DNA from: an uncultured Gammaproteobacteria bacterium
GTDB lineage: Bacteria; Patescibacteriota; Microgenomatia; Levybacterales; UBA12049
Direction of reading: 5' to 3'
Length of the DNA: 64,000 nucleotides
Assembly (NCBI GenBank): GCA_964515545.1
Contig: CAZERI010000003.1
Span: forward strand, 88,246-152,245
Part shown: positions 1 through 64,000 of the stretch, one piece after another
How the letters are laid out: every line of letters starts with the position of its first letter
Numbering within the stretch: position 1 is the first letter of the stretch
The notes under the pieces: model-generated
Seen by the model: only the letters and a program-made list of their open reading frames with translations
Database searches by the model: none
What the model was told of the DNA's origin: nothing
Position numbers and translations under genes: made by a program

Positions 1-98
1 AGATTGGTTTTGGAGAGTTGAGATTTTACGATTGAGAATATAGATAATGACACTAAAACCAAGAATGAGGATAATGATAAGAGGCAGAAGCTGAGTCA
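1..98 (-). CDS. partial small hydrophobic protein (5' part only; gene runs off window start)
   Basis: Reverse-complement reading from ATG (complement of 96-98) gives MTQLLPLIIILILGFSVIIYILNRKISTLQNQ..., a TM-like segment; not in the ORF track because it is truncated. Confidence 0.25.
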
Positions 99-132
99 TA
101 GTGCTAGGTATTGTATCATACCTTAAAGGGGA

Positions 133-1173
133 CTAGTAATAGAGTTCAGGGTTTGCATCTACTTCTTTCCAAGGTTTAGTATCTGCAAAGAATCCTGCGG
201 TTGCGATCATTGCTCCATTATCTGTGCAAAGGGCAGGTGAAGGAGCAATTAATTGAATTGTTTGATCTAAGTTTTTTTGTAATTTTATACGGAGGATGTT
301 ATTAGATGCTACGCCACCCCCTAAGAGAAAAGATTTGGCTTGGTATGTAGCTGCAGCCTTTACTGATTTTCTAACAAGTACATCAACAATTGCTTCTTGG
401 ACACTTGCCGATAGATTTGCTAATAGCTCTTGATTTTCCTCCGCAAAATCCCTATCGGCAAAGTTCCAGTTATTCTTTTTTATTAGGTTGAGGACAGATG
501 TCTTAAGTCCGCTGAAGCTGAAATCAAAGCTATCGCTTCCTATCATAGGTCGTGGTAATAAAAATGCTTCAGGATTTCCTTCCTTAGCCAGGTTTGCGAT
601 TACTGGTCCTGCTGGGTAGGGAAGATTTAGTAACCTCCCAATTTTATCAAAGGCTTCGCCTGCTGCATCATCGCGTGTCCCGCCAATAACAGTAATCTTG
701 GTGTGATCTTCCATTAAAAGCAGGTCGGTATGTCCCCCCGAAACAATAAGGATTACAGCTGGAAATTCTATAGTAGTATTCTCAAGCCAATTAGCGTAGA
801 GATGTCCATACATGTGATTAATAGGGATAATTGGTTTGTCCCATAAAAGAGATAATGTCTTGGCGGTTTCTACACCTACAAGGAGTGAACCAATTAAACC
901 TGGACCATAGGTTACTGCGATAGCATTAATATCAGGAATTTGCTGAGAAGCTATATCAAAATTAATTCCTTTTTTTAGTGCTTCGGTAAGCGTTGGGAGG
1001 ATAACTTTTACTTGTTCCCGTGCAGCAACCTCTGGAATGATACCTCCTGTCTCAGCATGGAAAGAGAGTGAAGATGCGACTATATTGGAGAGGAGATGAA
1101 GGGAGTGACCATTTCTTTCAACTACGGCAATTCCTGTTTCATCACAGCTTGTTTCAATCCCTAGGATTCTCAT
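133..1173 (-). CDS. tsaD: tRNA N6-adenosine threonylcarbamoyltransferase TsaD (Kae1/YgjD family)
   Basis: N-terminus MRILGIETSCDETGIAV and overall Kae1/TsaD motif pattern (GIE[TS]SCDET, HxxGH region HMYGHL, SGGV). Confidence 0.9.
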   Translation of the reverse strand: MRILGIETSCDETGIAVVERNGHSLHLLSNIVASSLSFHAETGGIIPEVAAREQVKVILPTLTEALKKGINFDIASQQIPDINAIAVTYGPGLIGSLLVGVETAKTLSLLWDKPIIPINHMYGHLYANWLENTTIEFPAVILIVSGGHTDLLLMEDHTKITVIGGTRDDAAGEAFDKIGRLLNLPYPAGPVIANLAKEGNPEAFLLPRPMIGSDSFDFSFSGLKTSVLNLIKKNNWNFADRDFAEENQELLANLSASVQEAIVDVLVRKSVKAAATYQAKSFLLGGGVASNNILRIKLQKNLDQTIQLIAPSPALCTDNGAMIATAGFFADTKPWKEVDANPELYY

Positions 1174-1628
1174 AATGAGAGGTTAATGGTATCGCCTGTA
1201 TGGAGATTATATTTGTCAGTTGTGCCTGCTTTTAATTCGATAACTTTATCTGCGGGGTAAGTGGGCTGGTAATAGGTAGTTGGGATTTCTGAAGTTGTCT
1301 TTGGGGGCTGGACATTTTTATAGATAGTAACTATTTTCTTATTATTCAAGAAAATAATATCAATTGGGAACTTCATCCCTTTCATCCAGAATGTAGGGAT
1401 TCCAGGTTCATCAAATAGGAAAAGCATACCATTATTTTCAGCGAGAGAGTTTCTTTCGGATAATCCCTTCTCACGAGCCTTCTCTGAGTCAGCTACTTCC
1501 AGAGTTACTTTCTGAGATCCAAATGTAGCCGTTGCTTTTTTACTTAATATTCCACCGGAGCTGAATAAAAGAATTACTAAAACTCCAGTAATGATGAGAG
1601 CAAGAAATGCTAATATATATTTTGTCAT
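1170..1628 (-). CDS. DUF192 (COG1430) domain protein with N-terminal TM anchor
   Basis: N-terminal hydrophobic helix, then the DUF192-type core GMLFLFDEPGIPTFWMKGMKFPIDIIFL; 4-nt overlap with tsaD. Confidence 0.65.
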   Translation of the reverse strand: MTKYILAFLALIITGVLVILLFSSGGILSKKATATFGSQKVTLEVADSEKAREKGLSERNSLAENNGMLFLFDEPGIPTFWMKGMKFPIDIIFLNNKKIVTIYKNVQPPKTTSEIPTTYYQPTYPADKVIELKAGTTDKYNLHTGDTINLSL

Positions 1629-1629
1629 A

Positions 1630-2091
1630 CTATCTCAAACTGTTTGTTGTTGAGTGACCCTCTAATCTTTCAATTACTTCAATAAGTTCTGCGTCAATTT
1701 TTTTTGCTTGGCGTGACTTATGGATAATATATGGATCCCCTTTAGTTGTTGCGATTATAGCAGGTTTTATTTGAGTTACCAAGGTATCGTAGTCAGCATT
1801 AGTAAAAGGAAATGGGAGCTCTATGACTATGTCAGTTGGGGTTTGCTCTATGAGATTTCTGGAGCGCTGGGAAATTTTATTAATTGGTCGAGAGCTTCCT
1901 TTTCTTTTTTTAACTGATTGGTCCGATTCTAGTAAGACTACCAGAAGATCACCAAGTTTTCTAGCTGCTAGTAAGAAAGCATTATGTCCTGGATGGAGAA
2001 TATCAAAGCACCCTCCTGCTAAAATAACTGAGCTGTTACCTACTATTTCTTTGAATATAGACTGGTCAAAGGTAGTAATAATTTTTTTCAC
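1630..2091 (-). CDS. cytidylyltransferase-like nucleotidyltransferase (HxGH family)
   Basis: GGCFDILHPGH motif typical of the CTP:glycerol-3-P cytidylyltransferase / RfaE domain II / NMNAT superfamily. Confidence 0.6.
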   Translation of the reverse strand: MKKIITTFDQSIFKEIVGNSSVILAGGCFDILHPGHNAFLLAARKLGDLLVVLLESDQSVKKRKGSSRPINKISQRSRNLIEQTPTDIVIELPFPFTNADYDTLVTQIKPAIIATTKGDPYIIHKSRQAKKIDAELIEVIERLEGHSTTNSLR

Positions 2092-2098
2092 TATAAGG

Positions 2099-3535
2099 CT
2101 ATCCTTGCTTAGTCCCTCGGAGGAAAATTGCTTGCCATGGCCGATAATTAGAAGAAAATTTATCAGATATTATTTCTTTTCCATCTTTAGTTACTGTATA
2201 GATAAAATATACATTCGCTCCAGCAGCTGCAAAATCAACCTGTTTTACTTGACCTTGAGGAAGAGTTGGGTCATCTTGATATAGAGGTTCGGGAGCTGGA
2301 GATTGGGATAAAATGACAGGAGTTGAAACGTGTGAGACTCTTCCGTCCGAAGTTCCATAAAGCTCAAAAGTTAACTGTTCATTTTCCGTATCTGCATAAG
2401 CCTGAACTAATATATAGTGTCCGCTATCATTTCGGAATTTCAGGTCTACATTTGGAGTATAAATAGCTGCGTCAATTCCCGGGCCACTATCTTCCTCGTA
2501 GTAATGGACTCGATAGGCATGCGGATGACGCTCTAGTATTGGCATACCTGCGTTAAGAATAGCTCTAAAGAAGGTAGTTGATACCTGACAAATCCCGCCA
2601 CCATCCCCTAAGACAGTCCTCCCATTCTGGATAACATATGCCTGCTTGTATCCCGTGAGAGAAGAGACATCCCCTACAGCATTATCGAACGAGAAAACCT
2701 CTCCAGGTTTGATCAAAATTCCATTAAGTCGGGAGACAGCGAGCTGGATATTGTAAATACGATTTGCAATAGATCCATGGAAAAGGGAGGTACCTATGCC
2801 TATTCGCTCTGTGATTCCCATACTATTTGCTTGAGATGAGGAGATGTCTGGTTTGATAACTTCAATAGGAATAGGAACAATAATTGTAGTGCTATTACCG
2901 CTTATCAGATGAGGAACACTTTTATTCTGCATGTAATCAGTAATGCCATCTACGGCAACTCTTCTCCCATCTTTTGCAGTCTTGAACTCTGTTACTCGGC
3001 CATTGGTATAGGTAAAGCGTGCATCTACGGGATCAGTATTGACCTCAGCCTGGAATTTTTTGATTATTTTCTGAAGTTCTTCATCGGAATAGTGATAGGC
3101 AGGCGAAAGCCTGACCCCATGAAGATACGACTCGAAGCTAAGGTAAATATCAGAGAAAAAATTGCCACTTCTTGCAATACTATATGCTTGATCTGCAAGC
3201 ATATTTTCATCATATCCTAGACCAAGCTGAGCAGCTGATATAGTGGCAGTGAGGGGGGTAGAGGTAAATTGCAGCTTTTTATTTTGGAGAATTTGATTTT
3301 GTTCAACAAAAAATTTCCGTACATCTTCTTTTGTCTTCCCACCAAATTCTACGTTATTGATAATGACACCAGGATAAATCTTATCTTGGTATGTTTCTTT
3401 ATAGTAAATATAAACAAAACTGCTGAAGAAAAAGATACCGATAGTTGCTCCTAAGAAGAACCAAAATATTGTTTTTAGCCACGAAAAAAGCTTAGGACGG
3501 TTAAGTAAGGAATTAAAATGAGATACTAATGGCAT
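2099..3535 (-). CDS. VanW family protein (membrane-anchored)
   Basis: N-terminal TM; VanW-like core ...YKQAYVIQNGRTVLGDGGGICQVSTTFFRAILNAGMPILERHPHAY... Confidence 0.7.
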   Translation of the reverse strand: MPLVSHFNSLLNRPKLFSWLKTIFWFFLGATIGIFFFSSFVYIYYKETYQDKIYPGVIINNVEFGGKTKEDVRKFFVEQNQILQNKKLQFTSTPLTATISAAQLGLGYDENMLADQAYSIARSGNFFSDIYLSFESYLHGVRLSPAYHYSDEELQKIIKKFQAEVNTDPVDARFTYTNGRVTEFKTAKDGRRVAVDGITDYMQNKSVPHLISGNSTTIIVPIPIEVIKPDISSSQANSMGITERIGIGTSLFHGSIANRIYNIQLAVSRLNGILIKPGEVFSFDNAVGDVSSLTGYKQAYVIQNGRTVLGDGGGICQVSTTFFRAILNAGMPILERHPHAYRVHYYEEDSGPGIDAAIYTPNVDLKFRNDSGHYILVQAYADTENEQLTFELYGTSDGRVSHVSTPVILSQSPAPEPLYQDDPTLPQGQVKQVDFAAAGANVYFIYTVTKDGKEIISDKFSSNYRPWQAIFLRGTKQG

Positions 3536-3588
3536 AGATATGAATTGCTATGGTTTATAGCTAGTATTATACTATACTTAATGACTCT

Positions 3589-5067
3589 ATGGACGAAAAA
3601 GTAATTTTTTCAAATTCTAATCAAACCTCTCCTGTGACTCCTCCTTCACAGCCTTCTGCTGGAGGTCAACAGCCTCCACCCATTCCTGTTTCCCAACCAG
3701 CTCCTGTACAGGCAGCCTCTGTACCATCCAGTGTGCCTCCGCCAGATTCAGCCCTTCCTAAACCGCCTCCTTCCTCGCGCTTTCCAGGAGGCATTCTTAA
3801 ATGGGTGGGACTTATTGGTGGAGCAGTAGTGTTACTTCTTATTGTTATGTTTATAGTTTCAAAATTTAAAGGGAATTCTAAAGCTGAACCAGTTACTCTT
3901 ACTTACTGGGGTCTCTTTGAAGATAAGCAGGTTATGCAGAGTCTTATTGATGACTTTCATAGGCTCCACCCAACAATCACCATCAACTACATTCAGAAAG
4001 ATGTAAAGGATTATCGCCAGAGTCTTGTTACCCAGACAATAAACGGGAGTGGTCCTGATATCTATCGTTTTCATAATTCCTGGGTAGGCATGATGAAGAC
4101 ATATCTTTCTCCGATGACTGCAGATGTTCTCTCTACAGATGATCTAAAAAACAATTATTATCCAGTTATTCAGCAGGACCTAGTAAGGAATGGAGCTTTA
4201 TATGGTATTCCCATCCAGATTGATGATCTTTCTCTTTTTATCAATACAGATCTTTTTTCAGCAGGAGGAAAATCAGCCCCCAAGACATGGGATGAATTTA
4301 TTAAGGTAGCTAAAGATTTGGTTGTCAAAGATAATGATGGAAGGATTCAGACAGCTGGAGCTGCACTTGGGACTTTTGATAATATTACTCACGCTCCAGA
4401 TATTATTGCCCTTCTTATGGCTCAAAACGGGACAAACTTTTCTAATTTTTCATCCACAAAAGCAAATTCAGCTCAGGCTTTAGATTTTTATACTGCTTTT
4501 GCTAAAGATGAAGGAAGCGTCTGGGATGATACCCTTGATCCCTCACTAACAGCTTTTGCAAAAGGGAATTTAGCCATGTATATCGGTTATTCATGGGATA
4601 TCTTTGCGATTAAGGCTCTCAACCCCCAGATAAATTTTAGTATTCATCCTGTACCTAACCTTCCAGGCAGGAAAGTAGGTATGGCAAGCTATTGGGTAGA
4701 GGGGGTTTCGTCAAAGTCTAAGCACCAAAAAGAAGCAATGCTTTTTATGAAATATTTGACAGAGAAAGAAACACTTCAGAAACACTACACAGAGATAGCA
4801 AAAACACGTATTTTCGGCGAATTGTATCCAAGACGTGATTTAGCGAAGACATTGATGAGTAACCCTTTACTTTCTCCCTTCATTGAGCAGGCAGAGTATG
4901 CAACCTCTTCCTATTTCATGAGTGACACCTATGACAAGGGAGTTAATGAGCAAATGAATGTATATCTTGGAAACACAGTGAGAGGACAGGATGAGAATTC
5001 GACTGCGACAAATATTGATACTCTTGCCCAAGGCGTAGAACAGGTTCTTTCAAAGTATGGCAGATAG
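3589..5067 (+). CDS. ABC-transporter extracellular solute-binding protein (family 1, sugar-type) with proline-rich N-terminal region and TM anchor
   Basis: PPSQPSAGGQQPPPIPVSQP low-complexity region, then hydrophobic anchor, then SBP_bac_1-like fold (TLTYWGLFEDK... YGIPIQIDDLSLFINTDLF... AMYIGYSWD); no permease or ATPase genes adjacent. Confidence 0.6.
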   Translation: MDEKVIFSNSNQTSPVTPPSQPSAGGQQPPPIPVSQPAPVQAASVPSSVPPPDSALPKPPPSSRFPGGILKWVGLIGGAVVLLLIVMFIVSKFKGNSKAEPVTLTYWGLFEDKQVMQSLIDDFHRLHPTITINYIQKDVKDYRQSLVTQTINGSGPDIYRFHNSWVGMMKTYLSPMTADVLSTDDLKNNYYPVIQQDLVRNGALYGIPIQIDDLSLFINTDLFSAGGKSAPKTWDEFIKVAKDLVVKDNDGRIQTAGAALGTFDNITHAPDIIALLMAQNGTNFSNFSSTKANSAQALDFYTAFAKDEGSVWDDTLDPSLTAFAKGNLAMYIGYSWDIFAIKALNPQINFSIHPVPNLPGRKVGMASYWVEGVSSKSKHQKEAMLFMKYLTEKETLQKHYTEIAKTRIFGELYPRRDLAKTLMSNPLLSPFIEQAEYATSSYFMSDTYDKGVNEQMNVYLGNTVRGQDENSTATNIDTLAQGVEQVLSKYGR

Positions 5068-5926
5068 TAAGAAAGCGATTTTGGAAACGCTTTTATATAG
5101 TACCCTCTTCAACTTTCCTCTGACTAAAAATGAGATTTATTATTATCTGCATAGCAATAAGGTAATTCCAAAAAAGGAATTTGAAAAAAAATTAGCTTCA
5201 TTAGAAAATAGTCTTGTATTTAAAGATAATTTTTATACTCTTAAAGATAACGAAAAATCAGTTGATCTGAGAAAGAAACGCCTAGTAATTTCAAATAAAA
5301 AACGGCTGGATGCTTTAAAAATTGTAAAAGTTTTAGGATATATCCCAACAGTTCTTTTTATCGGTATAAGCGGAAGTGTTGCGGTTGGAAATGCAGAAGA
5401 TCCTGATGATATCGATTTTTTTATCATAACTACTAACAACTCTCTCTATACCACGCGCCTCCTGATGCTTTTGATACTGCAACTTTTAGGGAGGAGGCGG
5501 AAAAGGAACGAACTGAAGCCCCAGAATAAAATTTGTTTAAATATGTTAGTAGATGAGGATGGTATGTCATTTGAAAAGTCTCAAAGTATCTATACAGCAC
5601 GGGAATTACTCCAAATGTATCCTCTATTTGAACGACAGGATTATTATCAGAAACTTCTAGCAAAAAATAATTGGACAAATTCTTTTATGTCTCACGCTCA
5701 TGGCCAAAATAATAAGTTTATTAAAAAAAAGCTTTCCTTTATAAAATCATTCTTCTTAGTAGAGCCTCTTTGTAGGTCTTTAGAGCAAAGCTTAATTAAA
5801 CGCAACCAAACACGTGAAACAGCTACTCATCATGTCATAGCTCTCCATCCACTTGATACAAAAACGGTGATTTTGGCCGAAATTGACAAAAGACGTTTAC
5901 ACTATAGTAAATACTATAGTGTATAA
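5057..5926 (+). CDS. hypothetical protein with minimal nucleotidyltransferase (Pol-beta superfamily) motif
   Basis: GISGSVAVGNAEDPDDIDFFII fits the GS-x(9-13)-DxD NTase signature; 11-nt overlap with upstream SBP gene. Confidence 0.4.
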   Translation: MADSKKAILETLLYSTLFNFPLTKNEIYYYLHSNKVIPKKEFEKKLASLENSLVFKDNFYTLKDNEKSVDLRKKRLVISNKKRLDALKIVKVLGYIPTVLFIGISGSVAVGNAEDPDDIDFFIITTNNSLYTTRLLMLLILQLLGRRRKRNELKPQNKICLNMLVDEDGMSFEKSQSIYTARELLQMYPLFERQDYYQKLLAKNNWTNSFMSHAHGQNNKFIKKKLSFIKSFFLVEPLCRSLEQSLIKRNQTRETATHHVIALHPLDTKTVILAEIDKRRLHYSKYYSV

Positions 5927-5979
5927 ATTTTAATATAATAAAGCAGATATTCATGTCTATAAGATGTAGTGTCTGTGGA

Positions 5980-6009
5980 TTGACAAAATACTAGGATATT
6001 CATTATACT
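5980..6009 (+). promoter_or_regulatory. sigma70-like promoter upstream of greA (TTGACA-N18-TATACT)
   Basis: TTGACA at 5980-5985, 18-nt spacer, TATACT at 6004-6009; AGGAGA Shine-Dalgarno about 11 nt before the greA ATG. Confidence 0.35.
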
Positions 6010-6073
6010 TTTCCTGGTTTACATAACACATGCAAGTCTCTCCCAATATAATTAGGAGAGATTTTTTACAACT

Positions 6074-6541
6074 ATGGACACTAAAAAAATATATCTTACA
6101 AAAGATGGGCTAGCAGATCTGAAAAAGGAGTATGAGGAACTTACTAAGGTTAAACGGCCAGAAGTAGTTACCCGCGTTTCAGACGCACGAAATCAGGGAG
6201 ATCTTTCAGAAAATGCTGAGTATGTAGCTGCTCGTGAAGAGCTGTCGTTTATTGATGGGAGAATTGATGAGCTTGAAGAGTTACTCAAGCAGGTCTCACT
6301 TATTCAGGAAGATAAACCTAATTCTTCGGCGATTGATTTAGGGTCAGAAGTTACTTTGAAAATTAGCGGTAAGGAAGAAGTCTATCGGGTCGTAGGAGAA
6401 TGGGAGGCAGATCCTGCTGCAAAGAAAATTTCACATGAATCGCCTCTTGGTAAAGCACTTCTCGGTAAAAAAAGCGGGGAGAGTATTGAAGTAGAAGCTC
6501 CTGCTGGTAAGATCCACTACACCATTGTCTCAGTTAAGTAA
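6074..6541 (+). CDS. greA: transcription elongation factor GreA
   Basis: MDTKKIYLTKDGLADLKKEYEEL... GDLSENAEYVAAREEL... coiled-coil plus FKBP-like C-terminal domain, 155 aa. Confidence 0.9.
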   Translation: MDTKKIYLTKDGLADLKKEYEELTKVKRPEVVTRVSDARNQGDLSENAEYVAAREELSFIDGRIDELEELLKQVSLIQEDKPNSSAIDLGSEVTLKISGKEEVYRVVGEWEADPAAKKISHESPLGKALLGKKSGESIEVEAPAGKIHYTIVSVK

Positions 6542-6562
6542 TAAGCGTATACTCATTTAAAG

Positions 6563-7519
6563 ATGAGAGTTCTTGAAGAGTTTCCACTTTCTGATATTGT
6601 CTACTATCATGTTGGGGGTAAAGCAAAAAAAGTTTTTGAAGTAAATTCAGCTGCAGAAGTTAGAGAGGCAATAGCTCTATGCCAGAAAGAACAGATCAAG
6701 GATCTTCTTGTGATAGGGATGGGGTCCAATCTAATTGTTCCTGATGAAGGATTTTCAGGAGCTGTTATTAAGATGGTAGGTTCTGGAGCTTCTCTAGAGG
6801 TAAGGGGAGCCACCATAAAGGGATTTGCAGGTGAAATCTTAGATACTCTTATCAAAGAGAGCTTAGCTTCTTCTTTGGTTGGGATTGAGTGGGCAGGCGG
6901 ACTTCCAAGTAGTCTGGGGGGAGCAGTAAGGGGGAATGCGGGTGCATTTGGACATGAAGTAAAAGATACTTTTCTTGAGGCAGAAGTAGTCGATACAAGA
7001 GATGCAGATTTAAAGGTTAAAATATACTCAAAGACTGAAAGTAACTTTTCCTATAGAGATAGTTTTTTTAAGAATAATCCACATCTGGTTATTGTCTCGG
7101 TAACATTTGAGTTAAAAGAGGGATCAGTAGAAGAGGTTAAGGAAGCAGAGGAAGTCTATCAGGGAAATATCAACTATCGAAATACTCATCATCCTGTGGG
7201 ATATCCCTCCTGTGGTTCTGTCTTTAAAAACATTACTGAGAAAGAAAAAGTTGAAAAAGTACTTGCTATGTGGCCTGATATTAGAGAAATGTCTGATAAT
7301 AAATGGCATCATAAAATTTCAATGGGATATGCAATTGGTCGTTTAGGTTTTTCAGGAAAAAAAATTGGTGGAGCAATGGTCTCGCCTGAACATACAAACT
7401 ATATTGTGAATATTGACCAGGCAAAGGCCTCAGACATTAAAACTCTTATTTCAGAAATTCAATCTAAATTTCAAAATACATTTGGCTTTACACCAGAGCC
7501 AGAAGTAGTGATTCTTTAG
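6563..7519 (+). CDS. murB: UDP-N-acetylenolpyruvoylglucosamine reductase MurB
   Basis: FAD-binding GMGSNLIV, GGLPSSLGGAVRGNAGAFG, SCGSVFKN motifs characteristic of MurB. Confidence 0.85.
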   Translation: MRVLEEFPLSDIVYYHVGGKAKKVFEVNSAAEVREAIALCQKEQIKDLLVIGMGSNLIVPDEGFSGAVIKMVGSGASLEVRGATIKGFAGEILDTLIKESLASSLVGIEWAGGLPSSLGGAVRGNAGAFGHEVKDTFLEAEVVDTRDADLKVKIYSKTESNFSYRDSFFKNNPHLVIVSVTFELKEGSVEEVKEAEEVYQGNINYRNTHHPVGYPSCGSVFKNITEKEKVEKVLAMWPDIREMSDNKWHHKISMGYAIGRLGFSGKKIGGAMVSPEHTNYIVNIDQAKASDIKTLISEIQSKFQNTFGFTPEPEVVIL

Positions 7520-7601
7520 AAGTTGACAAAACGAAGACCATCGTTGATAATATCTTTCTACACTTTATGCAGACACGAATTGTGACAAACAATGCTAAGA
7601 A

Positions 7602-7628
7602 GAACCGCTCGTAAGAGGGGTTCTTTTC
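7602..7628 (+). terminator. rho-independent terminator-like hairpin (imperfect 9-bp stem, GTAA loop, U-run)
   Basis: GAACCGCTC-GTAA-GAGGGGTTC followed by TTTTC; 8 of 9 pairs. Confidence 0.45.
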
Positions 7629-7641
7629 GTGTTTGAATAGA

Positions 7642-7663
7642 CCCCTCCGAAGAGGGGTTTTTT
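7642..7663 (+). terminator. rho-independent terminator (GC stem CCCCTC/GAGGGG, CGAA loop, T6)
   Basis: CCCCTC-CGAA-GAGGGG followed by TTTTTT; second of two tandem hairpins downstream of murB. Confidence 0.6.
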
Positions 7664-7677
7664 AATGGGAAAAGAGT

Positions 7678-8151
7678 ATGCCAGTTATTACAAGAAAAAA
7701 TGGATATTATCCCTACGAAGAAGTCATTTTTGTAGGGCCTGATGAGTCCGGTACCTATACGATTAGTAATTCTATTGAAGGAGTCCCACAAGGTCTCGAT
7801 CCTTTAGAAGACGCTAGCATGCGTAACTTCATAGGAGAAATAGATAGAAAAGAAGATACAGTCTTTAATTTAGATTATACCGATGTAGATCCCACATATA
7901 GAGAACAGATTTTGCGAGTGACAGGAGAGGGTTTATTTAGAAAAGCAGTCTATTTATCGACTCACGGGGAAGGGGGATCTACGACAGGCAGACCTCAGCC
8001 AATGCCACGTCCCGGGGAAATTCATGTTTATGGACAAGAGATTAGAGAAGAGGGAGAGTATAGACGTCTTAGAAAAGATGGAACTGTTGTAAGTTGGGAA
8101 AAATATAGTAGGGAAGAAGTTCGCGGAAAGGGAAGTAAAGAGAGGGGATAG
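7678..8151 (+). CDS. hypothetical protein
   Basis: 157-aa ORF with no motif I recognise (MPVITRKNGYYPYEEVIFVGPDESGTY...); preceded by the two hairpins. Confidence 0.4.
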   Translation: MPVITRKNGYYPYEEVIFVGPDESGTYTISNSIEGVPQGLDPLEDASMRNFIGEIDRKEDTVFNLDYTDVDPTYREQILRVTGEGLFRKAVYLSTHGEGGSTTGRPQPMPRPGEIHVYGQEIREEGEYRRLRKDGTVVSWEKYSREEVRGKGSKERG

Positions 8152-8187
8152 CTTGTTTATTTAGATAATCACAGCTAAAATACACAT

Positions 8188-10446
8188 ATGTTTTGGGCAG
8201 ATAAAGTAGCACAAGAAATTATTGATTCAGGAGAGTATCGCCCTTTTTGGGTTGATGATATGAAGACACCATCCGGACGTGTCCATGTGGGATCGATGTT
8301 AGGAGTTGTCTTTCATGATCTTGTTTATAAAGCATTAAAAGATAAGGGACAGGATGTGAATTATACTTATGTCTTTGAGAATCATGATCCAATGGACGAT
8401 ATCCCATCATATCTACCTCGAGAAAAATTCGAGAAGTACTTAGGAATGCCACTTTTTGCTATTCCTTCTCCTGTTGAAGGTTATAAAGATTTCCCGACGT
8501 ATTATGCTTCAGAATTCCAGGATGCATTCAATGCTGTTGGCTGTTACCCAACAATCCTGTGGACGAAAGATCTCTATACCAGCGGGAAAATGAATCATTT
8601 GATTAGGACTGTTCTGGATAATGCTTCTGAGATTCGTAAAATCTATCAAGAGATGTATAAAAAGGAAATGGCAGCTGACTGGTATCCATTTCAAGTGTAC
8701 TGTGAGTCCTGTGGTAAAGTTTCGACCACACGAGTTTATGCTTGGGATGGAGAATATGTCTCATATCGTTGTCCAGTAGATGCAACTAAGTGGACTAAGG
8801 GTTGTGGATTTGAAGGTAAGACTTCACCTTTTAGTGACGAAAAGGGAATTAAAGGAAAAATGCCGTGGAAAGTTGAGTGGCCGGCTAAATGGCAGGCTAT
8901 TGGAGTGACAATAGAAGGAGCGGGTAAAGATCATATGAGTAGTGGTGGCTCGCATGATTTAGCAAAGATCTTTTGTGAGAGAATTTTTCACTATCCGGTT
9001 CCTTATCCAGTTAGTTATGAATTCATGTTAATTGGCGGTAAAAAGATGTCATCGTCTAAAGGCAGAGGTTTTGCTGCCTCAGATATGCTAGAGATTTTAC
9101 CACCTGAGTTAGTCCGCTTCCTTATTGTTAAAATGAATCCTCGCCAGCAGACTAATTTTGACCCTGATGGAGATACTATCCCAAGATTATTTGATGAATA
9201 TCAAGATTACGCAGAGCATTTCTTCTCTGGTAAAAAAGATGATGAAGCACGTATCTTTGAGATGTCACAAATTGGAGAGCCTAAAAAACCTTTAGCAGTC
9301 CGATTTTCAACCCTTGCACAGTGGGTACAGATGCCTAATATGCAGCAGAAGATCAAAGATGAAGGGCTTTCAGAATGGGCAAAGTATGCTCGTATTTGGG
9401 TTGAGCGATTTGCACCGGATTCAGAGAAATTCAGTATTAGTGACACTCTTCCTGAAGCTGTTAAGAGCCTTTCAGGAGAGCAGAAAGAGTTTCTCGTACA
9501 GGTTTCAGAACTAGTAAAAGTCCATAGTGATCCTGAGGAGCTGCAAAAAGCAATTTATGAGAAAGCCAAAGAAATGAATATCCAGCCTAAAGATGCTTTT
9601 AGTGCTATCTATATTGCACTATTAGGTAAGAACCATGGGCCAAAAGCTGGTTGGCTTCTTCAATCGCTTGATAAAGATTTTGTTAAAAAAAGATTTACTC
9701 TTCTAGATGTTTATCAGGAGAGTGATTCCGATTCTTCTCATATTACCTTACTTGCTGACACATCGCTATTTAGTATTGCAAGCGGAATAAAAGAAAAAAT
9801 GCCATCCTTAAGCGTAGGGATTGCAGTTATTGAGGGAGTAACGATTAAAGATAAAGATAAAGAGTTAGAAGAGGAAAGGGAAGAGTTCTTAAAAAGTTTA
9901 CAAGGAATAACTACGGAACAAATTAATTCATTTCCTGAGGTTATAAGTTATCGAAACGTCTACAAAGATATGGGTATTGATTGGCATTCTCGTCGGCCTA
10001 GTCCTGAAGCGCTTTTAAGACGTGTTGCATTAGATAAGGGTTTGTACTCTGTTAATACCTGTGTTGATGCTTATAATATTATTGTCATGAAACACAGAGT
10101 CTCAGTCGGAGCATTTGATTTAGATAAAATTGTATTTCCTACAGAACTGCGATTTGCAAAAGCAGGTGAGAAGATACATCTTTTAGGAGATCAAGAAGAT
10201 ACTTCCTATAACGATAGAGAAGCAGCATATTTTGATCAGGTTGGAGGATATAATATTGATCTGAATTATCGTGATAGTGTGCGTACAGCTGTCACTGCTT
10301 CAACAAAAAATCTTTATATAAATGTAGAAGGAGTCTATGGTATTAAACCTGGATTAGTTGAAATGGTATTGAGAGAAACATGTGAAAAGATAGTAGCATA
10401 TTGTGGTGGCAGAATAGAAAAATTTGGACTAATTTTAGCTTCTTAA
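8188..10446 (+). CDS. lysS: class I lysine--tRNA ligase with C-terminal B3/4 (PheT-like) domain
   Basis: Archaeal-type LysRS-I motifs (TPSGRVHVGS for HIGH, KMSSSKG for KMSKS) in the first ~520 aa. A C-terminal ~230 aa domain contains the PheT B3/4-like GAFDLDKI motif. Confidence 0.85.
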   Translation: MFWADKVAQEIIDSGEYRPFWVDDMKTPSGRVHVGSMLGVVFHDLVYKALKDKGQDVNYTYVFENHDPMDDIPSYLPREKFEKYLGMPLFAIPSPVEGYKDFPTYYASEFQDAFNAVGCYPTILWTKDLYTSGKMNHLIRTVLDNASEIRKIYQEMYKKEMAADWYPFQVYCESCGKVSTTRVYAWDGEYVSYRCPVDATKWTKGCGFEGKTSPFSDEKGIKGKMPWKVEWPAKWQAIGVTIEGAGKDHMSSGGSHDLAKIFCERIFHYPVPYPVSYEFMLIGGKKMSSSKGRGFAASDMLEILPPELVRFLIVKMNPRQQTNFDPDGDTIPRLFDEYQDYAEHFFSGKKDDEARIFEMSQIGEPKKPLAVRFSTLAQWVQMPNMQQKIKDEGLSEWAKYARIWVERFAPDSEKFSISDTLPEAVKSLSGEQKEFLVQVSELVKVHSDPEELQKAIYEKAKEMNIQPKDAFSAIYIALLGKNHGPKAGWLLQSLDKDFVKKRFTLLDVYQESDSDSSHITLLADTSLFSIASGIKEKMPSLSVGIAVIEGVTIKDKDKELEEEREEFLKSLQGITTEQINSFPEVISYRNVYKDMGIDWHSRRPSPEALLRRVALDKGLYSVNTCVDAYNIIVMKHRVSVGAFDLDKIVFPTELRFAKAGEKIHLLGDQEDTSYNDREAAYFDQVGGYNIDLNYRDSVRTAVTASTKNLYINVEGVYGIKPGLVEMVLRETCEKIVAYCGGRIEKFGLILAS

Positions 10447-10494
10447 AAGTTTGTTCCATACTTCACTCTGTGGTATAGTAACAATTCCTAAAGC

Positions 10495-11343
10495 ATGAAA
10501 AAGGCTATTTTAATACTTGTTCTATCCTTCGGTTTTGCTGCTCTCATTTTTCTTATTGTCCAATCAGTACTTCTTAAGGGTAATGATAAAGGTGCATTGC
10601 AGGTAACAGCTGCTCCTCTAAGTAAGGTCTATCTCAATGGAAAATATCTAGGCCAAACACCGCTTTGTAAATGTACCAATAATGATATGGTAGGAACGGG
10701 TGACTATACTATTAAGGTCGTTCCTCAAAGCGGTAATTTCAGTGAATTTCAAGAGAAAATTACTATCTCGAAATCAATTTTAACAGTAGTAGACAGAAAG
10801 TTTGGTGCTGGAGCTTCCTCAGAGGGAAGTATAATAACGCTTGAACCCCTGAAGGAAGGAAGTCAGAGACAGCTTTTAGTGACATCTATCCCTAATAATG
10901 TTGAGGTATTCTTAGATAATAACTCAGCAGGATTCACTCCTCTTCTTATAAAAGACATTACTGATTCTGATCATAAATTAACGTTAAGGAAAAGTGGATA
11001 TACAGATAAAGAAGTAAATATTAGAACTCCTAGCGGATACAAATTAGTTGCCTCCATCTATTTAGGGGTAGATGAGGAAGGAATTCCTACTCCTACTCCA
11101 ACTAGTAAACCCGCATCTCCCTCTGCAACACCGACTCCAGTTATTAGTAAAGTAACCATACTCCAGACTCCTACAGGGTTTTTGCGGGTACGGGCTGACA
11201 GCAGTGTTGCCTCAAGTGAGGTAGGCCAGGTTCTACCGGGAGAAAGCTTTGACATTGTCGCAGAAGAAGCTGGCTGGTATCAGATTACACTAAAAAATGG
11301 AAAGTTAGGCTGGGTAAGCAGTCAATATGCAAAGAAGGAGTAA
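10495..11343 (+). CDS. secreted/membrane-anchored protein with two PEGA-like domains, a P/T linker and a C-terminal bacterial SH3 domain
   Basis: N-terminal signal/TM; two ~70-aa beta-rich modules (LQVTAAPLSKVYLNGKYLGQTP...; LLVTSIPNNVEVFLDNNSAGFTP...); linker PTPTPTSKPASPSATPTPV; SH3b-like GFLRVRADSS...GWYQI...GWVS. Confidence 0.55.
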   Translation: MKKAILILVLSFGFAALIFLIVQSVLLKGNDKGALQVTAAPLSKVYLNGKYLGQTPLCKCTNNDMVGTGDYTIKVVPQSGNFSEFQEKITISKSILTVVDRKFGAGASSEGSIITLEPLKEGSQRQLLVTSIPNNVEVFLDNNSAGFTPLLIKDITDSDHKLTLRKSGYTDKEVNIRTPSGYKLVASIYLGVDEEGIPTPTPTSKPASPSATPTPVISKVTILQTPTGFLRVRADSSVASSEVGQVLPGESFDIVAEEAGWYQITLKNGKLGWVSSQYAKKE

Positions 11344-11347
11344 CCTC

Positions 11348-12292
11348 TCAGGCTTGTATAACGTAGATAATAAGTACTACTAAGAATACCCATAATATTA
11401 CTGTTAGTAAGAGGGGTTTGTCAGACAGAAGAACTTTTTCTGGACTTTCTCCTTCATGTTTTTCATAAATATCTTGGAGGTATCTCATGAGCCCATATAC
11501 AACAGGGACTATTGTTATCATAAGCCATTTCCTTTGGAGATAGGAAGGCAGGAAGTCAGGAAAGAAGATATCATTTGTTACAGTAAAACGACGGGAATTT
11601 TCAAGAAAAGTAAAGAAGGCATAGGAGATAAAAGTGGACGTTGCAAAGATAGATGCATAAACATCCAACAGGCGCTCTGAGTAATGAGAAAGAGATTTTC
11701 TCATTGCAGCTATTTGTGCACTGGAGTGTTGCGATACTAATGTCAACTCAGAGCGTCTTTTACCAATAGCTAGAAAGAGGGAGAGCGAGATAGCAGTTAA
11801 GAGTAACCAAACTGAAATATGATAGGTTGTCAAGAACTCACCAGCATAGACTCGTAAGATATATCCGCCAGCCAAGGCTAGAATATCAATAACAGCAATA
11901 TGTTTAAGGACGACAGAGTAGGAAAGCTGAAGCAGAAGATAGACCAAGGCTAGTGCAAGAAAGGCTGGAGAGATAGTGAAACTTCCCCATAAAGCGACAA
12001 GGGATAAGACAACAGCAATAACTATAGCATGAGAGATTGGAATATCTTTATTGGCGAGAGGACGGAAGCGCTTGAATGGATGGAGCCGATCTTTGTTAAT
12101 ATCAAAGATATCATTAATTACATAAATAGCTGATGAAAGACAGCAAAAAACTGCAAACCCATAGAAGACTGTTGTAAATACTGTTGGGCTAAAAAGCTGT
12201 CCACCAAATGTAATTGCTGTAAAAACAGCAAGATTTTTAATCCATTGACGTGGACGTAGAAGTCTAAAATAATTACGAGCTATCTTTTTCAT
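11348..12292 (-). CDS. UbiA-family prenyltransferase, decaprenyl-phosphate phosphoribosyltransferase (DPPR synthase)-like
   Basis: Polytopic membrane protein with NDIFDINKDRLHP (NDxxDxxxD) motif and the overall 8-9 TM UbiA pattern. Confidence 0.7.
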   Translation of the reverse strand: MKKIARNYFRLLRPRQWIKNLAVFTAITFGGQLFSPTVFTTVFYGFAVFCCLSSAIYVINDIFDINKDRLHPFKRFRPLANKDIPISHAIVIAVVLSLVALWGSFTISPAFLALALVYLLLQLSYSVVLKHIAVIDILALAGGYILRVYAGEFLTTYHISVWLLLTAISLSLFLAIGKRRSELTLVSQHSSAQIAAMRKSLSHYSERLLDVYASIFATSTFISYAFFTFLENSRRFTVTNDIFFPDFLPSYLQRKWLMITIVPVVYGLMRYLQDIYEKHEGESPEKVLLSDKPLLLTVILWVFLVVLIIYVIQA

Positions 12293-13343
12293 TACGCATC
12301 AATAAATGGAGAAAAAGTAGACCTCCTCCAGCTAGTGCGACAAGTAATAATAAAGCAAAAGGCTTACTTTCACTGCGTACGGTAAGAGCAATTGTGCCAA
12401 CTATAGCAGAGATTATCCAATAAAACAATGCAATTTGACGCTGGGTATAGCCAAGTCGGAGGAGAAGATGATGAAGATGTTTTTTGTCGCCCCAGAAGGG
12501 AGATCTTCCTTCAAGAATGCGTCTAATGATAGTAACTATAGCATCAACCATCGGAACTCCCATAACAAGAATAGCTGTTGCTAATTTAGCACTTGATAGT
12601 ATCGATACGACTGCAAGCAGTAAATACATACTAGTTGCGCCATATCCTGGGAAAATTTTGGCAGGGTAAAAATTAAATAATAAAAATCCAAGTGAGCTGC
12701 CGGCAATAATAAATGATAATCGAGCATCGATAAGACTTGTGCTATCGATGAAAGGAAAACGGAGACTTAATACACCGATAACAAGTGCAGAAATAGCAAC
12801 AATGCCTGGCATCTGCCCATCGACCCCTTTGCTCCAATTAAGCATAGTCATTACCCAGATAATCCATAGCCCTGCGATGATATCTCCCAATGTTATTGCT
12901 AGGAAAGGGATGGTTAGATGAGTAAACGAGAAGATACCTCCGAGAGGATTGGTAATAAATGGTACTGTTACGCCAGCTCCTACAACGATAACTGCACATA
13001 AGATATTGATAAAAAAGCGAAGATAGGGTGACACATCGCGAGATAGAGAATTTAATTTATCGTCTATGACACCGACTGCAAGTGCAAGAAAGGCTGCAAA
13101 AAAAATAGCTATGGTAAGAGGAGTAAGGGGGATAAAGATGAGGCTGGCTAGCAAAATACCTCCGAAAAGAGGAATACCGCCCCCTCGAGGGATTATTTTT
13201 GTATGAAGGATTGCTGGGTGTTTGTGTTTTTGTGGATCATCAACTAACCCCGCTTTTTTAATAAGCGGAAGAAGTAAAAATGTTAAGAGAACAGTAAAAA
13301 TAAAAGAGAAAAGAAGAGGTGGTAATAATGTCTCAAGTATCAT
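12273..13343 (-). CDS. glycosyltransferase family 4 polyprenyl-phosphate sugar-1-phosphate transferase (WecA/MraY-like)
   Basis: ~10 TM; motifs ...GLVDDP...HTKIIPRGGG... and VGVIDDK typical of the MraY/WecA superfamily. Confidence 0.7.
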   Translation of the reverse strand: MILETLLPPLLFSFIFTVLLTFLLLPLIKKAGLVDDPQKHKHPAILHTKIIPRGGGIPLFGGILLASLIFIPLTPLTIAIFFAAFLALAVGVIDDKLNSLSRDVSPYLRFFINILCAVIVVGAGVTVPFITNPLGGIFSFTHLTIPFLAITLGDIIAGLWIIWVMTMLNWSKGVDGQMPGIVAISALVIGVLSLRFPFIDSTSLIDARLSFIIAGSSLGFLLFNFYPAKIFPGYGATSMYLLLAVVSILSSAKLATAILVMGVPMVDAIVTIIRRILEGRSPFWGDKKHLHHLLLRLGYTQRQIALFYWIISAIVGTIALTVRSESKPFALLLLVALAGGGLLFLHLLMRNEKDSS

Positions 13344-13345
13344 AG

Positions 13346-13699
13346 TTACAGAATAAGCTGAATTGTTCTAAAGACAAAGAAAAGCGTTAACAGAGAGATA
13401 AGTAGTCCTGTTACATTAAGCATTCTGGCAGCTATAGGCATTTTTTCATAAATATAGCGGGTGACAAATGCGTTAATCAAGATGATTCCAGTAGTGACAA
13501 TAGTGGGGATAAAAAATCCCAGTTTGGTAAAAAGTCTGTCTGTCCCCCACGGCAGCTGATTAAATAAAGGCAGGAGAGGAGGCAAATTTCGATAGAAAAG
13601 GGCAGTCAAGACTAAAGATATAAAAAGTAAGCTTAGTGAGATCAAAATGCTAAACCAGATTGTTCTGTCGCTAGAGAGAAATTTAATAATTCCGTTCAT
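13346..13699 (-). CDS. small integral membrane protein (start trimmed to MNGIIKF...)
   Basis: Track ORF 13346..13846 overlaps the upstream gene by 164 nt; starting at the internal Met (13699) leaves a 17-nt overlap; 3 predicted TM helices. Confidence 0.35.
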   Translation of the reverse strand: MNGIIKFLSSDRTIWFSILISLSLLFISLVLTALFYRNLPPLLPLFNQLPWGTDRLFTKLGFFIPTIVTTGIILINAFVTRYIYEKMPIAARMLNVTGLLISLLTLFFVFRTIQLIL

Positions 13700-15179
13700 A
13701 GATTGTGGCGTTCTGTATACGTAGTGTTTGGGTGTAATTATACATCGGATAAGGATATCTCGATACATCATCCATAATAACGATATAATGAGGTGGATTT
13801 TTAATGATTGCTTTTCTCGTTTCTTCCTCATAGGAAGTAATACCACTTATGTGATAGGCCACAGTAAATCGTCCAGGAGGTAATGTTCCTGTCTGTGGGT
13901 ATAGCTGTGCTGTATTTCCCCATACAAATAAAGAGGAGGATGATTTTTTGTGAGAATTTATGTAGTTTACAATTTCACGATCACGGACAGTCTTTTTATC
14001 AAAAAATGAATTATAGTCATTGATAGATTTTTCATTTCTAACAAAATTGATGAAGTTTTTGTAATAATTAATTGTCCCTTTTACACTCCAGTGGTCAAAG
14101 TATTTAATAGTGGTAAACGAGATGACTAATACAATTGCTATATAAGGAATCAGGGCAGTCTTTCTTTTCTTTATAAGTTCACCAACAAGGAGGGAGAAAG
14201 ATGGAAGAAGTACCAACAGGTAATGAGTGTAAGGTCTTTGAGAGAAAAAACAATTAAAAAGAGAGAATCCTGTCCAAAGAAAAATAAAAAGAATATGAGG
14301 AGATATCTTCTGTCTTTTAACAAAGAGCATTAGGATAAAAAGTGCTAGAATAACAACTTTTGAAATAAGAAGACCTTGAGGAATAATGAAGGCGTTTTTG
14401 TATCCTACATAGCCTACTGTACTCTGAAAAACAGCATGGATATATTCTCCTAAGCCTCCAACCAAAACAAAATAAAGAATACTAATAAGAAAAGGCGTTA
14501 AGAAGCAAAAGATAAAAATAGCAAAAGGCTGCCAGAATTTTTTAATATAAGCAAGGATTGCCTTAAGGGTAAGTTTTTCTTCGAAGGTAGCAATAACCAA
14601 AAATGTAAAAAAAGCTGCAAAATCAAATACCGCAACAATTTTATATAAGAAAGCGATTCCTAGCAGTACCCCAGCAATTAGTAATTGTCTATTATTAAGA
14701 CTTTTGCTACGAGATGATCTCATACTGAAAACAAAAAATCCGGCAAGGATAATAGGGAACAACATAAAGTTTTCTGCATTTGCTATGTTCCCTTCAAAGG
14801 CTGGAATACCAAAAAGAAGAGCAAAGACTCCCGCTGCTATTCCAGCTGTCATTCTGCTGGCAAAGAGTTTCTTAGCGAGAATATAGAAAGTGATTACAGT
14901 TACTAGTCCGACCCCAAGGGCAAGTGATCGAACTAAAAATTGATTACTATGCACCAATGCATAAGTGAAATAAAGAAGAGGTGGTTTGTTATCCCAAATT
15001 TGAGTATAAAGAACACGGCCTTTTGTTAAGGCTAGGCCAATAGTCTCATAAATACCTTCATCTCCATACCAATAAGGCTCAAAAAGCGATGGTAAGCGAA
15101 GAAGAAAGAAAGAAAATAAGAGGCCAACAATTCCCCAAAACTCGTGAGATCGTTCTAATTGTCGAATTAAGTTCTTCAT
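13683..15179 (-). CDS. GT-C fold glycosyltransferase (ArnT / PMT-like, GT39/GT83 type)
   Basis: ~12 TM; conserved acidic DE motif in the first extracytoplasmic loop (FEPYWYGDEGIYE) typical of ArnT/PMT-type lipid-linked sugar transferases. Confidence 0.65.
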   Translation of the reverse strand: MKNLIRQLERSHEFWGIVGLLFSFFLLRLPSLFEPYWYGDEGIYETIGLALTKGRVLYTQIWDNKPPLLYFTYALVHSNQFLVRSLALGVGLVTVITFYILAKKLFASRMTAGIAAGVFALLFGIPAFEGNIANAENFMLFPIILAGFFVFSMRSSRSKSLNNRQLLIAGVLLGIAFLYKIVAVFDFAAFFTFLVIATFEEKLTLKAILAYIKKFWQPFAIFIFCFLTPFLISILYFVLVGGLGEYIHAVFQSTVGYVGYKNAFIIPQGLLISKVVILALFILMLFVKRQKISPHILFIFLWTGFSLFNCFFSQRPYTHYLLVLLPSFSLLVGELIKKRKTALIPYIAIVLVISFTTIKYFDHWSVKGTINYYKNFINFVRNEKSINDYNSFFDKKTVRDREIVNYINSHKKSSSSLFVWGNTAQLYPQTGTLPPGRFTVAYHISGITSYEEETRKAIIKNPPHYIVIMDDVSRYPYPMYNYTQTLRIQNATIYERNY

Positions 15180-16669
15180 GCTTTGTCGGTTACTTTGTAT
15201 TCCATTCTTTTGCCAAGCATCAGCTGAGTATGTGAAATAAGAGCAGGGAGTGCCGATAAGAAGAATCCGACAATTGGCATTAAGATAAATTCAAACGGGA
15301 AGAAAATTTTACGGCGGAGAGGAAGAGGTGTATTCTCAGGGCGATTTTTATAATCAATAAACATAAGAGCAAAAATACATACGATAGTTGACGTCAGAAT
15401 AGTCCCTGCTACTCGGGGCAGAATAAATCCAAGCTCTGTACGAGAAAAAACCGGATTAATAAATGGCATGATATTAGCAGCAATAGTTACGATAAACCAA
15501 TTTACAGGCCAGAGGAAGTGGTCTAATACTACATGATAAACCATTACTGTTTTTCTGATAAATGGAACACCAGGAACCGTAAACCACCAGGTAAGAAAGA
15601 GAGGGTCATCTGACACTCCCCACGACCAACGACGTTCTTGATGGTATTTATTTTTAAGGCTATTAATATAGCCGTGCGAAAAAGCAGCATCCATTGAGGT
15701 CTGGAGGAAAATAGGCTCTGTCCAGACTTGGCCTTTCATCTTGAAGAAAGCCTTAAAAAAGACACGATAATCCTCAGGTATTACATCAACATCCCAAAAA
15801 CCAATATCCCGCAACAATTTGAATGATAATGAATAAGTAGATTGAGTGATGAGGCGATCTCCCTGTACTAACATTGAAGTCCGCCATAAACTACCGAAAA
15901 ATGACAGTATGCGGATAGGAGCTGGGACTTGCCAAATGTTATTATAGAAGACAGTAGCAGACTGCCAGAATTTATTATAACGTTTTGGATCGATCAAAAA
16001 CTTATAGGTGAGGCATGCAAAAAATTGTTTATCAAAGATAGAATCTACATCTACGCTCGAGATAGTAGCATAGTCGATATCTAAGTTACCCTTAACAAAA
16101 AGCTTTTGGTAAGCTTCCCTTCCGGCAAAGGCTTCGTTTGAGGATTTCCCCTTGATTTCTCCAGGAGCATCTATATGATACGTTGCAAAAAGATCTCCAA
16201 AAACGCCTTTAAATTCTTTGGTAAGTACAGCTACTTTCTCAGGAGCCTCTTTTTCCCGCTCTTCCATGGCCAAGACGAGATGGAGTTGAGATAGAGGTAG
16301 TGTCTGTCTACGGAGAGCTTCAATGGTTGTTCTCATCTTGGTAATACTTTCTTTGTAGCTTAGGATTATGAGGACATGATGAACTTTTTTAAAGTCAGAC
16401 TGAGCTTCTGCTTTTTCAAGCCAATTTTGTTTTTCAGCTTGTTTTATTTTTTTTGCTCCTCTATAGGCATTAATTACTAAAGAGTAAGATTTATAAAACC
16501 AATACATATCAAAAAAGAGGATAAAATAAGCAAGGAGCATAGGCGCTAGTAAAGAGCCCCAGATAGGTGAAAGGATAACTGTCCAAGACATAAAGCCTGG
16601 AAGTATTTCAAGAAGTCTCTTGGTCTTAACAGGATAGCGGGTAAAAATTTTTTGAAAAAAAGGTGTCAT
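15176..16669 (-). CDS. processive GT2-family membrane glycosyltransferase (cellulose/chitin/hyaluronan-synthase-like)
   Basis: N-terminal TM helices, DVD (DxD), EDYRVFF (ED), QERRWSWG (QxxRW) motifs, C-terminal TM bundle. Confidence 0.6.
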   Translation of the reverse strand: MTPFFQKIFTRYPVKTKRLLEILPGFMSWTVILSPIWGSLLAPMLLAYFILFFDMYWFYKSYSLVINAYRGAKKIKQAEKQNWLEKAEAQSDFKKVHHVLIILSYKESITKMRTTIEALRRQTLPLSQLHLVLAMEEREKEAPEKVAVLTKEFKGVFGDLFATYHIDAPGEIKGKSSNEAFAGREAYQKLFVKGNLDIDYATISSVDVDSIFDKQFFACLTYKFLIDPKRYNKFWQSATVFYNNIWQVPAPIRILSFFGSLWRTSMLVQGDRLITQSTYSLSFKLLRDIGFWDVDVIPEDYRVFFKAFFKMKGQVWTEPIFLQTSMDAAFSHGYINSLKNKYHQERRWSWGVSDDPLFLTWWFTVPGVPFIRKTVMVYHVVLDHFLWPVNWFIVTIAANIMPFINPVFSRTELGFILPRVAGTILTSTIVCIFALMFIDYKNRPENTPLPLRRKIFFPFEFILMPIVGFFLSALPALISHTQLMLGKRMEYKVTDKA

Positions 16670-16671
16670 AT

Positions 16672-17478
16672 CTAGTTGAGACGAGTAAATACAGTATAGA
16701 CGTTTTGTGTTGTTTGTTCCACAATTTGCTCGAATGATACCCCTTTTATTCGAGCTATATATTCACCCACTAAGATAACGTATTCCGGCATATTTCTCTC
16801 TCCGCGGTGTGGAATGGGGGTAAGGAAAGGACTATCTGTCTCAGTTACAATTCTGTCTAACGGCGTATAACTAATTAAGTCTTTCAGTTCGACTGTCTCT
16901 TTAGGCGCTAGACCAGGATAGGTACTATTACCGTCAAATCCAATAAAAAAGCCAAGATTAAGCGCATTCTTAAGGACTTCTTTACTTCCAGCAAAACAAT
17001 GAAACATCCCTGGGATAGGCAGCAGCAAATGCTTCCGCTCTTGTAACATAGCAATAACATCCTCTCCTGCTAGACGATTGTGGATTTGGAGAGGAAGCTG
17101 AAGTTTGTGAGCCAGCTCAATCTGAGCTGCGAATACTTCCTTCTGGACCATCAGATTAACTATTCCATTTGATTGATAGCTAAAATAATCAAGGCCTATC
17201 TCACCAATTCCTATAACTTTGTCTTGTCGAGCAATGACTTCTAATTCTTTGATCCAATTTTCCCCAAGCTCAAATTTGTCAGCATGATGAGGATGTACTC
17301 CAACAATAGCGAATAATTCATCATATTGCTTAGCTAAATCTACAGCCCATTGGGAAGAATCATGCTTAGTTCCCGTATTAATAATACGTGTTACCCCTTT
17401 TGCCAGAGCGCTTTTTATGACAAGATCATAGTCATCTTTAAATGAGTGAAAATTAAGATGACAGTGAACATCAATCAT
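16672..17478 (-). CDS. tatD: TatD-family metal-dependent deoxyribonuclease/hydrolase
   Basis: MIDVHCHLNF start, conserved His/Glu/Asp TIM-barrel motifs (GVHPHHA, GEIGLDY, HCFAG), 268 aa. Confidence 0.85.
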   Translation of the reverse strand: MIDVHCHLNFHSFKDDYDLVIKSALAKGVTRIINTGTKHDSSQWAVDLAKQYDELFAIVGVHPHHADKFELGENWIKELEVIARQDKVIGIGEIGLDYFSYQSNGIVNLMVQKEVFAAQIELAHKLQLPLQIHNRLAGEDVIAMLQERKHLLLPIPGMFHCFAGSKEVLKNALNLGFFIGFDGNSTYPGLAPKETVELKDLISYTPLDRIVTETDSPFLTPIPHRGERNMPEYVILVGEYIARIKGVSFEQIVEQTTQNVYTVFTRLN

Positions 17479-17480
17479 AG

Positions 17481-18899
17481 TTATACGATCCTAGGGAAAA
17501 GAGGGGTTGAGCTTTTTATTTCACCGGAATACTGCTCTAAGATTTTTTCGGCCGTACTAGGGAGAAAAGGCTGGAGATTATGGGCAATCGTTACAATCCT
17601 CTGACAAAGGTCGGAGAGAACTTTTTTCGCCTCAACTTCTCCTAGTTCCCAAGGTTTGGTACGATTGATTTCCTGGTCAGCCTCGCTAATTAAATTCCAG
17701 ACGATACTGAGTGCCTCATTAAATTTAAATTGATCAACTGCATGTCTGACCTTCTCATCAAGGTCAAAAATTTCGTCAGTTGGAGTTAGGTTATATTTCT
17801 CCGCAAGCTTAGCAACACGTGAGACTAAGTTCCCTAATCCATTAGCAAGATCTGAGTTATAGACCTCTTTTAGCTTTTCTTCAGAAAAATCTCCATCCTG
17901 GAAAGGAGAGATTTTAGCCAGACAGAAATAACGGAGAGCATCAGTCCCATATTTTTCAATGATGTCAGATGGGTTAACAACGTTGCCAATTGTTTTTGAC
18001 ATTTTTTGTCCATTTACCGTAAAGTACTCATGAACAAAAAGCTTTTTAGGTAATTTCAATCCTGCTGAAAGGAGAATTGCTGGCCAATAGACAGCATGAA
18101 ATCGAATAATACCCTTGCCTATGACGTGAACATCTGCTGGCCACCATTTTCTATACATCTCTTCATCAGTGGCAAATCCAATACCTGACTGGTAAATATT
18201 AAGCGCATCAAACCAAACATAGATTCTTTGGGTGGGGTCGTTGGGAACAGGTACTCCCCAATTCTTAGCTCGATCATTACTACGGGAAATACTAAAGTCC
18301 TGAAGGCCTGATTTAATAAAGGAGATTATCTCATTTTTTCTGAATTCTGGAACAATTTCGTACTCATCTGATTCGATTAAGGTGAGTAGTTGTTCTTGAT
18401 AACGAGAAAGTTTGAAAAAATAATTTTCTTCCTCAATTTCCTCGAGCTTTTTACCAGGGTGCTCGGGACATTCTCCATTTTCATTCAAATCACTCGGAGA
18501 CTTGAATTCTTCACAGCCTACACAATAAAGTCCCTGGTATGCTTTTTTGTAAATATCGCCGTTTTTTTGACATAATTCCCAGAGTTTTTGACTAGCTATT
18601 TTATGGTTCTCACTACTTCCCTTTTGAAAGATATCAAATTGTACATTAAGCTGCTGTGCTAGCTCTTGAAAGTAAGCAGCGTTCTCGTCAATAAATTCTT
18701 GAATAGGTCTATTTGTTTTTTCGGCTGCCTGAACATTTTTTATAGCATTTTCATCTGATCCACAGAGGAATAATACATCTTTACCGATAAGTTTTTGATA
18801 TCGGGCAATAGTATCTGCTTGTAAAAATTCCAAAGCATGGCCAATATGAGGACGAGCATTAACATAGGGGATAGCACTGGTAATATAAAACTTATTCAT
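17481..18899 (-). CDS. metG: methionine--tRNA ligase (short form)
   Basis: ITSAIPYVNARPHIGHA (HIGH), KMSKTIGN (KMSKS), Zn knuckle CVGCEEF...CPEHPG. Confidence 0.9.
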   Translation of the reverse strand: MNKFYITSAIPYVNARPHIGHALEFLQADTIARYQKLIGKDVLFLCGSDENAIKNVQAAEKTNRPIQEFIDENAAYFQELAQQLNVQFDIFQKGSSENHKIASQKLWELCQKNGDIYKKAYQGLYCVGCEEFKSPSDLNENGECPEHPGKKLEEIEEENYFFKLSRYQEQLLTLIESDEYEIVPEFRKNEIISFIKSGLQDFSISRSNDRAKNWGVPVPNDPTQRIYVWFDALNIYQSGIGFATDEEMYRKWWPADVHVIGKGIIRFHAVYWPAILLSAGLKLPKKLFVHEYFTVNGQKMSKTIGNVVNPSDIIEKYGTDALRYFCLAKISPFQDGDFSEEKLKEVYNSDLANGLGNLVSRVAKLAEKYNLTPTDEIFDLDEKVRHAVDQFKFNEALSIVWNLISEADQEINRTKPWELGEVEAKKVLSDLCQRIVTIAHNLQPFLPSTAEKILEQYSGEIKSSTPLFPRIV

Positions 18900-18958
18900 A
18901 GTATACGGATTGTAGCAGAGGGATTAGCCTCAATCAACTTATCTGCGGAGAATATAGC

Positions 18959-19300
18959 TCAATGAGGTTGTCTGTTGCTAAAGAATAGCTCAAGAGTTAG
19001 AAAAATCCCTAGCAAAATAACTAGAAAGATTGGATGAGTTAAGCCATTCAGTCTGAAAATCAGATAGAGAAGGATAAAAAGCCCTAGCAGAATGCCGTGT
19101 TTTGAAGACTTTAGGAAGAAAGTAGGAAGCGAAAAGAAAAAAAGGAGTAAAGGTACTAAGAAAATAACGACAGGAGAAAGCGATAGAAATCCAATATGTA
19201 TATCCTGAGAAGGAGGTAGAAAAAAAATGATAAAGAGCAGTGTTATAAGAGAGAAAATCGTTATAAGAAGATAAACAATAGGTCTTTTTTTATGTCGCAT
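18959..19300 (-). CDS. hypothetical small integral membrane protein
   Basis: 113 aa, 3-4 hydrophobic helices, no recognisable motif. Confidence 0.35.
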   Translation of the reverse strand: MRHKKRPIVYLLITIFSLITLLFIIFFLPPSQDIHIGFLSLSPVVIFLVPLLLFFFSLPTFFLKSSKHGILLGLFILLYLIFRLNGLTHPIFLVILLGIFLTLELFFSNRQPH

Positions 19301-19353
19301 GCTCTAAGCATAGATACTTTATCTATTTCTTACAACATTCGTAAATAACGGGG

Positions 19354-19382
19354 TTGACAAAAAATAGCACTCTTGTTATGAT
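19354..19382 (+). promoter_or_regulatory. sigma70 consensus promoter of the hrcA-grpE-dnaK operon (TTGACA-N17-TATGAT)
   Basis: TTGACA 19354-19359, exact 17-nt spacer, TATGAT 19377-19382. Confidence 0.6.
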
Positions 19383-19390
19383 AGTGCTAA
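19365..19390 (+). promoter_or_regulatory. CIRCE operator (HrcA binding site) overlapping the -10 element
   Basis: TAGCACTC-N9-TAGTGCTAA matches the CIRCE consensus TTAGCACTC-N9-GAGTGCTAA; sits directly upstream of hrcA. Confidence 0.6.
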
Positions 19391-19407
19391 TCCTGCCAAA
19401 GGAGCAT

Positions 19408-20142
19408 ATGCATAATTTAACGCAGAGGCAGATTGAAATCCTTAAAGCAATTATTGAGGAGTACATTAACACTGCTGATCCTGTAGGCTCAGAGACGCTC
19501 GAGAAGAAGTATAATCTCAGTGCCTCACCTGCCACAATTCGTAATGAGATGGTTCGTCTTTCTGATTTTGGGTATTTGAAAAAACCTCATTCTTCTGCGG
19601 GTCGTGTTCCAACGCCCCAGGGAATGAAGTTCTATGTTACTCAGCTTATGAAAGAGAAAGAACTCTCAACTGTTGAGGAAGTTGCGCTCAAAGAGCGCGT
19701 CTGGGACTATCGAGAGAAAATGCAGCGCTTTCTTAAAGAAGCGACTCGCTCTTTAGCTAATAAAACAGGCGCATTAGCAATCGCAACTACCAATGAAGGA
19801 GAAGTCTTTATTTCAGGATATTCCAATATCTTAGAAATGCCTGAGTTTTACGATATTGATATTACAAAAACACTTCTTTCTACGCTGGATGAAGACGAAT
19901 ATTTTTTTGAACTTTGTCGGAGGATGAGTGCTGATGAGGAAGAAATTCATGTTTTGATGGGTGAAGAATTGGGTCATAGACTAGGTGGGCCATATAGTTT
20001 TGTTTATACTCATTATGAGACACCTATGCACGGGTCTGGAGATATTGGAGTTATCGGGCCGGTACGGCTTAACTATACATTAGTTGTACCTACTGTTAGA
20101 TACTTTGGAGATTTGATTGAATCGATTGCAAAAGGCTGGTAA
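19408..20142 (+). CDS. hrcA: heat-inducible transcription repressor HrcA
   Basis: LTQRQIEILKAIIEEYINTADPVGSETL... winged-helix N-terminus typical of HrcA; start moved to ATG 19408, which has an AAAGGAG RBS, instead of the track start at 19354. Confidence 0.85.
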   Translation: MHNLTQRQIEILKAIIEEYINTADPVGSETLEKKYNLSASPATIRNEMVRLSDFGYLKKPHSSAGRVPTPQGMKFYVTQLMKEKELSTVEEVALKERVWDYREKMQRFLKEATRSLANKTGALAIATTNEGEVFISGYSNILEMPEFYDIDITKTLLSTLDEDEYFFELCRRMSADEEEIHVLMGEELGHRLGGPYSFVYTHYETPMHGSGDIGVIGPVRLNYTLVVPTVRYFGDLIESIAKGW

Positions 20143-20151
20143 TAAATAGCT

Positions 20152-20628
20152 ATGAATAGGAAACAAGTTATAGATGAAGATATTGTTGAAGATCAAGGCG
20201 AAGTTGAAGAGGCAGATGATGAGGCAAAGATTTGGGAAAGTAAATATTACAGAGCTTTAGCTGATTATCAAAATCTTGAAAAAAGAGTACGAGATGAGAG
20301 AGGGGAAATCATCAGAGTGAGTAATCGCGAATTGCTCTTGAGATTTTTACCTATTTTAGATACATTAGAGCTTGCCCAGAAACACGAAGAGAGTAGTACA
20401 TTAAAAGTTGTCAGTGATCAATTCTTAGCTACACTCAAAGCAGATGGGGTAACTAGGATTAAAACGTTAGGTGAGAAATATGATCCAATGACAATGGAAG
20501 TTGTTACAACTGGTAAGGGAAAAGAAGGAGTTGTTATACAAGAAGTACGCACTGGCTACTTGTTGCATGACAAACTCTTGAGACCGGCACAGGTAATAGT
20601 TGGTGACGGATTGAAGGAAAAAGAATAG
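20152..20628 (+). CDS. grpE: nucleotide exchange factor GrpE
   Basis: YYRALADYQNLEKRVRDERGEIIRVSNRELLLRFLPILDTLELA is the classic GrpE core. Confidence 0.85.
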   Translation: MNRKQVIDEDIVEDQGEVEEADDEAKIWESKYYRALADYQNLEKRVRDERGEIIRVSNRELLLRFLPILDTLELAQKHEESSTLKVVSDQFLATLKADGVTRIKTLGEKYDPMTMEVVTTGKGKEGVVIQEVRTGYLLHDKLLRPAQVIVGDGLKEKE

Positions 20629-20650
20629 CGCGTAGAGAAAGATATTAGAT

Positions 20651-22558
20651 ATGGCAAAAATAATAGGAATTGATTTAGGTACAACAAATTCATGTGTTGC
20701 TGTAATGGAAGGTGGATCACCCAAAGTGATTCACTCAGCTGAGGGGCGCAATGTTATCCCTTCTGTTGTTGATCCAAAGACTCATGTTGTTGGCGATGTA
20801 GCCAAGCGTCAGCTAGTTCTCAAACCAAAAGAAACAGTCTTTTCAGTAAAGCGTCTTATGGGTAAAAAGTTTCATGACGAATCTGTTCAACGCGACATGA
20901 AATGGCTTCCCTATACCGTTAAAGCTGGACGAGATGATATGGCTGTTGTTGAGGTTGATGGTAAGACTTATACTCCTCAAGAGATCTCAGCGATGATTCT
21001 CCAGAAAATTAAAGCTGATGCTGAGGCATATCTAGGTGACAAAGTAACAGAAGCAGTTATTACCGTTCCTGCATACTTTGATGATAGTCAGCGTCAAGCG
21101 ACAAAACAAGCTGGCGAAATTGCCGGACTGGATGTTAAACGTATTATCAATGAGCCCACAGCTGCAGCACTTGCTTATGGACTCGATAAGAAAAATGCCC
21201 ACACAATTGCAGTCTATGATCTAGGCGGTGGAACTTTCGATATCTCAATTTTGGAACTAGGTGAAGGTGTTTATGAAGTAAAGTCTACCAATGGAGACAC
21301 ACATCTTGGCGGAGATGACTTTGATCAGGTCATTATTGAGTACCTCGCTGATGAATTTAAGAAAGAAAATAATGTTGATCTACGTAAGGATCCACAAGCC
21401 CTCCAGCGTCTGAAAGAGTCAGCTGAAAAGGCTAAAATCGAACTCTCATCTTCTCAAGAGGCACACATCAATCAGCCATTCATTACGCAAGGAGCGAATG
21501 GTCCACTCCACCTCACAATGACGCTAACTCGGGCAAAATTAGAGCAGTTAGTAGATAGCCTTGTCCAAAAGACATTAAAACCAGTTGAGTTAGCTATTAA
21601 GGATGCAGGTATTAAAGCTCAAGATGTTGACGAAGTAGTACTTGTTGGCGGTATGACTCGCATGCCAAAGATTGTAGAGACAGTCTCTAAGTTCTTTGGA
21701 AAAGAGCCAAATAAATCAGTCAATCCTGATGAAGTAGTTGCTGTTGGTGCAGCTGTCCAAGGCGGAGTTCTCTCAGGCGATGTAAAAGACGTATTATTAC
21801 TTGATGTTACTCCTCTGACTCTTGGTATTGAGACGATGGGTGGAGTTTCAACTCCCCTAATTAACCGTAATACAACAATTCCTACTTCAAAGTCACAAGT
21901 GTTCTCTACAGCTGCAGATAACCAAACACAAGTGGAGATTAACGTTCTTCAAGGGGAGAGGCCAATGGCTGGAGATAATAAGTCCTTAGGAAGATTTGTC
22001 TTAGATGGTATTCCCCCCGCTCCTCGAGGGATGCCTCAAATCGAAGTAACGTTTGATATTGATGCAAGTGGTCTTCTTAATGTTAAAGCTAAAGATAAAG
22101 CCAGTGGTAAAGAGCAGAGTATTAAAATTACGGGAAGTACTGGACTCTCTAAGGAGGAAGTTGAAAAAATGACTAGAGAGGCAGAAGAGCATGCAAAAGA
22201 AGATGAAGAGAAAAAAGCCCAAGTTGAAGCACGTAATCAAGCTGACTCGCTTATCTTTACTGCAGAGAAATCTCTTAAGGATGCTGGAGATAAGGTAACA
22301 GGTGAAGTGAAAACAGAAGTTGAAGAAAAGATCAAAGCTTTGAAAGATGTCTTAGACTCAGGATCTAAAGAAGAAATTGAGAGCAAGACAAAAGAATTAT
22401 CAGATACATTAATGAAAATTGGCGAGGCGATGAATGCCTCTGCCAGCTCAGAGCAGGGTTCCCAAAATACAGCTTCTGATTCAAATGCTGATTCAGGAGG
22501 AGACAAAAAAGACTCGAATGAACCTGTTGAAGGGGAAGTAGTCGATGAGGGAAAGTAA
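20651..22558 (+). CDS. dnaK: molecular chaperone DnaK (Hsp70)
   Basis: [31 protein letters not shown] and the other Hsp70 signatures; 635 aa. Confidence 0.95.
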
Positions 22559-23054
22559 TTCAGAAAATTATAGTAATCTTCCGCTTCCTCTTGATGGAGC
22601 CACACCTAAAGCTACGCCAGCTCCTAAAACTCAATCCGTTTTACCAGCTTCAGAGAAAAGACTCCCTAGATTATCGCAAAAAATTAGCAGAACTCCTATC
22701 ATTCCTGGAGGTCTTTCACCTCAGGATACTTATAGATTAGACAATTTGGAGACTGAACTAACACGATATGATAATCTTGGTTCTGTCCCAACAGCCCCAA
22801 TTGCTGAAGAGATTGCTCAGTTATCTGCAAAGCAGACAGGTTATTCTTTAACAGAGCGGAAATTTTCTCCAGGAAGCGTTATGATGAATCTCGACCCCAT
22901 TGAGATAACAGAGGATGGACATCCTGTCTATCCATGGATTTCAGGCGAAAAAGGGAGAGAATTAAGAGAAGCAGGAGTATTAATGAAACAACCGGATTGG
23001 CATAAAAGAATGGCAAAACACAATAAACGGATCAGGACCAAAAATGCGCTTTAA
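22545..23054 (+). CDS. hypothetical protein
   Basis: 169-aa ORF overlapping the dnaK stop by 14 nt; Pro/Thr-rich N-terminus; no recognisable domain. Confidence 0.35.
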
Positions 23055-23082
23055 GTCATAAATAATAAGCATCATAGAAATT

Positions 23083-23108
23083 AAACCTCGACGAGTCGAG
23101 GTTTTTTT
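23083..23108 (+). terminator. rho-independent terminator (AACCTCGAC/GTCGAGGTT stem + T7)
   Basis: aacctcgac-ga-gtcgaggtt followed by ttttttt, 30 nt after the stop of the preceding ORF. Confidence 0.6.
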
Positions 23109-23964
23109 GTACACTGTATCTATGATTGAAAAAGGAGTATTTGGCAAAAGGCTTGATACCTATTCATATGGCGACTTACATGTTCATACCAATTACAGTG
23201 ATTCTGCTCTTGCGTGTGATGGGACTGTTGCTCCTGAAAGACTAGTTGATCTTGCTGAAGAGAATGGGCATAGCTTTATAGGAATTACTGATCATGATAC
23301 GATTGCTTCAAGTGTACGGGGTAAGGAATATGCATTAAAGCAGGGGTATAATGTAGAAGTAATAGTTGGTGCTGAGGTATCAACTACAGAAGGTCATATT
23401 CTAGCTCTTAATTTACAGGAGAATGTTCCGTTTTGGTCTGGTTCAGCGGACACAGTCAGGACAATTCATAGGCAAGGAGGACTTGCAATTCCTGCTCATC
23501 CCTTCTATTCACTTACATCATCTATCGGAGAAAAAGGACTTACTCGTGTTGCACGTGATGAAGATCCTGAGGTCTATTGGGATGGTATAGAAGTTTTTAA
23601 TGCTGGGGCTAATGATTTTCGTTTTTATGAATGGGTAAGACATCAGACAGATGGGAATAGGGCTGCAAGAAGATTTTATAAGAATCATGAATCTGAGGGC
23701 TTATATGGTGCAGCAGTAGGAGGATCAGATACCCATACCTCAAGAGTAGGAAGGGCAGTTACTATTATTCCACCGGAAATGGATATTTATACTGCTATAA
23801 AGACGAATAAGACCGGAGTAATTATTACAAACATGAAAGAGGACTACTCACCTAAAGTCATCTTTGAAATTGATAGGAAAAGTAAGGCTCTAGAGAGATC
23901 AAGATATCAGATCTCACCAGAACAGAGATATTTTCCTAACCCATGGCCTCAGCTGGCAGTTTGA
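23107..23964 (+). CDS. PHP-domain (polymerase/histidinol-phosphatase-like) metal-dependent phosphoesterase
   Basis: YGDLHVHTNYSD ... GITDHDT ... PAHPF motifs of the PHP family; true start may be the internal MIEKG. Confidence 0.65.
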   Translation: MYTVSMIEKGVFGKRLDTYSYGDLHVHTNYSDSALACDGTVAPERLVDLAEENGHSFIGITDHDTIASSVRGKEYALKQGYNVEVIVGAEVSTTEGHILALNLQENVPFWSGSADTVRTIHRQGGLAIPAHPFYSLTSSIGEKGLTRVARDEDPEVYWDGIEVFNAGANDFRFYEWVRHQTDGNRAARRFYKNHESEGLYGAAVGGSDTHTSRVGRAVTIIPPEMDIYTAIKTNKTGVIITNMKEDYSPKVIFEIDRKSKALERSRYQISPEQRYFPNPWPQLAV

Positions 23965-23984
23965 GATGTTAATTGCTATAATAA

Positions 23985-24869
23985 GTGACTATGGCTAGTC
24001 AGGATTATTACCATACATTGGGGGTTTCTAAATCTGCAACAGCGGAAGAAATAAAAAAATCATACCGTAAATTAGCTCTCCAGTATCATCCCGATCGTAA
24101 CAAAACTAAAGAGGGAGAAGAAAAGTTCAAGGAAATAACCCAAGCCTATGAAGTTCTTTCAGATCCTCAAAAGCGACAAACGTATGACCAGTATGGAGCT
24201 GCAGCTTTTGAGCAGGGAGCTGGAGGAAGCGGTCCATTTGGGGGAGGGTATGGCGGATTTAATCAGCAAGGTCCGTTTAGCTACTCCTATTCAACTAATG
24301 GACAAGGTTTTGATTTCGGAGGTTTTTCAGATCCTTTTGAGATTTTTGAACAATTTTTTGGTGGAGCATCTCCATTTGGAGGACGTTCCCGCCGGCCAGC
24401 ATATTCACTTTCCCTAACTTTTATGGAGGCTATCAAGGGAACTGAAAAAGAGGTAATGATTGATGGAAAAAAACAAAAGATTAAAGTTCCTGCTGGAGTT
24501 GATACGGGGACAAGGATGCGTTTTGATACTTATGATGTGATTTTTGATGTTGCGTCTGATAAGAGGTTCCAAAGAGAAGGTTCTGATGTTATAACTGAGG
24601 AAGAAATCACTTTCCCTCAAGCAGTAATTGGTGGCGATCTTAAAGTGGATACCGTGGAAGGTCCTGTGACTATTAAAATTCCAGCTGGTACACAGCCTGA
24701 GACGCTTATTAGGCTGCGGGGTAAAGGAATTCAGCGCTTACGAAGTTCTGGGAAAGGTGATCATTACGTAAAGATCAAAGTACATATTCCCAAAACAATT
24801 ACTCGCAAGCAAAAAGAAATTCTTGAACAATTTGATACCGAAAGCTCCTCAAAAAAAAAGTGGTTTTAG
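23985..24869 (+). CDS. dnaJ: DnaJ-class co-chaperone (J-domain, G/F-rich region, C-terminal substrate-binding domains; no Zn-finger)
   Basis: [34 protein letters not shown] (HPD J-domain), G/F-rich stretch, CbpA/DnaJ-type C-terminus; the CxxCxGxG repeats are absent. Confidence 0.8.
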
Positions 24870-25309
24870 CTACTTTTACCAAGCTTCCTTTTGATCTCTT
24901 GAAGCTCAGCTTCAATTTGTTGGTCTCTCTTAGGAGTTTCAAGGACCCCAAATTTATTTACGATACCCTCCATTTTCCCTAGAGCATTTTGTCTCCGCTT
25001 CTCATCTCTTTGAACTGCAGCATCACGTTCTTCCTCTCTTTGCCTGTTTAACAGTGCCATCCTTTGAGCTTCAGCTTGGCGCGCTTGCTGTCCAATTAGA
25101 GTAGAATCATCAGCTGGTTTGTTCCCCACATCTCCAATTTTTTTTACTGCATTATCGAGTGCAGCGTTGGATTTTGCTTCAGACCTTTCAGTAGCCTCCT
25201 CGGCCCTCCTCAGCACATCATCGACTGAGTCTCGGCCAAAGACTCCTCTTCTCCATCTTTGAAAAATTCCGCCTGGTTTCTGTGAGCCATCTACTCCTGA
25301 TTCTGGCAT
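24866..25309 (-). CDS. hypothetical basic coiled-coil protein
   Basis: 147 aa, R/E/Q-rich, predicted helical; stop codon overlaps the dnaJ stop convergently. Confidence 0.35.
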
Positions 25310-25439
25310 AGCTTTATTATTACAAACTAAAAGTAGTTGTCAACATCCTTCTAGGTAGAGCTGCTTTCCTATTTGTTTTTTCCTTTATTACTCCATATAC
25401 TTTTATTAGTAGTAAAGCCGTTAGACGGTTTTTCCTGCT

Positions 25440-25844
25440 ATGAAAAAAATGCCTGCCCGCATTTATACACTGCTTAGATTCTTTTTTGCTGTTCTATTTA
25501 TAACGTATATTTTTACGGTTAGTTCTCCATTTGTCTATGCTGCCTCATCGCCTTGTCCGCCTGATCAGGCTATAACTGAGGTTGGTTGTCTGCCGACAGA
25601 TCCTATTGCGTTTGTTTCCAGTTTTTATGGGATTGGCTTGGGTCTTATTGGGGGAGTTGCTTTGATTTTTATCATAATTGGAGCCTACGTCATCCTTACC
25701 TCCCGAGGTAATCCAACTCAAGTAAATGTTGGGAAAAGTTATATTTTCTATGCGATTTTAGGGTTACTCCTTGCGATATTTGGATACATCTTTATCGAGG
25801 TCGTTCTCGTTGATATTTTGCATATACCTGGATTTAGCCACTAA
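25440..25844 (+). CDS. secreted two-TM small protein with TrbC/VirB2-pilin-like topology (tentative)
   Basis: Sec signal peptide (...SPFVYA|ASSP), Cys pair (PCPPDQ...GCLP), then two hydrophobic helices separated by a short polar loop (TSRGNPTQVNVGKS). Confidence 0.4.
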   Translation: MKKMPARIYTLLRFFFAVLFITYIFTVSSPFVYAASSPCPPDQAITEVGCLPTDPIAFVSSFYGIGLGLIGGVALIFIIIGAYVILTSRGNPTQVNVGKSYIFYAILGLLLAIFGYIFIEVVLVDILHIPGFSH

Positions 25845-25850
25845 TTTATA

Positions 25851-28800
25851 ATGAAAAAAAATGTATTATCACTATTTTCGATCCTTACTCTTTTACTTAT
25901 CTTTTTTTCTCCTAATGTTCATGCACAGGTAACTCCTACTCCAACCCCTGCTTCCATTCCTGTCACTCTTGGCACTCAGCCATTACCAGCAGAAGGAGCG
26001 TGGATTATAGATCCAGAAGTAACAACAGTGGGTAAAAATGCTTCACGTTCAGGCATGCTTTTAGACTGGACGCTAAGAGACTATAAGTGGTCCTCAGATA
26101 CGAGTTATACGAATAATCCGCTTACTCCATTTTGGCTGATCATCCAAAGAATCGTATATTCTCTTTTCCTTTTTGTCCTTCTCGTTACGGCATTTATTCT
26201 TATCGTAACACGAGGAAAGAGTCTATCAGCGAAAAGATTTCTGCCCAGATTTCTTTTGGTAGTTCTTCTAGTTACTTTCTCTTTTTCATTAGTGCAGTTT
26301 CTTTATCAGATTGTAGATATTTTCCAGGGATTTTTTCTTAAGAATCCTAAAGGGGAGATTATCTCTTCTCATGATCTTCTCTTCATTGGTTTTGATTACC
26401 GTACTTTCCAAGGATTAAGAGTCTTTGGAGAATCATACAATGAGTCTGCCTTTATTTCACTCCTTCTCGTAAAGTTAACTTCATTCACTTACTATGTCAT
26501 GGCTATACTTCTGATTTTCAGAAAAATTATTTTATGGTTCTTAATAATTATTTCTCCTGTGTTTCCGTTATTATTGCTGTTCTACCCGTTGAGGAATACG
26601 GCAAAAATTTGGATTGGGGAATTTTTCCGTTGGCTCTTGTATGCACCTCTCTTTGCTATTTTACTTTCTGGACTAGTGAGATTATGGAGTACAGGATTGC
26701 CTCTTTTCTTTAGCTCTGTCGGAGTAGGGAAAGAGAGTAGTTCAATTTATCCAACTGCCGTCAATATCCTTTTAGGTGGGCCAGGCCAGCATATAGGAAT
26801 CAATAATAGCGTTAATCTTCCGGATACGTTTGCTCTTTATTTGGTAGCTCTTCTTATGCTGTGGGCAGTTATTATTCTTCCTTTTATCCTTTTGCAGATA
26901 TTCTTGGATTATATGATGGCCTTTAATAACCGTGATAATCCATTTATGAAGCAAATTCTCACGATGCTTAATAACAGACCTATTATCCCTTCAGCCCCTT
27001 CCACACCGCCTCCTCCTGTGGGAGCTGGTTTAGCACGCAATTTACCTTTTGCAAAACGCTTCTCAATTCCTAAGACCACAGGGATTGCCCGTGAGGTTCC
27101 ACGAGGAGCTGCTCAGACTATAACTCGTCCTACATTCACCCAAAGAAATACTCAGACAGAGATATCACGTCTGACCAATCTCTCAATTCCTACTATGAGG
27201 GATATTGCGCGTCTTGAAACGACGAAACTTTCTCATGATGTGAGGACTCAGCAAGAGATAGAAAGAACGCGCCAAAACCTGATCAATATTGCAAATCCGG
27301 CTTCTGTAACATCTGTGACTGAGCGGGAGAGAGTAAAAATGATCCATGATCGCTTAGTAACTGAAGGACAAAAAGGCAGCCAGGTTGCAGCATCTATTTT
27401 AAATGCAGCAAATACGTATAATACATATTCTTCCTCAATTTCTTCATCCTCGCAGTCTTCAGTTGCACAAGTGACCCAGCAAATGATTGAAAATCTATCT
27501 CATCCGATGACAATTATCTCAAAAAGGGACCAACAGAAAATTATTGAGATCCGGCAGGAATTAATTAAAGCATCTGATGCGGGGAATCAATTTGCTAAAA
27601 ATATTCTTACCTCTGTCAATAACTATACAACCAATCAAGTTCAGAATCTTCAGAAGACTCTCAATCAGCTTGCTAGTCCAGAGAAGATAACTGACAATAA
27701 AGACAGAGAAGTATTTACTACACTTCGTGAAAAGATAACCTCTGCAAGCAAATCAGGTAATCCACTGGCTACTCTTCTTAGCAAGACTCTTGAGAGTAGT
27801 ACCTCAACAGAACAAGTCAAAAAGATTCAGCAGGAGTTGATCGAGGCTAAGGCGCAAGGTAATCCATTGGCTACAGAGCTTCTTAAGACAGTATCAGTTA
27901 CTGATAAGACCTCTGAAAAAGATATGGAGAAGTTATATGAGACTCTGAAGGAAGAAAGTAAATCAGGAAACCCACTAGCCACCCTTCTTCTTAAAACGAT
28001 CTCTTCACAGGAAAAATCACAAGCAGCTTCATTCTCGGCAACAGCAAAATTAAAGTCAGGTGTTCTCCCTCAAGTAAATCGGATTCAGCAGGTATCGTTG
28101 GATGACTATGAGGCTGTCAAGAAGATGTGGACAGATAATTATAAGAATTTGGAAGTGCCAAATAGTCAGCAGACACGAAAACAATGGATTGATCAGGATA
28201 TCTCAAGTATCCAAGAGGCTATTAGCCTCCTTTCCTCCCCCAATCCTCAGGATGTAGAGAAAGGCATGCAACAAGTCTCTGATATCTTGCCTTTCCTTTT
28301 AATTGGAGGCTTTTCTCAGACGGAGATCATTGCCTACTTGAAGGCTAAGATGGAGGCAGGAAAGAGTGTAGTAGAGAATGTTTCAGAAAAAGAAGAGGAG
28401 GAAGAAACACTACTTAATGCAGAACGTGCAGCAAAAGAGGCAACCGGTCACTTGGCAGCATCTATTGAGATAAAGAATGATGAAGTAAAAGGGAGTGCCC
28501 CATCGGTACCAATCCCAGCTGAAAAAGTCATCATTCAGTCTCAAGCCAATGCTCCAATACAGATCCAGACTAGTACATACTCCCCAGTACAGGAAGTGCA
28601 ACTAGATTCTCCTTCTTCAGTTGTCTCCCAGCTTCGTCTTCCTCTGCCAACACTCCGTGATATAGCAAGCTTTGAGACAAAGAAAGAAGGAAGAACTGTC
28701 CAGGATCTCAAAAAACTTTTTGTTCAATTATCACATCCAGAGGATATAGCTTCTCCATCTGAACAAAGAAATCTTTTAAAGATTAAGCAAACACTTCAGG

Positions 28801-29879
28801 ATCAAGCTCAGAAAGGTGATAGCACTGCACAAATGATAATTAATGCGTTGGGATTATCACAGACAATGGATACAGTTGGTGAAAAGCATGATTTCCTAAT
28901 GACTCTTAAAACAATTCTTGATCCATCCCTTGCATCAGAGGATGATCAATCATATTACAGACAAGTACGTGATGAGTTGGTTAAAGCACGTCAAGAATCA
29001 GATGTTATCGCAACTCAAGTAATGAAGCTTGTAGATAAGATATCCCAGACGGAGACTGAGTCTATTATAAAACTTCTGCAGAATCTCCATGACCCTGAAC
29101 ATCTCATAGCTAATGAGAAAGATAAAGAGACATTCATTTCTTTGAGAAATAATCTCAAGTCTCAGAAAGCAACTAGTCAGGTGGCATCAAGTATTCTTAC
29201 TGCTACTCAGAATACAATTACGTCTGTCAGTGCCAACAAAATTCGTGTGCAGCTGCTCGAAAAGGCTTCACAGAAAGATCCATTGGCAACAAGTATTATG
29301 AAAGAATATATCACGCTTCCTAAGGAAACGATTCAAGAGATAAACAATCTCTATCAGACGATTCAGAAATCATCGGATCCGTTCTCTAAGCTACTACTTA
29401 AACTTCTTACTCAGCAGACAAAAAGAGCAAGAGGAGTTAGAGTAGAGCGATTCCCACGAGAAAATCGTATCCAAAAAGTGAGTCTTGATGATTATGAGCA
29501 GGTGAAACAGATGCTCTATGAAATGTATTTGCATGGGACAGTTCCGCCGGGAAGGAATGGTCAAGAACAGGCACGTGTGGATTGGATTACAGAGGAAAAG
29601 CAGCAAGTAGAGGAAGTTATTAACCTCCTTTCATCAGATGATATGAATAATGTCCAGCTAGGAATGACTAAGGTAAATGATATCCTTCCCTTTCTTCTCT
29701 TGGGCGGATTTTCCCAAAATGAAGTTCTTCAGTATCTGAGAGCCAAACAAGAAGCTGCGGGTATGGCTCTACAGACGCTAGAAGGTACAGAGGAAAAGGT
29801 TTTTGTTGAAAAGAAGGAGAATTCAATAAATCAGCAAAAAATGGCTGTTGAGAGTAATGAATCAGTAGAAAAGGAGTAA
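25851..29879 (+). CDS. giant polytopic membrane protein: signal peptide + ~6-TM VirB6/TrbL-like domain + ~950-aa repetitive helical C-terminal region
   Basis: Cleavable signal (…NVHA|QVTPTPTP), 6 hydrophobic helices between aa ~100-360, and a Pro-rich linker. Beyond that, a twofold super-repeat combines an RDIA motif, 4-5 GNPLATxLLKT-type helical repeats and a ~100-aa VSLDDYE...ILPFLLxGGFSQ module. Confidence 0.5.
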   Translation: MKKNVLSLFSILTLLLIFFSPNVHAQVTPTPTPASIPVTLGTQPLPAEGAWIIDPEVTTVGKNASRSGMLLDWTLRDYKWSSDTSYTNNPLTPFWLIIQRIVYSLFLFVLLVTAFILIVTRGKSLSAKRFLPRFLLVVLLVTFSFSLVQFLYQIVDIFQGFFLKNPKGEIISSHDLLFIGFDYRTFQGLRVFGESYNESAFISLLLVKLTSFTYYVMAILLIFRKIILWFLIIISPVFPLLLLFYPLRNTAKIWIGEFFRWLLYAPLFAILLSGLVRLWSTGLPLFFSSVGVGKESSSIYPTAVNILLGGPGQHIGINNSVNLPDTFALYLVALLMLWAVIILPFILLQIFLDYMMAFNNRDNPFMKQILTMLNNRPIIPSAPSTPPPPVGAGLARNLPFAKRFSIPKTTGIAREVPRGAAQTITRPTFTQRNTQTEISRLTNLSIPTMRDIARLETTKLSHDVRTQQEIERTRQNLINIANPASVTSVTERERVKMIHDRLVTEGQKGSQVAASILNAANTYNTYSSSISSSSQSSVAQVTQQMIENLSHPMTIISKRDQQKIIEIRQELIKASDAGNQFAKNILTSVNNYTTNQVQNLQKTLNQLASPEKITDNKDREVFTTLREKITSASKSGNPLATLLSKTLESSTSTEQVKKIQQELIEAKAQGNPLATELLKTVSVTDKTSEKDMEKLYETLKEESKSGNPLATLLLKTISSQEKSQAASFSATAKLKSGVLPQVNRIQQVSLDDYEAVKKMWTDNYKNLEVPNSQQTRKQWIDQDISSIQEAISLLSSPNPQDVEKGMQQVSDILPFLLIGGFSQTEIIAYLKAKMEAGKSVVENVSEKEEEEETLLNAERAAKEATGHLAASIEIKNDEVKGSAPSVPIPAEKVIIQSQANAPIQIQTSTYSPVQEVQLDSPSSVVSQLRLPLPTLRDIASFETKKEGRTVQDLKKLFVQLSHPEDIASPSEQRNLLKIKQTLQDQAQKGDSTAQMIINALGLSQTMDTVGEKHDFLMTLKTILDPSLASEDDQSYYRQVRDELVKARQESDVIATQVMKLVDKISQTETESIIKLLQNLHDPEHLIANEKDKETFISLRNNLKSQKATSQVASSILTATQNTITSVSANKIRVQLLEKASQKDPLATSIMKEYITLPKETIQEINNLYQTIQKSSDPFSKLLLKLLTQQTKRARGVRVERFPRENRIQKVSLDDYEQVKQMLYEMYLHGTVPPGRNGQEQARVDWITEEKQQVEEVINLLSSDDMNNVQLGMTKVNDILPFLLLGGFSQNEVLQYLRAKQEAAGMALQTLEGTEEKVFVEKKENSINQQKMAVESNESVEKE
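28066..28365 (+). repeat. internal protein-module repeat copy A (RIQQVSLDDYEAVKKM ... ILPFLLIGGFSQTEIIAYLKAKMEAG)
   Basis: ~100-aa module duplicated within the 1342-aa ORF; the nucleotide copies are diverged (ancient duplication). Confidence 0.55.
29448..29765 (+). repeat. internal protein-module repeat copy B (RIQKVSLDDYEQVKQM ... ILPFLLLGGFSQNEVLQYLRAKQEAA)
   Basis: Second copy of the module; same order of conserved residues (VSLDDYE, W, LLSS, GM..V.DILPFLL.GGFSQ.E...YL.AK). Confidence 0.55.
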
Positions 29880-29922
29880 GAGGAGACTTGCTCTTTCAAA
29901 GAAAATACTATTAAATAGAACT

Positions 29923-32673
29923 ATGCTTGGTAACCTGTTCAACCAACATAAAGATGTTATTTCCGATAAACCTGTAGTGGAACCGCCACATCCACAAGAT
30001 ATGGCCTCTTCACAAGGAGATGGTGTTTCGGCGACATCCCGCCTTGATCCTTCACTTCGTCAAAATCTTTCGGCGCTCTCCCATCTAGACGCCCGAATGA
30101 CTCAAGTTCTACATCATGCTCAAGATGAAGCAAAAAAAGTGCGTCATGAAAAAATTGAACCTGAGCAGCTGCTGTTAGGACTTTTATATGATGAGCAAAT
30201 ATTCAAGCTTCTTGAAGGCTTTTCTGTTGATGCGCCCAAATTAGCTAAAGAAATACAAAGTAAAGAAGCTATAGGTACCTTTGTAGGTTTGGCTACCCTA
30301 AGCGATGCAAGTACAAGTCTTTTTGAGGTCGCCTATCGTGATGTTCAGGCTCGTAACGTAACATTTATTGCTCCTGAGGATTTATTAGTCGCATTGTGTA
30401 ATAGCTCAAACGATGTGGCAAAAGTTCTAGATGAAAAGGGTGTTACCAGTAAACAGCTTGGAGAAAGACTCTCTAAATCTCCCACTTATACAACCGGTAA
30501 GAAATCGGTACTTGAAACGTATGCTATCGATCTAACCGAGGAAGCCAAAGCCGGAAAGCTGGACCCCATCGCTGGACGTGAGCGGGAAGAAGATCGTCTG
30601 ATCCATGTTCTGCTTCGCCGTACGAAGAATAATCCAATTATTATTGGAGAGGCAGGAGTTGGGAAGACAGCTATTGTGGAAGGGTTAGCTGAAGCAATTG
30701 TATCAGGAAAGACTCCATCTGGACTGAAAGATAAAAGAATTTACCAATTAGATCTGGCGTCTATGGTAGCGGGTGCTTCTCATAGAGGGGAATTTGAAGA
30801 ACGTCTTAAGGGTGTAATCAATGAAACGATTGCCTCTGAGGGGAAAGCTATCCTCTTTATTGACGAGATTCATACTCTTATTGGTGCTGGTGATACAGAT
30901 GGAGCACTCGATGCATCAAATATTATTAAACCCCATTTGGCTCGAGGGCATATGCAGATTATAGGTACTACGACCACAGCTGAGTATAGAAAGTATTTCG
31001 AAAAAGATAAGGCCTTTGAAAGAAGATTTCAGCCAATACTTTGCGATGAGCCTTCAGAAGAAGCAGCCGTTGAGATGCTAAAAGTTCTTCGTCCAAAATA
31101 TGAAAAATTTCATGGTGTAACTATCCCTGATGATACATTGGTTGCTTCGGTAAAGCTCTCTAAGAAATATATAGGAGAGAGGTATTTGCCAGATAAAGCA
31201 GTGGATCTTATTGATGAAGCTGCAGCAGATGTAAAGTTAGGAAGAATTGGACCTGCAAAGGCTGAGTCGGCTAAAGATAAAAAAGATGATGAGAAGCTAG
31301 CCAATAATGGAATGTCCGAAGCAACATCTCCAACACCTCAGGCAGCTGGCAATCAAGTAGTGAAATCAGACATAGAAAAGGTAGTCAGTAACTGGACTGG
31401 TATACCAATCACCAAGCTTACAGAAGATGAAAGTCAAAAGCTGCTTAAGCTTGAGGATAGGATCCACGATCGGCTTATAGATCAGGAAGAAGCAGTAGCA
31501 GCAGTAGCAGAGGCAGTAAGACGAGGGCGTATTGGCCTTGCTCCTGCGAATAGGCCGATTGCATCATTTATTTTCTTGGGTCCTACAGGAGTCGGAAAGA
31601 CGGAATTAGCCAAGACTCTTGCCGAGATTCTCTTTGGGCGGGATGATGCTCTTGTGAGGTTGGATATGAGTGAATATATGGAAAAACATGAAGTAGCTAA
31701 GCTCATAGGAGCACCTCCCGGATATGTGGGTTATGAAGAGGGAGGACAACTAACAGAAGCAGTACGTGCTAAGCCATACTCAATAGTTCTTCTTGATGAA
31801 GTTGAGAAAGCCCATCCGGATGTCTTTAATATACTGCTCCAGCTTCTGGAAGATGGACGTTTGACGGATAATAAAGGGAATACAATTTCTTTTAAAAATA
31901 CTATCGTGATTGCGACCTCAAATATTGGGAGTGCTCTTATCCAGCAACAACTAAGTGATAAGGCTCAAACATCTGACAGTCCCTCAGCAACACCTCAGTC
32001 ACAAGAACAATTTGACAAACAGTTTGCTGAATTATCAGGACTTGTAACAAATGAACTCCGTAAATTCTTTAGACCAGAACTCCTGAATCGTTTTGATGAT
32101 GTAGTTATATTTAAGCCTCTCAGGCGTCAAGATATGACTAGAATTGCTAAATTGGGTATTGCTAAGACTGCCAAACTTTTAGAAGAGCAAGGATATCATA
32201 TGCAGGCAACAGATAAAGCGTTAGCAGAATTAGCTCAGGAAGGGTATGATCCTGTATATGGCGCAAGACCTTTGAGAAGATTAATCCAATCATCGATTGA
32301 GAATCAGGTGGCTATGCTTCTTATAGGGAAAGAGTTTGTGGTAGGAGATACTATTGTTATTGATTATGATCAAGAGAAAAGTACATTTAGCTTCTCTAAA
32401 GGAAGTGGAGCCCCCAAGCTTGATACTAAGTCAGATGCGCAGGAAGCAGAAGAGACTGCCTCATCCCCTGACTCGACTCCTCCTACGACTCCTTCCCCTG
32501 TTGGTAGTGGTGAAGCACAAGCTATGCCTAATGATCATGCAGAAGGAGAGTTACCTAGTACTCCGCAGTTCGCAACTCCTGATTATAATCCGCCCTTTCT
32601 CAATACCGCTGATCACGTGAGTGATACTATGTCTGCTCCTACATCTTCTGATGCAGTTGCTAGCGCTTCTTAG
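29923..32673 (+). CDS. Hsp100/Clp-family two-ring AAA+ ATPase, ClpC-like (double Clp_N repeat, short linker), with S/T/P-rich C-terminal tail
   Basis: Two Clp_N repeats, D1 Walker [11 protein letters not shown]2 Walker [10 protein letters not shown], sensor/Arg motifs (GARPLRR), short inter-domain linker; ~90-aa low-complexity tail. Confidence 0.8.
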
Positions 32674-32687
32674 AAAAGACTTCTAAT

Positions 32688-32716
32688 TTGAGTTTTACCT
32701 CGTAACTTCCTATACT
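32688..32716 (+). promoter_or_regulatory. candidate sigma70-like promoter (TTGAGT-N17-TATACT)
   Basis: TTGAGT 32688-32693, 17-nt spacer, TATACT 32711-32716, 22 nt before the small membrane protein gene. Confidence 0.3.
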
Positions 32717-32738
32717 AGAATAGATTAATTGTCACTAT

Positions 32739-33068
32739 ATGTCTGCCTATTTTTTCTTGCCTTTTTATTTTCTTTCGTTTTGGTTTGGTGAAGCTCCTGT
32801 TAGCATACTTCGCCATTTTCTTGAGATTAATAAGGCTTTCTTTCGCTTCTTCTCCATCTCTCTTCTCTTAAGAACTTTTTTTCAGCCTATTAAAAATGAA
32901 TATCGTAAAGGACTGGTTGGTTTTTCTATTGGGATGGGAATGGTAGTAAAGACGATGGTTATTCTCGCTTCTCTTATTCTCTTTATTCCAATTTTGCTCC
33001 TAGAGATATTACTTTTAGGAGGATTTTTAATCTTTCCTTTAGTAACGCTAGCGTTATTGATTTGGTGA
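32739..33068 (+). CDS. small integral membrane protein (3 TM), translationally coupled to the downstream ATPase
   Basis: 109 aa, hydrophobic; stop 4 nt before the start of the next gene. Confidence 0.4.
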   Translation: MSAYFFLPFYFLSFWFGEAPVSILRHFLEINKAFFRFFSISLLLRTFFQPIKNEYRKGLVGFSIGMGMVVKTMVILASLILFIPILLLEILLLGGFLIFPLVTLALLIW

Positions 33069-33072
33069 TACT

Positions 33073-35475
33073 ATGGACCATCATTTTATAGCATTTTACC
33101 GTCTCTATCATAATATCCTGATTCGATTCCTTAGGATTTCTATCCCAGTTGTATTAACACTGGCAGTTATTATGGGTAATTTCTCTCATTCTTCGCCGAC
33201 TTTCTTTCTTGCTTTGTTCAATATTTTTGTAATGATTGAGATATTTTATCGGTATAAGATCAGTTTGGTCCAGTCAAAAAAGATAGTGCCGGAGGTAGAA
33301 GAGAAAGATGCACTCCATGTGATGAGTCTCCAGGCTCTCTCATCGATGCATGCATCTTCTCTGGCATATGATGTAGTTAAAGACTTACTGAGGTATCCGC
33401 AAGTCCACTTTTTTCTGGAAAGGGCAGCAATCTCTCCTCAAGAATTAGTTAAGAATGATTTAGGGAATGCACTTCTTCCTCAAGAAGCATATTCTTTAGT
33501 AAGGTCAATTAATGGAAAAAGAATCATTACAGTTGATATTCTGGCCTCATATTTATTACTGAGTGAAGAAAAAACGCAACTACTTTTTAACAAGAAATTG
33601 AAACCTAAAGATATATTGGCAATATTACAATGGACTCGGCTTATTTATCCACAAGAAGAAGAACATCAACGTTTCCATATTGAAGGAAACGGCGGGGGCC
33701 TTGGAGAAAGTTTAGTAATTGGTTGGACTCCTGAGACTAAAAACTACACACGAAATTTTACTAATAGTCTAACGGAGCATGATGTTTCTATTGTGGGTAG
33801 AGAAAAAGAATATGAATTAATTAAGGAGGTTCTTTCAAAGCAGGAAAATAATAATCTGGTGTTAGTAGGGGAAGCGGGAGTGGGGAAAGAACAGCTAATC
33901 CAGAAACTGGCACTCGACAGCTATAGCGGGAGGATACATAGAGGGCTTGCTTCCAAGACAATTTTGGAGCTGTTAGTCGGAACATTACTTGCGGGCGCAA
34001 CAACTCAAGGTGATTTGCAGGCCCGTATTGAAGCAATTATTGCAGAGGTGTCTCATGCTCAGAATATCATTCTTTATATCCCTGATTTCCAAAATATGAT
34101 TGGGGGCGGAACTTTTTCACTAGACTTATCGGGGGCATTAGCCCCTTACCTTAAAAATGGTACGATCCCGATTATTGCCAGTATGACTGAAGGAGCGTAT
34201 AAAACCTATCTAGAGAGAAGCTCCCTTAATCAGTTGTTCTCTCCGATAAAAATAGCTGAGGTTAATGAGGATCTGGCTCAGCTTATGGTAATGGAAAAAA
34301 CACAAGAGATAGAGAAAAAGTCTTCTGTTATTGTTACATACTCTGCATTAGTCGAATCAGTCAGATATGCCGACCGCTATAGCCAAAGTATGGTGTTGCC
34401 AGGGAGTGCGATTGCTCTCCTATCGGACGCGGTAAGCGGAGTACTATTGACGGATGCTCCTATCTATCCTCAGTCAAAAAGGCGGTTATTAGAAAGAGAT
34501 GCTGTGGTTAAGCTTGTTGAACAAAAGACTAAAATTGCTCTATCTGAACCGACTCAAGAAGAAAAAAGCCTCCTTCTTCATTTAGAAGATGTTCTGCATA
34601 ATCATATTATTGGCCAAGATGCAGCTGTACATGTTCTAAGTGAGGCAATGAGAAGGTTACGAGTTGGGATAGAAGATAGAAAACGGCCTATCTCATTTCT
34701 CTTTTTAGGACCCACGGGAGTTGGTAAAACAGAAACAGCAAAGACACTGGCTAATACTTATTTTGGAGGAGAAGCCACTATGATCAGGTTTGATATGAGT
34801 GAATACGCTGATGAAGAAGGACAACGAAGATTACTTGGGTCTCTTCCAGGACAAGGCGAGGAGAGAGGAGAACTTACTGAGCAGATACGAGACCATCCAT
34901 ACTCACTGATCCTTCTTGATGAATTCGAAAAGGCACATACCTCGATTCGTGACCTATTTTTACAGATACTAGAGGATGGAAGATTAACAGATAACAAAGG
35001 GAAAACGATTTCATTTATTAATACCATTATTATTGCTACCTCTAATGCTGGATCTGAATTTATCCATGATGCAATCACGAAAGGAAGAATAGTTGATAAG
35101 CAATTTGAAAATGATTTATCAGAATATCTCCAGTCTCATAATATTTTTAAACCTGAACTTCTCAACAGATTTGATGCTGTAGTGACATTTAAACCTCTTA
35201 CTGAGACAGAGGTTCATACTATTGCTGGGCATCTACTCAGTGAACTCAAGAAAAAGCTTCTAGAGAAAGATATTACTCTTGAAATTGATGATGCTGTTTT
35301 AACTAAAGTGGGCAAGGAAGCATACAACAAAGAAATGGGAGCTCGTCCCATCAGGAGATATATCCAAGATACTATAGAAGATCTACTGTCACAAAAACTG
35401 CTTACATCATCGGTCACAAGAGGTAATCACGTGAGGCTCGCTGTAGATGCAAATAATTCTTTTGTTATTGTATAG
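33073..35475 (+). CDS. membrane-anchored Hsp100/Clp-like AAA+ ATPase with degenerate D1 Walker A
   Basis: Two N-terminal TM helices; Clp_N-like repeats; D1 GEAGVGKEQ (Walker-A Ser/Thr replaced by Glu); D2 GPTGVGKTE intact; sensor-2 GARPIRR. Confidence 0.7.
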   Translation: MDHHFIAFYRLYHNILIRFLRISIPVVLTLAVIMGNFSHSSPTFFLALFNIFVMIEIFYRYKISLVQSKKIVPEVEEKDALHVMSLQALSSMHASSLAYDVVKDLLRYPQVHFFLERAAISPQELVKNDLGNALLPQEAYSLVRSINGKRIITVDILASYLLLSEEKTQLLFNKKLKPKDILAILQWTRLIYPQEEEHQRFHIEGNGGGLGESLVIGWTPETKNYTRNFTNSLTEHDVSIVGREKEYELIKEVLSKQENNNLVLVGEAGVGKEQLIQKLALDSYSGRIHRGLASKTILELLVGTLLAGATTQGDLQARIEAIIAEVSHAQNIILYIPDFQNMIGGGTFSLDLSGALAPYLKNGTIPIIASMTEGAYKTYLERSSLNQLFSPIKIAEVNEDLAQLMVMEKTQEIEKKSSVIVTYSALVESVRYADRYSQSMVLPGSAIALLSDAVSGVLLTDAPIYPQSKRRLLERDAVVKLVEQKTKIALSEPTQEEKSLLLHLEDVLHNHIIGQDAAVHVLSEAMRRLRVGIEDRKRPISFLFLGPTGVGKTETAKTLANTYFGGEATMIRFDMSEYADEEGQRRLLGSLPGQGEERGELTEQIRDHPYSLILLDEFEKAHTSIRDLFLQILEDGRLTDNKGKTISFINTIIIATSNAGSEFIHDAITKGRIVDKQFENDLSEYLQSHNIFKPELLNRFDAVVTFKPLTETEVHTIAGHLLSELKKKLLEKDITLEIDDAVLTKVGKEAYNKEMGARPIRRYIQDTIEDLLSQKLLTSSVTRGNHVRLAVDANNSFVIV

Positions 35476-35493
35476 GTACCTTTTCTTGACAAC

Positions 35494-36564
35494 TTGCTGG
35501 TATCCCTCTACTCTAATAATGCTGCCATGAAGAAAAGACACTCAGTACGTACTAGGGCTCGTTCCAAAAGTAAGACCCATCGCCGTAAGCTTCATCATCG
35601 GGTACTTTCTTTCTTTAAAGGGGATGGCGGAATCTATGTGATTTTCGTTCTAGCAACTGTTATGGCAGGTGCATTTGCCTTAAGCGGAGGGCTCCTTCCT
35701 AGCCTTAATCAGAATCCTACTGCTTCATCTGAGGTGACTATCGATCCAGACTCTGCTAAACAGAGCTCAGAAAGTGCTTTACAGCTTGTTGATATAAAAA
35801 TAAAGCCGAGTGACACTCCTGTTCCGACTCCAACTCCGACCAAAGTAGTTACTCCTACTCCTCAGGCTTGTCTTAACAAAATAGCTCTCAATCTTGTCTT
35901 GGACGTATCTGCCTCAATGAATAATGATGATAAGATCCGTCAGCTCAATACTGCAATGAAGAACTTGGTCGATCAATTAAAAGATGATACCGTAGTCGGT
36001 GCAGTAACGTTTGCGGGGCTTACTTCTTTTCCTAATACGGGAGGGTCAATAACTCAACTCCCTTTTACCAAATATAAAGATAATAAAAAATTAGTTAGTG
36101 ATAAGCTTACCAAACTTACTGCTTATAATGGGGGAGAGACTGACGGAACATATATGCGTAATGCATTCCAGAGGTCACTTAATAATCTTAACGTTGATCA
36201 GGTAACCTACGCAAACCAGGGTTATAATTTCGTCACTATTGTATTTACAGACGGAGTACCTGAAACAAAAATATGGGATGATGATTGTGTCGTACAGGCT
36301 AATGGATCTAATCCAGTTTGTTTTGCGCGTAAACAAGATCCACGTATATCTCCTGATCTAACCTCAACTATGAAAGGAAAATCTAGTAAGGTATATTCAG
36401 TGGGGATTTACTCCGGACCGCGTGAGACGCAGACAGTAATCTACAATGAGGCAAAGAAACTCTTAAGTGCTATTGCTTCTAAATCAACATATGCAAAAAA
36501 TAGTAATAGTCCTTCAGCAATTGACAGCATGTTTAAAGACGTGCTGAATTCTGTCTGCCAATAA
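35494..36564 (+). CDS. membrane-anchored von Willebrand factor A (vWA) domain protein
   Basis: K/R-rich cytoplasmic N-terminus, one TM, TPVPTPTPT linker, complete MIDAS (DVSASM, ETDGT, FTDGVPE); the start could alternatively be MKKRHS at 35527. Confidence 0.6.
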   Translation: MLVSLYSNNAAMKKRHSVRTRARSKSKTHRRKLHHRVLSFFKGDGGIYVIFVLATVMAGAFALSGGLLPSLNQNPTASSEVTIDPDSAKQSSESALQLVDIKIKPSDTPVPTPTPTKVVTPTPQACLNKIALNLVLDVSASMNNDDKIRQLNTAMKNLVDQLKDDTVVGAVTFAGLTSFPNTGGSITQLPFTKYKDNKKLVSDKLTKLTAYNGGETDGTYMRNAFQRSLNNLNVDQVTYANQGYNFVTIVFTDGVPETKIWDDDCVVQANGSNPVCFARKQDPRISPDLTSTMKGKSSKVYSVGIYSGPRETQTVIYNEAKKLLSAIASKSTYAKNSNSPSAIDSMFKDVLNSVCQ

Positions 36565-36586
36565 TCCTCGATATGATTCATTTGGG

Positions 36587-36615
36587 TTGATACAGCCTGC
36601 CTGATCTGGTATACT
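36587..36615 (+). promoter_or_regulatory. sigma70-like promoter of nusA (TTGATA-N17-TATACT); predicted leaderless or near-leaderless transcript
   Basis: TTGATA 36587-36592, 17-nt spacer, TATACT 36610-36615; the nusA ATG lies 9 nt after the -10 and there is no SD. Confidence 0.45.
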
Positions 36616-36624
36616 TACAAAACT

Positions 36625-37827
36625 ATGCCAGCAGTACAAAGATCAGAATTTGCCCTTGCACTCAATCAGGTCGCTACAGAACGCGGAGTTGATGTAGAAG
36701 TTGTCTTAGATACAGTCCGTAATGCAATTCTTGCAGCTTATCGTAAAGATCATCCTGGTGTAGAGGTGGAGGAATACACTGCAGAGTTAAATCCTAATAC
36801 TGGTGAAGCAAGTATTCTCCATAATGGCGAAGATGTAACCCCTCCAGGGTTCGGCCGAATCGCAGCTCAAACTGCTAAGCAAGTTATCCTCCAAAAAATC
36901 CGAGAAAAAGAAAAAGAAGCTATCATCTCAGACTATAAAGATAAATTAGGTCAGATTGTGAATGGTACGGTTCTTCGTTTTGCCGGTCCAAATATTATTG
37001 TTGATATCGGTAAAACAGAGGCTATTATGCCTCCTCAAGAACAAATCCGTGATGAAAAATATTATCAGAATCAACGCTTAGTCGTTTTTATTAAAGATAT
37101 TAGAGAAGGAGTTAAGGGTGAAGAAGTCATAGTATCACGAGCTGATAATGGCCTTCTAGAAGGACTTTTCAAGAGAGAAGTACCTGAGGTATCACAGGGA
37201 AGTGTCTTGTTGAGAGCAATTGTCCGTGAGCCTGGCAATCGTTCTAAAGTTTCAGTAGCTTCAACCCAAAGCGGTATTGATCCTGTAGGAAGCTGTGTGG
37301 GACAGAAAGGTGTCCGTGTCCAAGCCATTATTCAAGAAGTAGGCGGAGTAGAAAAAATAGACATTATTCAGTGGCAGGAAGATACTACTAGTTATGTTGC
37401 AGCAGCATTATCTCCTGCGAAAAATGTCCAAGTCCGTCTTAATGAAGAGGAAAAAATAGCGACAGTCATAGTTCCTCAGGAAGAATTATCATTAGCAATT
37501 GGGAAAGACGGTCAAAATGTGCGTCTAGCTTCCAAGTTAACGGGATATCGGATTGAGATTGAAGGAGCAGAGCTTCCTCACGAGGAGGAGCTGCCAGAGA
37601 CTAAAGAGGAAACAGCTTCTCAAGATACAGAGAGTGCTGATGTGGTAAAAGATACTGTTGAAGCAGAAGAGAATCCTGAAATTGCACAAGATGTAGAGCA
37701 AGAGCAGGTACTCGAAGAAAATGAAGCAGCAGAGACACCTGTTGATGCGCCTGATGCATCTGCAGAGGAGTCTATCCCTCCCACAACTGATACTACTGAT
37801 CAATCACAAGAAGAAACGACTGAGTAA
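36625..37827 (+). CDS. nusA: transcription termination/antitermination factor NusA
   Basis: N-terminal domain, S1 domain (GTVLRF...IIVDIG) and two KH domains (GSCVGQKGVRVQ...; AIGKDGQNVRLA); acidic C-terminal tail. Confidence 0.9.
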   Translation: MPAVQRSEFALALNQVATERGVDVEVVLDTVRNAILAAYRKDHPGVEVEEYTAELNPNTGEASILHNGEDVTPPGFGRIAAQTAKQVILQKIREKEKEAIISDYKDKLGQIVNGTVLRFAGPNIIVDIGKTEAIMPPQEQIRDEKYYQNQRLVVFIKDIREGVKGEEVIVSRADNGLLEGLFKREVPEVSQGSVLLRAIVREPGNRSKVSVASTQSGIDPVGSCVGQKGVRVQAIIQEVGGVEKIDIIQWQEDTTSYVAAALSPAKNVQVRLNEEEKIATVIVPQEELSLAIGKDGQNVRLASKLTGYRIEIEGAELPHEEELPETKEETASQDTESADVVKDTVEAEENPEIAQDVEQEQVLEENEAAETPVDAPDASAEESIPPTTDTTDQSQEETTE

Positions 37828-37866
37828 TATCGCTATGAACTCAACGTTTTATATCAATTACAACCT

Positions 37867-39318
37867 ATGCCAAACGAAAATCAATCACATATCTTTTATC
37901 CTCCAGTCGTAGCTGTTTTAGGTCATGTTGACCATGGTAAGACAACTCTCCTTGATGCTATCCGTCAAACATCTATTGCTGAGCGTGAGCATGGTGGTAT
38001 CACCCAAAAAATTGGTGCTTCCAGCGTCGAGATCCTCAATGATGGCAAACCACGGAGGATTACCTTCATTGATACCCCAGGACATGAGGCTTTTTCCCAG
38101 ATGCGTAGTCGCGGAGCTCTAGCAGCGGATATAGGCCTATTGATAATCTCAAGTGTTGATGGGGTAATGCCCCAAACAAGAGAGAGTATTAATGTTTTAA
38201 AGGCATCAGGTATTCCTATGATTGTCGTTCTCACAAAATCAGATCTTCCTACTAAAAATCCAGAAAAGGTTAAGGGACAAGTGCTCCGTGAAGGGATTAT
38301 GCTTGAGGGAATGGGTGGAGATGTTCCGGTTATTGAGGTAGCTGCTAAAACGAACCATAATATCAAAGAATTACTGGATCTTATTCTTCTGGTGGAGGAA
38401 GTGCAGCAGTCTTCTCATCCCCGTTCTGTTAGTCCTGGAAATCCTTTACGTGCTATTGTTATCGAGTCACGATTGGATCAGAAAGCAGGTCCCCGTGCAA
38501 CTCTTGTTATTAAAGACGGTAAGATGATGCCACGCCAAGAAGCCTTTGATGAGAATGGATCGTTTAAAGTGAGGTCCATCATGAACGATGCAGGTAAAAT
38601 GCTTCAAGAAGCAACTATCGGAGACGCCGTTGAGGTTTTAGGATTTCTGAAAGTACCAGCTGTGGGGAGTATTATTGGGGACAAACCTTCTAGTAAAAAT
38701 CAGAGAGAAGAAAGCCTGAGGAAAGAATTTGCTTATTCTCCTTCGGCAAATCAGGAAGAAATCCCAATTATTTTAGTAGCTGATTCGCAGGGATCAGTCG
38801 AAGCTATTACCCATGCTCTTCCAGAAAAAATTAATGTTCTAGAGGAAAAAACCGGTGAAATGAGTGAAAGTGACGTGCTTCATGCTAAATCTACAGGTGC
38901 AATTATTATCGGTTTTAACTCTAAAATGAGACCTGAGGTTATGAAGCTAGCACGTACCGAAAAGGTACTTATGAAAAATTATAATATCATTTATGAACTT
39001 TTAGATGAGCTGGCTGATGTATTGGAAGGAAAACGGCTTTCACAAATTGAAGAAATTTATGGGACAGCTACTATTTTGGCAAAGTTTCCCTTCGAGAAGA
39101 CTTTTGCCTTAGGGATAACAGTTACTGATGGCCGAATTGCACGTGGAGATAAGATCAGAATTCTAAGAGGTGAAGATATTATAGGTGAGTCACAGGTGAG
39201 TTCTCTCCGTATAGGTAAGAACCCTACTTCAAAGGTTGAGAAGGGGCATGAAGCAGGCATAGTTATTACACCTATGCTTGACTTTCAAGCCGGAGATGTG
39301 GTACTATCCCATGAATAA
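37867..39318 (+). CDS. infB: translation initiation factor IF-2 (short form starting at the G domain)
   Basis: VVAVLGHVDHGKTTLLDAIR, DTPGHEAF, TKSD G-motifs; 483 aa without the N-terminal extension. Confidence 0.9.
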   Translation: MPNENQSHIFYPPVVAVLGHVDHGKTTLLDAIRQTSIAEREHGGITQKIGASSVEILNDGKPRRITFIDTPGHEAFSQMRSRGALAADIGLLIISSVDGVMPQTRESINVLKASGIPMIVVLTKSDLPTKNPEKVKGQVLREGIMLEGMGGDVPVIEVAAKTNHNIKELLDLILLVEEVQQSSHPRSVSPGNPLRAIVIESRLDQKAGPRATLVIKDGKMMPRQEAFDENGSFKVRSIMNDAGKMLQEATIGDAVEVLGFLKVPAVGSIIGDKPSSKNQREESLRKEFAYSPSANQEEIPIILVADSQGSVEAITHALPEKINVLEEKTGEMSESDVLHAKSTGAIIIGFNSKMRPEVMKLARTEKVLMKNYNIIYELLDELADVLEGKRLSQIEEIYGTATILAKFPFEKTFALGITVTDGRIARGDKIRILRGEDIIGESQVSSLRIGKNPTSKVEKGHEAGIVITPMLDFQAGDVVLSHE

Positions 39319-39329
39319 TATAGGATAGT

Positions 39330-40388
39330 ATGGATAATCAAGCGCTTCAACAAATTAAAGATACTATAGCATCAAGTCAGCTGGTCTCAATTGCTGTATC
39401 ACAGAACCCAACTATTGATCAGATGGCTGCTGCCCTCTCTCTCTACCTAAATTTTTCTTCCCAAGGTAAAAGAGTTACTGTTGTTTCACCAACTGAGCCT
39501 ATTGTGGAGCTCTCTTCACTTGTTGGTATTGATAAAGTAAAAAGTTCAAATGAAGGAACAGGGGGCGATCTCGTTGTTTCTTTCCCTTATCGTGAAGGTG
39601 AAATTGAAAAAGTCTCCTACACTATAGATAATGGCCAGCTCAATATTGTAGTTAAAGCTGGAGCCAACGGTCTTACTTTTTCTGAGCAGGATGTCCTTTT
39701 TAAACGCGGAGCTGATAAGCCTGATCTTCTCGTAACAGTAGGAGTTCAGCGTCTCTCTGATATTGGGGGATTATTTCCTCAAGACGCTCTTACCGATGTA
39801 ACAATCATTAATATTGATAACAGTAGTCAGAACGAAGGATTTGGCGGAATGGTTCTTGTCTCGCCTAAGTTCTCCTCTCTCTCAGAACAGGTAGCTGATT
39901 TAATGCTTAACCTTGGATATGAAGTAGATGTCGATGAATCACAAAATCTCCTTTCAGGTATTATTAACGCTACCAATAATTTCCAGAATCCAAATACGTC
40001 ATATTTGGCATTTGAAATAGCATCAATTTTTATGAAGCGTGGTGCAGTCCGTTCAGTTCGTTCTCCTCAACCTGCAGCTCAGCAAAGACAGTTCCAACCT
40101 CAAGCACGACCACAACAGCGTCAGCAAATACAGCCACAGCAAAGTCCATCTCGTCAGAATGATAGACAGGTTCGTCGTGATGCAATCCGTGAGGCGTTAA
40201 AGACGCAGTCTCAGAACCGTCAAGATCAGTTACGCCGTGAAGATCGTAACAACCAGCCTCGTCCACAGCAGCAAGCACAACCTCAACAGCTTCAACCACA
40301 GCCTCAGCAGGAGACTACAACTCCCTCACAAAAACCACCTTCTGATTGGTTAACGCCAAAAGTGTACAAAGGTTCAACTAACGTCTAA
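39330..40388 (+). CDS. hypothetical protein, possibly a degenerate DHH-family (NrnA-like) fold, with Q/R/P-rich C-terminal tail
   Basis: Its N-terminus (VSIAVSQNPTIDQMAAALSL) aligns by eye with the NrnA motif-I region (HxxPDxDxxGS) but catalytic residues are substituted. It occupies the infB-rpsO slot where rbfA/DHH genes sit in other bacteria. A ~100-aa PQQ/RQ low-complexity tail follows. Confidence 0.3.
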   Translation: MDNQALQQIKDTIASSQLVSIAVSQNPTIDQMAAALSLYLNFSSQGKRVTVVSPTEPIVELSSLVGIDKVKSSNEGTGGDLVVSFPYREGEIEKVSYTIDNGQLNIVVKAGANGLTFSEQDVLFKRGADKPDLLVTVGVQRLSDIGGLFPQDALTDVTIINIDNSSQNEGFGGMVLVSPKFSSLSEQVADLMLNLGYEVDVDESQNLLSGIINATNNFQNPNTSYLAFEIASIFMKRGAVRSVRSPQPAAQQRQFQPQARPQQRQQIQPQQSPSRQNDRQVRRDAIREALKTQSQNRQDQLRREDRNNQPRPQQQAQPQQLQPQPQQETTTPSQKPPSDWLTPKVYKGSTNV

Positions 40389-40397
40389 GGCCTTCTG

Positions 40398-40426
40398 TTG
40401 CGGAACGTTCGCAAACTTGGTATAAT
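40398..40426 (+). promoter_or_regulatory. promoter of rpsO-pnp (TTGCGG-N17-TATAAT with extended TG); predicted leaderless
   Basis: TGgTATAAT extended -10 at 40418-40426; the rpsO ATG is 8 nt downstream with no SD. Confidence 0.45.
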
Positions 40427-40434
40427 ACACTCCT

Positions 40435-40704
40435 ATGCCACTTTCAACAACACAGAAACAAGATATTATTAAAGAGTTCCAAACAGTCGATGGAGATACA
40501 GGGAGTCCTGAAGTACAGATAGCTCTTCTTACTCATCGTATTACTCGTCTTGCAGATCATCTAAAAGATCATGGACACGATGTCCACAGTAGACGTGGAC
40601 TTCTCTCAATGATTGCTAAAAGACGCCGTCTTCTTAACTTCTTAGTTAAAGTAGATAAAACTAGAGCATCTGATATAAAGAAGAAGATTGGATTGAAAGA
40701 CTAA
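40435..40704 (+). CDS. rpsO: 30S ribosomal protein S15
   Basis: 89 aa; ...GSPEVQIALLTHRITRLADHLKDHGHDVHSRRGLLSMIAKRRRLLNFL... is the S15 signature. Confidence 0.9.
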   Translation: MPLSTTQKQDIIKEFQTVDGDTGSPEVQIALLTHRITRLADHLKDHGHDVHSRRGLLSMIAKRRRLLNFLVKVDKTRASDIKKKIGLKD

Positions 40705-40708
40705 ATAA

Positions 40709-43120
40709 ATGCAAAAAACCTCTGCTACACTTGATTTCGCAGGTAAACCACTCACTTTTGAAATAGGTCGCCTTGCTCCTCAAGCTACATCATCTATACT
40801 TGCCCGACTAGGAGATACCGTTGTTTTGGTGACGGTTGTTGCCGGTAAACTTCGAGAAGATATTGATTATTTTCCGCTTAGCGTTGAATATACAGAGAAG
40901 CTTTATGCTGGCGGACGTATTAAAGGAAGCCGTTGGGTAAAACGTGAAGGTCGTCCGACTGATGAGGCTATCCTTATTAGTCGTCTTATCGATCGTTCTA
41001 TCCGTCCACTTTTTCCTAAAGAATATAAAAATGAAGTCCAGGTAGTGGTAACTGTCCTTTCAGTGGATGGCGAACATGAGCCAGATATTTTGGCACTAAA
41101 TGCAGTCTCTGCTGCTATTGCTATCTCTCCTATCCCATGGAAAGGCCCAATTGGCGCTATCCGCATGGGTACTAAAAAAGATGAGTCTGCAGGAAAGTCA
41201 GCACTTATTGCAAACCCTACAGCTACCGAAGGGGAATCCTCTGAGTTGGATATCGTAGTTTCACAGAGTAAAGAGTTAACAGTTATGCTTGAAGCTGGCG
41301 CTATGCAGGTTCCTGAGGATGTTATCCATGGAGCAATTGTTGATGCTCATACAGAAACTCGCAAGATGATTGAGTTCATAGAAGGGTTAGTTAAAAAAGT
41401 TGGGCAGACCAAACAAGAAGTTACTCCTAATGCTCTTTTGAAAGAAGCAATTACGGTGATTGAAAAAGGCTACAAAGCTGAGGTAGGAGCCCTGATTAAA
41501 GGCCGTGCTAATAAAGAAGGAAGTGGTTCAGAGACTGATGAACTTCTAACAAAAATAGTTGATGAGTACAAGATGGCTAATGAAAATGGAGAATTAGATA
41601 AGAAAACATTCTCGAAAGCATTAGAGGCAGTTATGTTTAAGATCATAAGAAGTAATGTTATTACCAAAAAGGATCGTCCAGACGGTCGAAAGATTGATGA
41701 AGTCCGTACTATCACTGTTGAAGCTGGAGTATTACCTCGTACACATGGTTCAGCTATCTTTGAGAGAGGTCTTACCCAGGCGCTCTCAATTGTTACGCTT
41801 GGATCTCCTCGTATGGAACAGCTTATCGAATCTGCAGAGGGAGAAGAATCAAAGAGATATATTCATCACTATTCAGGACCGCCATATTCTGTAGGGGAAG
41901 CTGGCCGTATTGGTACGCCCTCTCGTCGTGAGATTGGCCATGGCGCACTTGCAGAACGTGCGTTGTTAGGAGTTATTCCATCTCAGGAGAAGTTTCCTTA
42001 TACAATTCGTGTCGTCTCTGAAGTTTTGTCACAAAATGGTTCAAGCTCTATGGCATCAACCTGTGGATCCACGATGGCATTAATGGATGCTGGAGTTCCT
42101 ATTCTTAGTCCAGTTGCAGGTATTTCTATCGGAATGATGTCTGATGAGAAAGACTATGTCTTGCTTACAGATATTATTGGCCTTGAAGACTTTTCTGGAG
42201 ATATGGACTTTAAAGTAGCAGGAACTGAAACAGGTGTAACTGCAATTCAACTCGATGTTAAAGTTCCAGGACTTACTGATGAACAGGTTAAAGAGATTTT
42301 TGATAGAGCACGAAGTGCTCGTATGGAGATTCTTAAGAAAATGCTGGCAGTTCTTCCTGAACCTCGCTCAACTATTTCGGCTTTTGCTCCCAAAATTGAG
42401 CAACTACAAATTCCTGTTGAAAAAATTGGTGAGCTTATCGGTCCTGGTGGAAAGACTATCAAGAATATTATTGCTTCAACAGGTGCACAAGTAGATGTTG
42501 AGGATGATGGTACAGTCACCATTTCAGGCGTTGATCAAGAAGCTGTTACTAAAGCAATTGATTGGGTAAGCGGGTTAACACGAGAAGTACAAGTAGGAGA
42601 AGAATTTGAAGGACCTGTAAAACGTATTTTACCTTTTGGAGCCTTTGTTGAGATCCTTCCTGGTAAAGAAGGAATGGTTCATGTCTCAAAAATGGGCGAG
42701 GGATTTGTTAAGAGTCCTGAAGATGTCGTTTCACTTGGACAAATTGTCAAGGTAAAAGTCTATGAGATAGATGATCAGGGACGTATTAATCTTACTATGA
42801 AATTTGGGGCTCAAGGTGAAGATAATGAATCTCAGTCAGGTTCAGGATCTTCAGAAGGTAATAATCGGGGAGGATACTCTCCACGAGGTCCTAGGAATGA
42901 TTACAGAGGCTCTGAGAGACGATCAGGACGTCCTTATGACCGTAAACCATATGAGCGCCGTTCAGAGAGTACAGGCTTCCCTCGGGATAATCGTGACTTT
43001 CCTCGTAATGATAACCAACCTTCATCTCGAAGCGATCACCCTTTAGCTCAGCAATTCCGAAGAGAGCGCATGGAGAAAAATCGTACGCAGGGATCAACTC
43101 GTCGTCGTACCCACTACTAA
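40709..43120 (+). CDS. pnp: polynucleotide phosphorylase (PNPase) with R/G/S-rich C-terminal tail
   Basis: Two RNase PH domains, KH (IGPGGKTIKNI) and S1 (GEEFEGPVKRILPFGAFVEI) domains; ~80-aa RG-rich extension. Confidence 0.95.
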   Translation: MQKTSATLDFAGKPLTFEIGRLAPQATSSILARLGDTVVLVTVVAGKLREDIDYFPLSVEYTEKLYAGGRIKGSRWVKREGRPTDEAILISRLIDRSIRPLFPKEYKNEVQVVVTVLSVDGEHEPDILALNAVSAAIAISPIPWKGPIGAIRMGTKKDESAGKSALIANPTATEGESSELDIVVSQSKELTVMLEAGAMQVPEDVIHGAIVDAHTETRKMIEFIEGLVKKVGQTKQEVTPNALLKEAITVIEKGYKAEVGALIKGRANKEGSGSETDELLTKIVDEYKMANENGELDKKTFSKALEAVMFKIIRSNVITKKDRPDGRKIDEVRTITVEAGVLPRTHGSAIFERGLTQALSIVTLGSPRMEQLIESAEGEESKRYIHHYSGPPYSVGEAGRIGTPSRREIGHGALAERALLGVIPSQEKFPYTIRVVSEVLSQNGSSSMASTCGSTMALMDAGVPILSPVAGISIGMMSDEKDYVLLTDIIGLEDFSGDMDFKVAGTETGVTAIQLDVKVPGLTDEQVKEIFDRARSARMEILKKMLAVLPEPRSTISAFAPKIEQLQIPVEKIGELIGPGGKTIKNIIASTGAQVDVEDDGTVTISGVDQEAVTKAIDWVSGLTREVQVGEEFEGPVKRILPFGAFVEILPGKEGMVHVSKMGEGFVKSPEDVVSLGQIVKVKVYEIDDQGRINLTMKFGAQGEDNESQSGSGSSEGNNRGGYSPRGPRNDYRGSERRSGRPYDRKPYERRSESTGFPRDNRDFPRNDNQPSSRSDHPLAQQFRRERMEKNRTQGSTRRRTHY

Positions 43121-43168
43121 TCGATAAGCTCTCTTTCTCTTTGTCTTAATTTCGGCTAATATAGTACT

Positions 43169-44296
43169 ATGTTGGATACTGCTCTCCCGACAATTACTCC
43201 ATCAAACACACCCCCTGCAGATCTTTCTGATAAAGGTGAGTCTGTAGATCAGATTAGAAAACTGGGTGAACGGGTAGAAAAGACAGAACTTCCTGATCTT
43301 CTCAAACAAAACCTCCTAGAGCGAATCTCACGATTAGCTCTTATTAGAGCAAGTGCCGGATTTATGAGTGCTAATTACATCTTGGAATATGAAAATACCT
43401 CAACGTATGTAAATTGGATAGTCGGTCTTCCATGGCAGAGACAGAGCGCAGATACACTAGACCTAGTTAAAGCCAAACAAATTATGGATAAAAATCATTA
43501 CGGGTTAGTTACTATTAAGGAAAGAATATTAGACTACCTAGCAACTCTTATTTTGAATATGAAAGAAGGTAATCACAAAGCAGTTCAAAGAGCGCCAATC
43601 CTCTGCTTAGTAGGGTTGGCAGGAACTGGAAAAACAACGTTAGCTAAGTCTATTGCAGAAGCATTAGGGAAGCAGTTTGAACGTATTCCCTTTGGAGGAA
43701 TGGCAGATTCAAGGGCGCTGCGCGGACAGTCCAAAGCATTTCCTGATAGTGAGCCTGGATATGTTATCAAGAAACTCTTCCATGCTCAGACAAGTAATCC
43801 AGTGATGCTCTTGGATGAATTAGATCGTGTTACTGAATCTGCACGAGCTGATATCATGGGTGTTTTAGTCGAGTTATTAGACCCTGAGCAGAACTTTGCT
43901 TTTACTGATCATTACATAGATTATGCCTATAACATGTCAAATGTGTTATTTGTCGCAACAGCAAATAATACAACTAATATCTCAACAGCAGTCCTTGATC
44001 GTCTAGAGATCATTCAGATGCCTTCCTATACAGACGAGGAGAAAATTGTGATCGCGAAAGTTTATCTATTTAACAAAATTAGAAGTGAAGCGGGCCTTTC
44101 AGAACAACAGCTGGTGATTGATGAAGCAGTATGGCCTGGAATCATTAGACCATTGGGATTTGACTCTGGGATTCGTTCGCTGGAACGTACCATTGAAGGA
44201 ATGTGTCGGCGTGTTGCTCGGCGGATTGTAGAAGGAAAGGTGCAGACTGTTAGGATAACAGATATGAATCTAAAAGAGTTTTTACCGACATGGTAA
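43169..44296 (+). CDS. Lon-like AAA+ ATPase module lacking the S16 peptidase domain
   Basis: Aligns by eye with Lon from the coiled-coil/linker (VGLPWQRQSADTLDLVKAKQIMDKNHYGLVTIKERILDYLA) through Walker A (GLAGTGKTT), Walker B (MLLDELDRV), LEVLDPEQN-like (VELLDPEQNFAFTDHY) and sensor-2 (SGIRSLERTIEGMCRR). It stops exactly at the AAA+/protease boundary. Confidence 0.75.
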   Translation: MLDTALPTITPSNTPPADLSDKGESVDQIRKLGERVEKTELPDLLKQNLLERISRLALIRASAGFMSANYILEYENTSTYVNWIVGLPWQRQSADTLDLVKAKQIMDKNHYGLVTIKERILDYLATLILNMKEGNHKAVQRAPILCLVGLAGTGKTTLAKSIAEALGKQFERIPFGGMADSRALRGQSKAFPDSEPGYVIKKLFHAQTSNPVMLLDELDRVTESARADIMGVLVELLDPEQNFAFTDHYIDYAYNMSNVLFVATANNTTNISTAVLDRLEIIQMPSYTDEEKIVIAKVYLFNKIRSEAGLSEQQLVIDEAVWPGIIRPLGFDSGIRSLERTIEGMCRRVARRIVEGKVQTVRITDMNLKEFLPTW

Positions 44297-44309
44297 CCCT
44301 AAATAAGAA

Positions 44310-46040
44310 ATGAGAACACAAAAAGTTGTATACTATGCTCCAATGGACACTAAAAATAAACAAGTTGTAAAGGATAGCCCTTTCCCTCAAGATTCTCTCT
44401 CATTTATTCCTTTAGGTGGAATTGAAGATGTTACGAAGAATATGTACGTCTATGAGTATCGTGATGAGATATTGATAGTGGATTGCGGTATTGGTTTTGC
44501 AGATGCCTCAGCGATTGGAGTAGATCTTCTCCTCCCTGATATTACTTATCTTCTTCAAACCAAGAAAAAAATTGTGGGACTCCTCCTTACTCATGGGCAT
44601 GAAGATCATATAGGAGCTCTTCCCTATATTCTGCCTCAGCTACCTGTATTTCCAGTCTTTGGTACTCCTTTTACCGCAGCTCTTGCCAACGCTAAATTGA
44701 AGGATTTTGATTTGCCAGCTAACATCCGTTCTGTTAATTTTACCGATAGTCCATTACAGCTTGGAAGCTTTTCAGCTAAATTTATTCAGGTAACTCACTC
44801 GATTCCTGATACTTCACATATTGTTATCAAATCTCCTGTTGGGACTATTTATCATGGTAGTGACTTTAAGGTAGATTTGACTCCCTATGATGGTAAAAGA
44901 ATGGATTTTAAGAGTATCGTTGATAGTTCTAAAGAAGGAGTCCTTATTCATCTGTCAGATGCGTTGGGGTCGGACCGCTCCGGACAGACTCCCTCTGAAG
45001 CAGGTATACAAAATACCTTTGAAGATATTTTCAGAAATTTTAAGGGAAAGATCCTAGTAACTACCTACTCTTCCAACGTCTCCCGTATCAATCAAATTAT
45101 CGCAGCTTCTGAAAAAGGGAAAAGGAAAGTAGCCTTCGTGGGAAGATCTCTTATTAAAGTAACAGATGTGGCTAGAAGACTAGGGTACTTACAGGTGGAA
45201 GATGGAACTATTATAGAGCTTGAGCATATGAAGAATTACCCAGATTCACAGATGGTCCTTATTGTAGCGGGAAGTCAAGGACAGGAGAATTCGGCTATGA
45301 CTCGAATTGCAGAAGGAGAACATCGTGATATCAAACTTACCCCTAAGGACGCTGTAGTTTTTTCAGCAGATCCGATTCCTGGCAATGAAGAAGCAGTTAA
45401 TGATCTTATTGATACTATTGCAAAAACAGGAGCCAGAGCTTTTACTTCTCAGCCGAACCAGCTTCTCCATGTCTCTGGCCATGGTTCACAGCAGGATCAT
45501 CTGCTGATGATGTCGCTTATTAAATCACGGTATCTGATACCAATAAGTGGGAATTATAAGCATCTTGTATACTACAAAGATTTAGCTAAAAAGATGAATT
45601 ATACTGACAAACAAGTCCTTATCCTCGAGAATGGTCAAGAGGTTATCTTCTCGACAGGAAACTATAAGTATGGCCGTAAAATTCCTACAAAAAATGTGTA
45701 TGTTGATCAGCTATCAGGAGAAGAAGTGGAAGGATTTGTACTCAGAGACCGTGAAAAGCTAGCAAAAGACGGGATTGTAATCCTTATGGTTGAAGTAGCA
45801 GTAGCTGATGGCCAAATGGTCAATACTCCGGATATTATAGCCCGAGGACTGCTGCCCAAAGATGCGGATACTATAGTCTCATCACTTACCCGTGAGTTGA
45901 AAGTACTCCTTTCAAAAAAGCGTGGAAGAGTGACAAATTGGGTGCATGTCAGACGTCAAATTGAAGAAGTTGCAAGTAAGCATATTTATCATAAGCTCCG
46001 TCGTCGTCCGCTTGTTCTTCCAATAGTTATAGAGGTTTAA
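44310..46040 (+). CDS. rnj: ribonuclease J (metallo-beta-lactamase / beta-CASP RNase)
   Basis: LLTHGHEDHIGALPYIL (HxHxDH), beta-CASP motifs, 576 aa. Confidence 0.85.
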   Translation: MRTQKVVYYAPMDTKNKQVVKDSPFPQDSLSFIPLGGIEDVTKNMYVYEYRDEILIVDCGIGFADASAIGVDLLLPDITYLLQTKKKIVGLLLTHGHEDHIGALPYILPQLPVFPVFGTPFTAALANAKLKDFDLPANIRSVNFTDSPLQLGSFSAKFIQVTHSIPDTSHIVIKSPVGTIYHGSDFKVDLTPYDGKRMDFKSIVDSSKEGVLIHLSDALGSDRSGQTPSEAGIQNTFEDIFRNFKGKILVTTYSSNVSRINQIIAASEKGKRKVAFVGRSLIKVTDVARRLGYLQVEDGTIIELEHMKNYPDSQMVLIVAGSQGQENSAMTRIAEGEHRDIKLTPKDAVVFSADPIPGNEEAVNDLIDTIAKTGARAFTSQPNQLLHVSGHGSQQDHLLMMSLIKSRYLIPISGNYKHLVYYKDLAKKMNYTDKQVLILENGQEVIFSTGNYKYGRKIPTKNVYVDQLSGEEVEGFVLRDREKLAKDGIVILMVEVAVADGQMVNTPDIIARGLLPKDADTIVSSLTRELKVLLSKKRGRVTNWVHVRRQIEEVASKHIYHKLRRRPLVLPIVIEV

Positions 46041-46106
46041 AGCTACCTGAGCTATGCAAAAAGTAGCTATTTATGCTATGCTTTTTGAGCTCCTATAAAT
46101 AAGTCT

Positions 46107-48245
46107 ATGAAGTCAAAACGGGGATCCTACAAGAAACGTGGTGGGAAATTAAAATTAAAGAAAAATACAGTTTATACGCTGTTTGCGATTGGGTTTTTTC
46201 TGTTGACAGGACTTCTCTTCATGTCTTACCTCAGAAATGGAGAATCTTCTGAAAAGATTAACCAGATGCTAACAGATAAATTTGGTGGAGCAGCCTTTCT
46301 CTTTCCATTTGTTACCTTCTTTTTCGCTTTTCTATTCCTGCATTTAAAGAAATTCTTCCTTTCAAAGCTTAACGTTGCTTTTGGATATTTGGTCTTTTTC
46401 ATTTCAGTTCTAGGAGTGACTCGTAGTGGCTCCATCGGATCGGGGATGTTTAGAATTCTCCAGGAGATTTTAACTACAGTGGGAGCGGACCTCGTTTTTG
46501 TAGCAGGAGTGATTATTGGGTTAATTGTCTTTTTTGATACTTCAGTTGATGAAATGGTTCAGGGTGTCACAGCTCTCTTTGATAACTCACATCGGCTTAT
46601 TCCCACACGTCTATTTTCCCGGGGTGAAAAGGATGATAGGTCGGCACTTGATAGATCTAAGCCTATCCAGATTAAAGGTGGACAAAAGGATGTAGCGGTA
46701 AATGGTAAAGGTACACCGCCCGTAGTTAATAAGAAAGAGCCTGAGCCAGAAGAACTCATATCAGCAAAGCTGGTAACAAATGTTTTAGGAGATACGGGAG
46801 GAGGTATCTGGGAATACCCATCACTTTCTCTTCTGAGTGAGGCCCCTGGTGCTAAAGCAGAGAGAGGAGATATTAATAAAATTGCTCGGAAGATAGAAGA
46901 AACACTTCAGAGTTTTGGAGTTGATGCACGTGTAGCAGAGGTTAATTTGGGACCGGCTGTTACTCAATATGCTCTTGAGCTGGCATTAGGAACTAAGGTT
47001 AGTAAAATTACTGCTTTGACCAATGATCTAGCGCTTGCGACTGAAGCCCCAACTGGCCAAATCCGTATTGAAGCACCTATTCCAGGCCGTAACTTAGTAG
47101 GTATTGAGATTCCTAATAGATCATTGGAAGTGGTAACACTCCGTACTATGCTTGCCTCAAGTTCTATGCAGAAAAATAAATCCAAGTTAGCAGTTTCAAT
47201 GGGGCTTGATGTTTCCGGAAACCCTATTATTGCAGATATTAGTAAGATGCCCCATGTCTTAGTAGCAGGTACAACTGGTTCAGGAAAATCTGTTTTGGTT
47301 AGCGCCTTTATTTGCTCCTTATTGTTTAGGGCATCACCTCAGGAAGTTAGATTGATTATGGTCGATCCTAAGCGAGTTGAGTTTACTGCCTTTAATGGTA
47401 TTCCTCACCTATTGACACCTGTAATTGTTGAACCAGAAAAAATTCTCTCAGCCCTTAAGTGGAGTATGACTGAAATGGATCGCAGATATAAGTTATTTGC
47501 AGATCGGGGAGTACGAAATATCGAGGGTTATAATGAATTATCTGGTTTTCAGGCACTGCCTTATATTGTTATCGTTATTGATGAATTGGCTGATTTGATG
47601 ATGTTTGCTCCAGTTGAAGTAGAAGATGCTATTGCACGTCTAGCCCAGATGGCTCGTGCCACCGGAATTCACTTAGTTATTGCCACCCAGCGCCCATCAG
47701 TCAATGTCATCACAGGACTTATTAAAGCTAACGTTCCTTGCCGTATAGCCTTCAACGTATCCTCTATGATAGATTCCCGCGTTATTATTGATGGTCCTGG
47801 AGCAGAAAAGCTCTTAGGTCGTGGAGACATGCTATATGTTCCACCTGAATCAGCCAAACCAACCCGTATTCAGGGGGCTTTTGTATCAGAGAAGGAAGTC
47901 AAGAAATTAGTGGAATTCTTAAAGAATAATAACTATCCAGTTGAGTATACAGAAGAGGTTATCACTCAACCGTTACCTCTTAAAGGTAAAGGAGGAGCAT
48001 TAGCAGGGGGAGGAGATGGCGGTAAGGACGCTATGTTTGAGGAAGTAGTAAGATTAGTCTGCCAATTTGATACTGCCTCTGCCTCTTTCCTTCAACGTAA
48101 GATGCAGATTGGGTACTCGCGAGCTGCTCGTATTTTAGATCAGCTAGAGGAGGCAGGAATAGTAGGCCCTGCTGAGGGATCAAAGCCAAGGGATGTTCTT
48201 GTACGTAATGCAGAAGAATTCCTGTCCGCACCAGAGCAGCAATAA
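46107..48245 (+). CDS. ftsK: DNA translocase FtsK/SpoIIIE
   Basis: 4 N-terminal TM helices, linker, motor domain (VAGTTGSGKSV Walker A, VIVIDELADLM Walker B), C-terminal gamma winged-helix (YSRAARILDQLEEAGIVGP). Confidence 0.9.
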   Translation: MKSKRGSYKKRGGKLKLKKNTVYTLFAIGFFLLTGLLFMSYLRNGESSEKINQMLTDKFGGAAFLFPFVTFFFAFLFLHLKKFFLSKLNVAFGYLVFFISVLGVTRSGSIGSGMFRILQEILTTVGADLVFVAGVIIGLIVFFDTSVDEMVQGVTALFDNSHRLIPTRLFSRGEKDDRSALDRSKPIQIKGGQKDVAVNGKGTPPVVNKKEPEPEELISAKLVTNVLGDTGGGIWEYPSLSLLSEAPGAKAERGDINKIARKIEETLQSFGVDARVAEVNLGPAVTQYALELALGTKVSKITALTNDLALATEAPTGQIRIEAPIPGRNLVGIEIPNRSLEVVTLRTMLASSSMQKNKSKLAVSMGLDVSGNPIIADISKMPHVLVAGTTGSGKSVLVSAFICSLLFRASPQEVRLIMVDPKRVEFTAFNGIPHLLTPVIVEPEKILSALKWSMTEMDRRYKLFADRGVRNIEGYNELSGFQALPYIVIVIDELADLMMFAPVEVEDAIARLAQMARATGIHLVIATQRPSVNVITGLIKANVPCRIAFNVSSMIDSRVIIDGPGAEKLLGRGDMLYVPPESAKPTRIQGAFVSEKEVKKLVEFLKNNNYPVEYTEEVITQPLPLKGKGGALAGGGDGGKDAMFEEVVRLVCQFDTASASFLQRKMQIGYSRAARILDQLEEAGIVGPAEGSKPRDVLVRNAEEFLSAPEQQ

Positions 48246-48315
48246 AAGCTAAAACCTAAGCTGTAACACATAATATAGTATATTTAGTTTCTAACTTGTA
48301 TTTTTACATTCTTTT

Positions 48316-48954
48316 ATGATTAGAATAGGACAACGATTAAAAGAAGAACGCCTAAAGAAGGGCTTATCACTTGAGGATGCAGCCCAAGCAACAAAAATTA
48401 GGTTATCATTCTTGGCTGCTATTGAGAAAGGTGAATATAACAAGCTTCCTTCCAGTTCTTATGCCCTGGGATTCGTTCAGAATTATGCTCAGTATTTAGG
48501 CCTTCCTAAGAAAGAGACACTTGCTCTCTTTAGGCGAGAGTTTGATGAAGAAAAAATCTATAAGGTTTTACCATCTAGCTTCGCAAAAGAAGACTCACTA
48601 CCCAAAAGAAGTTTTAAGATATCACAAGCTATTATTCCTGTTATTTTCATTCTCATACTCTTAGGAGGATTTCTCTTTTATCAATATAGAGCTGCCTTTT
48701 TCAATCCTCCTCTAACCATCTATACTCCCCAAGATGGGAAAGTCACCTCTTCAGATGTGACTGTAACAGGCAAGACAGACCCCAACGTTACTCTTACTGT
48801 TAATAATACCCCAGTAGCAGTTGAGGACGATGGTACTTTCTCTAAGATTGTTGCCACATTCCCAGGCAAATCAAAAATCATCATACGAGCATTAAATAAG
48901 TTTGGGAAAGAGTCACTAGTTACCCGGAGTGTTGAGGTTACTTCCAGTCCTTGA
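48316..48954 (+). CDS. RodZ-like HTH (XRE-type) single-pass membrane protein
   Basis: IGQRLKEERLKKGLSLEDAAQATKIRLSFLAAIEKGEY HTH, one TM, C-terminal beta-rich extracytoplasmic domain. Confidence 0.55.
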   Translation: MIRIGQRLKEERLKKGLSLEDAAQATKIRLSFLAAIEKGEYNKLPSSSYALGFVQNYAQYLGLPKKETLALFRREFDEEKIYKVLPSSFAKEDSLPKRSFKISQAIIPVIFILILLGGFLFYQYRAAFFNPPLTIYTPQDGKVTSSDVTVTGKTDPNVTLTVNNTPVAVEDDGTFSKIVATFPGKSKIIIRALNKFGKESLVTRSVEVTSSP

Positions 48955-48995
48955 CACGTAGAATTTGGTAGGGTAAGCTAGTCTATACATCCTCT

Positions 48996-49295
48996 ATGAT
49001 AGATTCAGTTCAGATCGTTCTCTTCGTCGTTATCTCAGTTCTTACCATCCTTCTTGTTGTTTTGGGGATTCAAGTGTATTTTATCCTCAAGGAAGTTAGA
49101 AAGACAATAGAACATGCTAATAATGTTATCTCTCATGCAAATTTAATCACTGAAAGTATTGCGAAGCCTATCTCATCTCTTGCCTCTCTTTCAACTGGAT
49201 TTAAAGCTGCATCTATTGTCAGTGTTGCTAAGATTATCAAAAGTCTTTTAGCAAAAGATGAGGAAGCCTCAGGCAAAAAAGCCCACAAGGAATAA
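48996..49295 (+). CDS. hypothetical membrane-anchored small protein (YtxG/DUF948-like, tentative)
   Basis: N-terminal TM followed by an amphipathic helical region. Confidence 0.3.
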   Translation: MIDSVQIVLFVVISVLTILLVVLGIQVYFILKEVRKTIEHANNVISHANLITESIAKPISSLASLSTGFKAASIVSVAKIIKSLLAKDEEASGKKAHKE

Positions 49296-49300
49296 GCTTT

Positions 49301-49786
49301 ATGGTAGAAGAACACAAAGATGCTGGCCATCACGGTTTTATGTTGGGTATTTTAATTGGTATCCTGATCGCTCTTCTTTTTACTACCCAAAAAGGCCGTA
49401 AGCTCCTCAAAGTTATAACCACTGAAGGATCGAGGAAAATTGGTAACTGGGATGAATTGATTGAAGTCCTCCAGCGTGAAATTGGGGAAGATGCAGCTAT
49501 AGAAGAAGAGCCGGTTGTAGGTGAAGATCTCAAAGAGGAAGTAAAAGAAGGTGAGTCGTCTAAGAAAACTCTCCAACAAGCTCAGGATGAGGAGGTAGAA
49601 GAGAAGGAGTCTGAAGGAGAAGCTACTCCTGAACCTGAAAAGATTGAGAAGATAGACACAGAGCATTTAGAGCAAGAAATTGCTGAGATAAAAGAAGAGA
49701 TCAAAGAGGTAAAGGAAGACCAGGAGGAAGAAAAACCAGCCCCTAAGAAAAAATCCCGCCTCTTCAAAGGCATCCGAAGAAAATAG
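49301..49786 (+). CDS. hypothetical membrane-anchored protein with E/K-rich tail (YtxH-like, tentative)
   Basis: N-terminal TM (GFMLGILIGILIALLF), highly charged E/K-rich C-terminus. Confidence 0.3.
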   Translation: MVEEHKDAGHHGFMLGILIGILIALLFTTQKGRKLLKVITTEGSRKIGNWDELIEVLQREIGEDAAIEEEPVVGEDLKEEVKEGESSKKTLQQAQDEEVEEKESEGEATPEPEKIEKIDTEHLEQEIAEIKEEIKEVKEDQEEEKPAPKKKSRLFKGIRRK

Positions 49787-49789
49787 TCA

Positions 49790-50569
49790 ATGAAGCCTAA
49801 AATTAGCCTCTCAGTTGCTGACTTGCCCCTAGATACAAGCTATGATCAGCTTTTTTATCTTGCTAGAGAACTTAATCTGGATGGTATAGAGATAGTGCTA
49901 GGCCTGAAGACCTATTATCTAGGGAATAAGCTGCAAGCTCTTTCAGAAAAATCCGGTGTTCCTATTCTTAGTATCCATCAGCCACTTTCTTTTACTAAAC
50001 TTTTTTATCCTCAGGAAGATGTCTTCAAAATGGCCAAGAGTTTTAATGTAGGTCTGGTTATCCATCCAATAAAAAATGAACCAATCAATAGTCCAAGGCA
50101 AAAGAGATATTTCGAGTCTCAATCTGCTTTTATGAAGCAATACTCTATTAAAGTTATGCTTGAGAATATGGGTTTACAAAGCTCGCTTCCTCTCTATAGA
50201 CATATTGCAAAAGCCGACACTTCTACAACTGATCTTCTCAATATTTATAAGGTATGTAAGCAGTATGAATTCGGAATGGTTTTTGATACGAGCCATTTTA
50301 AGCAAGGAGAAATTTCTCTTAGTGATGATTTTCAGAAAGTATTCCCGCGTATTGAAAATATCCATCTAAGTGATTTTACTGATGATCGTCAGCATCTCTC
50401 TTTAGGCAGAGGGGAAATGAATGTTAAAGATTTCTTAAAATTTCTAAAAAATAAAAATTATACCAAAATTATTACCTTGGAGATTTCTCCCCATGTACTA
50501 TATGGTCTAAAAGAGTATAGAAAAGATGTAAGGGCTTCTATAGAGATAATTCGTAAATATATGAATTAG
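49790..50569 (+). CDS. sugar-phosphate isomerase/epimerase family TIM-barrel protein (xylose-isomerase-like)
   Basis: LENMG, FDTSHF and IHLSD motifs typical of the AP-endonuclease-2 / xylose isomerase-like TIM barrel family. Confidence 0.5.
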   Translation: MKPKISLSVADLPLDTSYDQLFYLARELNLDGIEIVLGLKTYYLGNKLQALSEKSGVPILSIHQPLSFTKLFYPQEDVFKMAKSFNVGLVIHPIKNEPINSPRQKRYFESQSAFMKQYSIKVMLENMGLQSSLPLYRHIAKADTSTTDLLNIYKVCKQYEFGMVFDTSHFKQGEISLSDDFQKVFPRIENIHLSDFTDDRQHLSLGRGEMNVKDFLKFLKNKNYTKIITLEISPHVLYGLKEYRKDVRASIEIIRKYMN

Positions 50570-51318
50570 AGGACCTCCTGGTGGCCTAAGAAATCTTTTA
50601 TGGTATTACCGATAAAGTCCGTGATTTGTTGAGGATTTGAGGCTGTTGTATCTATTTCATAGATAGGTGTTCTCCTCCGCTGATATACTACCTCAAGAGC
50701 ATCTTCATAACCGCGTTGGAGAGTAGATAAATGTTCTTCCTGTTCGTGCATATGTCTCCACTTTTCTCTTTTTTTATCCCCAGATAGGTGCTGTGACTCA
50801 CTCTCAATCCTTCTTTCAATTCGTGCAACCGCTTCTTGGGGAGGAACTGTTAAAAAGAAAATAACATCTCTAAAATCTAGACCACTAATCTGCTGCATGT
50901 AGGATAGTCTCTCGTCCATACTCCTCTCTGCTAAGCGAGGTGAATAATAAATAGCGTAGACGGAAGGGTCTATAAGATAGTCACGGGAACCTAATACAAG
51001 ATTAGGTTTAATTTTATTGATAAGCCCTGGCTCAATTACCCTTCCTTGGAGGACGACATTGAGAGCATTGGCTCCCAGGACCAGTTTAGGTTTTCGAGTA
51101 TGATCGGCAAATGAATGCAGCCTATCAACAGTTCCTAATAACCTCTCATAATGAAATTGTTTTTCTCCTTCTACTACAGAATAGGATGGACGAGAAATAC
51201 GTGCTACACGTTCTTCTTCTCCAAGCTGTGATGCAAGGAAGTCAGTCACAGTACTTTTGCCTGCACCATCAATACCAGTTATCGATACTTTAAGCGGATG
51301 GATCTCTTCTTTTGACAT
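50566..51318 (-). CDS. P-loop nucleotide/nucleoside kinase (thymidylate-kinase-like fold)
   Basis: ITGIDGAGKST P-loop close to dTMP-kinase IEGxDGAGKTT; LID-like basic region; 250 aa is longer than canonical Tmk. Confidence 0.45.
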   Translation of the reverse strand: MSKEEIHPLKVSITGIDGAGKSTVTDFLASQLGEEERVARISRPSYSVVEGEKQFHYERLLGTVDRLHSFADHTRKPKLVLGANALNVVLQGRVIEPGLINKIKPNLVLGSRDYLIDPSVYAIYYSPRLAERSMDERLSYMQQISGLDFRDVIFFLTVPPQEAVARIERRIESESQHLSGDKKREKWRHMHEQEEHLSTLQRGYEDALEVVYQRRRTPIYEIDTTASNPQQITDFIGNTIKDFLGHQEVL

Positions 51319-51369
51319 CAGTCCAGAATTATACTAACAACATGGGAATTGTCAAGTTTTAGTGGCTGA

Positions 51370-52314
51370 TTAGAGGCCGTAGCGCCGGATGTTGGCGTTA
51401 TGTTCGTCCCCAGTCTTGGCATAGTGATTTATACCATTTTTATCAGTAATATAGTAGAGATAGTCGGTATCCGCTGGGTTAGCAGCTGCCTGAAGTGCTT
51501 TAAGGCCAGGATTACTAATAGGTGAGGGAGGGAGTCCAGTCACAAGATAGGTATTGTAGGAAGAGTTTACTTTTAGATCATCAAGAGTAAGGTCTCTTTT
51601 CCACCAGTCTCCTTCTGTTCCTATCGCATACTGCACAGTAGCATCAATCTGAAGTGGCATACCAATTTCCAGTCTATTGTGCATAACGCTTGAGATAAGG
51701 GGTCTATCCTGATCATGACGAGCTTCTCTTTCAATGAGTGAAGCAAGGATAACAATCTGTTCCTTTGTAAGGTCATTTTTATTTGTCGTGACAGCTTTAT
51801 ATCTTTCAGCAAAAGTTGATGTTAGAAGTGTAATAATACTTTCAATAGTTGCGTTATGAGGAATAAGGTAAGTATCTGGGAAAAGGTATCCTTCATGCTT
51901 TACCAATTCATCTTCCCATGAACTCTCATATTCGGGGATTTTGTCTTTTAATATGGCAGCTATTTCTTCAGCTCTCTTCCCTTCAGGTATTGTTACCCAG
52001 ATATCCTCAACCCCTTTAGAAAGCCTGGAGGCGATCTCTTTACTTGAAAGAGAAGGTGAAAGACGAAAGTCTCCTGCCTGGATCTTTTTATCAAGACCTG
52101 ATTGTTGGGTCATGATAGTAAAAATGAAGGGATTACGGATTAAGCCTTGACTTTTAAGATCGCGGGCAATGGCCTTAATTCCTGCTCCTGGAGGAACAGT
52201 GAACATTACCTCATTATGATCACGGGTATTAACTGGCAGGAGATTGAGATTCCACCAAAGAAATCCGATAAGGATGACAGCAACAATACTGAGGAAAACA
52301 ATGCCTTTATGCAT
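51370..52314 (-). CDS. mltG: endolytic murein transglycosylase MltG (YceG family)
   Basis: N-terminal TM, YceG-like core (...LVTGLPPSPISNPG...); start trimmed to MHKGIV to reduce the overlap with the upstream gene. Confidence 0.7.
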   Translation of the reverse strand: MHKGIVFLSIVAVILIGFLWWNLNLLPVNTRDHNEVMFTVPPGAGIKAIARDLKSQGLIRNPFIFTIMTQQSGLDKKIQAGDFRLSPSLSSKEIASRLSKGVEDIWVTIPEGKRAEEIAAILKDKIPEYESSWEDELVKHEGYLFPDTYLIPHNATIESIITLLTSTFAERYKAVTTNKNDLTKEQIVILASLIEREARHDQDRPLISSVMHNRLEIGMPLQIDATVQYAIGTEGDWWKRDLTLDDLKVNSSYNTYLVTGLPPSPISNPGLKALQAAANPADTDYLYYITDKNGINHYAKTGDEHNANIRRYGL

Positions 52315-53581
52315 AATAAAGAAGCGGGAAATGCTGCGTTGAATCTTTAGCTTCTTTGAGTAAGTATTCCGATGATGTATAGAGCGTATAGAGTGCATGT
52401 CCTTTTGTTACTTTTTCACCAATCTTTTTGTCAAGATATATTCCTGCTTTATGATTATCTGGTGCACCAAGTATTTTAGCAATAACTGTTGCATTTTTGC
52501 TATTGATCTTTTTAACAGTTCCGTCTTTTTTAGCAATCACTTGATAGGAGTATTTGCCGGGGTGAAGTGATTTACTGTTAGTCTCTGGGTCACCGCCTTG
52601 AGCTTTTATTATTTCTAACATTTTTTTATGGGCAGCTCCTGTAGATAAGAGGGATCTAGCCCATTCATGTCCGCCTCCATATTCTTTCATAATATGAGTA
52701 CGCAGAGTCTTAGGTGAATCATCTAGACAGAGATTGAGGAGTGTCCCTGAGAGATTCAGAGCCCGCTCTTCAAGATCAAAAGGACGATTAGCTGCCTGTT
52801 CAAGGACAAGAAGAGATTCCTTCACTTCAAGTAGTGGTCCAATCCCACGTCCAGCTGGTTCATCAGTTTTGTGCATGAGGACGCGAAGCTTGATGTCAAA
52901 ACGTTTGGCTAATTTCTCAAACTTATCTTTAAGAACCGCAGCATCTGCTTCTCTATGTACTTTTACCATTTCGCCATAGGGAAGATCTATTACCACGTGA
53001 TTAGAGCCAAAGGCAATTTTTTTAGCCATAATTGAGACTAAGATTTTATCAAAGCTTTCAAAAGATAGTGGTTCTTCAACTTTGATAATGACATCATCAG
53101 CTGGAGCGATGTTGACACTTCCTCCCCAGACGATACATCCATTAGTCTTCTCAACAATTTTATAAATTTGTTCTTTAGTAAATTCAACCTTCGCAATAAC
53201 TTCCATATCATCAGCAGTTCCACCTGGAGTAGTAATAGCACGGCTTGAAGACTTGGGTATCTGAAACCCTGCTGCTGCAATGATAGGAACCACAATGAGT
53301 GTAGTACGTGTGCCAGGGACTCCACCTATTGAATGTTTATCAGCAACAATTCCTTTGAAGTGAAGCTTTTCTCCTGTCTCAACCATAGCGCGGGTTAAGT
53401 AGTAGATTTCCTGATCAGTGAATCCCTTGGAGTATCCTGAAGCAGCAAAATAGGTCGTGAGGACATCACCTAAGCGTTTATGAGATATTTCATCCATGAT
53501 GGCATAAATCTCTTTATAATTGAGTCTTTTACCTACTAATTTTTTTTGAATGGCTTCCAGAGCTTGGGTCATCTCATCCAT
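52307..53581 (-). CDS. pyrimidine-nucleoside (thymidine) / AMP phosphorylase family protein
   Basis: DKHSIGGVPGTRTT... phosphate-binding motif and Gly-rich loops of the glycosyltransferase family 3 nucleoside phosphorylases. Confidence 0.8.
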   Translation of the reverse strand: MDEMTQALEAIQKKLVGKRLNYKEIYAIMDEISHKRLGDVLTTYFAASGYSKGFTDQEIYYLTRAMVETGEKLHFKGIVADKHSIGGVPGTRTTLIVVPIIAAAGFQIPKSSSRAITTPGGTADDMEVIAKVEFTKEQIYKIVEKTNGCIVWGGSVNIAPADDVIIKVEEPLSFESFDKILVSIMAKKIAFGSNHVVIDLPYGEMVKVHREADAAVLKDKFEKLAKRFDIKLRVLMHKTDEPAGRGIGPLLEVKESLLVLEQAANRPFDLEERALNLSGTLLNLCLDDSPKTLRTHIMKEYGGGHEWARSLLSTGAAHKKMLEIIKAQGGDPETNSKSLHPGKYSYQVIAKKDGTVKKINSKNATVIAKILGAPDNHKAGIYLDKKIGEKVTKGHALYTLYTSSEYLLKEAKDSTQHFPLLYYA

Positions 53582-53715
53582 TATTTTTACCTCTTATTTC
53601 TTGCCATGCTAAACGGACGAACTCTCTAATTACTGTAAATATGAAATATAATCCGCCGTTGATAATACGATAAATCGTTGGCCAGACTTCTTTCAGATAT
53701 GCATATGCTTGCTCT

Positions 53716-54468
53716 TTATTGATCATTGGGCTGTAGTGTCGTATCAGGTTTAACGATACGAGCTCGTATAATGAGTCTCTTCCAGGTAGTTCCAGGAGGA
53801 GTACAAGTTACTAGTATAAGATAATTGTCGTCATAATTCTGGGCAAAAAATGACGTATCAAGAGGACTAGTAATCGTAATATTATAAATCTTATAAGTAT
53901 AAGTAAGGTTATCTACTTTAATATCTATCTTATCTCCTACTTCAAGGGTATGTGCGTAAGCAAATACGGTGTCATAATCTCCCTGTTTAAAGAGTTGAGG
54001 AAGTGTTGAGTGTCCAAAGATAACTGCAGTTCCCCTGCTTGGAGGAACAGCAGTACCCCCATACTGAACGAGATGATGAGAAAGATCAGTATCAATTGTT
54101 GATACATCCAAATCCATTTGGTGGATTTTAGGAATACTCATCGTGTAATGTGTCACTGCAACATCAGTATGAGCTTGTTGAATACTAGGATACCAGTTCT
54201 TGGCATCTGTGTAATCAACCCCTGTGAGTGTATCGGCAGTAGATTGGATCAAGTCACGAAAAGAATTACTACTTAGCATGGTTGCTTCAGGAATTGGAGC
54301 TGCTAATTTTTGTGAAGCAAAAACAGGCTGAAGATAGAGCTGGAAGGAAAGAAGAGGAAATGAAAAGTACCCGACCATTATGAGCCCAAAAATGCAAAGC
54401 AACATCCCAAAGAATCGGGCATAACGCCGAAATAATGCTGGATTTTTCTTAGTATAAAGTTTAGTCAT
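53716..54468 (-). CDS. sortase-family transpeptidase (membrane-anchored)
   Basis: N-terminal TM; catalytic His (VIFGHS), LILVTCTPPGT (TLxTC Cys motif), conserved Arg (RLIIRAR). Confidence 0.7.
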   Translation of the reverse strand: MTKLYTKKNPALFRRYARFFGMLLCIFGLIMVGYFSFPLLSFQLYLQPVFASQKLAAPIPEATMLSSNSFRDLIQSTADTLTGVDYTDAKNWYPSIQQAHTDVAVTHYTMSIPKIHQMDLDVSTIDTDLSHHLVQYGGTAVPPSRGTAVIFGHSTLPQLFKQGDYDTVFAYAHTLEVGDKIDIKVDNLTYTYKIYNITITSPLDTSFFAQNYDDNYLILVTCTPPGTTWKRLIIRARIVKPDTTLQPNDQ

Positions 54469-56818
54469 TTGTTTGGAGTACTATTTTAATATTGTGACTG
54501 ATACGTGGCAGTAATTTAGGGAGAAGCGGAAGAGAAGGTGAGAGTTGAATTTCAGCTCCACTAACCTGAGGAAGAGTTTGAAGGTAGGCTGTCGCATCAG
54601 TAAAAGATTTTCCGGTTATATTTTGAACCACATTTTCCTCATCAATTTTTGGTAGGAGTCCTGCATCCATAACAAGACTTGCAGTAGCTTCACCATTTTT
54701 CCCTGGTTTAATATCCTGGAGTTCTGTTATGATGCCTTTGTTAGAAAGAGCAAGATCTTTATCATATTTCCCCTGGATCGCTGCCTGAGCAACTTTGCCA
54801 AGGTCTTCGGTGTTATATGAGAGAGTTGTAAACGTTATCGTTCCTTGGAGGGTTACTTTGCTCGCCTCATCACCTACATCTTTATCGAAGGATTTCTTGC
54901 TAAGCACAGTGTCAGTAAAAATAGGTAGGATCTGTTGACCACCGCCTGCCTTATCTTTAAGAGCATCTTTTGCTTTTCCTTCTAGTTGTTTTGTCAGATC
55001 TTCTATGAGAGTATCGGTATCTTTTTTAGCAACAACTGTTACTGTCTTTTTGGATCCTCCAGAGAAAGCACTGTCATTTTTACCTGCTAACGTATTCGAG
55101 CTTACCCCATCAATACTGAATTTGGTTCCTGATGGGAGATTGTACTCATTTCCTATATTTTTAGCTATAACACCAACAGAAGCAGTTCCAGGTTTGGATG
55201 AGGTGGCATCTCCTGATGCTGATGCTACAGCAATATCACCTGTAGTGACAAAATCCAAATTATTACTGGAAGAGATCGTGGTACCACTGGAGATAGATTT
55301 TTTGTTATCACTATTGTTATAAAACGTAATAGTACCTTTTGCTTTTTCTCCCACATCCTTCTTGCCAGTTGTTGTGGTCGAGACAGTGCCATCAACTGAT
55401 GTTGCTATCTCTTTAGCAGTGAGAATTTTTTGTGATAGGTCATTATCGGAGTCAGTACGTAGAGTAACAGTTGTTGAATCATCAATCTTTTTAGGTTCCA
55501 TATGAAGCGTTACAGTAGCTTTAACAGCAAAGAGATAATAAATACCAAGCACCAACAGTAACACTACAATAACAGGCAGAATAATAAACCGTCTTGATAC
55601 TCCTCCTATTCCCCCTAAGGGAAGAGATGGAAGTGAAAGCTTACCCATAAGGGCTGGAATTAAACTAAAAAATCTCATAAAGCCTTCCTTCTCCGGATCA
55701 TTCTCATCTTCAGGAGAAGGATTCTCCTCAGAAGGTCTTACGTGTGAAGTCATATTCATATGCTGACGTGTGGCTTCGGAGGGATTCATTTCTGTAGCCT
55801 TTTCTCCTCTAGCGTGGGAGGAATCTGCATGAGAAGCAGATTTCGTAATATCCTCGTCCATAACAAAACCAAAGTTATCTCCAGCAATGGGAGCAGAGTC
55901 CTCTTCGTTTTCGGCACTGAGAGATTTTTCCTTCTCATCAAGGGCGTCCTTTTCCTCCTCAGGCAATTCTTCTTCTCCATCAGTCTCTTTCTTTTTGGTT
56001 CTATGGTTTGGCGAAGTTTCATTGGAGTCGATAGTAAGTACCTTAATGTCGCCGAGAGCTTCCTGGACTGAAAAGCCCATTTGTTCTCCTGCTCCATAGA
56101 TCATAGCTTTCCCATCAAACCCTGCAGGGAGAAGCGAAATTTGTGGTACATGTAAAAATGGAATACTTTTACTCCAATGGTGAGCCAGAAATTCCTGCGC
56201 TAGAGTTTCATCATGATTTCCATCCAAAAGGATCATCCTTGAAGGAAGAACGTCTGTGGTGAAATGGTGGAGCAGCCGGTCTACAGTCTGAGGAATGGAG
56301 CCTTCAATATGGCCAGTGTGTGTCTCAATGATTTTACTCGCCCTAAAAAGGGTAAGTGTAATATTCCTTTTATCGACCTCAGCAAGAATTGCAGATAGAG
56401 GTGCACCTTCTTCTTCTGATAACAGATGAGATATTGCTTCACTAATGACCATGAATCCGATTGGCTGAAGTGAGAGGCTTTCACAAACTTTTTTCAGCTG
56501 TACTAAGTGCTCTTTTTTAATCTTCTTTTCTTCCACCCAACTTTCTTTAACTCCAAAGACTGTTTTTTCAGTTTCAATATTTGGAGGTAGCATCTCCTCA
56601 GCTCTGCTAATGGCTTTGTCTAATGTTTCAAGTAATTCTTCAAAAGGAATTTGTTCCAAATGAGTTGGGAAGGGACTCTCATGGCTGCCGATTAGTTTGA
56701 GGCGTCCTTCAATTTCCTGGAGAACAACTGCAATAGTTTTTTCATCGCGAAGCAAAAGCGCTAAATAATAATTCGAAGGCGCTTTTTTGGCAAAAAGTGA
56801 GGGTACGGGCAGTTTCAT
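54461..56818 (-). CDS. hypothetical: N-terminal actin-like (FtsA/PilM-like) domain, acidic disordered region, one TM, ~350-aa S/T-rich extracellular domain
   Basis: N-terminal ~230 aa aligns loosely with FtsA/PilM phosphate-1/2 regions (YYLALLLRDEKTIAVVLQ...GRLKLIG; ...NITLTLFRASKII). A D/E-rich segment and a TM (ILPVIVVLLLVLGIYYLFAV) follow. The 8-nt overlap with the sortase gene suggests translational coupling. Confidence 0.35.
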   Translation of the reverse strand: MKLPVPSLFAKKAPSNYYLALLLRDEKTIAVVLQEIEGRLKLIGSHESPFPTHLEQIPFEELLETLDKAISRAEEMLPPNIETEKTVFGVKESWVEEKKIKKEHLVQLKKVCESLSLQPIGFMVISEAISHLLSEEEGAPLSAILAEVDKRNITLTLFRASKIIETHTGHIEGSIPQTVDRLLHHFTTDVLPSRMILLDGNHDETLAQEFLAHHWSKSIPFLHVPQISLLPAGFDGKAMIYGAGEQMGFSVQEALGDIKVLTIDSNETSPNHRTKKKETDGEEELPEEEKDALDEKEKSLSAENEEDSAPIAGDNFGFVMDEDITKSASHADSSHARGEKATEMNPSEATRQHMNMTSHVRPSEENPSPEDENDPEKEGFMRFFSLIPALMGKLSLPSLPLGGIGGVSRRFIILPVIVVLLLVLGIYYLFAVKATVTLHMEPKKIDDSTTVTLRTDSDNDLSQKILTAKEIATSVDGTVSTTTTGKKDVGEKAKGTITFYNNSDNKKSISSGTTISSSNNLDFVTTGDIAVASASGDATSSKPGTASVGVIAKNIGNEYNLPSGTKFSIDGVSSNTLAGKNDSAFSGGSKKTVTVVAKKDTDTLIEDLTKQLEGKAKDALKDKAGGGQQILPIFTDTVLSKKSFDKDVGDEASKVTLQGTITFTTLSYNTEDLGKVAQAAIQGKYDKDLALSNKGIITELQDIKPGKNGEATASLVMDAGLLPKIDEENVVQNITGKSFTDATAYLQTLPQVSGAEIQLSPSLPLLPKLLPRISHNIKIVLQTND

Positions 56819-56821
56819 AAA

Positions 56822-58699
56822 TTAATTTGGATTAACAATGCCATAAATACGTTTCATTCCTTTACCTAAATTGTCTTGCTTTATTATCTTAAATGATTTC
56901 AGCTTCCCTGTAAAATCCACATGAGGACCACCGCAAAATTCGATAGAATAAGCATCCGTATATGATTTAGCTGTATCTCCTATAAAATAAATTTTAGATT
57001 TTTCGCCATAGGTATCCATAAAAAGACCAATTGCTCCCATATCATAGGCTTCTTGGGTAGGAATCAATTCAAAGTGGACAGGTAAATTTTCTCTGATTTT
57101 CTCATTAACTATATCTTCTACCTTTTTCATCTCTTCTTCTGTTAACTTACGATCAAAATTAAAATCAAATCTGATACGTTCAGGAGTAATATTGGAGCCA
57201 CTTTGGTGGACTGTATTACCCAGAACATCTCGAAGAGCTTGATGAAGAAGATGAGTTGCTGTATGTCCCATTACAGTCATTTCGGAATGATCAGCTAATC
57301 CTCCCTTAAACATGCCTGCACTAGCAGTTCGGGATAGGTCTTTGTGTCTCGTCAAAGCCTCTAAAAACTTATCTTTATCTACTTTTTTACCTCTTTCTCC
57401 AGCTAGCTCTTCAATTATTTCAAAAGGAAAGCCATGAGTCTGGTACAAATCAAAAGAGATTTCATCAAGACGATCAAGGTTTTTTTCAAGTTCCTTGAGC
57501 CCTCTCTCTAAACTCTTAGCAAATTTGCTCAGCTCTTCATTTATGAGTGGGAAAATCTTATTTCTTTCCTCTTCTCGCGTAAAACGTCCATCGATTTTCT
57601 CTTCTGTTCCCAACACTGCATCACAAATTGTTTGAAACGAACTAACGGGAGGAAGCTCACCTTGGAGTTGATGCATTTTGACAGCAGCACGACGTAAAAG
57701 ACGACGTAGGACGTATCCTTGTTCTTTGTTGGAGGGAGTAACTCCATCTATCATAAGAAAAGTAGCTGCTTTAAGATGATCTGCGATAACTCGGAGGGAC
57801 GGTTGTACAGTATGATCACTATATGATTTGCCAGTGACTTCTTCTATCGTTGCAATGATATTGCTGTAGAGGTCAGTTGTAAAAACATCGGGATTATGAT
57901 TCTTAGCAGCTGCTAAACGCTCTAATCCACCGCCAAAGTCAACATTCTTTTGAGGTAATTCTTTAAACGTTCCATTTTCTTGTTTGATGTATTCCATAAA
58001 GACTGAATTACCAATCTCCATAAATCTTCCACAGTCACAATTTGGGTGACAATGTTTGCCATATTTTTCATTATGAGGTGTTCCAAAATCATAAAAAACT
58101 TCACTATCTGGTCCGCCGGGTTCGCCTGGAGGCATATTTTCAGGAACGCCTGATCGACTCCACCAATTCTTCTTCACTCCATAGGTAAAGATTCGTCCTC
58201 CCTGCGTTCCGTGTTTTTCAGCATCATTGACAACTGTTGCATTGATATTGTGCTTTCCGAATAACTCCTGCCAGATATTAATACTTTCATTATCTTTATC
58301 TATTGTTTCGTTTCCTGCAAAGACTGTGACATACAGATTACTAGGATCAAGACCGAGACCTTTATCATTATCAGTTAAAAAATCAAAAAACCACGGAAGT
58401 TGTTCTTTTTTGAAATAATCTCCCAGGCTCCAGTTGCCAAGCATCCTAAAGAATGTGGTATGACGATTGTCCCCAACTTCCTCAATATCCTGTGAACGAA
58501 GACAATTTTGTACATTGACGAGTCTCCTGCCTGCAGGATGTACTTCTCCGAGAAGATAGGGAATAAGTGCCTGCATTCCGCTGCTGGTAAAAAGGGTGGT
58601 AGGATCATTAACTAAGACCAATGGAGAGTTGGTAATTCGGTGATGTCCGTTTTCTTCAAAAAAAGTGAGGTATCGCTTTACAATTTGTTCAGCTTTCAT
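56822..58699 (-). CDS. alaS: alanine--tRNA ligase, short form lacking the C-Ala domain
   Basis: Catalytic-domain motifs (FTSSGMQ, CLRSQDIEEVGDNRHTTFFRMLGNWSLGDYFK), editing-domain HTATHLLHQAL ... CGGPHV; 625 aa vs ~870 aa canonical. Confidence 0.85.
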   Translation of the reverse strand: MKAEQIVKRYLTFFEENGHHRITNSPLVLVNDPTTLFTSSGMQALIPYLLGEVHPAGRRLVNVQNCLRSQDIEEVGDNRHTTFFRMLGNWSLGDYFKKEQLPWFFDFLTDNDKGLGLDPSNLYVTVFAGNETIDKDNESINIWQELFGKHNINATVVNDAEKHGTQGGRIFTYGVKKNWWSRSGVPENMPPGEPGGPDSEVFYDFGTPHNEKYGKHCHPNCDCGRFMEIGNSVFMEYIKQENGTFKELPQKNVDFGGGLERLAAAKNHNPDVFTTDLYSNIIATIEEVTGKSYSDHTVQPSLRVIADHLKAATFLMIDGVTPSNKEQGYVLRRLLRRAAVKMHQLQGELPPVSSFQTICDAVLGTEEKIDGRFTREEERNKIFPLINEELSKFAKSLERGLKELEKNLDRLDEISFDLYQTHGFPFEIIEELAGERGKKVDKDKFLEALTRHKDLSRTASAGMFKGGLADHSEMTVMGHTATHLLHQALRDVLGNTVHQSGSNITPERIRFDFNFDRKLTEEEMKKVEDIVNEKIRENLPVHFELIPTQEAYDMGAIGLFMDTYGEKSKIYFIGDTAKSYTDAYSIEFCGGPHVDFTGKLKSFKIIKQDNLGKGMKRIYGIVNPN

Positions 58700-58754
58700 A
58701 GGCTATCATTATAGCACGATCTAGACGTAATTAATCTTAGAAGAGGAAGAGTTG

Positions 58755-59792
58755 CTATGCTTTTACTGCATAGAGGGTTATGGATTCACTTTTCCGAGTA
58801 AGCGATCCTAAAAGAACAATACCTAGAGTGAGTGATCTGATAACTAATTTGCCAAGCTCTTTTTTGAGAGAAAGATTTTTTTTGTAAGAGGATGTAATTA
58901 ATCCTCCGTCTTTCTTCTTCCTAAATCGGGGAGATAGATTAAATCGAAAACTTTCAAAGACAGTATAGTAATTATGTGCCCAATACCAATAGTTAATCTC
59001 TTTTTTTCTAAAACCTGCAGAACGTATTAAATTTTGTAATGTAGACGGACTAAATTGGTATAAGTGCCGAGGTAAGTTGAGAGCCTGCCAGTTTTCCTTA
59101 AATAGTTGAAACCCTACACTATCAATATTTGGGACGGTAATAACGATCACACCATTCTTTTTTAAAATTTTATGAATTTGCTGTAATGTTTCAAGCGGTT
59201 GGTAGAGATGCTCAAGTGCCATATTCAGACTTACTACATCATACGTATTTTTGGGAAATGAATAATCAAGAAAGTCTCCCCGTTTGAGGGTAATATCGAA
59301 AGATTTTTTTGCAAACTTTACTGCATCAGAAGAGAATTCCACACCATCAGCCCTCCATCCTTTCTCTTTAAACTTTGAAAGAAATATTCCTGTTCCAGCA
59401 CCTATATCCAAGATCGCTCCTTTTTTCGTAGTAGTAAGAAGTTTCTTATAAATTGAACCGAAAGTATACTCTCTTTCTTTAACTAATTCGGAGGCCTTAT
59501 TCTTTATGGTGATATTTTCTCCCCAATATGATTCAGGTGAGTAATAGTTACCGATTTCTTTCATAGTAGGCCGAGGGTAAAGGTAGATAAGGCTACAATT
59601 ATTGCATCTGACCAAAGAGAATCTCCCTTTATATTCCCAGGAGGTAACGTTTTTAAGAAATAAAGAGGAGTTTTCCTTTTTGCAGATATTACACAGAGGA
59701 TATTCTATCTTGGAAGATATAGGTTTGGGGGTTAGTTTTTGTGAACGCATTAGTTGTTTGGAGTTTATATTATATAGGTAAGCTATTCTCAA
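58755..59792 (-). CDS. class I SAM-dependent methyltransferase with N-terminal Cys4 zinc ribbon
   Basis: CNIC...CNNC zinc ribbon; ILDIGAGTGIF SAM-binding motif I. Confidence 0.7.
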   Translation of the reverse strand: MRIAYLYNINSKQLMRSQKLTPKPISSKIEYPLCNICKKENSSLFLKNVTSWEYKGRFSLVRCNNCSLIYLYPRPTMKEIGNYYSPESYWGENITIKNKASELVKEREYTFGSIYKKLLTTTKKGAILDIGAGTGIFLSKFKEKGWRADGVEFSSDAVKFAKKSFDITLKRGDFLDYSFPKNTYDVVSLNMALEHLYQPLETLQQIHKILKKNGVIVITVPNIDSVGFQLFKENWQALNLPRHLYQFSPSTLQNLIRSAGFRKKEINYWYWAHNYYTVFESFRFNLSPRFRKKKDGGLITSSYKKNLSLKKELGKLVIRSLTLGIVLLGSLTRKSESITLYAVKA

Positions 59793-59834
59793 TTATAGCA
59801 TTGGAAATAATAAGATAACATGACGAGGAGGGTA

Positions 59835-59863
59835 TTGACAGTATGAGAATCCTATGATATAAC
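59835..59863 (+). promoter_or_regulatory. candidate sigma70-like promoter upstream of rpoB (TTGACA-N17-TATAAC)
   Basis: TTGACA 59835-59840, 17-nt spacer, TATAAC 59858-59863; ~88 nt upstream of the rpoB ATG. Confidence 0.3.
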
Positions 59864-59951
59864 CAGTAAGGTAATTCCCGTTACAGATGCAAGGGTTGAT
59901 CCCCTTTGCGTCTTTTGTTGTTTATCCTGAGCTGCCTTATTAACCATTCCG

Positions 59952-62900
59952 ATGCCTAAGAAAAGTAAAGAAACCAATATTAAACGCCATATTTGGGGCA
60001 AAGAGTATTCATCATTGCCAGAGTTAGATTTATTGGCAGTTCAACGAGCTTCTTATCAAAGTTTCCTGGATAAGCAGATCGGTGAAATTCTCCAAGAGGT
60101 TTCTCCTATTGATGATTTTACAGGTAAAAACTGGAGTCTCACTTTTAAAGAATATCGTATCGGCCAGCCAACAAATACTCCAGAAATAGCTCTTAACAAA
60201 GGTCTTACTTTCGATTCTCCTCTTTATGTTAAGGTAACTCTTACTAATCTCCGTACTAACGAGATCCATGATGCAGAAGTCTTTTTAGGTGATATCCCTC
60301 AGATGACAGACCGAGGAACATTTATCGTCAATGGTATCGAGCGCGCTGTCGTAAGTCAGATTGTCCGTTCGCCTGGAGTTTTCTTCACTGCAGCTCATGA
60401 TCCAGCAACTGGCAGAACTATCTATTCAGCAGAAATCAGACCAACTCATGGTTCATGGCTTGAGTTTTCAACTACCCGTTATGGAACAATTACAGTAAAG
60501 ATTGATCGTCGCCGTAAATTTTTAGCTACAACATTCCTTCGTGCAATTGGTATTTCAGCAAATGAATCTATTAAGGAAAAATTTGCAGCAGTTGAAGGGG
60601 ATCAGGAAGATTCTCTTATAGCAACAACTCTCCAAAAAGATGAGACAGGTAGCGAGACAGAGGCGATTATTGAGATTTTTAAGAAAATGCATCCTGGAGA
60701 GCCAGTTGTATATGACAAGGTTCGTGAGAATTTCATGAACCTTTTCTTTAATAATCGAAGATATGACCTCGGAGCAGTTGGCCGTTACAAAATGAATAAA
60801 AAGCTTCATGAAGTTGAAGGCTTTACTCCTACTGAAGATCGTGTTCTTACTGTTGATGACATTGTTGCGACAATTAATTACTTGATCATGCTCAGTCAGG
60901 GTAAGGGGATGGTTGATGATATTGATTCTTTAGCTAACAGAAGAATTCGTAGTGTAGGAGAATTGGTAGCTACTAACGCCTTCCGTGTAGGAGTACTCCG
61001 CCTTGAGCGTTCAATTAAAGAGCGTATGTCTCTTATGCAGCCTGATATGCCGGTTACCGTTGCTAACCTTATCAATGCTCGCCCAATTATGGCAGCTATC
61101 AATGAATTCTTCCGTACTTCACAGCTCTCAACAATTCTTGATCAGACTAATCCCCTTTCAGAAATTGATAATTTGAATCGTCTTACTGTTATGGGAGCGG
61201 GAGGCATTTCTCGAGAGCGTGCAGCCTTCTCAATCCGTGATATTAATTCTTCTCAGTATGGCCGTATTGATCCTATTAGAAGTCCTGAAGGTCCAAATAT
61301 CGGTCTGGTTACCTATATGGCACTTTATTCACATGTAAATCAGTTTGGCTTCTTAGAATCACCTTATAGAAAATTAGTTAAGGAGAAAAAAGGCAGTAAA
61401 ACAGTTGTCCGTTTGACCTCGGAGATCGAGTATATGGATGCGGATGATGAGAGAGTGAAATACATTACTCACGCATCAATCAACATTAATGAAAATGGCG
61501 AGATTACAGATGATCGTATTCCGGTTCGTTATAAGGGAGAATTTATTGAGGTAGATCGCGAGCTTGCTGAGTACATTGACGTTGTTCCTCGCCAAGTGGT
61601 CGGAACTAGTGCTTCTCTTATCCCATTTGTAGCTCATGATGAGGCTAACCGTGCTCTCATGGGAACTCACATGCAGTGTCAGGCTGTTCCGCTTGTTAAA
61701 CCGGATAGTCCAATTGTAGGGACTGGTATGGAAGCTTCAGTAAGTGAGGTTATGAACCGTGTGGCTAAGGCACCTTTTGATGGGAAAGTAACATTTGTGG
61801 ATGCAACTAAAGTAACAATTGAAGGAAATAAGGGAGAAAAAGCAACCTTTGCAATCTCATCATTTATGCGTACTTCACAGGCTACCTCTTATACACAAAG
61901 AGCAGCAGTTGTTGAGGGGCAAACAGTTAAGAAAGGCGATCTTTTAGTCGATGGACCTTCATCTCAAAATGGTGAGTTAGCGCTAGGTCAAAATTTACTT
62001 ATTGCTTATGCTTCCCTTGATGGACTTGGGTATGAAGATGCTATCGTTATTTCAGACAGACTTGTTAAGGAAGATGTCCTCTCTAGTATTCATATTGAAC
62101 GCTACGAGGCAGCAGTCGTTGAGACTAAGTTAGGCCCTGAGGAAATAACTCCTGATATTCCAAATGTATCTGAAGAAGAGTTAGCACTTCTTGATCCAGA
62201 AGGTATTGTTGTTGTTGGGTCAGAGGTGAATCCTGGCGATATCTTAGTAGGAAAGATTGCACCAAAAGGTGAGACAGAATTAACAGCTGAGGAAAGATTA
62301 CTTCGGGCAATCTTTGGTGAGCAGGCACGTGAAGTCCGAGATACATCACTTCGTATGCCTCACGGTGAGCGTGGAACTGTCATCAGTGTTCAGATCTTAG
62401 ATCGCAAGAAAGGTGATGAGTTAGAGCCTGGAACCCTTCGAAAAATCTTAGTTGAGGTCGCACAGTTTAGACACGTTGTAGTCGGAGATAAGTTGGCAGG
62501 ACGTCACGGAAATAAAGGAATTATTTCTCGTATTCTTCCACTTGCTGATATGCCCCATTTGGAAGATGGAACACCAGTTGATATCATCATCTCTCCAATG
62601 TCTATTCTGGCTCGTATGAATTTAGGTCAGATTTTGGAGGCGCATCTTGGTTTTGCAGCTAAAAAGCTTGATATGAAAGTCGGGGTTCCAGTCTTTGAGA
62701 AAATCTCAGAAGATCAAATCGTGGACCTTCTTAAACAGGCAGGATTACCAGTAAATGGAAAAGTACAGCTTTTCGATGGTCGTACCGGTACTCCATACGA
62801 AAATCCAGTTGTTGTTGGTATCGAATACATGATGAAACTTATTCACATGGTAGAGGATAAGACCCATGCTCGTTCAACTGGACCATACTCTCTGGTTACC

Positions 62901-63374
62901 CAGCAGCCACTCGGTGGAAAAGCACAAATGGGAGGACAGAGACTCGGAGAAATGGAAGTTTGGGCTCTTGAGTCACATCGTGCAAGACACATCTTACAAG
63001 AGATGTTAACGATTAAGGCAGATGATGTAATAGGACGTGCTAAGGCATTTGAGGCAATTGTTAAAGGAACAGATATCCCAACACCTAAAGTTCCTGAGTC
63101 ATTTAAAGTTCTTATTAAAGAGCTTCAATCACTTGGTCTTAATGTTGTGCCTGTCGGTGCAACCGTCTATAATGAAGTTTCTGAAAATAAAGACGACGTT
63201 GTAGCAGAAGATGCTAAAAAGGAAGTTCAAGAATTACAGCACGAACTTGGGGCAGAGACCGTGGCTGATTCTGTAGAAGAGAGTGCTTCAGAAGGCATCG
63301 AGATTGCAGAAGTTGGGTCAGAAGTTGAGGCCAATGAGTCAATGGCTCTCGGAGGAGGAGAAACAAATGAATAA
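59952..63374 (+). CDS. rpoB: DNA-directed RNA polymerase subunit beta
   Basis: 1140 aa; conserved beta-subunit blocks (…GRYKMNKKL…, …[10 protein letters not shown]…, …[10 protein letters not shown]…, …[14 protein letters not shown]…). Confidence 0.95.
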
Positions 63375-64000
63375 TAATAATTCTAAAAAACATATGAAAG
63401 ATTTAACAATTACTGACTTTAAGTCTTTGAAGCTTCTCCTTGCGAATAAAGATGATATTATGCAGTGGTCATACGGCGAGATCACCAAACCCGAGACTAT
63501 CAATTATCGTACACTTCGCCCTGAGAAAGATGGACTTTTTGACGAGAGAATTTTTGGACCAACGAAAGATTGGGAATGTTATTGTGGAAAATATAAGAGA
63601 ATTCGCTACAAGGGGATAATTTGCGACAAATGTGGTGTTGAGGTTACACTCTCTCGAGTTAGACGCGAGAGACTTGGTCACATCTCACTTGCTGCACCAG
63701 TCTCACATGTTTGGTATTTCAAAGGAGCTAGCAGTGCTATGGCGCTTCTCCTGGATGTGCCTCAAAAGAACTTAGAATCAGTTATCTACTATGCCTCTTA
63801 CTTAGTAGTAGGGGTTGATGAGCAGAAGAAGAAAGAAGCATTAGATGTCCTCATGCAAAATATCGATAAGAGAAAAGATGCTCTTAAAGAGAAGATGCAG
63901 GAGGAAGAATCAAAAGTTAAGGATGACGCTAAGGAAAAGACTGATGAAACAACTGGCTTGAAGCGTGAGCAGAAGCAGCTTATCTCTGAGGAGTTAAATT
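63367..64000 (+). CDS. rpoC: DNA-directed RNA polymerase subunit beta' (5' partial; continues beyond window)
   Basis: Translation from ATG 63367 (8-nt overlap with the rpoB stop) gives ...[48 protein letters not shown]..., the beta' Zn-binding N-terminus; not in the ORF track because no stop lies within the window. Confidence 0.9.

Follow-up and report, generated by a model that had tools for sequence, protein, structure and literature searches.

VirB6 proteins of T4SSs reportedly include extended forms, and F-plasmid TraG and the VirB6 paralogues of Rickettsiales are examples. TcpH and PrgH are the VirB6-like proteins of Gram-positive conjugation systems; they combine a polytopic N-terminal domain with a large C-terminal region in monoderm hosts, and they are plasmid-borne and encoded with the VirB4-like TcpF. 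Patescibacteria presumably live on other cells, and their T4SSs are reported to carry VirB2-like pilins (Wang et al. 2023); in the one cultivated case put to the test, this way of life requires T4SS genes and VirB2-like pilins. We know of no T4SS that builds a VirB2 pilus without VirB4, and all VirB2 and VirB6 functions known to us need VirB4. In R388, the VirB6 protein TrwI (342 aa, without a tail) and the VirB2 protein TrwL occur with a full VirB1-11/VirD4/relaxase set, and the stalk/inner-membrane complex has been solved (PDB 7o3v, 8rtd). An extended VirB6 is defined by a large hydrophilic central or C-proximal domain besides the TM domain (Alvarez-Martinez and Christie 2009, reviewed in PMC12857230). 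What defines the Patescibacteria T4SS is a VirB4 gene in the vicinity of TrsD, PrgI and VirB6 genes, often near dnaA (Quinonero-Coronel et al. 2025, PMC12102498). According to the same survey, VirB6 is "scarce" in Microgenomatia, which is attributed to divergence; VirB4 was detected in 20 of 44 Levybacteria assemblies and in most Magasanikbacteria and Kaiserbacteria (Table S1), and two VirB4-bearing Levybacteria genomes are listed with pilins, TrsD and VirB4 but no VirB6, the VirB4 locus having two pilin genes of its own (Table S3; PMC12102498).

Here we analyse a 64-kb window, the whole stretch of DNA under study, from a small-genome groundwater member of the Levybacteria (Microgenomates, Patescibacteria), in which a T4SS-type pilin gene and the gene for a giant VirB6 relative are situated amid heat-shock chaperone genes (Table 1). 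The two genes lie on the same strand with a gap of 6 nt, as an earlier note on this DNA had described. The pair is chromosomal, and the order hrcA-grpE-dnaK-dnaJ-pilin-VirB6-like-clpB recurs in 80 Levybacteria species; thus, the patchy distribution expected of an ICE or plasmid is not seen. The pilin gene is at most 600 nt 5' of the VirB6-like gene in 72 of the 76 species-level loci with upstream sequence. When every ORF of at least 150 aa in the window was scanned against Pfam, no VirB4, VirD4, relaxase or integrase was found; the lone FtsK-type ATPase is a complete FtsK that includes the alpha and gamma domains. With relaxase, coupling protein and integrase absent from the window and the neighbours all housekeeping genes, the locus is no conjugative element, which agrees with the earlier note. 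A T4SS locus in the sense of VirB4 encoded with a pilin and VirB6 is likewise not present within the 64 kb, and no VirB4 was found in the recurrent unexplained ORF clusters and Pfam-scanned contexts of related loci (part of the ORFs, 80 loci). The pair resembles the Patescibacteria T4SS (PMC12102498) in its PF18895 pilin family, its chromosomal and relaxase-free state and its monoderm, epibiont-type hosts; it differs in having no VirB4 in 64 kb and in its location between dnaJ and clpB. We propose that the pair is a chromosomal, vertically inherited Levybacteria module of T4SS-derived membrane type, consisting of a VirB2-like pilin and an extended VirB6 membrane platform with a cytoplasmic scaffold, and we consider this explanation probable.

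Table 1. Positions in the 64-kb window of the pilin and VirB6-like genes, their parts and their neighbours.
Feature	Position	Strand	Basis or remark
VirB2-type T4SS pilin-like gene, 134 aa	25440..25844	+	PF18895 match, hydrophobicity, conservation
Extended VirB6-like gene, 1342 aa, whole ORF	25851..29879	+	
Sec signal peptide, aa 1-25, ...VHA/Q	25851..25925	+	Sequence, hydrophobicity; conserved in 19 homologues
VirB6/TrbL-fold polytopic membrane domain, aa ~90-360	26118..26930	+	
Basic Pro-rich linker, aa ~375-440, conserved GLARNLPFxKRFxxP motif	26973..27170	+	
Tail super-repeat 1, aa 444-864: PTMRDIA motif, helical-hairpin repeats with GNPLAT turns, then module	27180..28442	+	Self-alignment, AF2
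Module 1, aa 741-870: VNRIQQVSLDDYE...ILPFLLIGGFSQTEIIAYLKAK, ~five-helix bundle	28071..28460	+	Best-conserved tail part
Tail super-repeat 2, aa 930-1335, diverged copy of super-repeat 1	28638..29855	+	
Module 2, aa 1201-1320	29451..29810	+	
Soluble Hsp100 ATPase, ClpB-like, 916 aa; candidate partner by inference	29923..32673	+	Pfam
109-aa membrane protein, then 800-aa membrane-anchored Hsp100-like ATPase; conserved downstream pair	32739..35475	+	Context, candidate link
Sigma-70-like promoter overlapped by CIRCE (HrcA operator), head of hrcA-grpE-dnaK cluster	19354..19390	+	Marks chaperone context

The product of the first gene has the VirB2-like layout of a signal peptide and two hydrophobic helices with a short polar or basic loop. 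Its signal sequence comprises aa 1-34 and ends in VYA, Cys39 and Cys50 follow, and the helices (~56-91 and ~99-132) are joined by the loop TSRGNPTQVNVGKS; the signal, the Cys pair and the two-helix layout are as the earlier note had read them, and both Cys residues are at least 90% conserved in 73 orthologues. The 134-aa protein itself scores 18.9 bits against PF18895 (E=0.0016), under the curated Pfam cut-off of 26.6, and its match to NCBIfam NF045849 (Mycoplasma ICE pilin-like; E=2.5e-5) is also under the family cut-off. Among the orthologues, 70 of 73 match PF18895 at E<=0.01 (best 2.5e-8), and no rival Pfam family has more than eight members in the group. The type IV (PilA) prepilin motif G/FTLIE is absent from the 134-aa sequence; this absence and the PF18895 match bear out the assignment to VirB2/T4SS-type pilins and not to PilA. 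By orthologue-group match and layout the protein is a putative VirB2-like T4SS pilin, which may polymerise into an extracellular pilus. A profile of the Levybacteria pilin had no detectable similarity to R388 TrwL.

The second gene product begins with a VirB6/TrbL-like domain, as had been suggested, yet alone it stays under the Pfam PF04610 (VirB6/TrbL) cut-off, with 24.3 bits vs 25.9, a marginal miss that does not exclude the family. PF04610 matches at E<=0.01 were obtained for 6 of 19 homologous N-terminal domains, and three database homologues carry a precomputed match. The signal peptide is followed by six hydrophobic segments within residues 91-359; like VirB6, the domain is polytopic with five or more hydrophobic helices, and its fold matches solved VirB6. 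The N-terminal AF2 model is of moderate confidence (pLDDT 64.5), its Foldseek matches to TrwI are below significance, and identity to TrwI is 13%. Searching PDB sequences with the N-terminal profile gave nothing useful, and hhalign detected no similarity between the VirB6-like profile and pCW3 TcpH. By tblastn, the TM domain had no match in 72,556 plasmids. The family has more than 549 homologues of 1100-2150 aa, every one named "hypothetical", and occurs in at least 140 species representatives. This Levybacteria homologue apparently escaped the HMMs of the published survey in Microgenomatia (PMC12102498), and its family is a strong candidate for the missing Microgenomatia VirB6.

The membrane domain is followed by the Pro-rich linker PIIPSAPSTPPPPVG (pLDDT <50 in the AF2 model) and a hydrophilic tail of ~950 aa, which makes the protein an extended VirB6 and sets it apart from the tail-less TrwI. 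The twofold build of the tail was confirmed by self-alignment (residues 444-864 vs 930-1335, 30% identity over 431 aa, E=3e-54). The PT[ML]RDIA motifs and the two VSLDDYE...ILPFLLxGGFSQ modules reported before were all found, and the DNA copies of the module (28066-28365 and 29448-29765) are ~57% identical when aligned; of the GNPLAT-type repeats, five clear copies are present in the first half, and those described in the second half are degenerate. The AF2 model of super-repeat 1 is all-alpha (pLDDT 76.5). The tail has no match to any Pfam family or solved fold: a DUF3144 match (26.4 bits) was rejected as spurious, with just 2 of 23 homologous units matching, and the tail profile against PDB sequences returned designed coiled coils only. 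The view that the tail lies outside any described family was thus upheld, Pfam and PDB profile searches being empty of a real match. It is lineage-restricted (379 clusters among 1.84 billion), and in the neighbourhoods searched no ORF other than VirB6-like ones had the module. Super-repeat copy number ranges from one to at least three in complete species-level orthologues, 49 of 76 having one module and a length of 678-1106 aa; the giant size is a lineage-specific state. Compared with known extended VirB6 proteins, the protein is alike in having a polytopic VirB6/TrbL-fold domain with at least five hydrophobic helices and, after it, a hydrophilic C-proximal domain of large size. It differs in that its tail is a new family of ~430-aa super-repeats of variable copy number, is predicted to be cytoplasmic and has repeats in common with an Hsp100 ATPase, and in that it is encoded apart from VirB4 and other T4SS genes, unlike in the plasmid-borne TcpH/PrgH and the R388 systems.

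Two Hsp100 ATPases are encoded downstream. The 916-aa protein scores 894 bits against the ClpB equivalog (cut-off 1232), and the match breaks in two around model positions 430-507; it has a short disordered linker in place of the M-domain coiled coil and is without the ClpP-binding loop. From the lack of an M-domain and the low equivalog score, it is predicted not to be a ClpB disaggregase. A TM segment is absent in 67 of its 68 orthologues. Orthologues in 14 loci of 12 species have two to five C-terminal repeats of the tail type (full-length E 3e-14 to 4e-30); the 916-aa protein of the window has none. This extension was seen in 12 of 25 loci with at least two tail modules vs 2 of 41 with one (Fisher p=6e-5, phylogeny not corrected). 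Homologue searches with the ClpB repeat extension and with the N-terminus of the membrane-anchored Hsp100 gave a single match apiece. All 39 orthologues of the 800-aa ATPase have an N-terminal TM, and its gene follows the 109-aa gene at a median gap of 11 nt. Taking the conserved synteny as proof of a functional chaperone link was rejected, because the unrelated metG, tatD, nusA and infB are as strongly syntenic in these loci and because distant relatives of the VirB6-like gene are without ClpB/DnaK adjacency. One such distant relative (3266 aa) has two PF18895 genes close by.

For the VirB6-like protein we propose an N-out, C-in topology with five TM helices and a Pro-rich re-entrant hairpin (aa 226-247), so that the tail is very probably in the cytoplasm; this is suggested by charge bias, Cys placement and the Hsp100 fusions. 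Net charge is +4.3 for loop 120-133, +2 for RK224-225, +2 for loop 248-260 and +4.9 (mean of 19 homologues) for the post-TM linker, aa 357-440, and -1.9, -1.5 and -0.6 for the alternating segments. Conserved Cys pairs are restricted to the N-terminal segment and loop 158-200, both among the negative segments. The earlier note had placed the tail outside, where with the pilin it would form a surface filament or host-attachment structure. Six hydrophobic segments past a cleaved signal peptide do formally give C-out, some extended VirB6 proteins, such as F TraG, have a periplasmic C-domain, and a variable repeat number resembles surface proteins; however, a six-TM layout would place 248-260 and 357-440, the most basic segments, outside, contrary to the positive-inside rule, the tail is almost free of Cys whereas conserved Cys pairs occur in the loops predicted to be outside, the identical repeat type occurs on a soluble cytoplasmic AAA+ ATPase, and the C-terminus of Agrobacterium VirB6 is cytoplasmic. 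These observations speak against the external tail, which we regard as very improbable. A cytoplasmic tail offers no host-attachment surface; a filament is conceivable for the pilin only.

Alternatively, the pair may be the missing VirB2 and VirB6 of an MPF-FATA-like Patescibacteria T4SS with VirB4 and TrsD elsewhere near dnaA, functional solely with them, the chaperone setting being frozen synteny without functional meaning. The listing of VirB4-bearing Levybacteria genomes without VirB6, the equal synteny of metG, tatD, nusA and infB, the lost adjacency in distant relatives and the dependence of known VirB2 and VirB6 functions on VirB4 all favour this; but VirB4 was recorded in just 20 of the 44 Levybacteria assemblies, its locus already has two pilin genes, and of the three assemblies common to the survey and our loci, L031 and L033 carry the pair and are scored VirB4-negative. 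VirB4 presence is judged here from the published Tables S1 and S3 (PMC12102498), and MAG incompleteness weakens each of these objections. We hold the split arrangement to be a possible, if doubtful, explanation. A proteostasis hub is quite unlikely; here the VirB6 fold would have been taken over as a membrane anchor, and the cytoplasmic tail would recruit Hsp100 and DnaK to monitor the quality of membrane or exported proteins, among them the adjacent membrane-anchored proteases, with no filament or secretion role left. Such a proteostasis role would fit the place of the pair inside an HrcA/CIRCE chaperone cluster, with pilin, VirB6-like and clpB genes between dnaK and dnaJ in 17 species, the occurrence in more than 40 loci of membrane-anchored peptidases (S8, M4/M28 and others) between clpB and orf109, and the repeats common to tail and Hsp100. 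Against it, the conserved, tightly coupled pilin gene is hard to account for, distant relatives lose the chaperone adjacency, and in the window a gene on the opposite strand intervenes between dnaJ and the pilin gene and the sole CIRCE found is at hrcA.

Under the explanation that we favour, a T4SS-derived module, the first gene product would be a VirB2-type pilin exported via Sec, and the N-terminal domain of the second (VirB6/TrwI fold) would form a platform in the cytoplasmic membrane that collects pilin subunits; the filament or a substrate would pass through this platform, both by analogy with R388 TrwI. The C-terminal 950 aa would be an all-helical cytoplasmic scaffold whose ~430-aa super-repeats each combine a PT[ML]RDIA motif and helical hairpins with a 120-aa module; at the base of the platform, this scaffold would probably serve as a docking site for soluble partners. 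The pilin-VirB6 module would work without an adjacent VirB4, and it might be energised by the neighbouring Hsp100 ATPases or, in genomes that possess one, by a VirB4 from another locus. A bolder version, in our view unlikely, is that Hsp100-type AAA+ unfoldases replace VirB4 in a Levybacteria T4SS-derived pilus or export machine. The VirB6-like repeat tail would then tether the soluble, M-domain-less Hsp100, which has the same repeats in some species, and the membrane-anchored Hsp100, together with its 109-aa partner, would be positioned alongside; pilin might be extracted from the membrane, or unfolded proteins fed through the platform. This is compatible with VirB4 in 20 of 44 assemblies, the repeat co-occurrence and the conservation of the cluster.

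The VirB6-like family shows that a VirB6 component can be located a long way from VirB4, and that it probably also occurs in genomes without VirB4. The role of the hydrophilic extensions of extended VirB6 proteins is a question that the T4SS field calls open (PMC12857230). The locus provides a natural series for that question, from one to at least three super-repeats together with Hsp100 fusions of the same repeat. A functional Hsp100 link, should there be one, would represent a new way to power a T4SS-type membrane platform.

The pilin-like gene and the large VirB6-like gene directly downstream of it are co-directional and separated by 6 nt, as the earlier note had described (see table). Its statement that VirB4, VirD4, a relaxase and an integrase are missing is borne out by a Pfam scan of every ORF of 150 aa or more in the window, which detected none of these and otherwise returned housekeeping genes: tsaD, murB, greA, lysS, metG, hrcA, grpE, dnaK, dnaJ, two Hsp100 genes, nusA, infB, rpsO, pnp, RNase J, ftsK, alaS, rpoB and others. 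A class I lysyl-tRNA synthetase (8188-10446, + strand) carries a fused C-terminal B3_4 domain, a domain familiar from the beta subunit of PheRS. On the - strand, at 53716-56818, a sortase adjoins a protein of 785 aa whose matches to Baseplate_J-like and GlxA beta-barrel domains are weak, and this pair is kept in L041, a related locus in another genome.

The small protein begins with a signal sequence that closes with VYA at residue 34, followed by two cysteines (Cys39 and Cys50) and two hydrophobic helices joined by the connector TSRGNPTQVNVGKS, matching the layout first read from the DNA. It scores under the curated cut-off of PF18895 (T4SS_pilin; 18.9 bits, cut-off 26.6) and also under that of NCBIfam NF045849 (Mycoplasma ICE pilin-like; E=2.5e-5). 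Among its orthologues, taken as the gene directly 5' of the VirB6-like gene in related genomes (n=73), 70 match PF18895 (best 2.5e-8), with no competing family in the set, and the pilin has no prepilin motif. These results support the original assignment to the TrbC/VirB2 type and not to type IV pilins; judged by its sequence, the product is a VirB2-type pilin-like protein. It fits the VirB2-like family that a survey, in the part covered here, describes as common in Patescibacteria (PMC12102498).

Features around the pilin and VirB6-like genes (window positions)
Feature	Position	Strand	Remarks
CIRCE-like inverted repeat ATAGCACTC-N9-TAGTGCTAA	19354-19390	+	operator; overlaps near-consensus TTGACA-17-TATGAT hrcA promoter
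Pilin-like ORF	25440-25844	+	134 aa
VirB6-like ORF	25851-29879	+	1342 aa
Soluble 'ClpB' Hsp100	29923-32673	+	
109-aa membrane protein and 800-aa membrane-anchored Hsp100/ClpB-like ATPase	32739-35475	+	

The large protein comprises a signal peptide, six hydrophobic segments (residues 91-359) and a Pro-rich, basic linker between the membrane domain and the hydrophilic tail. Pfam TrbL/VirB6 reached 24.3 bits over residues 112-279, below its cut-off of 25.9; TrbL was found at E<=0.01 in 6 of 19 homologous N-terminal domains, among which no other Pfam family recurred. A profile of these domains aligned with R388 TrwI across the conserved core (E=0.024, one single comparison), and Foldseek ranked TrwI chains first, without significance. 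We conclude that the N-terminal domain is a distant homologue of VirB6/TrbL with a VirB6 fold, in keeping with the arrangement proposed earlier. Mean net charges over the 19 homologues are -1.9 for the N-terminal segment, +4.3 for loop 120-133, -1.5 for loop 158-200, +2 for RK224-225, +2 for loop 248-260, -0.6 for loop 282-325 and +4.9 for the linker that follows the final helix; the N-terminal segment and loop 158-200 alone contain conserved Cys pairs, and the tails are nearly devoid of Cys. Consistent with these charges and cysteines, we infer an N-out, C-in topology with five TM helices and a Pro-rich re-entrant hairpin (226-247), and the topology of Agrobacterium VirB6 agrees with this scheme.

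The tail contains PT[ML]RDIA motifs, GNPLAT-type hairpin repeats and two VSLDDYE...ILPFLLxGGFSQ modules, and its twofold repetition, already noticed in the earlier note, is a duplication: residues 444-864 align over 431 positions with 930-1335 (30% identical, E=3e-54). The DNA copies of the two modules are about 57% identical when aligned, and no tandem DNA repeat underlies them. In an AF2 model of a super-repeat (pLDDT 76.5), helical hairpins lead into a bundle of some five helices. As anticipated, the tail could be assigned to no described family, with no consistent Pfam family and no specific solved-fold match; its profile matched just 379 clusters among 1.84 billion representatives. More than 549 full-length homologues of 1100-2150 aa are all annotated hypothetical, and scanning with each species represented by a single genome gave 140 relatives, the best 80 of which belong to Levybacteria/Levyibacteriota or to MAGs otherwise titled, many as generic 'uncultured Gammaproteobacteria'. 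Since 49 complete species-level orthologues carry one module (678-1106 aa), with two in 21 and three in 6, the window protein is an expanded form.

The neighbouring soluble Hsp100 bears on where this tail resides. In 14 loci (12 species), comprising L002:14331-18320 and 13 more (among them L025, L032, L040, L046, L048, L061, L062, L064, L068, L073 and L083), orthologues of 1125-1513 aa carry, at the C-terminus, 2-5 copies of the tail-type helical repeat of about 85 aa (full-length E 3e-14 to 4e-30), which is absent from all other ORFs of the 20-kb neighbourhoods. Because 67 of 68 orthologues of this ATPase lack any TM-like segment, its repeats, together with the charge and Cys pattern, argue against the extracytoplasmic tail of the earlier note; the tail is most likely cytoplasmic. 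The window 'ClpB' is not a canonical DnaK-coupled ClpB, since a short disordered linker replaces its M-domain coiled coil, it lacks the ClpP-binding loop and its scores stay below all NCBIfam equivalog cut-offs; its last 100 aa or so form a disordered tail rich in P, S and T. The N-terminal TM helices of the 800-aa ATPase (aa 14-59) are shared by 39/39 orthologues, its NBD1 Walker B in the window reads 'DF', not 'DE', and the 109-aa gene always lies directly 5' of it (gap 4 nt in the window, median 11 nt in orthologues). We know of no described membrane-anchored Hsp100.

The conserved gene order is hrcA-grpE-dnaK-(dnaJ)-pilin-VirB6-like-clpB-(peptidase)-(dnaJ)-orf109-membrane-anchored Hsp100-(VWA)-nusA, where orf109 encodes the 109-aa protein. 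The pilin gene adjoins the VirB6-like gene in 72 of 76 loci having upstream sequence, clpB follows in 65 of 67 with room for it, and dnaJ is found upstream in 49 loci, while in 17 it comes after clpB. Synteny alone proves little, as metG, tatD, nusA and infB are conserved as neighbours to the same degree, two species have the VirB6-like gene relocated beside alaS (L041, L051; two S8 subtilases directly after, pilin and clpB absent beside it), and four distant relatives, up to 3266 aa long and 34-39% identical in the N-terminal domain, sit in unrelated contexts that lack ClpB, DnaK and VirB4. The 3266-aa relative (L087:8364-18164, 36% identical), likewise with none of these within reach, has two PF18895 pilin genes on the opposite strand 4-5 kb upstream. 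The true start of hrcA probably lies downstream of the TTG called at 19354. In the window, a 169-aa ORF without family match and a PHP-domain protein lie between dnaK and dnaJ (22545-23964, +), and a charged low-complexity 147-aa ORF lies between dnaJ and the pilin gene on the opposite strand (24866-25309). Between clpB and orf109, related loci often carry membrane-anchored peptidases (S8, M4/M28 and others), and none is present there in the window. Large membrane-anchored peptidases fill this slot in more than 40 species, among them an S8 subtilase that bears an SdrD_B domain, a protein that may be M64-like and a fusion of M4 with M28 (examples at L043:15218-17941, L012:16992-19700 and L082:15566-18829).

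The best-supported reading is that the pair is a T4SS-derived platform, in which the VirB6-fold domain would be seated in the membrane with the pilin as its partner, as in R388, and the tail would form a cytoplasmic helical scaffold that docks partners. Work by Macé et al. in 2022 reportedly makes R388 VirB6 the base of pilus assembly. Homology, duplication, synteny and the repeats in common count as demonstrated; a platform function, a docking role and the topology are inferred. In the boldest reading, this platform is energised by Hsp100 ATPases: the repeat is common to tail and Hsp100, and Hsp100 extension accompanies VirB6-like proteins with at least two modules in 12/25 loci vs 2/41 with one (p=6e-5, without phylogenetic correction). 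However, the window's own Hsp100 has no tail-type repeats, and the VirB6-like/Hsp100 adjacency is limited to Levybacteria.

Patchy VirB4 also favours Hsp100 energising. In the parts covered, the survey of 3,035 Patescibacteria genomes calls VirB6 'scarce' in Microgenomatia, and the Table S1 rows covered record VirB4 in 20 of 44 Levybacteria assemblies and in most Magasanikbacteria and Kaiserbacteria (PMC12102498). Three assemblies in these rows overlap with our loci (L029 VirB4-positive; L031 and L033 negative). For two VirB4-positive Levybacteria, the same material gives a VirB4 locus with two pilins of its own and TrsD, VirB6 not being detected (PMC12102498). Since VirB4 loci occur without detected VirB6 and the pair occurs in VirB4-negative assemblies, the pair may, on these rows, act in trans as the source of VirB6 for genomes that have VirB4, and it seems to persist in genomes without VirB4, with the reservation that MAGs are incomplete.

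The large protein falls within the 'extended VirB6' class, whose extensions are without known function (PMC12857230). What is new here is the tail family and its modular expansion, the predicted cytoplasmic location of an extended-VirB6 tail, the repeat common to the VirB6-like tail and Hsp100, and the conserved place of the pair within a chaperone cluster, without VirB4.

Follow-up and report, generated by a model that had tools for sequence, protein, structure and literature searches.

The DNA analysed here, a stretch of 64,000 nucleotides referred to as the window, is a chromosome segment from a Levybacterium (Patescibacteria/CPR; Microgenomatia). It encodes a pilin-like protein, an extended VirB6/TrbL-like membrane protein (VirB6L), the cytosolic Hsp100 ATPase Clp1, the small membrane protein tm109, the membrane-anchored Hsp100 ATPase memClp, and a membrane protein with a vWA domain (Table 1). 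All of these genes had been named in a sequence-only reading of the same DNA, and the list of open reading frames confirms that they are real and lie where they had been placed. The genes for the pilin-like protein, VirB6L, and Clp1 are referred to as module 1 or the trio, and those for tm109 and memClp as module 2.

Both modules and the vWA gene are attached to, or placed within, the hrcA-grpE-dnaK-dnaJ heat-shock operon. The CIRCE-like inverted repeat at the operon head is the single match in the window, with two mismatches, versus 0.03 matches expected. In related loci, 17 of the 18 CIRCE-like sites scored are located at hrcA, and none precedes the pilin gene, Clp1, or tm109. In all 39 metagenome loci with sufficient upstream sequence, the trio is preceded by the hrcA-grpE-dnaK-(dnaJ) genes. 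A gene on the minus strand lies between dnaJ and the pilin gene in the window, and therefore the co-transcription of the pilin with dnaK is not assured.

The co-directional block from 25440 to 36564, emphasized in the sequence-only reading, exists but is not special, because the co-directional run reaches from 19354 to approximately 50569. The order of the downstream nusA, infB, rpsO, pnp, Lon-like AAA protein, and RNase J genes is equally conserved, and synteny is thus weak evidence in this lineage. A promoter-like site is present between Clp1 and tm109, and the neighbours of Clp1 in most relatives are genes for secreted S8 or M4 proteases. The sequence-only reading had missed the heat-shock operon context, the missing M-domain and ClpP-docking loop and the D1 pore-loop histidine of Clp1, and the degenerate D1 Walker B motif and the pore loops without aromatic residues of memClp.

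Table 1. Positions of genes and sequence features in the window
Feature	Position	Strand	Remarks
Promoter, near-consensus TTGACA-17-TATGAT	19354..19390	+	head of hrcA operon; context only
CIRCE-like inverted repeat	19364-19390	+	overlapped by the near-consensus promoter at the hrcA operon head
hrcA, grpE, dnaK, 169-aa ORF, PHP-domain protein, dnaJ	19354..24869	+	Pfam matches; context only
147-aa gene	24866-25309	minus	sole break in the co-directional run from 19354 to ~50569
VirB2/TrbC-type pilin-like protein, 134 aa	25440..25844	+	signal peptide, then two hydrophobic helices
VirB6L, extended VirB6/TrbL-like polytopic membrane protein, 1342 aa	25851..29879	+	
Array of 9 ~40-aa helical repeats in VirB6L tail	27288..29303	+	aa 480-1151
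Clp1, cytosolic two-ring ClpC-derived Hsp100, 916 aa	29923..32673	+	Clp_N, AAA, AAA_lid_9, AAA_2, ClpB_D2-small
tm109, 109-aa membrane protein	32739..33068	+	adjoins memClp
memClp, membrane-anchored two-ring Hsp100, 800 aa	33073..35475	+	AAA_2, ClpB_D2-small matches
memClp N-terminal TM hairpin	33112-33249	+	followed by helical N-domain
memClp D1 Walker A GEAGVGKEQ	33868-33894	+	aa 266-274
Single-pass membrane vWA protein	35494..36564	+	VWA_2 match, E 5e-8

Pilin-like protein, VirB6L, and Clp1

The layout of the pilin-like protein, a signal peptide and two transmembrane helices, fits that of a VirB2/TrbC-type pilin. Its matches to the T4SS_pilin model (E 0.0016, 18.9 bits, curated cut-off 26.6) and to the NCBIfam Mbov_0395 pilin-like model (E 2.5e-5) are both under the curated cut-offs, and its orthologues reach E-values of 1e-5 or better. 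In 63 of 65 VirB6L-seeded metagenome loci, the gene that directly precedes VirB6L is that of the pilin.

VirB6L can be divided into a signal peptide, a membrane domain of approximately 360 residues, and a long helical tail. VirB6L contains six hydrophobic segments past the signal peptide, and its topology is ambiguous by hydropathy. The membrane domain has about 50% sequence identity across Microgenomatia. Residues 112–279 match TrbL with an E-value of 3.1e-5 and 24.3 bits versus a cut-off of 25.9, and VirB6L homologues match TrbL_3 or TrbL, mostly weakly. Long-tailed extended VirB6 proteins are a known theme in Rickettsiales. Pfam matches to VirB4 or VirD4 were found neither among the scanned open reading frames of at least 100 residues in the 64-kb window nor among the called genes of related loci with precomputed Pfam annotation, and none of the Pfam-annotated loci contains a VirB4, VirB3, or VirD4 gene within 8–10 kb.

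The repeats of the VirB6L tail have the consensus IANPESVTDPTEKEKYTKLKEKLVEASQKGNPLATSILSA, and a conserved 'VSLDDYE...ILPFLLxGGFS' module occurs twice among them. The AlphaFold model of the repeat tail is all-helical (pLDDT 79), and no PDB structure matches its fold. Among 172 loci, matches to the repeat HMM are limited to VirB6L open reading frames (42+79) and long Clp1 open reading frames (13+7). The Clp1 tail from one of these loci (L018) aligns to the tail of VirB6L from the window with a BLASTP E-value of 1e-10. The Clp1 proteins that carry the VirB6L-type helical repeats form a single clade, and the repeat was probably transferred between VirB6L and Clp1 in one event. The repeat-bearing Clp1 proteins do not contain transmembrane segments, which indicates that the helical repeats act in the cytoplasm. 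The private repeat domain common to both proteins makes the linkage of VirB6L and Clp1 tighter than the sequence-only reading could know.

The best solved relative of Clp1 is ClpC of S. aureus (PDB: 6em9; E 8e-209), to which it aligns in a single continuous stretch; its other PDB matches include the HSP101 structures 6e10 and 6e11. The NCBIfam ClpB model is the top-scoring one, with 894 bits, but this is under its cut-off of 1232 bits, and ClpB models align to Clp1 as two separate pieces, with the M-domain skipped. Clp1 is ClpC-derived, in agreement with the ClpC-like character proposed from the sequence. Both Walker A motifs are intact, as had been noticed (GEAGVGKTA, residues 242–250; GPTGVGKTE, residues 553–561), and the Walker A and B motifs of both rings are invariant across 78 family sequences, as is the GYVG pore loop of D2. 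In the D1 pore loop SHRG, histidine replaces tyrosine in 75 of the 78 members (His287 in the window). The C-terminal tail of 88 residues (32407-32670) is indeed unusually rich in serine, threonine, and proline, which together constitute 41% of it. Clp1 is 66–75% identical across the group, far above VirB6L (about 50%) or memClp (about 45%).

The M-domain is a handle for the control of ClpB and ClpC by DnaK or MecA. It is absent from Clp1: in 48 of 70 members, 30 residues connect the D1 lid to D2, compared with approximately 80 in S. aureus ClpC. In the window this linker is low-complexity. A ClpP-docking loop, for which a search had been suggested by the sequence-only reading, was not found: the [ILVMFA]G[FL] tripeptide is lacking in 66 of 67 members, and the 'RFAGFGG' segment of ClpC aligns with 'KAQTSDS' of Clp1. 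From the loss of the M-domain and the ClpP-docking loop, as read from the protein sequences, we infer that Clp1 does not act as a canonical disaggregase or as the partner of a protease.

tm109, memClp, and the vWA protein

The N-terminal half of tm109 is conserved and includes the motif TFFKPWKNEYRxGLVGFS, the C-terminal half is hydrophobic, and the protein has no match in Pfam or NCBIfam. Its pairing with memClp, described as translational coupling in the sequence-only reading, is borne out by the gap of 4 nucleotides between the end of tm109 and the memClp ATG in the window, by gaps of -4 to +3 nucleotides between the called genes of relatives, and by the position of tm109 directly before memClp in 74 of 78 loci.

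The two N-terminal membrane helices that had been ascribed to memClp were found both by hydropathy (residues 14–35 and 40–59) and in the AlphaFold model (residues 15–37 and 43–63; pLDDT 86, pTM 0.74). In a Foldseek search the model matches ClpC1, ClpC, and ClpB with E-values of about 1e-47 and target TM-scores of 0.83–0.86. No Peptidase_M41 match is present, and the architecture is that of an Hsp100. For the N-terminal 240 residues, a set of 1.84 billion proteins contains only 73 representatives. The D1 Walker A motif, in which glutamate had been noticed in the window, reads GKE in 73 of 88 family members, and the D1 Walker B motif is degenerate, with ILYIPDFQ in the window and hhYIP[DE]F in the family. 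In the 88 sequences, the pore loops of D1 and D2 contain no tyrosine, phenylalanine, or tryptophan, and the catalytic motifs of D2 are invariant. memClp keeps the arginine finger of D2. The D1 motifs suggest that memClp D1 is a pseudo-ATPase.

The vWA protein agrees with its first description as a single-pass protein on a P/T-rich stalk. Its N-terminus is basic, with 13 lysines and arginines and no aspartate or glutamate; the protein further contains one transmembrane segment (residues 43–69) and the MIDAS-type motifs DVSAS, GGETDGT, and FTDG, read in the sequence. No PDB entry is related to it in sequence.

Distribution of the modules among related loci

The dnaJ-to-memClp interval could be seen in full in 39 genome loci. 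The pilin, VirB6L, and Clp1 genes are all present in 20 and all absent in 19 of them, and there are no partial states. Trio-present and trio-absent states interleave on a rough neighbour-joining tree of a single protein, memClp, on which Fitch parsimony requires at least nine changes. The linkage was also counted in metagenomes, using 76 loci seeded with VirB6L, and Clp1 lies downstream of VirB6L in 46 of 46 loci. The trio-less Levybacteria loci, about half of the total, do not contain Clp1 at this position, and a displaced copy was not seen. Their dnaJ-memClp intervals contain unrelated soluble proteins. The block loss of adjoining genes is mechanically easy.

The intact trio follows dnaJ in 31 loci and is located between dnaK and dnaJ in six loci, plus L091 and L173. 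In L105 it adjoins an inverted RNase J gene, and in L174 it lies in a non-dnaK context. The exception is one Daviesbacteria locus, in which pilins and VirB6L are followed by groES-groEL, without Clp1. The pilin, VirB6L, and Clp1 genes are a conserved all-or-none unit that moves together between contexts.

The memClp pair is present in 19 loci without the trio, and the trio occurs without memClp in L090, L105, and L174. tm109 and memClp, a fixed pair, are thus independent of module 1. Homologues of the vWA protein were found in only eight related loci, all within or near the clade of the window, and elsewhere the slot between memClp and nusA is filled with unrelated genes, frequently in the reverse orientation. 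As a clade-specific surface protein, the vWA protein is a local add-on rather than a core part. The gene neighbourhood, which the sequence-only reading had put forward as a check of the block as one unit, is therefore conserved within the trio and within the tm109-memClp pair, whereas memClp and the vWA gene are separable from the rest and the vWA slot is variable.

Interpretation and relation to known systems

The block thus holds two conserved modules that can be separated, and an accessory gene. We tentatively propose, as a reading that falls somewhat short of an even chance, that module 1 is a membrane-associated apparatus driven by Clp1. The apparatus, encoded by positions 25440-32673, would be composed of the VirB2-like pilin, the extended VirB6L, and Clp1 as a dedicated Hsp100 motor docked on VirB6L. 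The helical-repeat tail of VirB6L in the cytoplasm may recruit the Clp1 hexamer, which would supply a pulling or unfolding force there. This force could extract pilin subunits from the membrane or insert them into it or, alternatively, unfold substrates for passage via the VirB6-like channel. Clp1 would then perform the job of VirB4 in canonical type IV systems and of HSP101 in the Plasmodium PTEX translocon, and the secreted S8/M4 proteases encoded beside it may be clients or co-functioning products. memClp would most likely perform D2-driven conformational work at the membrane, not classical threading, and may remodel or quality-control membrane or exported proteins. We found no earlier description of the Clp1-VirB6L-pilin arrangement.

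Alternatively, the region may be a housekeeping proteostasis regulon, in which Clp1 is a ClpB/ClpC-type chaperone in reduced form and memClp an ATPase for membrane quality control, both under HrcA/CIRCE heat-shock control, and the pilin and VirB6L are stress-co-regulated or hitchhiking and physically unlinked. We consider this rather unlikely, despite the hrcA-grpE-dnaK-(dnaJ) genes that immediately precede the trio in all 39 loci, the occasional position of the trio between dnaK and dnaJ, the limitation of CIRCE-like sites to hrcA, the core-chaperone-like sequence identity of Clp1, the secreted proteases and Lon-like AAA protein in the region, and the related pilin and VirB6L genes that adjoin groES-groEL in a Daviesbacterium. 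A general chaperone should outlast the loss of the pilin and VirB6L, but partial states were found in none of the 39 + 46 loci, and about half of the Levybacteria loci have no Clp1 here and no displaced copy that could be seen. Furthermore, Clp1 has neither the M-domain needed for DnaK coupling nor the ClpP loop, the trio is intact beyond the dnaK context, and the private repeat of VirB6L and Clp1 is left unexplained.

It is less probable still that the pilin and VirB6L represent the VirB2 and VirB6 that are missing from a VirB4-powered Patescibacteria type IV secretion system (T4SS), with Clp1 as an accessory chaperone, for example for effector unfolding. VirB4-type T4SS are reported to be encoded elsewhere in Microgenomatia genomes, near dnaA; VirB6 homologues are scarce in this group and VirB4 is common; and VirB2-like pilins sit apart from virB4 in many assemblies (PMC12102498). 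The TrbL and TrbL_3 matches of the VirB6L membrane domain are consistent with such remote parts. The lack of VirB4, VirB3, and VirD4 near the trio in Pfam-annotated loci speaks against them, as does the fact that roughly half of the Levybacteria loci have no trio, in which case their T4SS would have no VirB6. The proposal of the sequence-only reading, one 11-kb surface machine of pilin, channel, both ATPases, and the vWA adhesin as its tip, is largely refuted by the distribution of the genes and appears very improbable. The genes of the window are co-directional and tightly spaced, both ATPases are non-canonical, and the predicted extracellular domain of the vWA protein bears MIDAS-type motifs. 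However, memClp and the trio each occur without the other, the vWA gene is restricted to a few relatives with its slot variable, and a promoter-like site separates Clp1 from tm109.

The memClp of module 2 resembles FtsH and Msp1 in its N-terminal membrane anchor and cytosolic AAA+ rings. Torsins are similar to memClp in that they have no pore-loop aromatic residues and are paired with a membrane partner. memClp differs from all three in its two Hsp100 rings, its ClpC-like fold (target TM-score about 0.85), and its degenerate D1, and is set apart by the retained arginine finger of D2; a protease domain, such as the M41 zinc-protease domain of FtsH, is absent. Clp1 shares the N-domain, the two AAA+ rings, and the GYVG pore loop of D2 with ClpC, a class I Clp/Hsp100 that partners with ClpP and MecA. 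Unlike ClpC, it lacks the M-domain and the (I/V/A)GF ClpP-docking loop, contains histidine in place of the D1 pore-loop tyrosine, bears a C-terminal S/T/P tail or repeat array, and is always encoded next to pilin and VirB6-like genes. As in ClpB/Hsp104, there is no ClpP loop, and the gene is located beside dnaK, dnaJ, and grpE; however, the long coiled-coil M-domain for Hsp70 coupling is lacking, and the tyrosines that ClpB/Hsp104 has in both pore loops correspond to histidine in D1 and the intact GYVG loop in D2 of Clp1.

Module 1 is similar to the VirB4-VirB6-VirB2 core of T4SS in that the genes for a VirB2-like pilin and a VirB6/TrbL-like protein adjoin that of a hexameric ATPase. The ATPase of module 1 is an Hsp100 and not VirB4, which distinguishes it from T4SS, including the MPF-FATA-like systems of Patescibacteria (PMC12102498). 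There are no VirB3, VirB8, VirD4, or relaxase genes near module 1, and it is located in the dnaK operon, whereas the MPF-FATA-like T4SS is near dnaA (PMC12102498). Plasmodium PTEX (HSP101 + PTEX150 + EXP2), the membrane partners of which are not homologous to those of module 1, may serve as a purely functional analogy and as a precedent, in that its ClpB-type Hsp100 works for a membrane or secretion apparatus instead of general proteostasis. The same principle may be seen in Hsp93/ClpC at the chloroplast TIC complex and in ClpV of the T6SS.

Chromosomal setting of the locus

ORF calling and family searches across the 64-kb window identified a housekeeping segment of the chromosome, with a GC content of ~40% and without a compositional break. 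The close relatives of its proteins all come from metagenome-assembled genomes (MAGs) of Candidatus Levybacteria/Levyibacteriota (Patescibacteria, Microgenomates group). Many ENA MAG records with a locus of the Levybacteria type bear the title 'uncultured Gammaproteobacteria bacterium', and others Lysobacterales or Methylomirabilota; probably, the bins were mislabelled or the contigs are contaminants. A mobile-element origin of the locus was rejected because the GC content is flat and every flanking gene is housekeeping. All elements listed in the sequence-only reading were confirmed in the window.

Features of the window and of related loci (L numbers; positions within the respective locus)
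Feature	Position	Strand
class I lysyl-tRNA synthetase with B3_4 domain	8188-10446	+
hrcA	start 19354	+
listed TTG start region of hrcA	19354-19390	
grpE	start 20152	+
dnaK	start 20651	+
169-aa ORF	start 22545	+
PHP-domain protein	start 23107	+
dnaJ	start 23985	+
147-aa gene	24866-25309	-
pilin-like protein	start 25440	+
VirB6L, VirB6/TrbL-like, 1342 aa	start 25851	+
VirB6L tail, aa 440-1342	27168-29879	
Clp1, 916 aa	start 29923	+
tm109	start 32739	+
memClp, 800 aa	start 33073	+
vWA protein	start 35494	+
nusA, infB, 352-aa ORF, rpsO, pnp, Lon-like AAA protein, RNase J, ftsK	36625 onwards	+
IF-2 (infB)	37867-39318	+
352-aa ORF	39330-40388	+
375-aa AAA+ protein	43169-44296	+
sortase and 785-aa protein	53716-56818	-
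L069, protease after Clp1	7280-9626	
L053, protease after Clp1	7273-9561	
L091, protease after Clp1	15022-16740	
L089, pilin and VirB6L genes	1836-11165	

The head of hrcA contains a near-consensus promoter and an overlapping CIRCE-like inverted repeat. The listed TTG start overlaps both the promoter-like site and the repeat, and the true start codon must therefore be located further downstream. Additional CIRCE sites were sought before the pilin, Clp1, and tm109 genes, and none was found.

The lysyl-tRNA synthetase (tRNA-synt_1f) carries an unusual C-terminal fusion, a B3_4 domain like that of the PheRS beta subunit. IF-2 is just 483 residues long, as it is in relatives, and thus lacks the usual N-terminal region. 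The positions between infB and rpsO, usually occupied by rbfA and truB, hold the 352-residue ORF, which has no Pfam match and a weak NrnA-like match (E = 0.001); its position is kept in nearly all related loci. The 375-residue AAA+ protein, with a lid domain of the Lon type but no Lon protease domain, follows pnp in most related loci. The sortase gene adjoins that of a 785-residue protein with a weak Baseplate_J-like match (E = 2e-6).

Linkage of the pilin, VirB6L, and Clp1 genes

The gene neighbourhood was compared in a genome set of 80 loci, seeded with the memClp-specific N-terminal half, and a metagenome set of 80 loci, seeded with the VirB6L membrane domain. Individual contigs were also included, and all loci were annotated locally with phmmer. 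The interval from dnaJ to memClp is complete in 39 loci, 20 of which contain the genes of the VirB2-like pilin, VirB6L, and Clp1 (the trio), and 19 of which contain none of them; there is no partial trio. The dnaJ-to-tm109 gaps of the trio-less loci were checked for diverged trio copies, and only unrelated soluble proteins were found. The two states interleave on a rough neighbour-joining tree of memClp, with at least nine changes according to Fitch parsimony.

In the loci seeded with VirB6L, the pilin gene lies immediately 5' of VirB6L (63 of 65), Clp1 is located 3' (46 of 46), and dnaK or dnaJ is located 5' (39 of 39). The trio follows dnaJ in 31 loci and is positioned between dnaK and dnaJ in six others, as well as in L091 and L173. 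It occurs without memClp in loci L090, L105, and L174, the last of which has the trio outside any dnaK context, with an uncalled pilin ORF confirmed. The one exception is the Daviesbacteria locus L089 (GCA_016186955.1), in which three T4SS_pilin genes and a VirB6L homologue precede groES-groEL, and Clp1 is absent. This locus is a second case of pilin and VirB6L genes adjoining chaperone genes.

The gene for the membrane protein tm109 is located 5' of memClp in 74 of 78 loci, at a spacing of -4 to +4 nt. Homologues of the vWA protein, which has no sequence relative in the PDB, were detected in only eight loci; elsewhere, a variety of genes, frequently encoded in the opposite orientation, occupy the space between memClp and nusA. 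The sequence-only reading had proposed that the block 25440-36564 could encode a single ~11-kb surface machine with a vWA adhesin. This proposal fails because memClp and the trio each occur without the other and the vWA gene is a clade-specific addition. The conserved units are the trio and the tm109-memClp pair.

Protease genes follow Clp1 in 24 of 30 loci. A secreted S8 subtilase is encoded directly after Clp1 in 18 loci, often together with a separate fervidolysin-type prodomain protein, and an M4 thermolysin-like protease in six. Both types carry an SdrD_B-like domain, and their translation is often coupled to that of Clp1. No protease gene is present at this position in the clade of the window. 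In 11 loci, a 460-residue single-pass protein is encoded between VirB6L and Clp1; its origin as a detached piece of the window VirB6L tail was rejected (BLASTP E = 4.8), and it is a separate protein.

Clp1, the VirB6L tail, and memClp

Clp1 aligns end-to-end with ClpC of Staphylococcus aureus (E = 8e-209). The segment corresponding to the M-domain is reduced to a short low-complexity linker, and the ClpP-docking 'AGF' of S. aureus ClpC is replaced by 'TSD'. The search for a ClpP-docking loop was extended to the family, in which the ClpP-type tripeptide is missing from 66 of 67 members. The Walker A and B motifs of both AAA+ rings (D1 and D2) and the GYVG loop of D2 are invariant among 78 family members. 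The D1 pore loop has the sequence SHRG, with the histidine present in 75 of the 78, and in most members a linker of 30 residues separates the D1 lid from D2. The M-domain and the ClpP loop, exactly the two features that would connect Clp1 to general proteostasis pathways, have both been lost, and D2 appears to be still competent for threading.

In some relatives, Clp1 is 1227-1513 residues long, and its C-terminal extension consists of the ~40-residue helical repeat of the window VirB6L tail (BLASTP E = 1e-10 between the two tails). An HMM of the repeat, built iteratively from one window copy and run on the six-frame ORFs of 172 loci, matched VirB6L ORFs (42 in the genome set and 79 in the metagenome set, 1-17 copies each) and long Clp1 ORFs (13 and 7, respectively, 5-8 copies each), and nothing else. 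The repeat-bearing Clp1 proteins form one clade, and the repeat was therefore probably transferred once and retained since. The side of the membrane on which the VirB6L tail is located is ambiguous from hydropathy alone. However, the repeat-bearing Clp1 proteins have no transmembrane segment, and an ATPase has to be located in the cytosol. It follows that the repeats function in the cytoplasm and that the VirB6L tail, as in classical VirB6, is on the cytoplasmic side as well. The pilin, VirB6L, and Clp1 behave as one unit in gain and loss, transposition, and domain sharing.

The AlphaFold model of the VirB6L tail is all-helical (pLDDT 79). A Foldseek comparison with the PDB yielded no fold match (best E = 0.86), and the repeat fold provided no functional lead. 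One repeat copy formally matches DUF3144, a family of unknown function. The window tail is an internal tandem duplication of a unit of ~440 residues, each consisting of an LSIPTMRDIAxxET motif, the repeats, and a conserved 'VSLDDYE...ILPFLLxGGFSxxE..YLKAK' module; the unit is single in most relatives.

The AlphaFold model of memClp (pLDDT 86) comprises a transmembrane hairpin, a helical N-domain, and two rings, and superposes on ClpC and ClpB with a target TM-score of ~0.85. Among 88 sequences, the D1 Walker A motif is G-x-x-G-x-G-K-E, with the glutamate in 73, and the Walker B motif is hhYIP[DE]F, so that proline replaces the Mg-binding aspartate. Neither pore loop contains an aromatic residue, and that of D2 reads PG[EQ]G[ED]ERGE. 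Classical substrate threading is unlikely, given that key residues of Walker A and B are missing from D1 and that there are no aromatic pore loops. The Walker A, Walker B, sensor 1, arginine finger, and sensor 2 of D2 are invariant in the same sequences, and D2 should still hydrolyse ATP. The D1 GK[T/S] motif is kept in 16 of 23 trio-less versus 4 of 39 trio-bearing loci (L004-L088; Fisher p = 2e-6, uncorrected for phylogeny). The family is narrow: in a set of 1.84 billion proteins, clustered at 50% identity, its N-terminal 240 residues have 73 representatives.

Possible functions and comparison with known systems

We tentatively favour a reading in which Clp1 serves as a dedicated Hsp100 motor that docks on the cytoplasmic tail of the VirB6-like membrane protein, because the trio behaves as a unit, the M-domain and ClpP loop are lost, and D2 is predicted to thread. 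The docked motor may have the pilin or exported clients as its substrate. The main alternative, which we consider rather unlikely, is that the Hsp100 proteins are no more than heat-shock chaperones, reduced in form and encoded in an extended HrcA operon. Its support comes from the operon context and from how strongly Clp1 is conserved (66-75% identity across the group), whereas the absence of partial trio states, the loss of Clp1 from half the loci, and the repeat common to VirB6L and Clp1 argue against it. A role of the pilin and VirB6L in the VirB4-type T4SS of Patescibacteria is improbable. A recent survey of these systems describes VirB6 as "scarce" in Microgenomatia, places virB4 near dnaA, and makes no mention of Clp or DnaK (PMC12102498).

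An extension of the dedicated-motor reading, doubtful in its entirety, is that Levybacteria and related Microgenomatia possess an undescribed envelope apparatus, in which a dedicated ClpC-derived Hsp100, and not VirB4, powers a VirB6-like channel and a VirB2-like pilin. A private helical-repeat domain in the cytoplasm would tether the Hsp100, and the apparatus would be expressed from the heat-shock (HrcA) operon, with the secreted proteases as possible cargo or partners. The membrane-anchored Hsp100 without aromatic pore loops and with a putative pseudo-ATPase first ring would constitute a second new family alongside it.

The literature searched contained no description of Clp/Hsp100 genes linked to Patescibacteria T4SS-like genes or of membrane-anchored bacterial Hsp100 proteins. 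Each component can be assigned to a known superfamily; the novelty lies in their combination, in the repeat common to VirB6L and Clp1, and in two divergent variants of Hsp100. Patescibacteria (CPR) account for a substantial fraction of bacterial diversity, and little is known of the way in which they assemble surface structures and interact with hosts. The locus reveals, for Microgenomatia, a site that encodes a VirB6-like protein and a pilin and ties them to an Hsp100 motor and the heat-shock operon. As a membrane-anchored protein with an apparently inactive D1 and no aromatic pore loops, memClp is a useful natural variant for studying functions of Hsp100 rings that do not involve threading. 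If the coupling of Clp1 to VirB6L is physical, it would offer an alternative way of energising VirB2/VirB6-type components and provide a bacterial example of an Hsp100 that is devoted to a membrane channel, a principle for which PTEX and chloroplast import have been the known cases to date.

Follow-up and report, generated by a model that had tools for sequence, protein, structure and literature searches.

A conserved two-gene module of uncultured Patescibacteria that probably encodes a new membrane machine derived from Clp/Hsp100 proteins

Introduction

Hsp100/Clp proteins are the textbook soluble threading motors. FtsH is a bacterial AAA+ hexamer with two N-terminal transmembrane helices per subunit, which place its substrate-entry face at the membrane. 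Pex1/Pex6 and the D2 ring of NSF represent the double-ring type II AAA+ arrangement, in which only one ring serves as the motor and its companion, a scaffold, does not hydrolyse ATP. Pex1/Pex6 is brought to the membrane by a small membrane protein, Pex15 or Pex26. These proteins belong to another AAA+ clade; their active ring has aromatic pore loops and threads substrates, and they are recruited to membranes rather than integrated into them.

In ClpB, D2 is reported to be the main threading motor (PMC6593972), and the trans-arginines of D1 are needed for oligomerisation and activity (PMC4239642). Torsin is a Clp/Hsp100-related AAA+ protein that has no aromatic pore loops, carries an N-terminal hydrophobic membrane segment and has a membrane protein of its own as working partner (PMC5425593).

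Here we describe a gene pair at positions 32739-35475 of the window (the whole 64,000-nucleotide stretch of DNA that was analysed; all genes and features below lie on its + strand). The pair is a conserved two-gene module of uncultured Patescibacteria (CPR), and it probably encodes a new membrane machine rather than an ordinary protein disaggregase. We found no description of the family in the literature on membrane-anchored or transmembrane Hsp100 proteins or on Clp and other AAA+ proteins of Levybacteria, Patescibacteria and CPR bacteria.

Results

The small membrane partner and its coupling to the ATPase gene

The two open reading frames lie where the original prediction placed them. The first (32739..33068) encodes an integral membrane protein of 109 aa and stops with TGA at 33066-33068; the second (33073..35475) encodes an 800-aa Clp/Hsp100 paralogue and starts with ATG at 33073. 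The spacer is 4 nt, and a Shine-Dalgarno-like GGTGA sits within the end of the small ORF. The proposed translational coupling to a small membrane partner holds well beyond this locus: a homologue of the partner is found immediately 5' of the ATPase in 81 of 84 related loci, and the three exceptions begin at a contig edge. The distance from partner stop to ATPase start is mostly -4 to +4 nt, so that the genes overlap or nearly abut.

The partner has an amphipathic N-terminal half (residues 1-57) and a strongly hydrophobic C-terminal half (residues about 58-109), a distribution that does not establish the three transmembrane helices once proposed for it. Its GRAVY value is 1.3. Alignment of 28 orthologues gives 16 invariant columns, a mean column identity of 59-62% and an invariant loop, F-x-P-x-K-N-E-Y-R-x-G-L, at residues 48-59. 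The protein matched no family in Pfam, NCBIfam or PADLOC at useful E-values, and an exhaustive profile search with an alignment built from database proteins recovered only 63 representatives at 50% identity among 1.84 billion proteins, all of them 43-152 aa long. In-frame fusions of partner and ATPase occur in at least three lineages and designs (L063; L077; and L070, L076 and L082 with P0108). In these fusions the partner takes the place of the first membrane helix of the ATPase, and the second is retained as a single span. For the topology of the partner, the positive-inside rule points one way and the fusions another. Judged by its linkage and composition, the partner is evidently an obligate, very hydrophobic protein.

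Membrane anchor and N-domain of the ATPase

The ATPase has the domain content of a class I (double-ring) Clp/Hsp100 protein: a D1 module with AAA_lid_9 (Pfam, 2.5e-5) and an AAA_2-type D2 (1.7e-46) with ClpB_D2-small (8e-22). Its best sequence match in the PDB is ClpC (E 2e-112, aligned over residues 219-797). The AF2 model has a mean pLDDT of 85 and was matched by Foldseek to ClpC, ClpC1 and ClpB protomers at E 1e-52 to 1e-42.

The prediction that this paralogue carries a membrane anchor agrees with the family alignment, in which two N-terminal hydrophobic helices are kept in 39 of 41 members, the other two being N-terminally truncated. TM1 (residues 15-37, ILIRFLRISIPVVLTLAVIMGNF; 33115..33183) is bordered at its N-terminal end by R18 and R21. 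TM2 (residues 43-63, TFFLALFNIFVMIEIFYRYKI; 33199..33261) is of marginal hydrophobicity, with a near-invariant E56 and an invariant F58, and is the helix kept in the fusions. AF2 models both segments as helices at pLDDT 90-96 (above 90 for TM1). A simple Hessa-scale sum gives family medians of +0.6 for TM1 and +4.2 for TM2, whereas no 19-mer of the soluble part does better than +6.7. The comparison supports reading the two helices as membrane spans, though the marginal hydrophobicity of TM2 counts against it. The loop between them is only ~5 residues long, and the protein has no extracytoplasmic domain of any size.

Behind the anchor lies an eight-helix N-domain (residues 77-191; 33301..33645). 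The original prediction called it Clp_N-like, and it does appear to have that fold in diverged form. Profile-profile comparison with canonical Clp N-domains (hhalign) matched the second repeat at a probability of 93.7% (E 1.9e-7), and Foldseek returned almost only Clp N-domains (top matches ClpC1, Hsp104 and ClpA), although weakly (probability 0.9-0.99, E 0.17-0.5, TM 0.41-0.49). Pfam Clp_N was not detected at E<=1 in the ATPase of the window or in any of 17 family members. The linker between N-domain and D1 carries a signature, GWTPETKNYT (residues 217-226; 33721..33750), in which G217, W218, T219 and E221 are invariant. With this pattern as the sole query, 92 confirmed relatives were recovered from the genome collection.

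A degenerate but constrained D1 ring

D1 (residues 241-470; 33793..34482) is a degenerate AAA+ module, as alignments to ClpC and the neighbouring Clp and column counts over 41 aligned family members indicate. Its Walker A reads GEAGVGKE (residues 266-273; 33868-33891) and aligns column for column with GEPGVGKT of Bacillus subtilis ClpC and GEAGVGKT of the neighbouring Clp, so the K-E is a genuine substitution and not a register error. The position of the Thr is Glu in 34 of the 41 members and Thr or Ser in only 3. In the Walker B segment (IILYIPDF, 34066-34089), the Asp is replaced by Pro in 40 of 41. Both arginine fingers of D1 are gone, ERRF having become NQLF (LNQLFS, 34225-34242). The pore loop (AGATTQGDLQ, 33991-34020) reads TTQ at the place of K-Y-R, and it lacks Tyr and Trp in all 41 members. 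With GKE, IPDF and NQLF at its catalytic positions, D1 lacks the features of a competent ATPase site, both across the family and in distant relatives, and the proposed combination of a pseudo-ATPase D1 with a motif-complete D2 is supported. The mean pairwise identity of 0.52 indicates that D1 is still under constraint, and, taken with the column identity of the partner (59-62%), that both genes of the module are under purifying selection.

A motif-complete D2 without aromatic pore loops

D2 with its D2-small domain (residues 501-800; 34573..35472) is the most conserved domain of the protein, with a mean pairwise identity of 0.68. Walker A (GPTGVGKT, 34708-34731), Walker B (LILLDEFE, 34906-34929), sensor-1 (TSN, 35038-35046), the arginine finger (LNRFD, R699; 35161-35175) and sensor-2 (GARPIRR, 35338-35358) are invariant or nearly so across the family. 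Thus, the description of D2 as intact stands for its catalytic motifs, and the claim of intact arginine fingers stands for D2 only. What had been overlooked is the loss of the pore-loop Tyr, by which such machines pull on their protein substrates: in the D2 pore loop (LGSLPGQGEERGEL, 34834-34875), GYVG has become GQG, and no aromatic residue is present in 39 of 41 members. The loop itself, G-[E/Q]-G-x-E-R-G-E, is well conserved and could take hold of a special substrate. The pore loops of the family are conserved, acidic and non-aromatic. Judged from the alignment, rings that have lost these aromatic residues are poor candidates for canonical threading, yet the loss is no proof that the pore carries nothing.

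Coupling elements of known Hsp100 systems are missing as well. The check for an M-domain by alignment found no counterpart of the ClpB or ClpC M-domain in the ATPase; the ~50 residues of the ClpC M-domain (about 424-473) are unmatched, and the D1-D2 linker is ~25 residues long. The ClpP-docking tripeptide h-G-[FL] is absent: VGF of ClpC aligns to KGR, and the family consensus is K-G-[T/R/K]. Scores against NCBIfam models fall well below their cut-offs for ClpB (TIGR03346, 433 bits in two separate stretches, cut-off 1232), for ClpA (TIGR02639, 408, cut-off 993) and for ClpV/TssH (TIGR03345, 373, cut-off 885); the neighbouring genes include chaperone genes, nusA and infB and no T6SS genes.

These features bear on whether the protein is a conventional Hsp100 unfoldase, disaggregase or dislocase that happens to be tethered to the membrane and threads membrane or aggregated proteins through its pore from the D1 face, much as membrane proteins are extracted by FtsH or Msp1. 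The D2 motor motifs are complete, the same ring is reported to be the main threading motor of ClpB (PMC6593972), the N-terminal anchor would set the substrate-entry face at the membrane, and the genes lie in a proteostasis neighbourhood with hrcA-grpE-dnaK-dnaJ and a canonical Clp. However, neither ring of the Levybacteria family has the pore-1 aromatics, and five distant relatives have a D2 loop that is shorter still; there is neither an M-domain for coupling to DnaK nor a ClpP loop, and the chaperone neighbourhood is not kept outside Levybacteria. We therefore consider such an unfoldase unlikely, and the earlier description as a disaggregase or translocase motor is not supported in its usual sense.

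Distribution and distant relatives

The family is present in 92 species-representative genomes, almost all of them, where named, from Levybacteria. It comprises ~110 clusters at 90% identity with proteins of roughly 800 aa, and a score gap from 616 to 399 bits separates it from canonical Clp proteins.

Public gene calls leave out the partner ORF and start the ATPase at Met34, which cuts off TM1. One might thus suspect that the gene is a copy of the neighbouring Clp gene in decay, or an annotation artefact, with a small ORF that is not a gene and a hydrophobic N-terminus produced by a misplaced start codon. Against this, the long N-terminus and the small ORF are kept at the protein level in the 92 species-representative genomes, down to ~35-40% identity and with no frameshifts, and D1 has a mean pairwise identity of 52% with invariant motifs of its own. 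The conservation data refute decay or artefact, and the chance that we attach to it is negligible.

Five more distant ATPase-partner pairs, one of them from Andersenbacteria, share the same traits at 27-35% identity. In all five, a partner homologue lies directly upstream, aromatic pore-loop residues are absent from both rings, and the D2 pore loop is further shortened. D2 is intact in these relatives, and the D1 motifs are disrupted in ways that vary among them. The Walker A Lys of D1, which is kept in Levybacteria, is lost in the Andersenbacteria-type relatives. The membrane-embedded E56 and E89 are not conserved outside Levybacteria. A coupling to protons through these residues was considered and rejected as a core feature, since neither is conserved in the distant lineages.

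The same comparison weighs on the idea that the ATPase is the motor of a transmembrane conduit, in which six hairpins and six partners form a pore in line with the AAA+ channel, for carrying a non-standard cargo across or out of the membrane, such as charged peptides, lipid-linked molecules or molecules derived from a host. CPR bacteria depend on uptake from hosts, and the module is so far known only from them. Very roughly, 24-36 hydrophobic helices would come together in a hexamer with its partners. Conservation is higher in the partner than in the anchor of the ATPase itself, and the pore loops are conserved, acidic and non-aromatic. However, an inter-helix loop of ~5 residues leaves no extracytoplasmic domain of any size, and the two glutamates are not kept outside Levybacteria. 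We find a conduit quite improbable.

Gene neighbourhood and regulation

A canonical-looking Clp paralogue of 916 aa (29923..32673) ends 65 nt upstream of the small ORF. Of 59 testable loci, 32 have such a gene within ~6 kb upstream, directly next to the pair in 10 of them, so that the linkage is common without being a requirement. The ATPase and its canonical neighbour are 36% identical over D1-D2, and their interfaces could thus be compatible. The module could then serve as a membrane tether or regulator of the canonical Clp, through mixed hexamers or ring-on-ring stacking, with the paralogue itself doing little mechanical work. Yet the linkage is missing in 27 of the 59 Levybacteria loci and in all five distant lineages, and the small partner is always present. 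Furthermore, the invariant catalytic residues of D2 imply that the paralogue itself would hydrolyse ATP, and a paralogue lacking the D1 arginine fingers could not activate the D1 site of its neighbour. A tethering role is, in our judgement, distinctly unlikely.

Downstream, separated by 18 nt, is a gene for a membrane-anchored vWA protein (35494..36564; Pfam VWA_2, one hydrophobic helix). Following the model of MoxR-vWA pairs, it was considered as a possible third subunit and rejected, as it is downstream in 12 loci only, all of them close relatives; it probably lies outside the module. A role in defence was likewise rejected: PADLOC matches to Dodola DolB and PDC-M37B cover generic D2 only (residues ~481-774), PADLOC found no match for the partner or the neighbouring genes, and the locus lies in conserved housekeeping synteny in most related genomes. 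The flanking genes are chaperone genes and nusA-infB in Levybacteria and rplJ-rplL in Andersenbacteria-type loci, and these surroundings do not point consistently to any client.

A scan of 29700-36700 for sigma-70 promoters and terminators found no more sites than in shuffled sequence. One site, TTGAGT-17-TATACT, falls in the 65-nt gap 5' of the small ORF; the scan as a whole did no better than on shuffled sequence. A search for CIRCE, the HrcA operator, found one site, at hrcA (19364-19390), and none near the upstream clp gene or the pair, so control of the pair by HrcA is not supported. A search of the upstream gaps for inverted repeats gave none.

Discussion

We give about half of our confidence to a two-subunit membrane AAA+ machine that is driven by D2 only and does not thread substrates in the canonical way. 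The ATPase would have arisen from a ClpC/ClpA-like Hsp100. Its hairpin would cross the membrane N-in/C-in, and six copies would form a ring with the D1 face against the membrane; we infer the hexamer, the stoichiometry and the contact between partner and hairpin solely from gene linkage and the fusions. D1 may act as a non-hydrolysing scaffold. Nucleotide binding by D1 may persist in Levybacteria, because the Walker A Lys is kept, and may be lost in the Andersenbacteria-type relatives, because the Lys is lost. The 12 transmembrane helices of the ring, together with the partner subunits, could form a membrane collar that aids assembly and thus makes up for the lost trans-arginines of D1.

With D2 as the sole motor, ATP-driven movements might be passed through a rigid layer of D1 and N-domains to the collar and the partner. 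Movement of the collar and partner could then remodel or free a client embedded in the membrane or close to it, which we see as the most likely mode of action. Processive threading and unfolding, feeding of ClpP and coupling to DnaK are not expected, because the pore-1 aromatics, the M-domain and the ClpP loop are absent.

We also entertain a broader and doubtful proposal. The module could represent a new class of AAA+ machine, integrated into the membrane and so far confined to several CPR lineages, in which a D2-only ring without pore loops hands its ATP-driven motion to a collar of hairpins and six small subunits and so remodels the membrane or moves non-protein or otherwise unusual cargo. 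Such a class would have arrived independently at the logic of torsin and its cofactors, and it might be linked to the dependence of these bacteria on hosts.

The clade breaks three rules of Hsp100 proteins together: it is membrane-integrated, one of its rings is a pseudo-ATPase, and neither ring has aromatic pore loops. Even so, the module is kept under strong purifying selection in genomes of ~1 Mb, always with its small membrane subunit. If our reading is correct, it offers a bacterial system in which to ask what a Clp-type ring does without a grip on polypeptides, a question that applies equally to torsins. It could also show a way for assembly to proceed without the D1 arginines, their part being taken by a dead D1 ring and a membrane collar, and the few known components of CPR cell biology would gain an envelope machine that is conserved and specific to the lineage. 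On the same reading, there is a practical consequence for annotation as well. The error in gene calling would be systematic, the partner ORF often being uncalled and the ATPase truncated or mis-started, and the ATPase receives the label 'ATP-dependent Clp protease ATP-binding subunit' despite the absent ClpP-docking loop.

Among described proteins, ClpC and ClpA are the nearest in fold. They share the protomer fold, the domain order (N-domain, D1, D2, D2-small) and the best sequence and structure matches (E 2e-112; Foldseek E 1e-52); their D2 catalytic motifs are identical to those of the ATPase, and ClpA, too, has no full M-domain. In contrast to both, the ATPase has a membrane hairpin, an obligate small membrane subunit and a D1 with degenerate Walker A and B, arginine fingers and pore loop, and it lacks the GYVG Tyr of D2 and the h-G-[FL] loop. 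ClpB and Hsp104 resemble it in having no ClpP loop and in giving the highest NCBIfam score (433 bits, roughly a third of the 1232 required). Unlike them, the ATPase has neither the M-domain coiled coil, and hence no coupling to DnaK, nor the two pore tyrosines and the D1 trans-arginines.

Pex1/Pex6 and NSF offer a possible parallel in the pairing of one scaffold ring with one motor ring; the ATPase differs from them in being membrane-integrated. In FtsH, one AAA module with an aromatic pore loop is fused to an M41 peptidase, whereas the ATPase has two AAA+ modules and Peptidase_M41 was not found in it by Pfam.

The closest analogue in probable working mode is torsin with LAP1 or LULL1, in the eukaryotic ER and nuclear envelope. 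The module does not fit the definition of a torsin and cofactor; what the two have in common is the lack of aromatic pore loops and the association with membranes. Torsin has a single AAA+ module and no arginine finger of its own, the finger being supplied by a cofactor with a degenerate AAA+ fold. In the ATPase, by contrast, D2 keeps its own arginine finger (R699, invariant), and it is D1, within the same chain, that is the degenerate AAA+ module. The partner, hydrophobic and 109 aa long, is too small for an AAA+ fold, and the origin of the module would be independent, bacterial and, so far, confined to CPR bacteria. In its logic, the machine proposed here would be a bacterial counterpart of torsin and its membrane cofactors.

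The ATPase as a member of the Clp/Hsp100 superfamily

The ATPase, an 800-aa ORF at 33073-35475 on the + strand, belongs by fold to the Clp/Hsp100 superfamily. It matches AAA_2, ClpB_D2-small and AAA_lid_9 in Pfam, and the solved structures nearest to it are those of ClpC, ClpB and ClpA (E 2e-112 to 1e-84). An AlphaFold2 model made from 41 family sequences (mean pLDDT 85) matches the protomers of ClpC, ClpC1 and ClpB in Foldseek superposition (E 1e-52 to 1e-42). For every NCBIfam Clp equivalog the ATPase reaches about one third to less than half of the cut-off (ClpB 433 vs. 1232, ClpA 408 vs. 993, ClpV 373 vs. 885), and it does not have the functional features that define ClpB, ClpA/C, ClpV and FtsH. 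Among 5.8 billion proteins searched, relatives of about 800 aa fall into about 110 clusters (42-100% identity), and a gap in score from 616 to 399 bits separates this family from canonical Clp proteins.

The two AAA+ modules

Residue-level alignments were made of the ATPase with B. subtilis ClpC and with the canonical Clp encoded 65 nt upstream (36% identity to the latter). In the first module, D1, Walker A reads GEAGVGKE where the canonical proteins have GEPGVGKT, and the substitution noted in the original prediction is therefore not a misread register. Walker B is ILYIPD instead of ILFIDE, which replaces the Mg-binding Asp with Pro; the trans-arginine pair ERRF has become NQLF; and the pore loop AGxKYRGEFE has become AGATTQGDLQ. 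The second module, D2, has a complete set of catalytic motifs, including GARPIRR, and its catalytic residues are invariant in 41 representatives. However, the original prediction overlooked that the D2 pore loop (LGSLPGQ-GEERGE) is shorter than in canonical proteins and has lost its tyrosine, which alters the interpretation. The approximately 50 residues of the ClpC M-domain, whose presence had been left for an alignment to decide, have no counterpart, and the ClpP-docking VGF of ClpC aligns to KGR.

These peculiarities are traits of the family, not accidents. Counted in the columns of the 41 representatives, D1 Walker A is GK-E in 34, with Thr or Ser in only 3, and Pro has replaced the Walker B Asp in 40. 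The D1 pore loop contains Tyr or Trp in none of the 41, and the D2 pore loop is without an aromatic residue in 39. Mean pairwise identity is 52% in the D1 large subdomain, 68% in D2 and 33-35% in the hairpin and N-domain. With this degree of conservation and with invariant motifs specific to the family on the D1 side (GWTPET, LDLSGA and LPGSA), D1 is not decaying. A decaying duplicate of a Clp gene is excluded by the conservation data. A conventional membrane-tethered unfoldase, which would have the complete D2 in its favor and the two non-aromatic pore loops against it, is rated lower than the mechanism proposed below.

The membrane hairpin and the N-domain

The original prediction also placed two hydrophobic helices before the Clp_N-like part, and this holds: AlphaFold2 gives long helices at residues 15-37 (TM1) and 43-63 (TM2), separated by a five-residue loop (pLDDT 90-96). 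The extension is kept in 39 of 41 aligned members, all with a complete N-terminus; the other two are truncated there. Because Arg and Lys flank the cytoplasmic ends of the helices (R18, R21; K62, K69, K70) and the loop has none, the N-terminus is consistent with a hairpin of N-in/C-in topology. Simple summation over the Hessa hydrophobicity scale gave a median of +0.6 for TM1, a marginal +4.2 for TM2 and +6.7 for the best 19-mer of the soluble part.

We treat the eight helices at residues 77-191 as a diverged Clp_N domain. Pfam Clp_N matches this region in 0 of 17 members. Profile-profile comparison with canonical Clp N-domains gave 93.7% probability (E 1.9e-7, second repeat), and the PDB matches of the separately modelled N-terminus (pLDDT 92) are Clp N-domains with few exceptions, and are weak (probability 0.9-0.99, E 0.17-0.5, TM 0.41-0.49).

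An obligatory partner

The partner is a 109-aa ORF at 32739-33068 (+ strand). Its TGA (33066-33068) is followed by 4 nt and then the ATPase ATG, and GGTGA is present inside its final codons. Relatives were sought by family signature in one genome per species; 92 were confirmed and 80 loci retained. Those with a name are almost all Levybacteria, Levyibacteriota, Microgenomates or "Patescibacteria group", a few bear other phylum names, and the title "uncultured Gammaproteobacteria", which stands on many of them, looks like a generic MAG-set label. The co-occurrence that the original prediction proposed to check is borne out: a partner homologue lies directly upstream of the ATPase in 81 of 84 loci, and the remaining three start at a contig edge. 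Most stop-to-start distances lie between -4 and +4 nt.

Conservation of the partner, at a mean column identity of 59-62%, exceeds that of the anchor of the ATPase itself. One loop (T-x-F-x-P-x-K-N-E-Y-R-x-G-L) is invariant, as are K71, E89 and P100. The partner has no family in Pfam or NCBIfam; its database matches form about 1,280 clusters, every one about 108-110 aa and labelled hypothetical, and exhaustive profile searching over 1.84 billion representatives turned up just 63 relatives, each 43-152 aa long. In loci L063 and L077, and in a subgroup made up of L070, L076, L082 and database protein P0108, partner and ATPase are joined by an in-frame fusion. The fusions differ in design, and TM1 is missing in each. 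Fusions of this kind are classical evidence for two proteins acting as one unit, and by the comparative data the partner is real and obligatory. Separately, the fused subgroup has deleted the first two N-domain helices, so the full N-domain looks dispensable once the partner is covalently attached. The D1 Walker A of P0108 is GEPGSGRS.

Residues 58-109 of the partner form a strongly hydrophobic stretch of about 51 residues. Immediately ahead of it, the KNEYR loop carries a net positive charge and would be expected on the cytoplasmic side. In the fusions, however, exactly one span separates the partner C-terminus from the cytoplasmic N-domain, and this requires that the partner C-terminus be outside. 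The KNEYR loop must then lie outside as well, unless one partner segment is re-entrant. A transmembrane-conduit motor is also rated lower.

In loci L001-L004, identical in sequence to window 32739-35475, public gene calls miss the 109-aa ORF and place the ATPase start at Met34, so that TM1 is lost; the family is thus systematically mis-annotated. In databases the ATPase is entered as "ATP-dependent Clp protease ATP-binding subunit", its partner as "hypothetical". In L085 (3412-3800), the ATPase ORF (P0113) is called too far upstream, over a partner-profile match in another frame.

Genomic context and distant relatives

The window (G+C about 40%) is an ordinary stretch of CPR chromosome with the order hrcA, grpE, dnaK, dnaJ, a TrbL-like giant membrane protein, canonical Clp, the small ORF, the ATPase, a vWA protein, nusA and infB. 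The vWA gene is present in only 12 loci, all close relatives. A tether for the neighboring canonical Clp is rated lower as well: the two genes are close here, and a canonical Clp lies at most 6 kb upstream of the ATPase in only 32 of 59 testable Levybacteria loci.

The 916-aa upstream Clp (29923-32673, +), although labelled canonical, is itself unusual. Its D1 pore loop is ASHRGEFE (Tyr to His), its D1-D2 linker is a low-complexity stretch of about 45 aa without an M-domain, an h-G-[FL] ClpP loop is not apparent, the C-terminus is a Ser/Pro/Thr-rich tail of about 90 aa, and it scores below the NCBIfam ClpB cut-off (894 vs. 1232). Directly upstream, a 1342-aa protein (25851-29879, +) has weak TrbL/VirB6 and DUF3144 matches, with a homologue upstream in about 24-30 related Levybacteria loci. 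The hrcA-grpE-dnaK-dnaJ cluster is 10-13 kb upstream of the pair. A CIRCE-like HrcA operator at 19364-19390 (+), ATAGCACTC-N9-TAGTGCTAA, has two mismatches (0.03 expected by chance) and is the only one in the window. It overlaps the listed hrcA TTG start at 19354, so the true start is probably downstream. Elsewhere, a stand-alone Lon-like ATPase may be encoded at 43169-44296 (+), where a 375-aa product combines AAA and Lon_lid domains and has no Lon protease domain; a 752-aa protein (8188-10446, +) fuses a class I lysyl-tRNA synthetase domain to a C-terminal B3_4 domain; and a 785-aa protein with a Baseplate_J-like region (54461-56818, -) is flanked by housekeeping genes.

Five more distant ATPases (27-35% identity), one from an NCBI Andersenbacteria genome, all have two N-terminal hydrophobic helices and a 119-135-aa partner homologue immediately upstream (partner profile E 2e-11 to 2e-3). 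Their D1 motifs are degenerate too, and not all in one manner: Walker A reads GKR, GAGTY, GVGRI or GGKE, and Walker B IENI or LDGI. D2 motifs are intact, and the D2 pore loops are shorter still and without aromatic residues. Because the flanking genes vary (rplJ-rplL, UDG, MFS), the conserved unit is the partner-ATPase pair alone. Its age exceeds that of Levybacteria. In the Andersenbacteria-type loci L086, L089 and L090 (about 5160-7650, minus strand), a conserved, convergent 716-724-aa protein with no Pfam match comes right after the ATPase gene.

A possible mechanism

The sequence comparisons show the domain anatomy of the ATPase, a dead D1 with a motif-complete D2, and the loss of pore aromatics, M-domain and ClpP loop, together with an obligate, sometimes fused, hydrophobic partner. 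The literature searched holds no description of this family, and the module is genuinely interesting for the biology of AAA+ proteins and of CPR bacteria. We postulate that the ATPase forms a hexamer that turns its D1 face to the membrane. D1 could serve as a scaffold and D2 as the sole motor. Oligomerization of ClpB requires the D1 trans-arginines (PMC4239642); in the ATPase, a membrane collar of hairpins and partners might aid assembly in their place. Subunit movements driven by D2 would be passed to the collar and partner, and would in this way remodel or release a membrane-embedded or membrane-proximal client.

Torsins are membrane-associated, depend on membrane cofactors, lack aromatic pore loops and are thought not to thread their substrates (PMC5425593). 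Since the ATPase also lacks pore aromatics, we favor a non-threading mechanism, and its likeness to torsins is one of analogy only.
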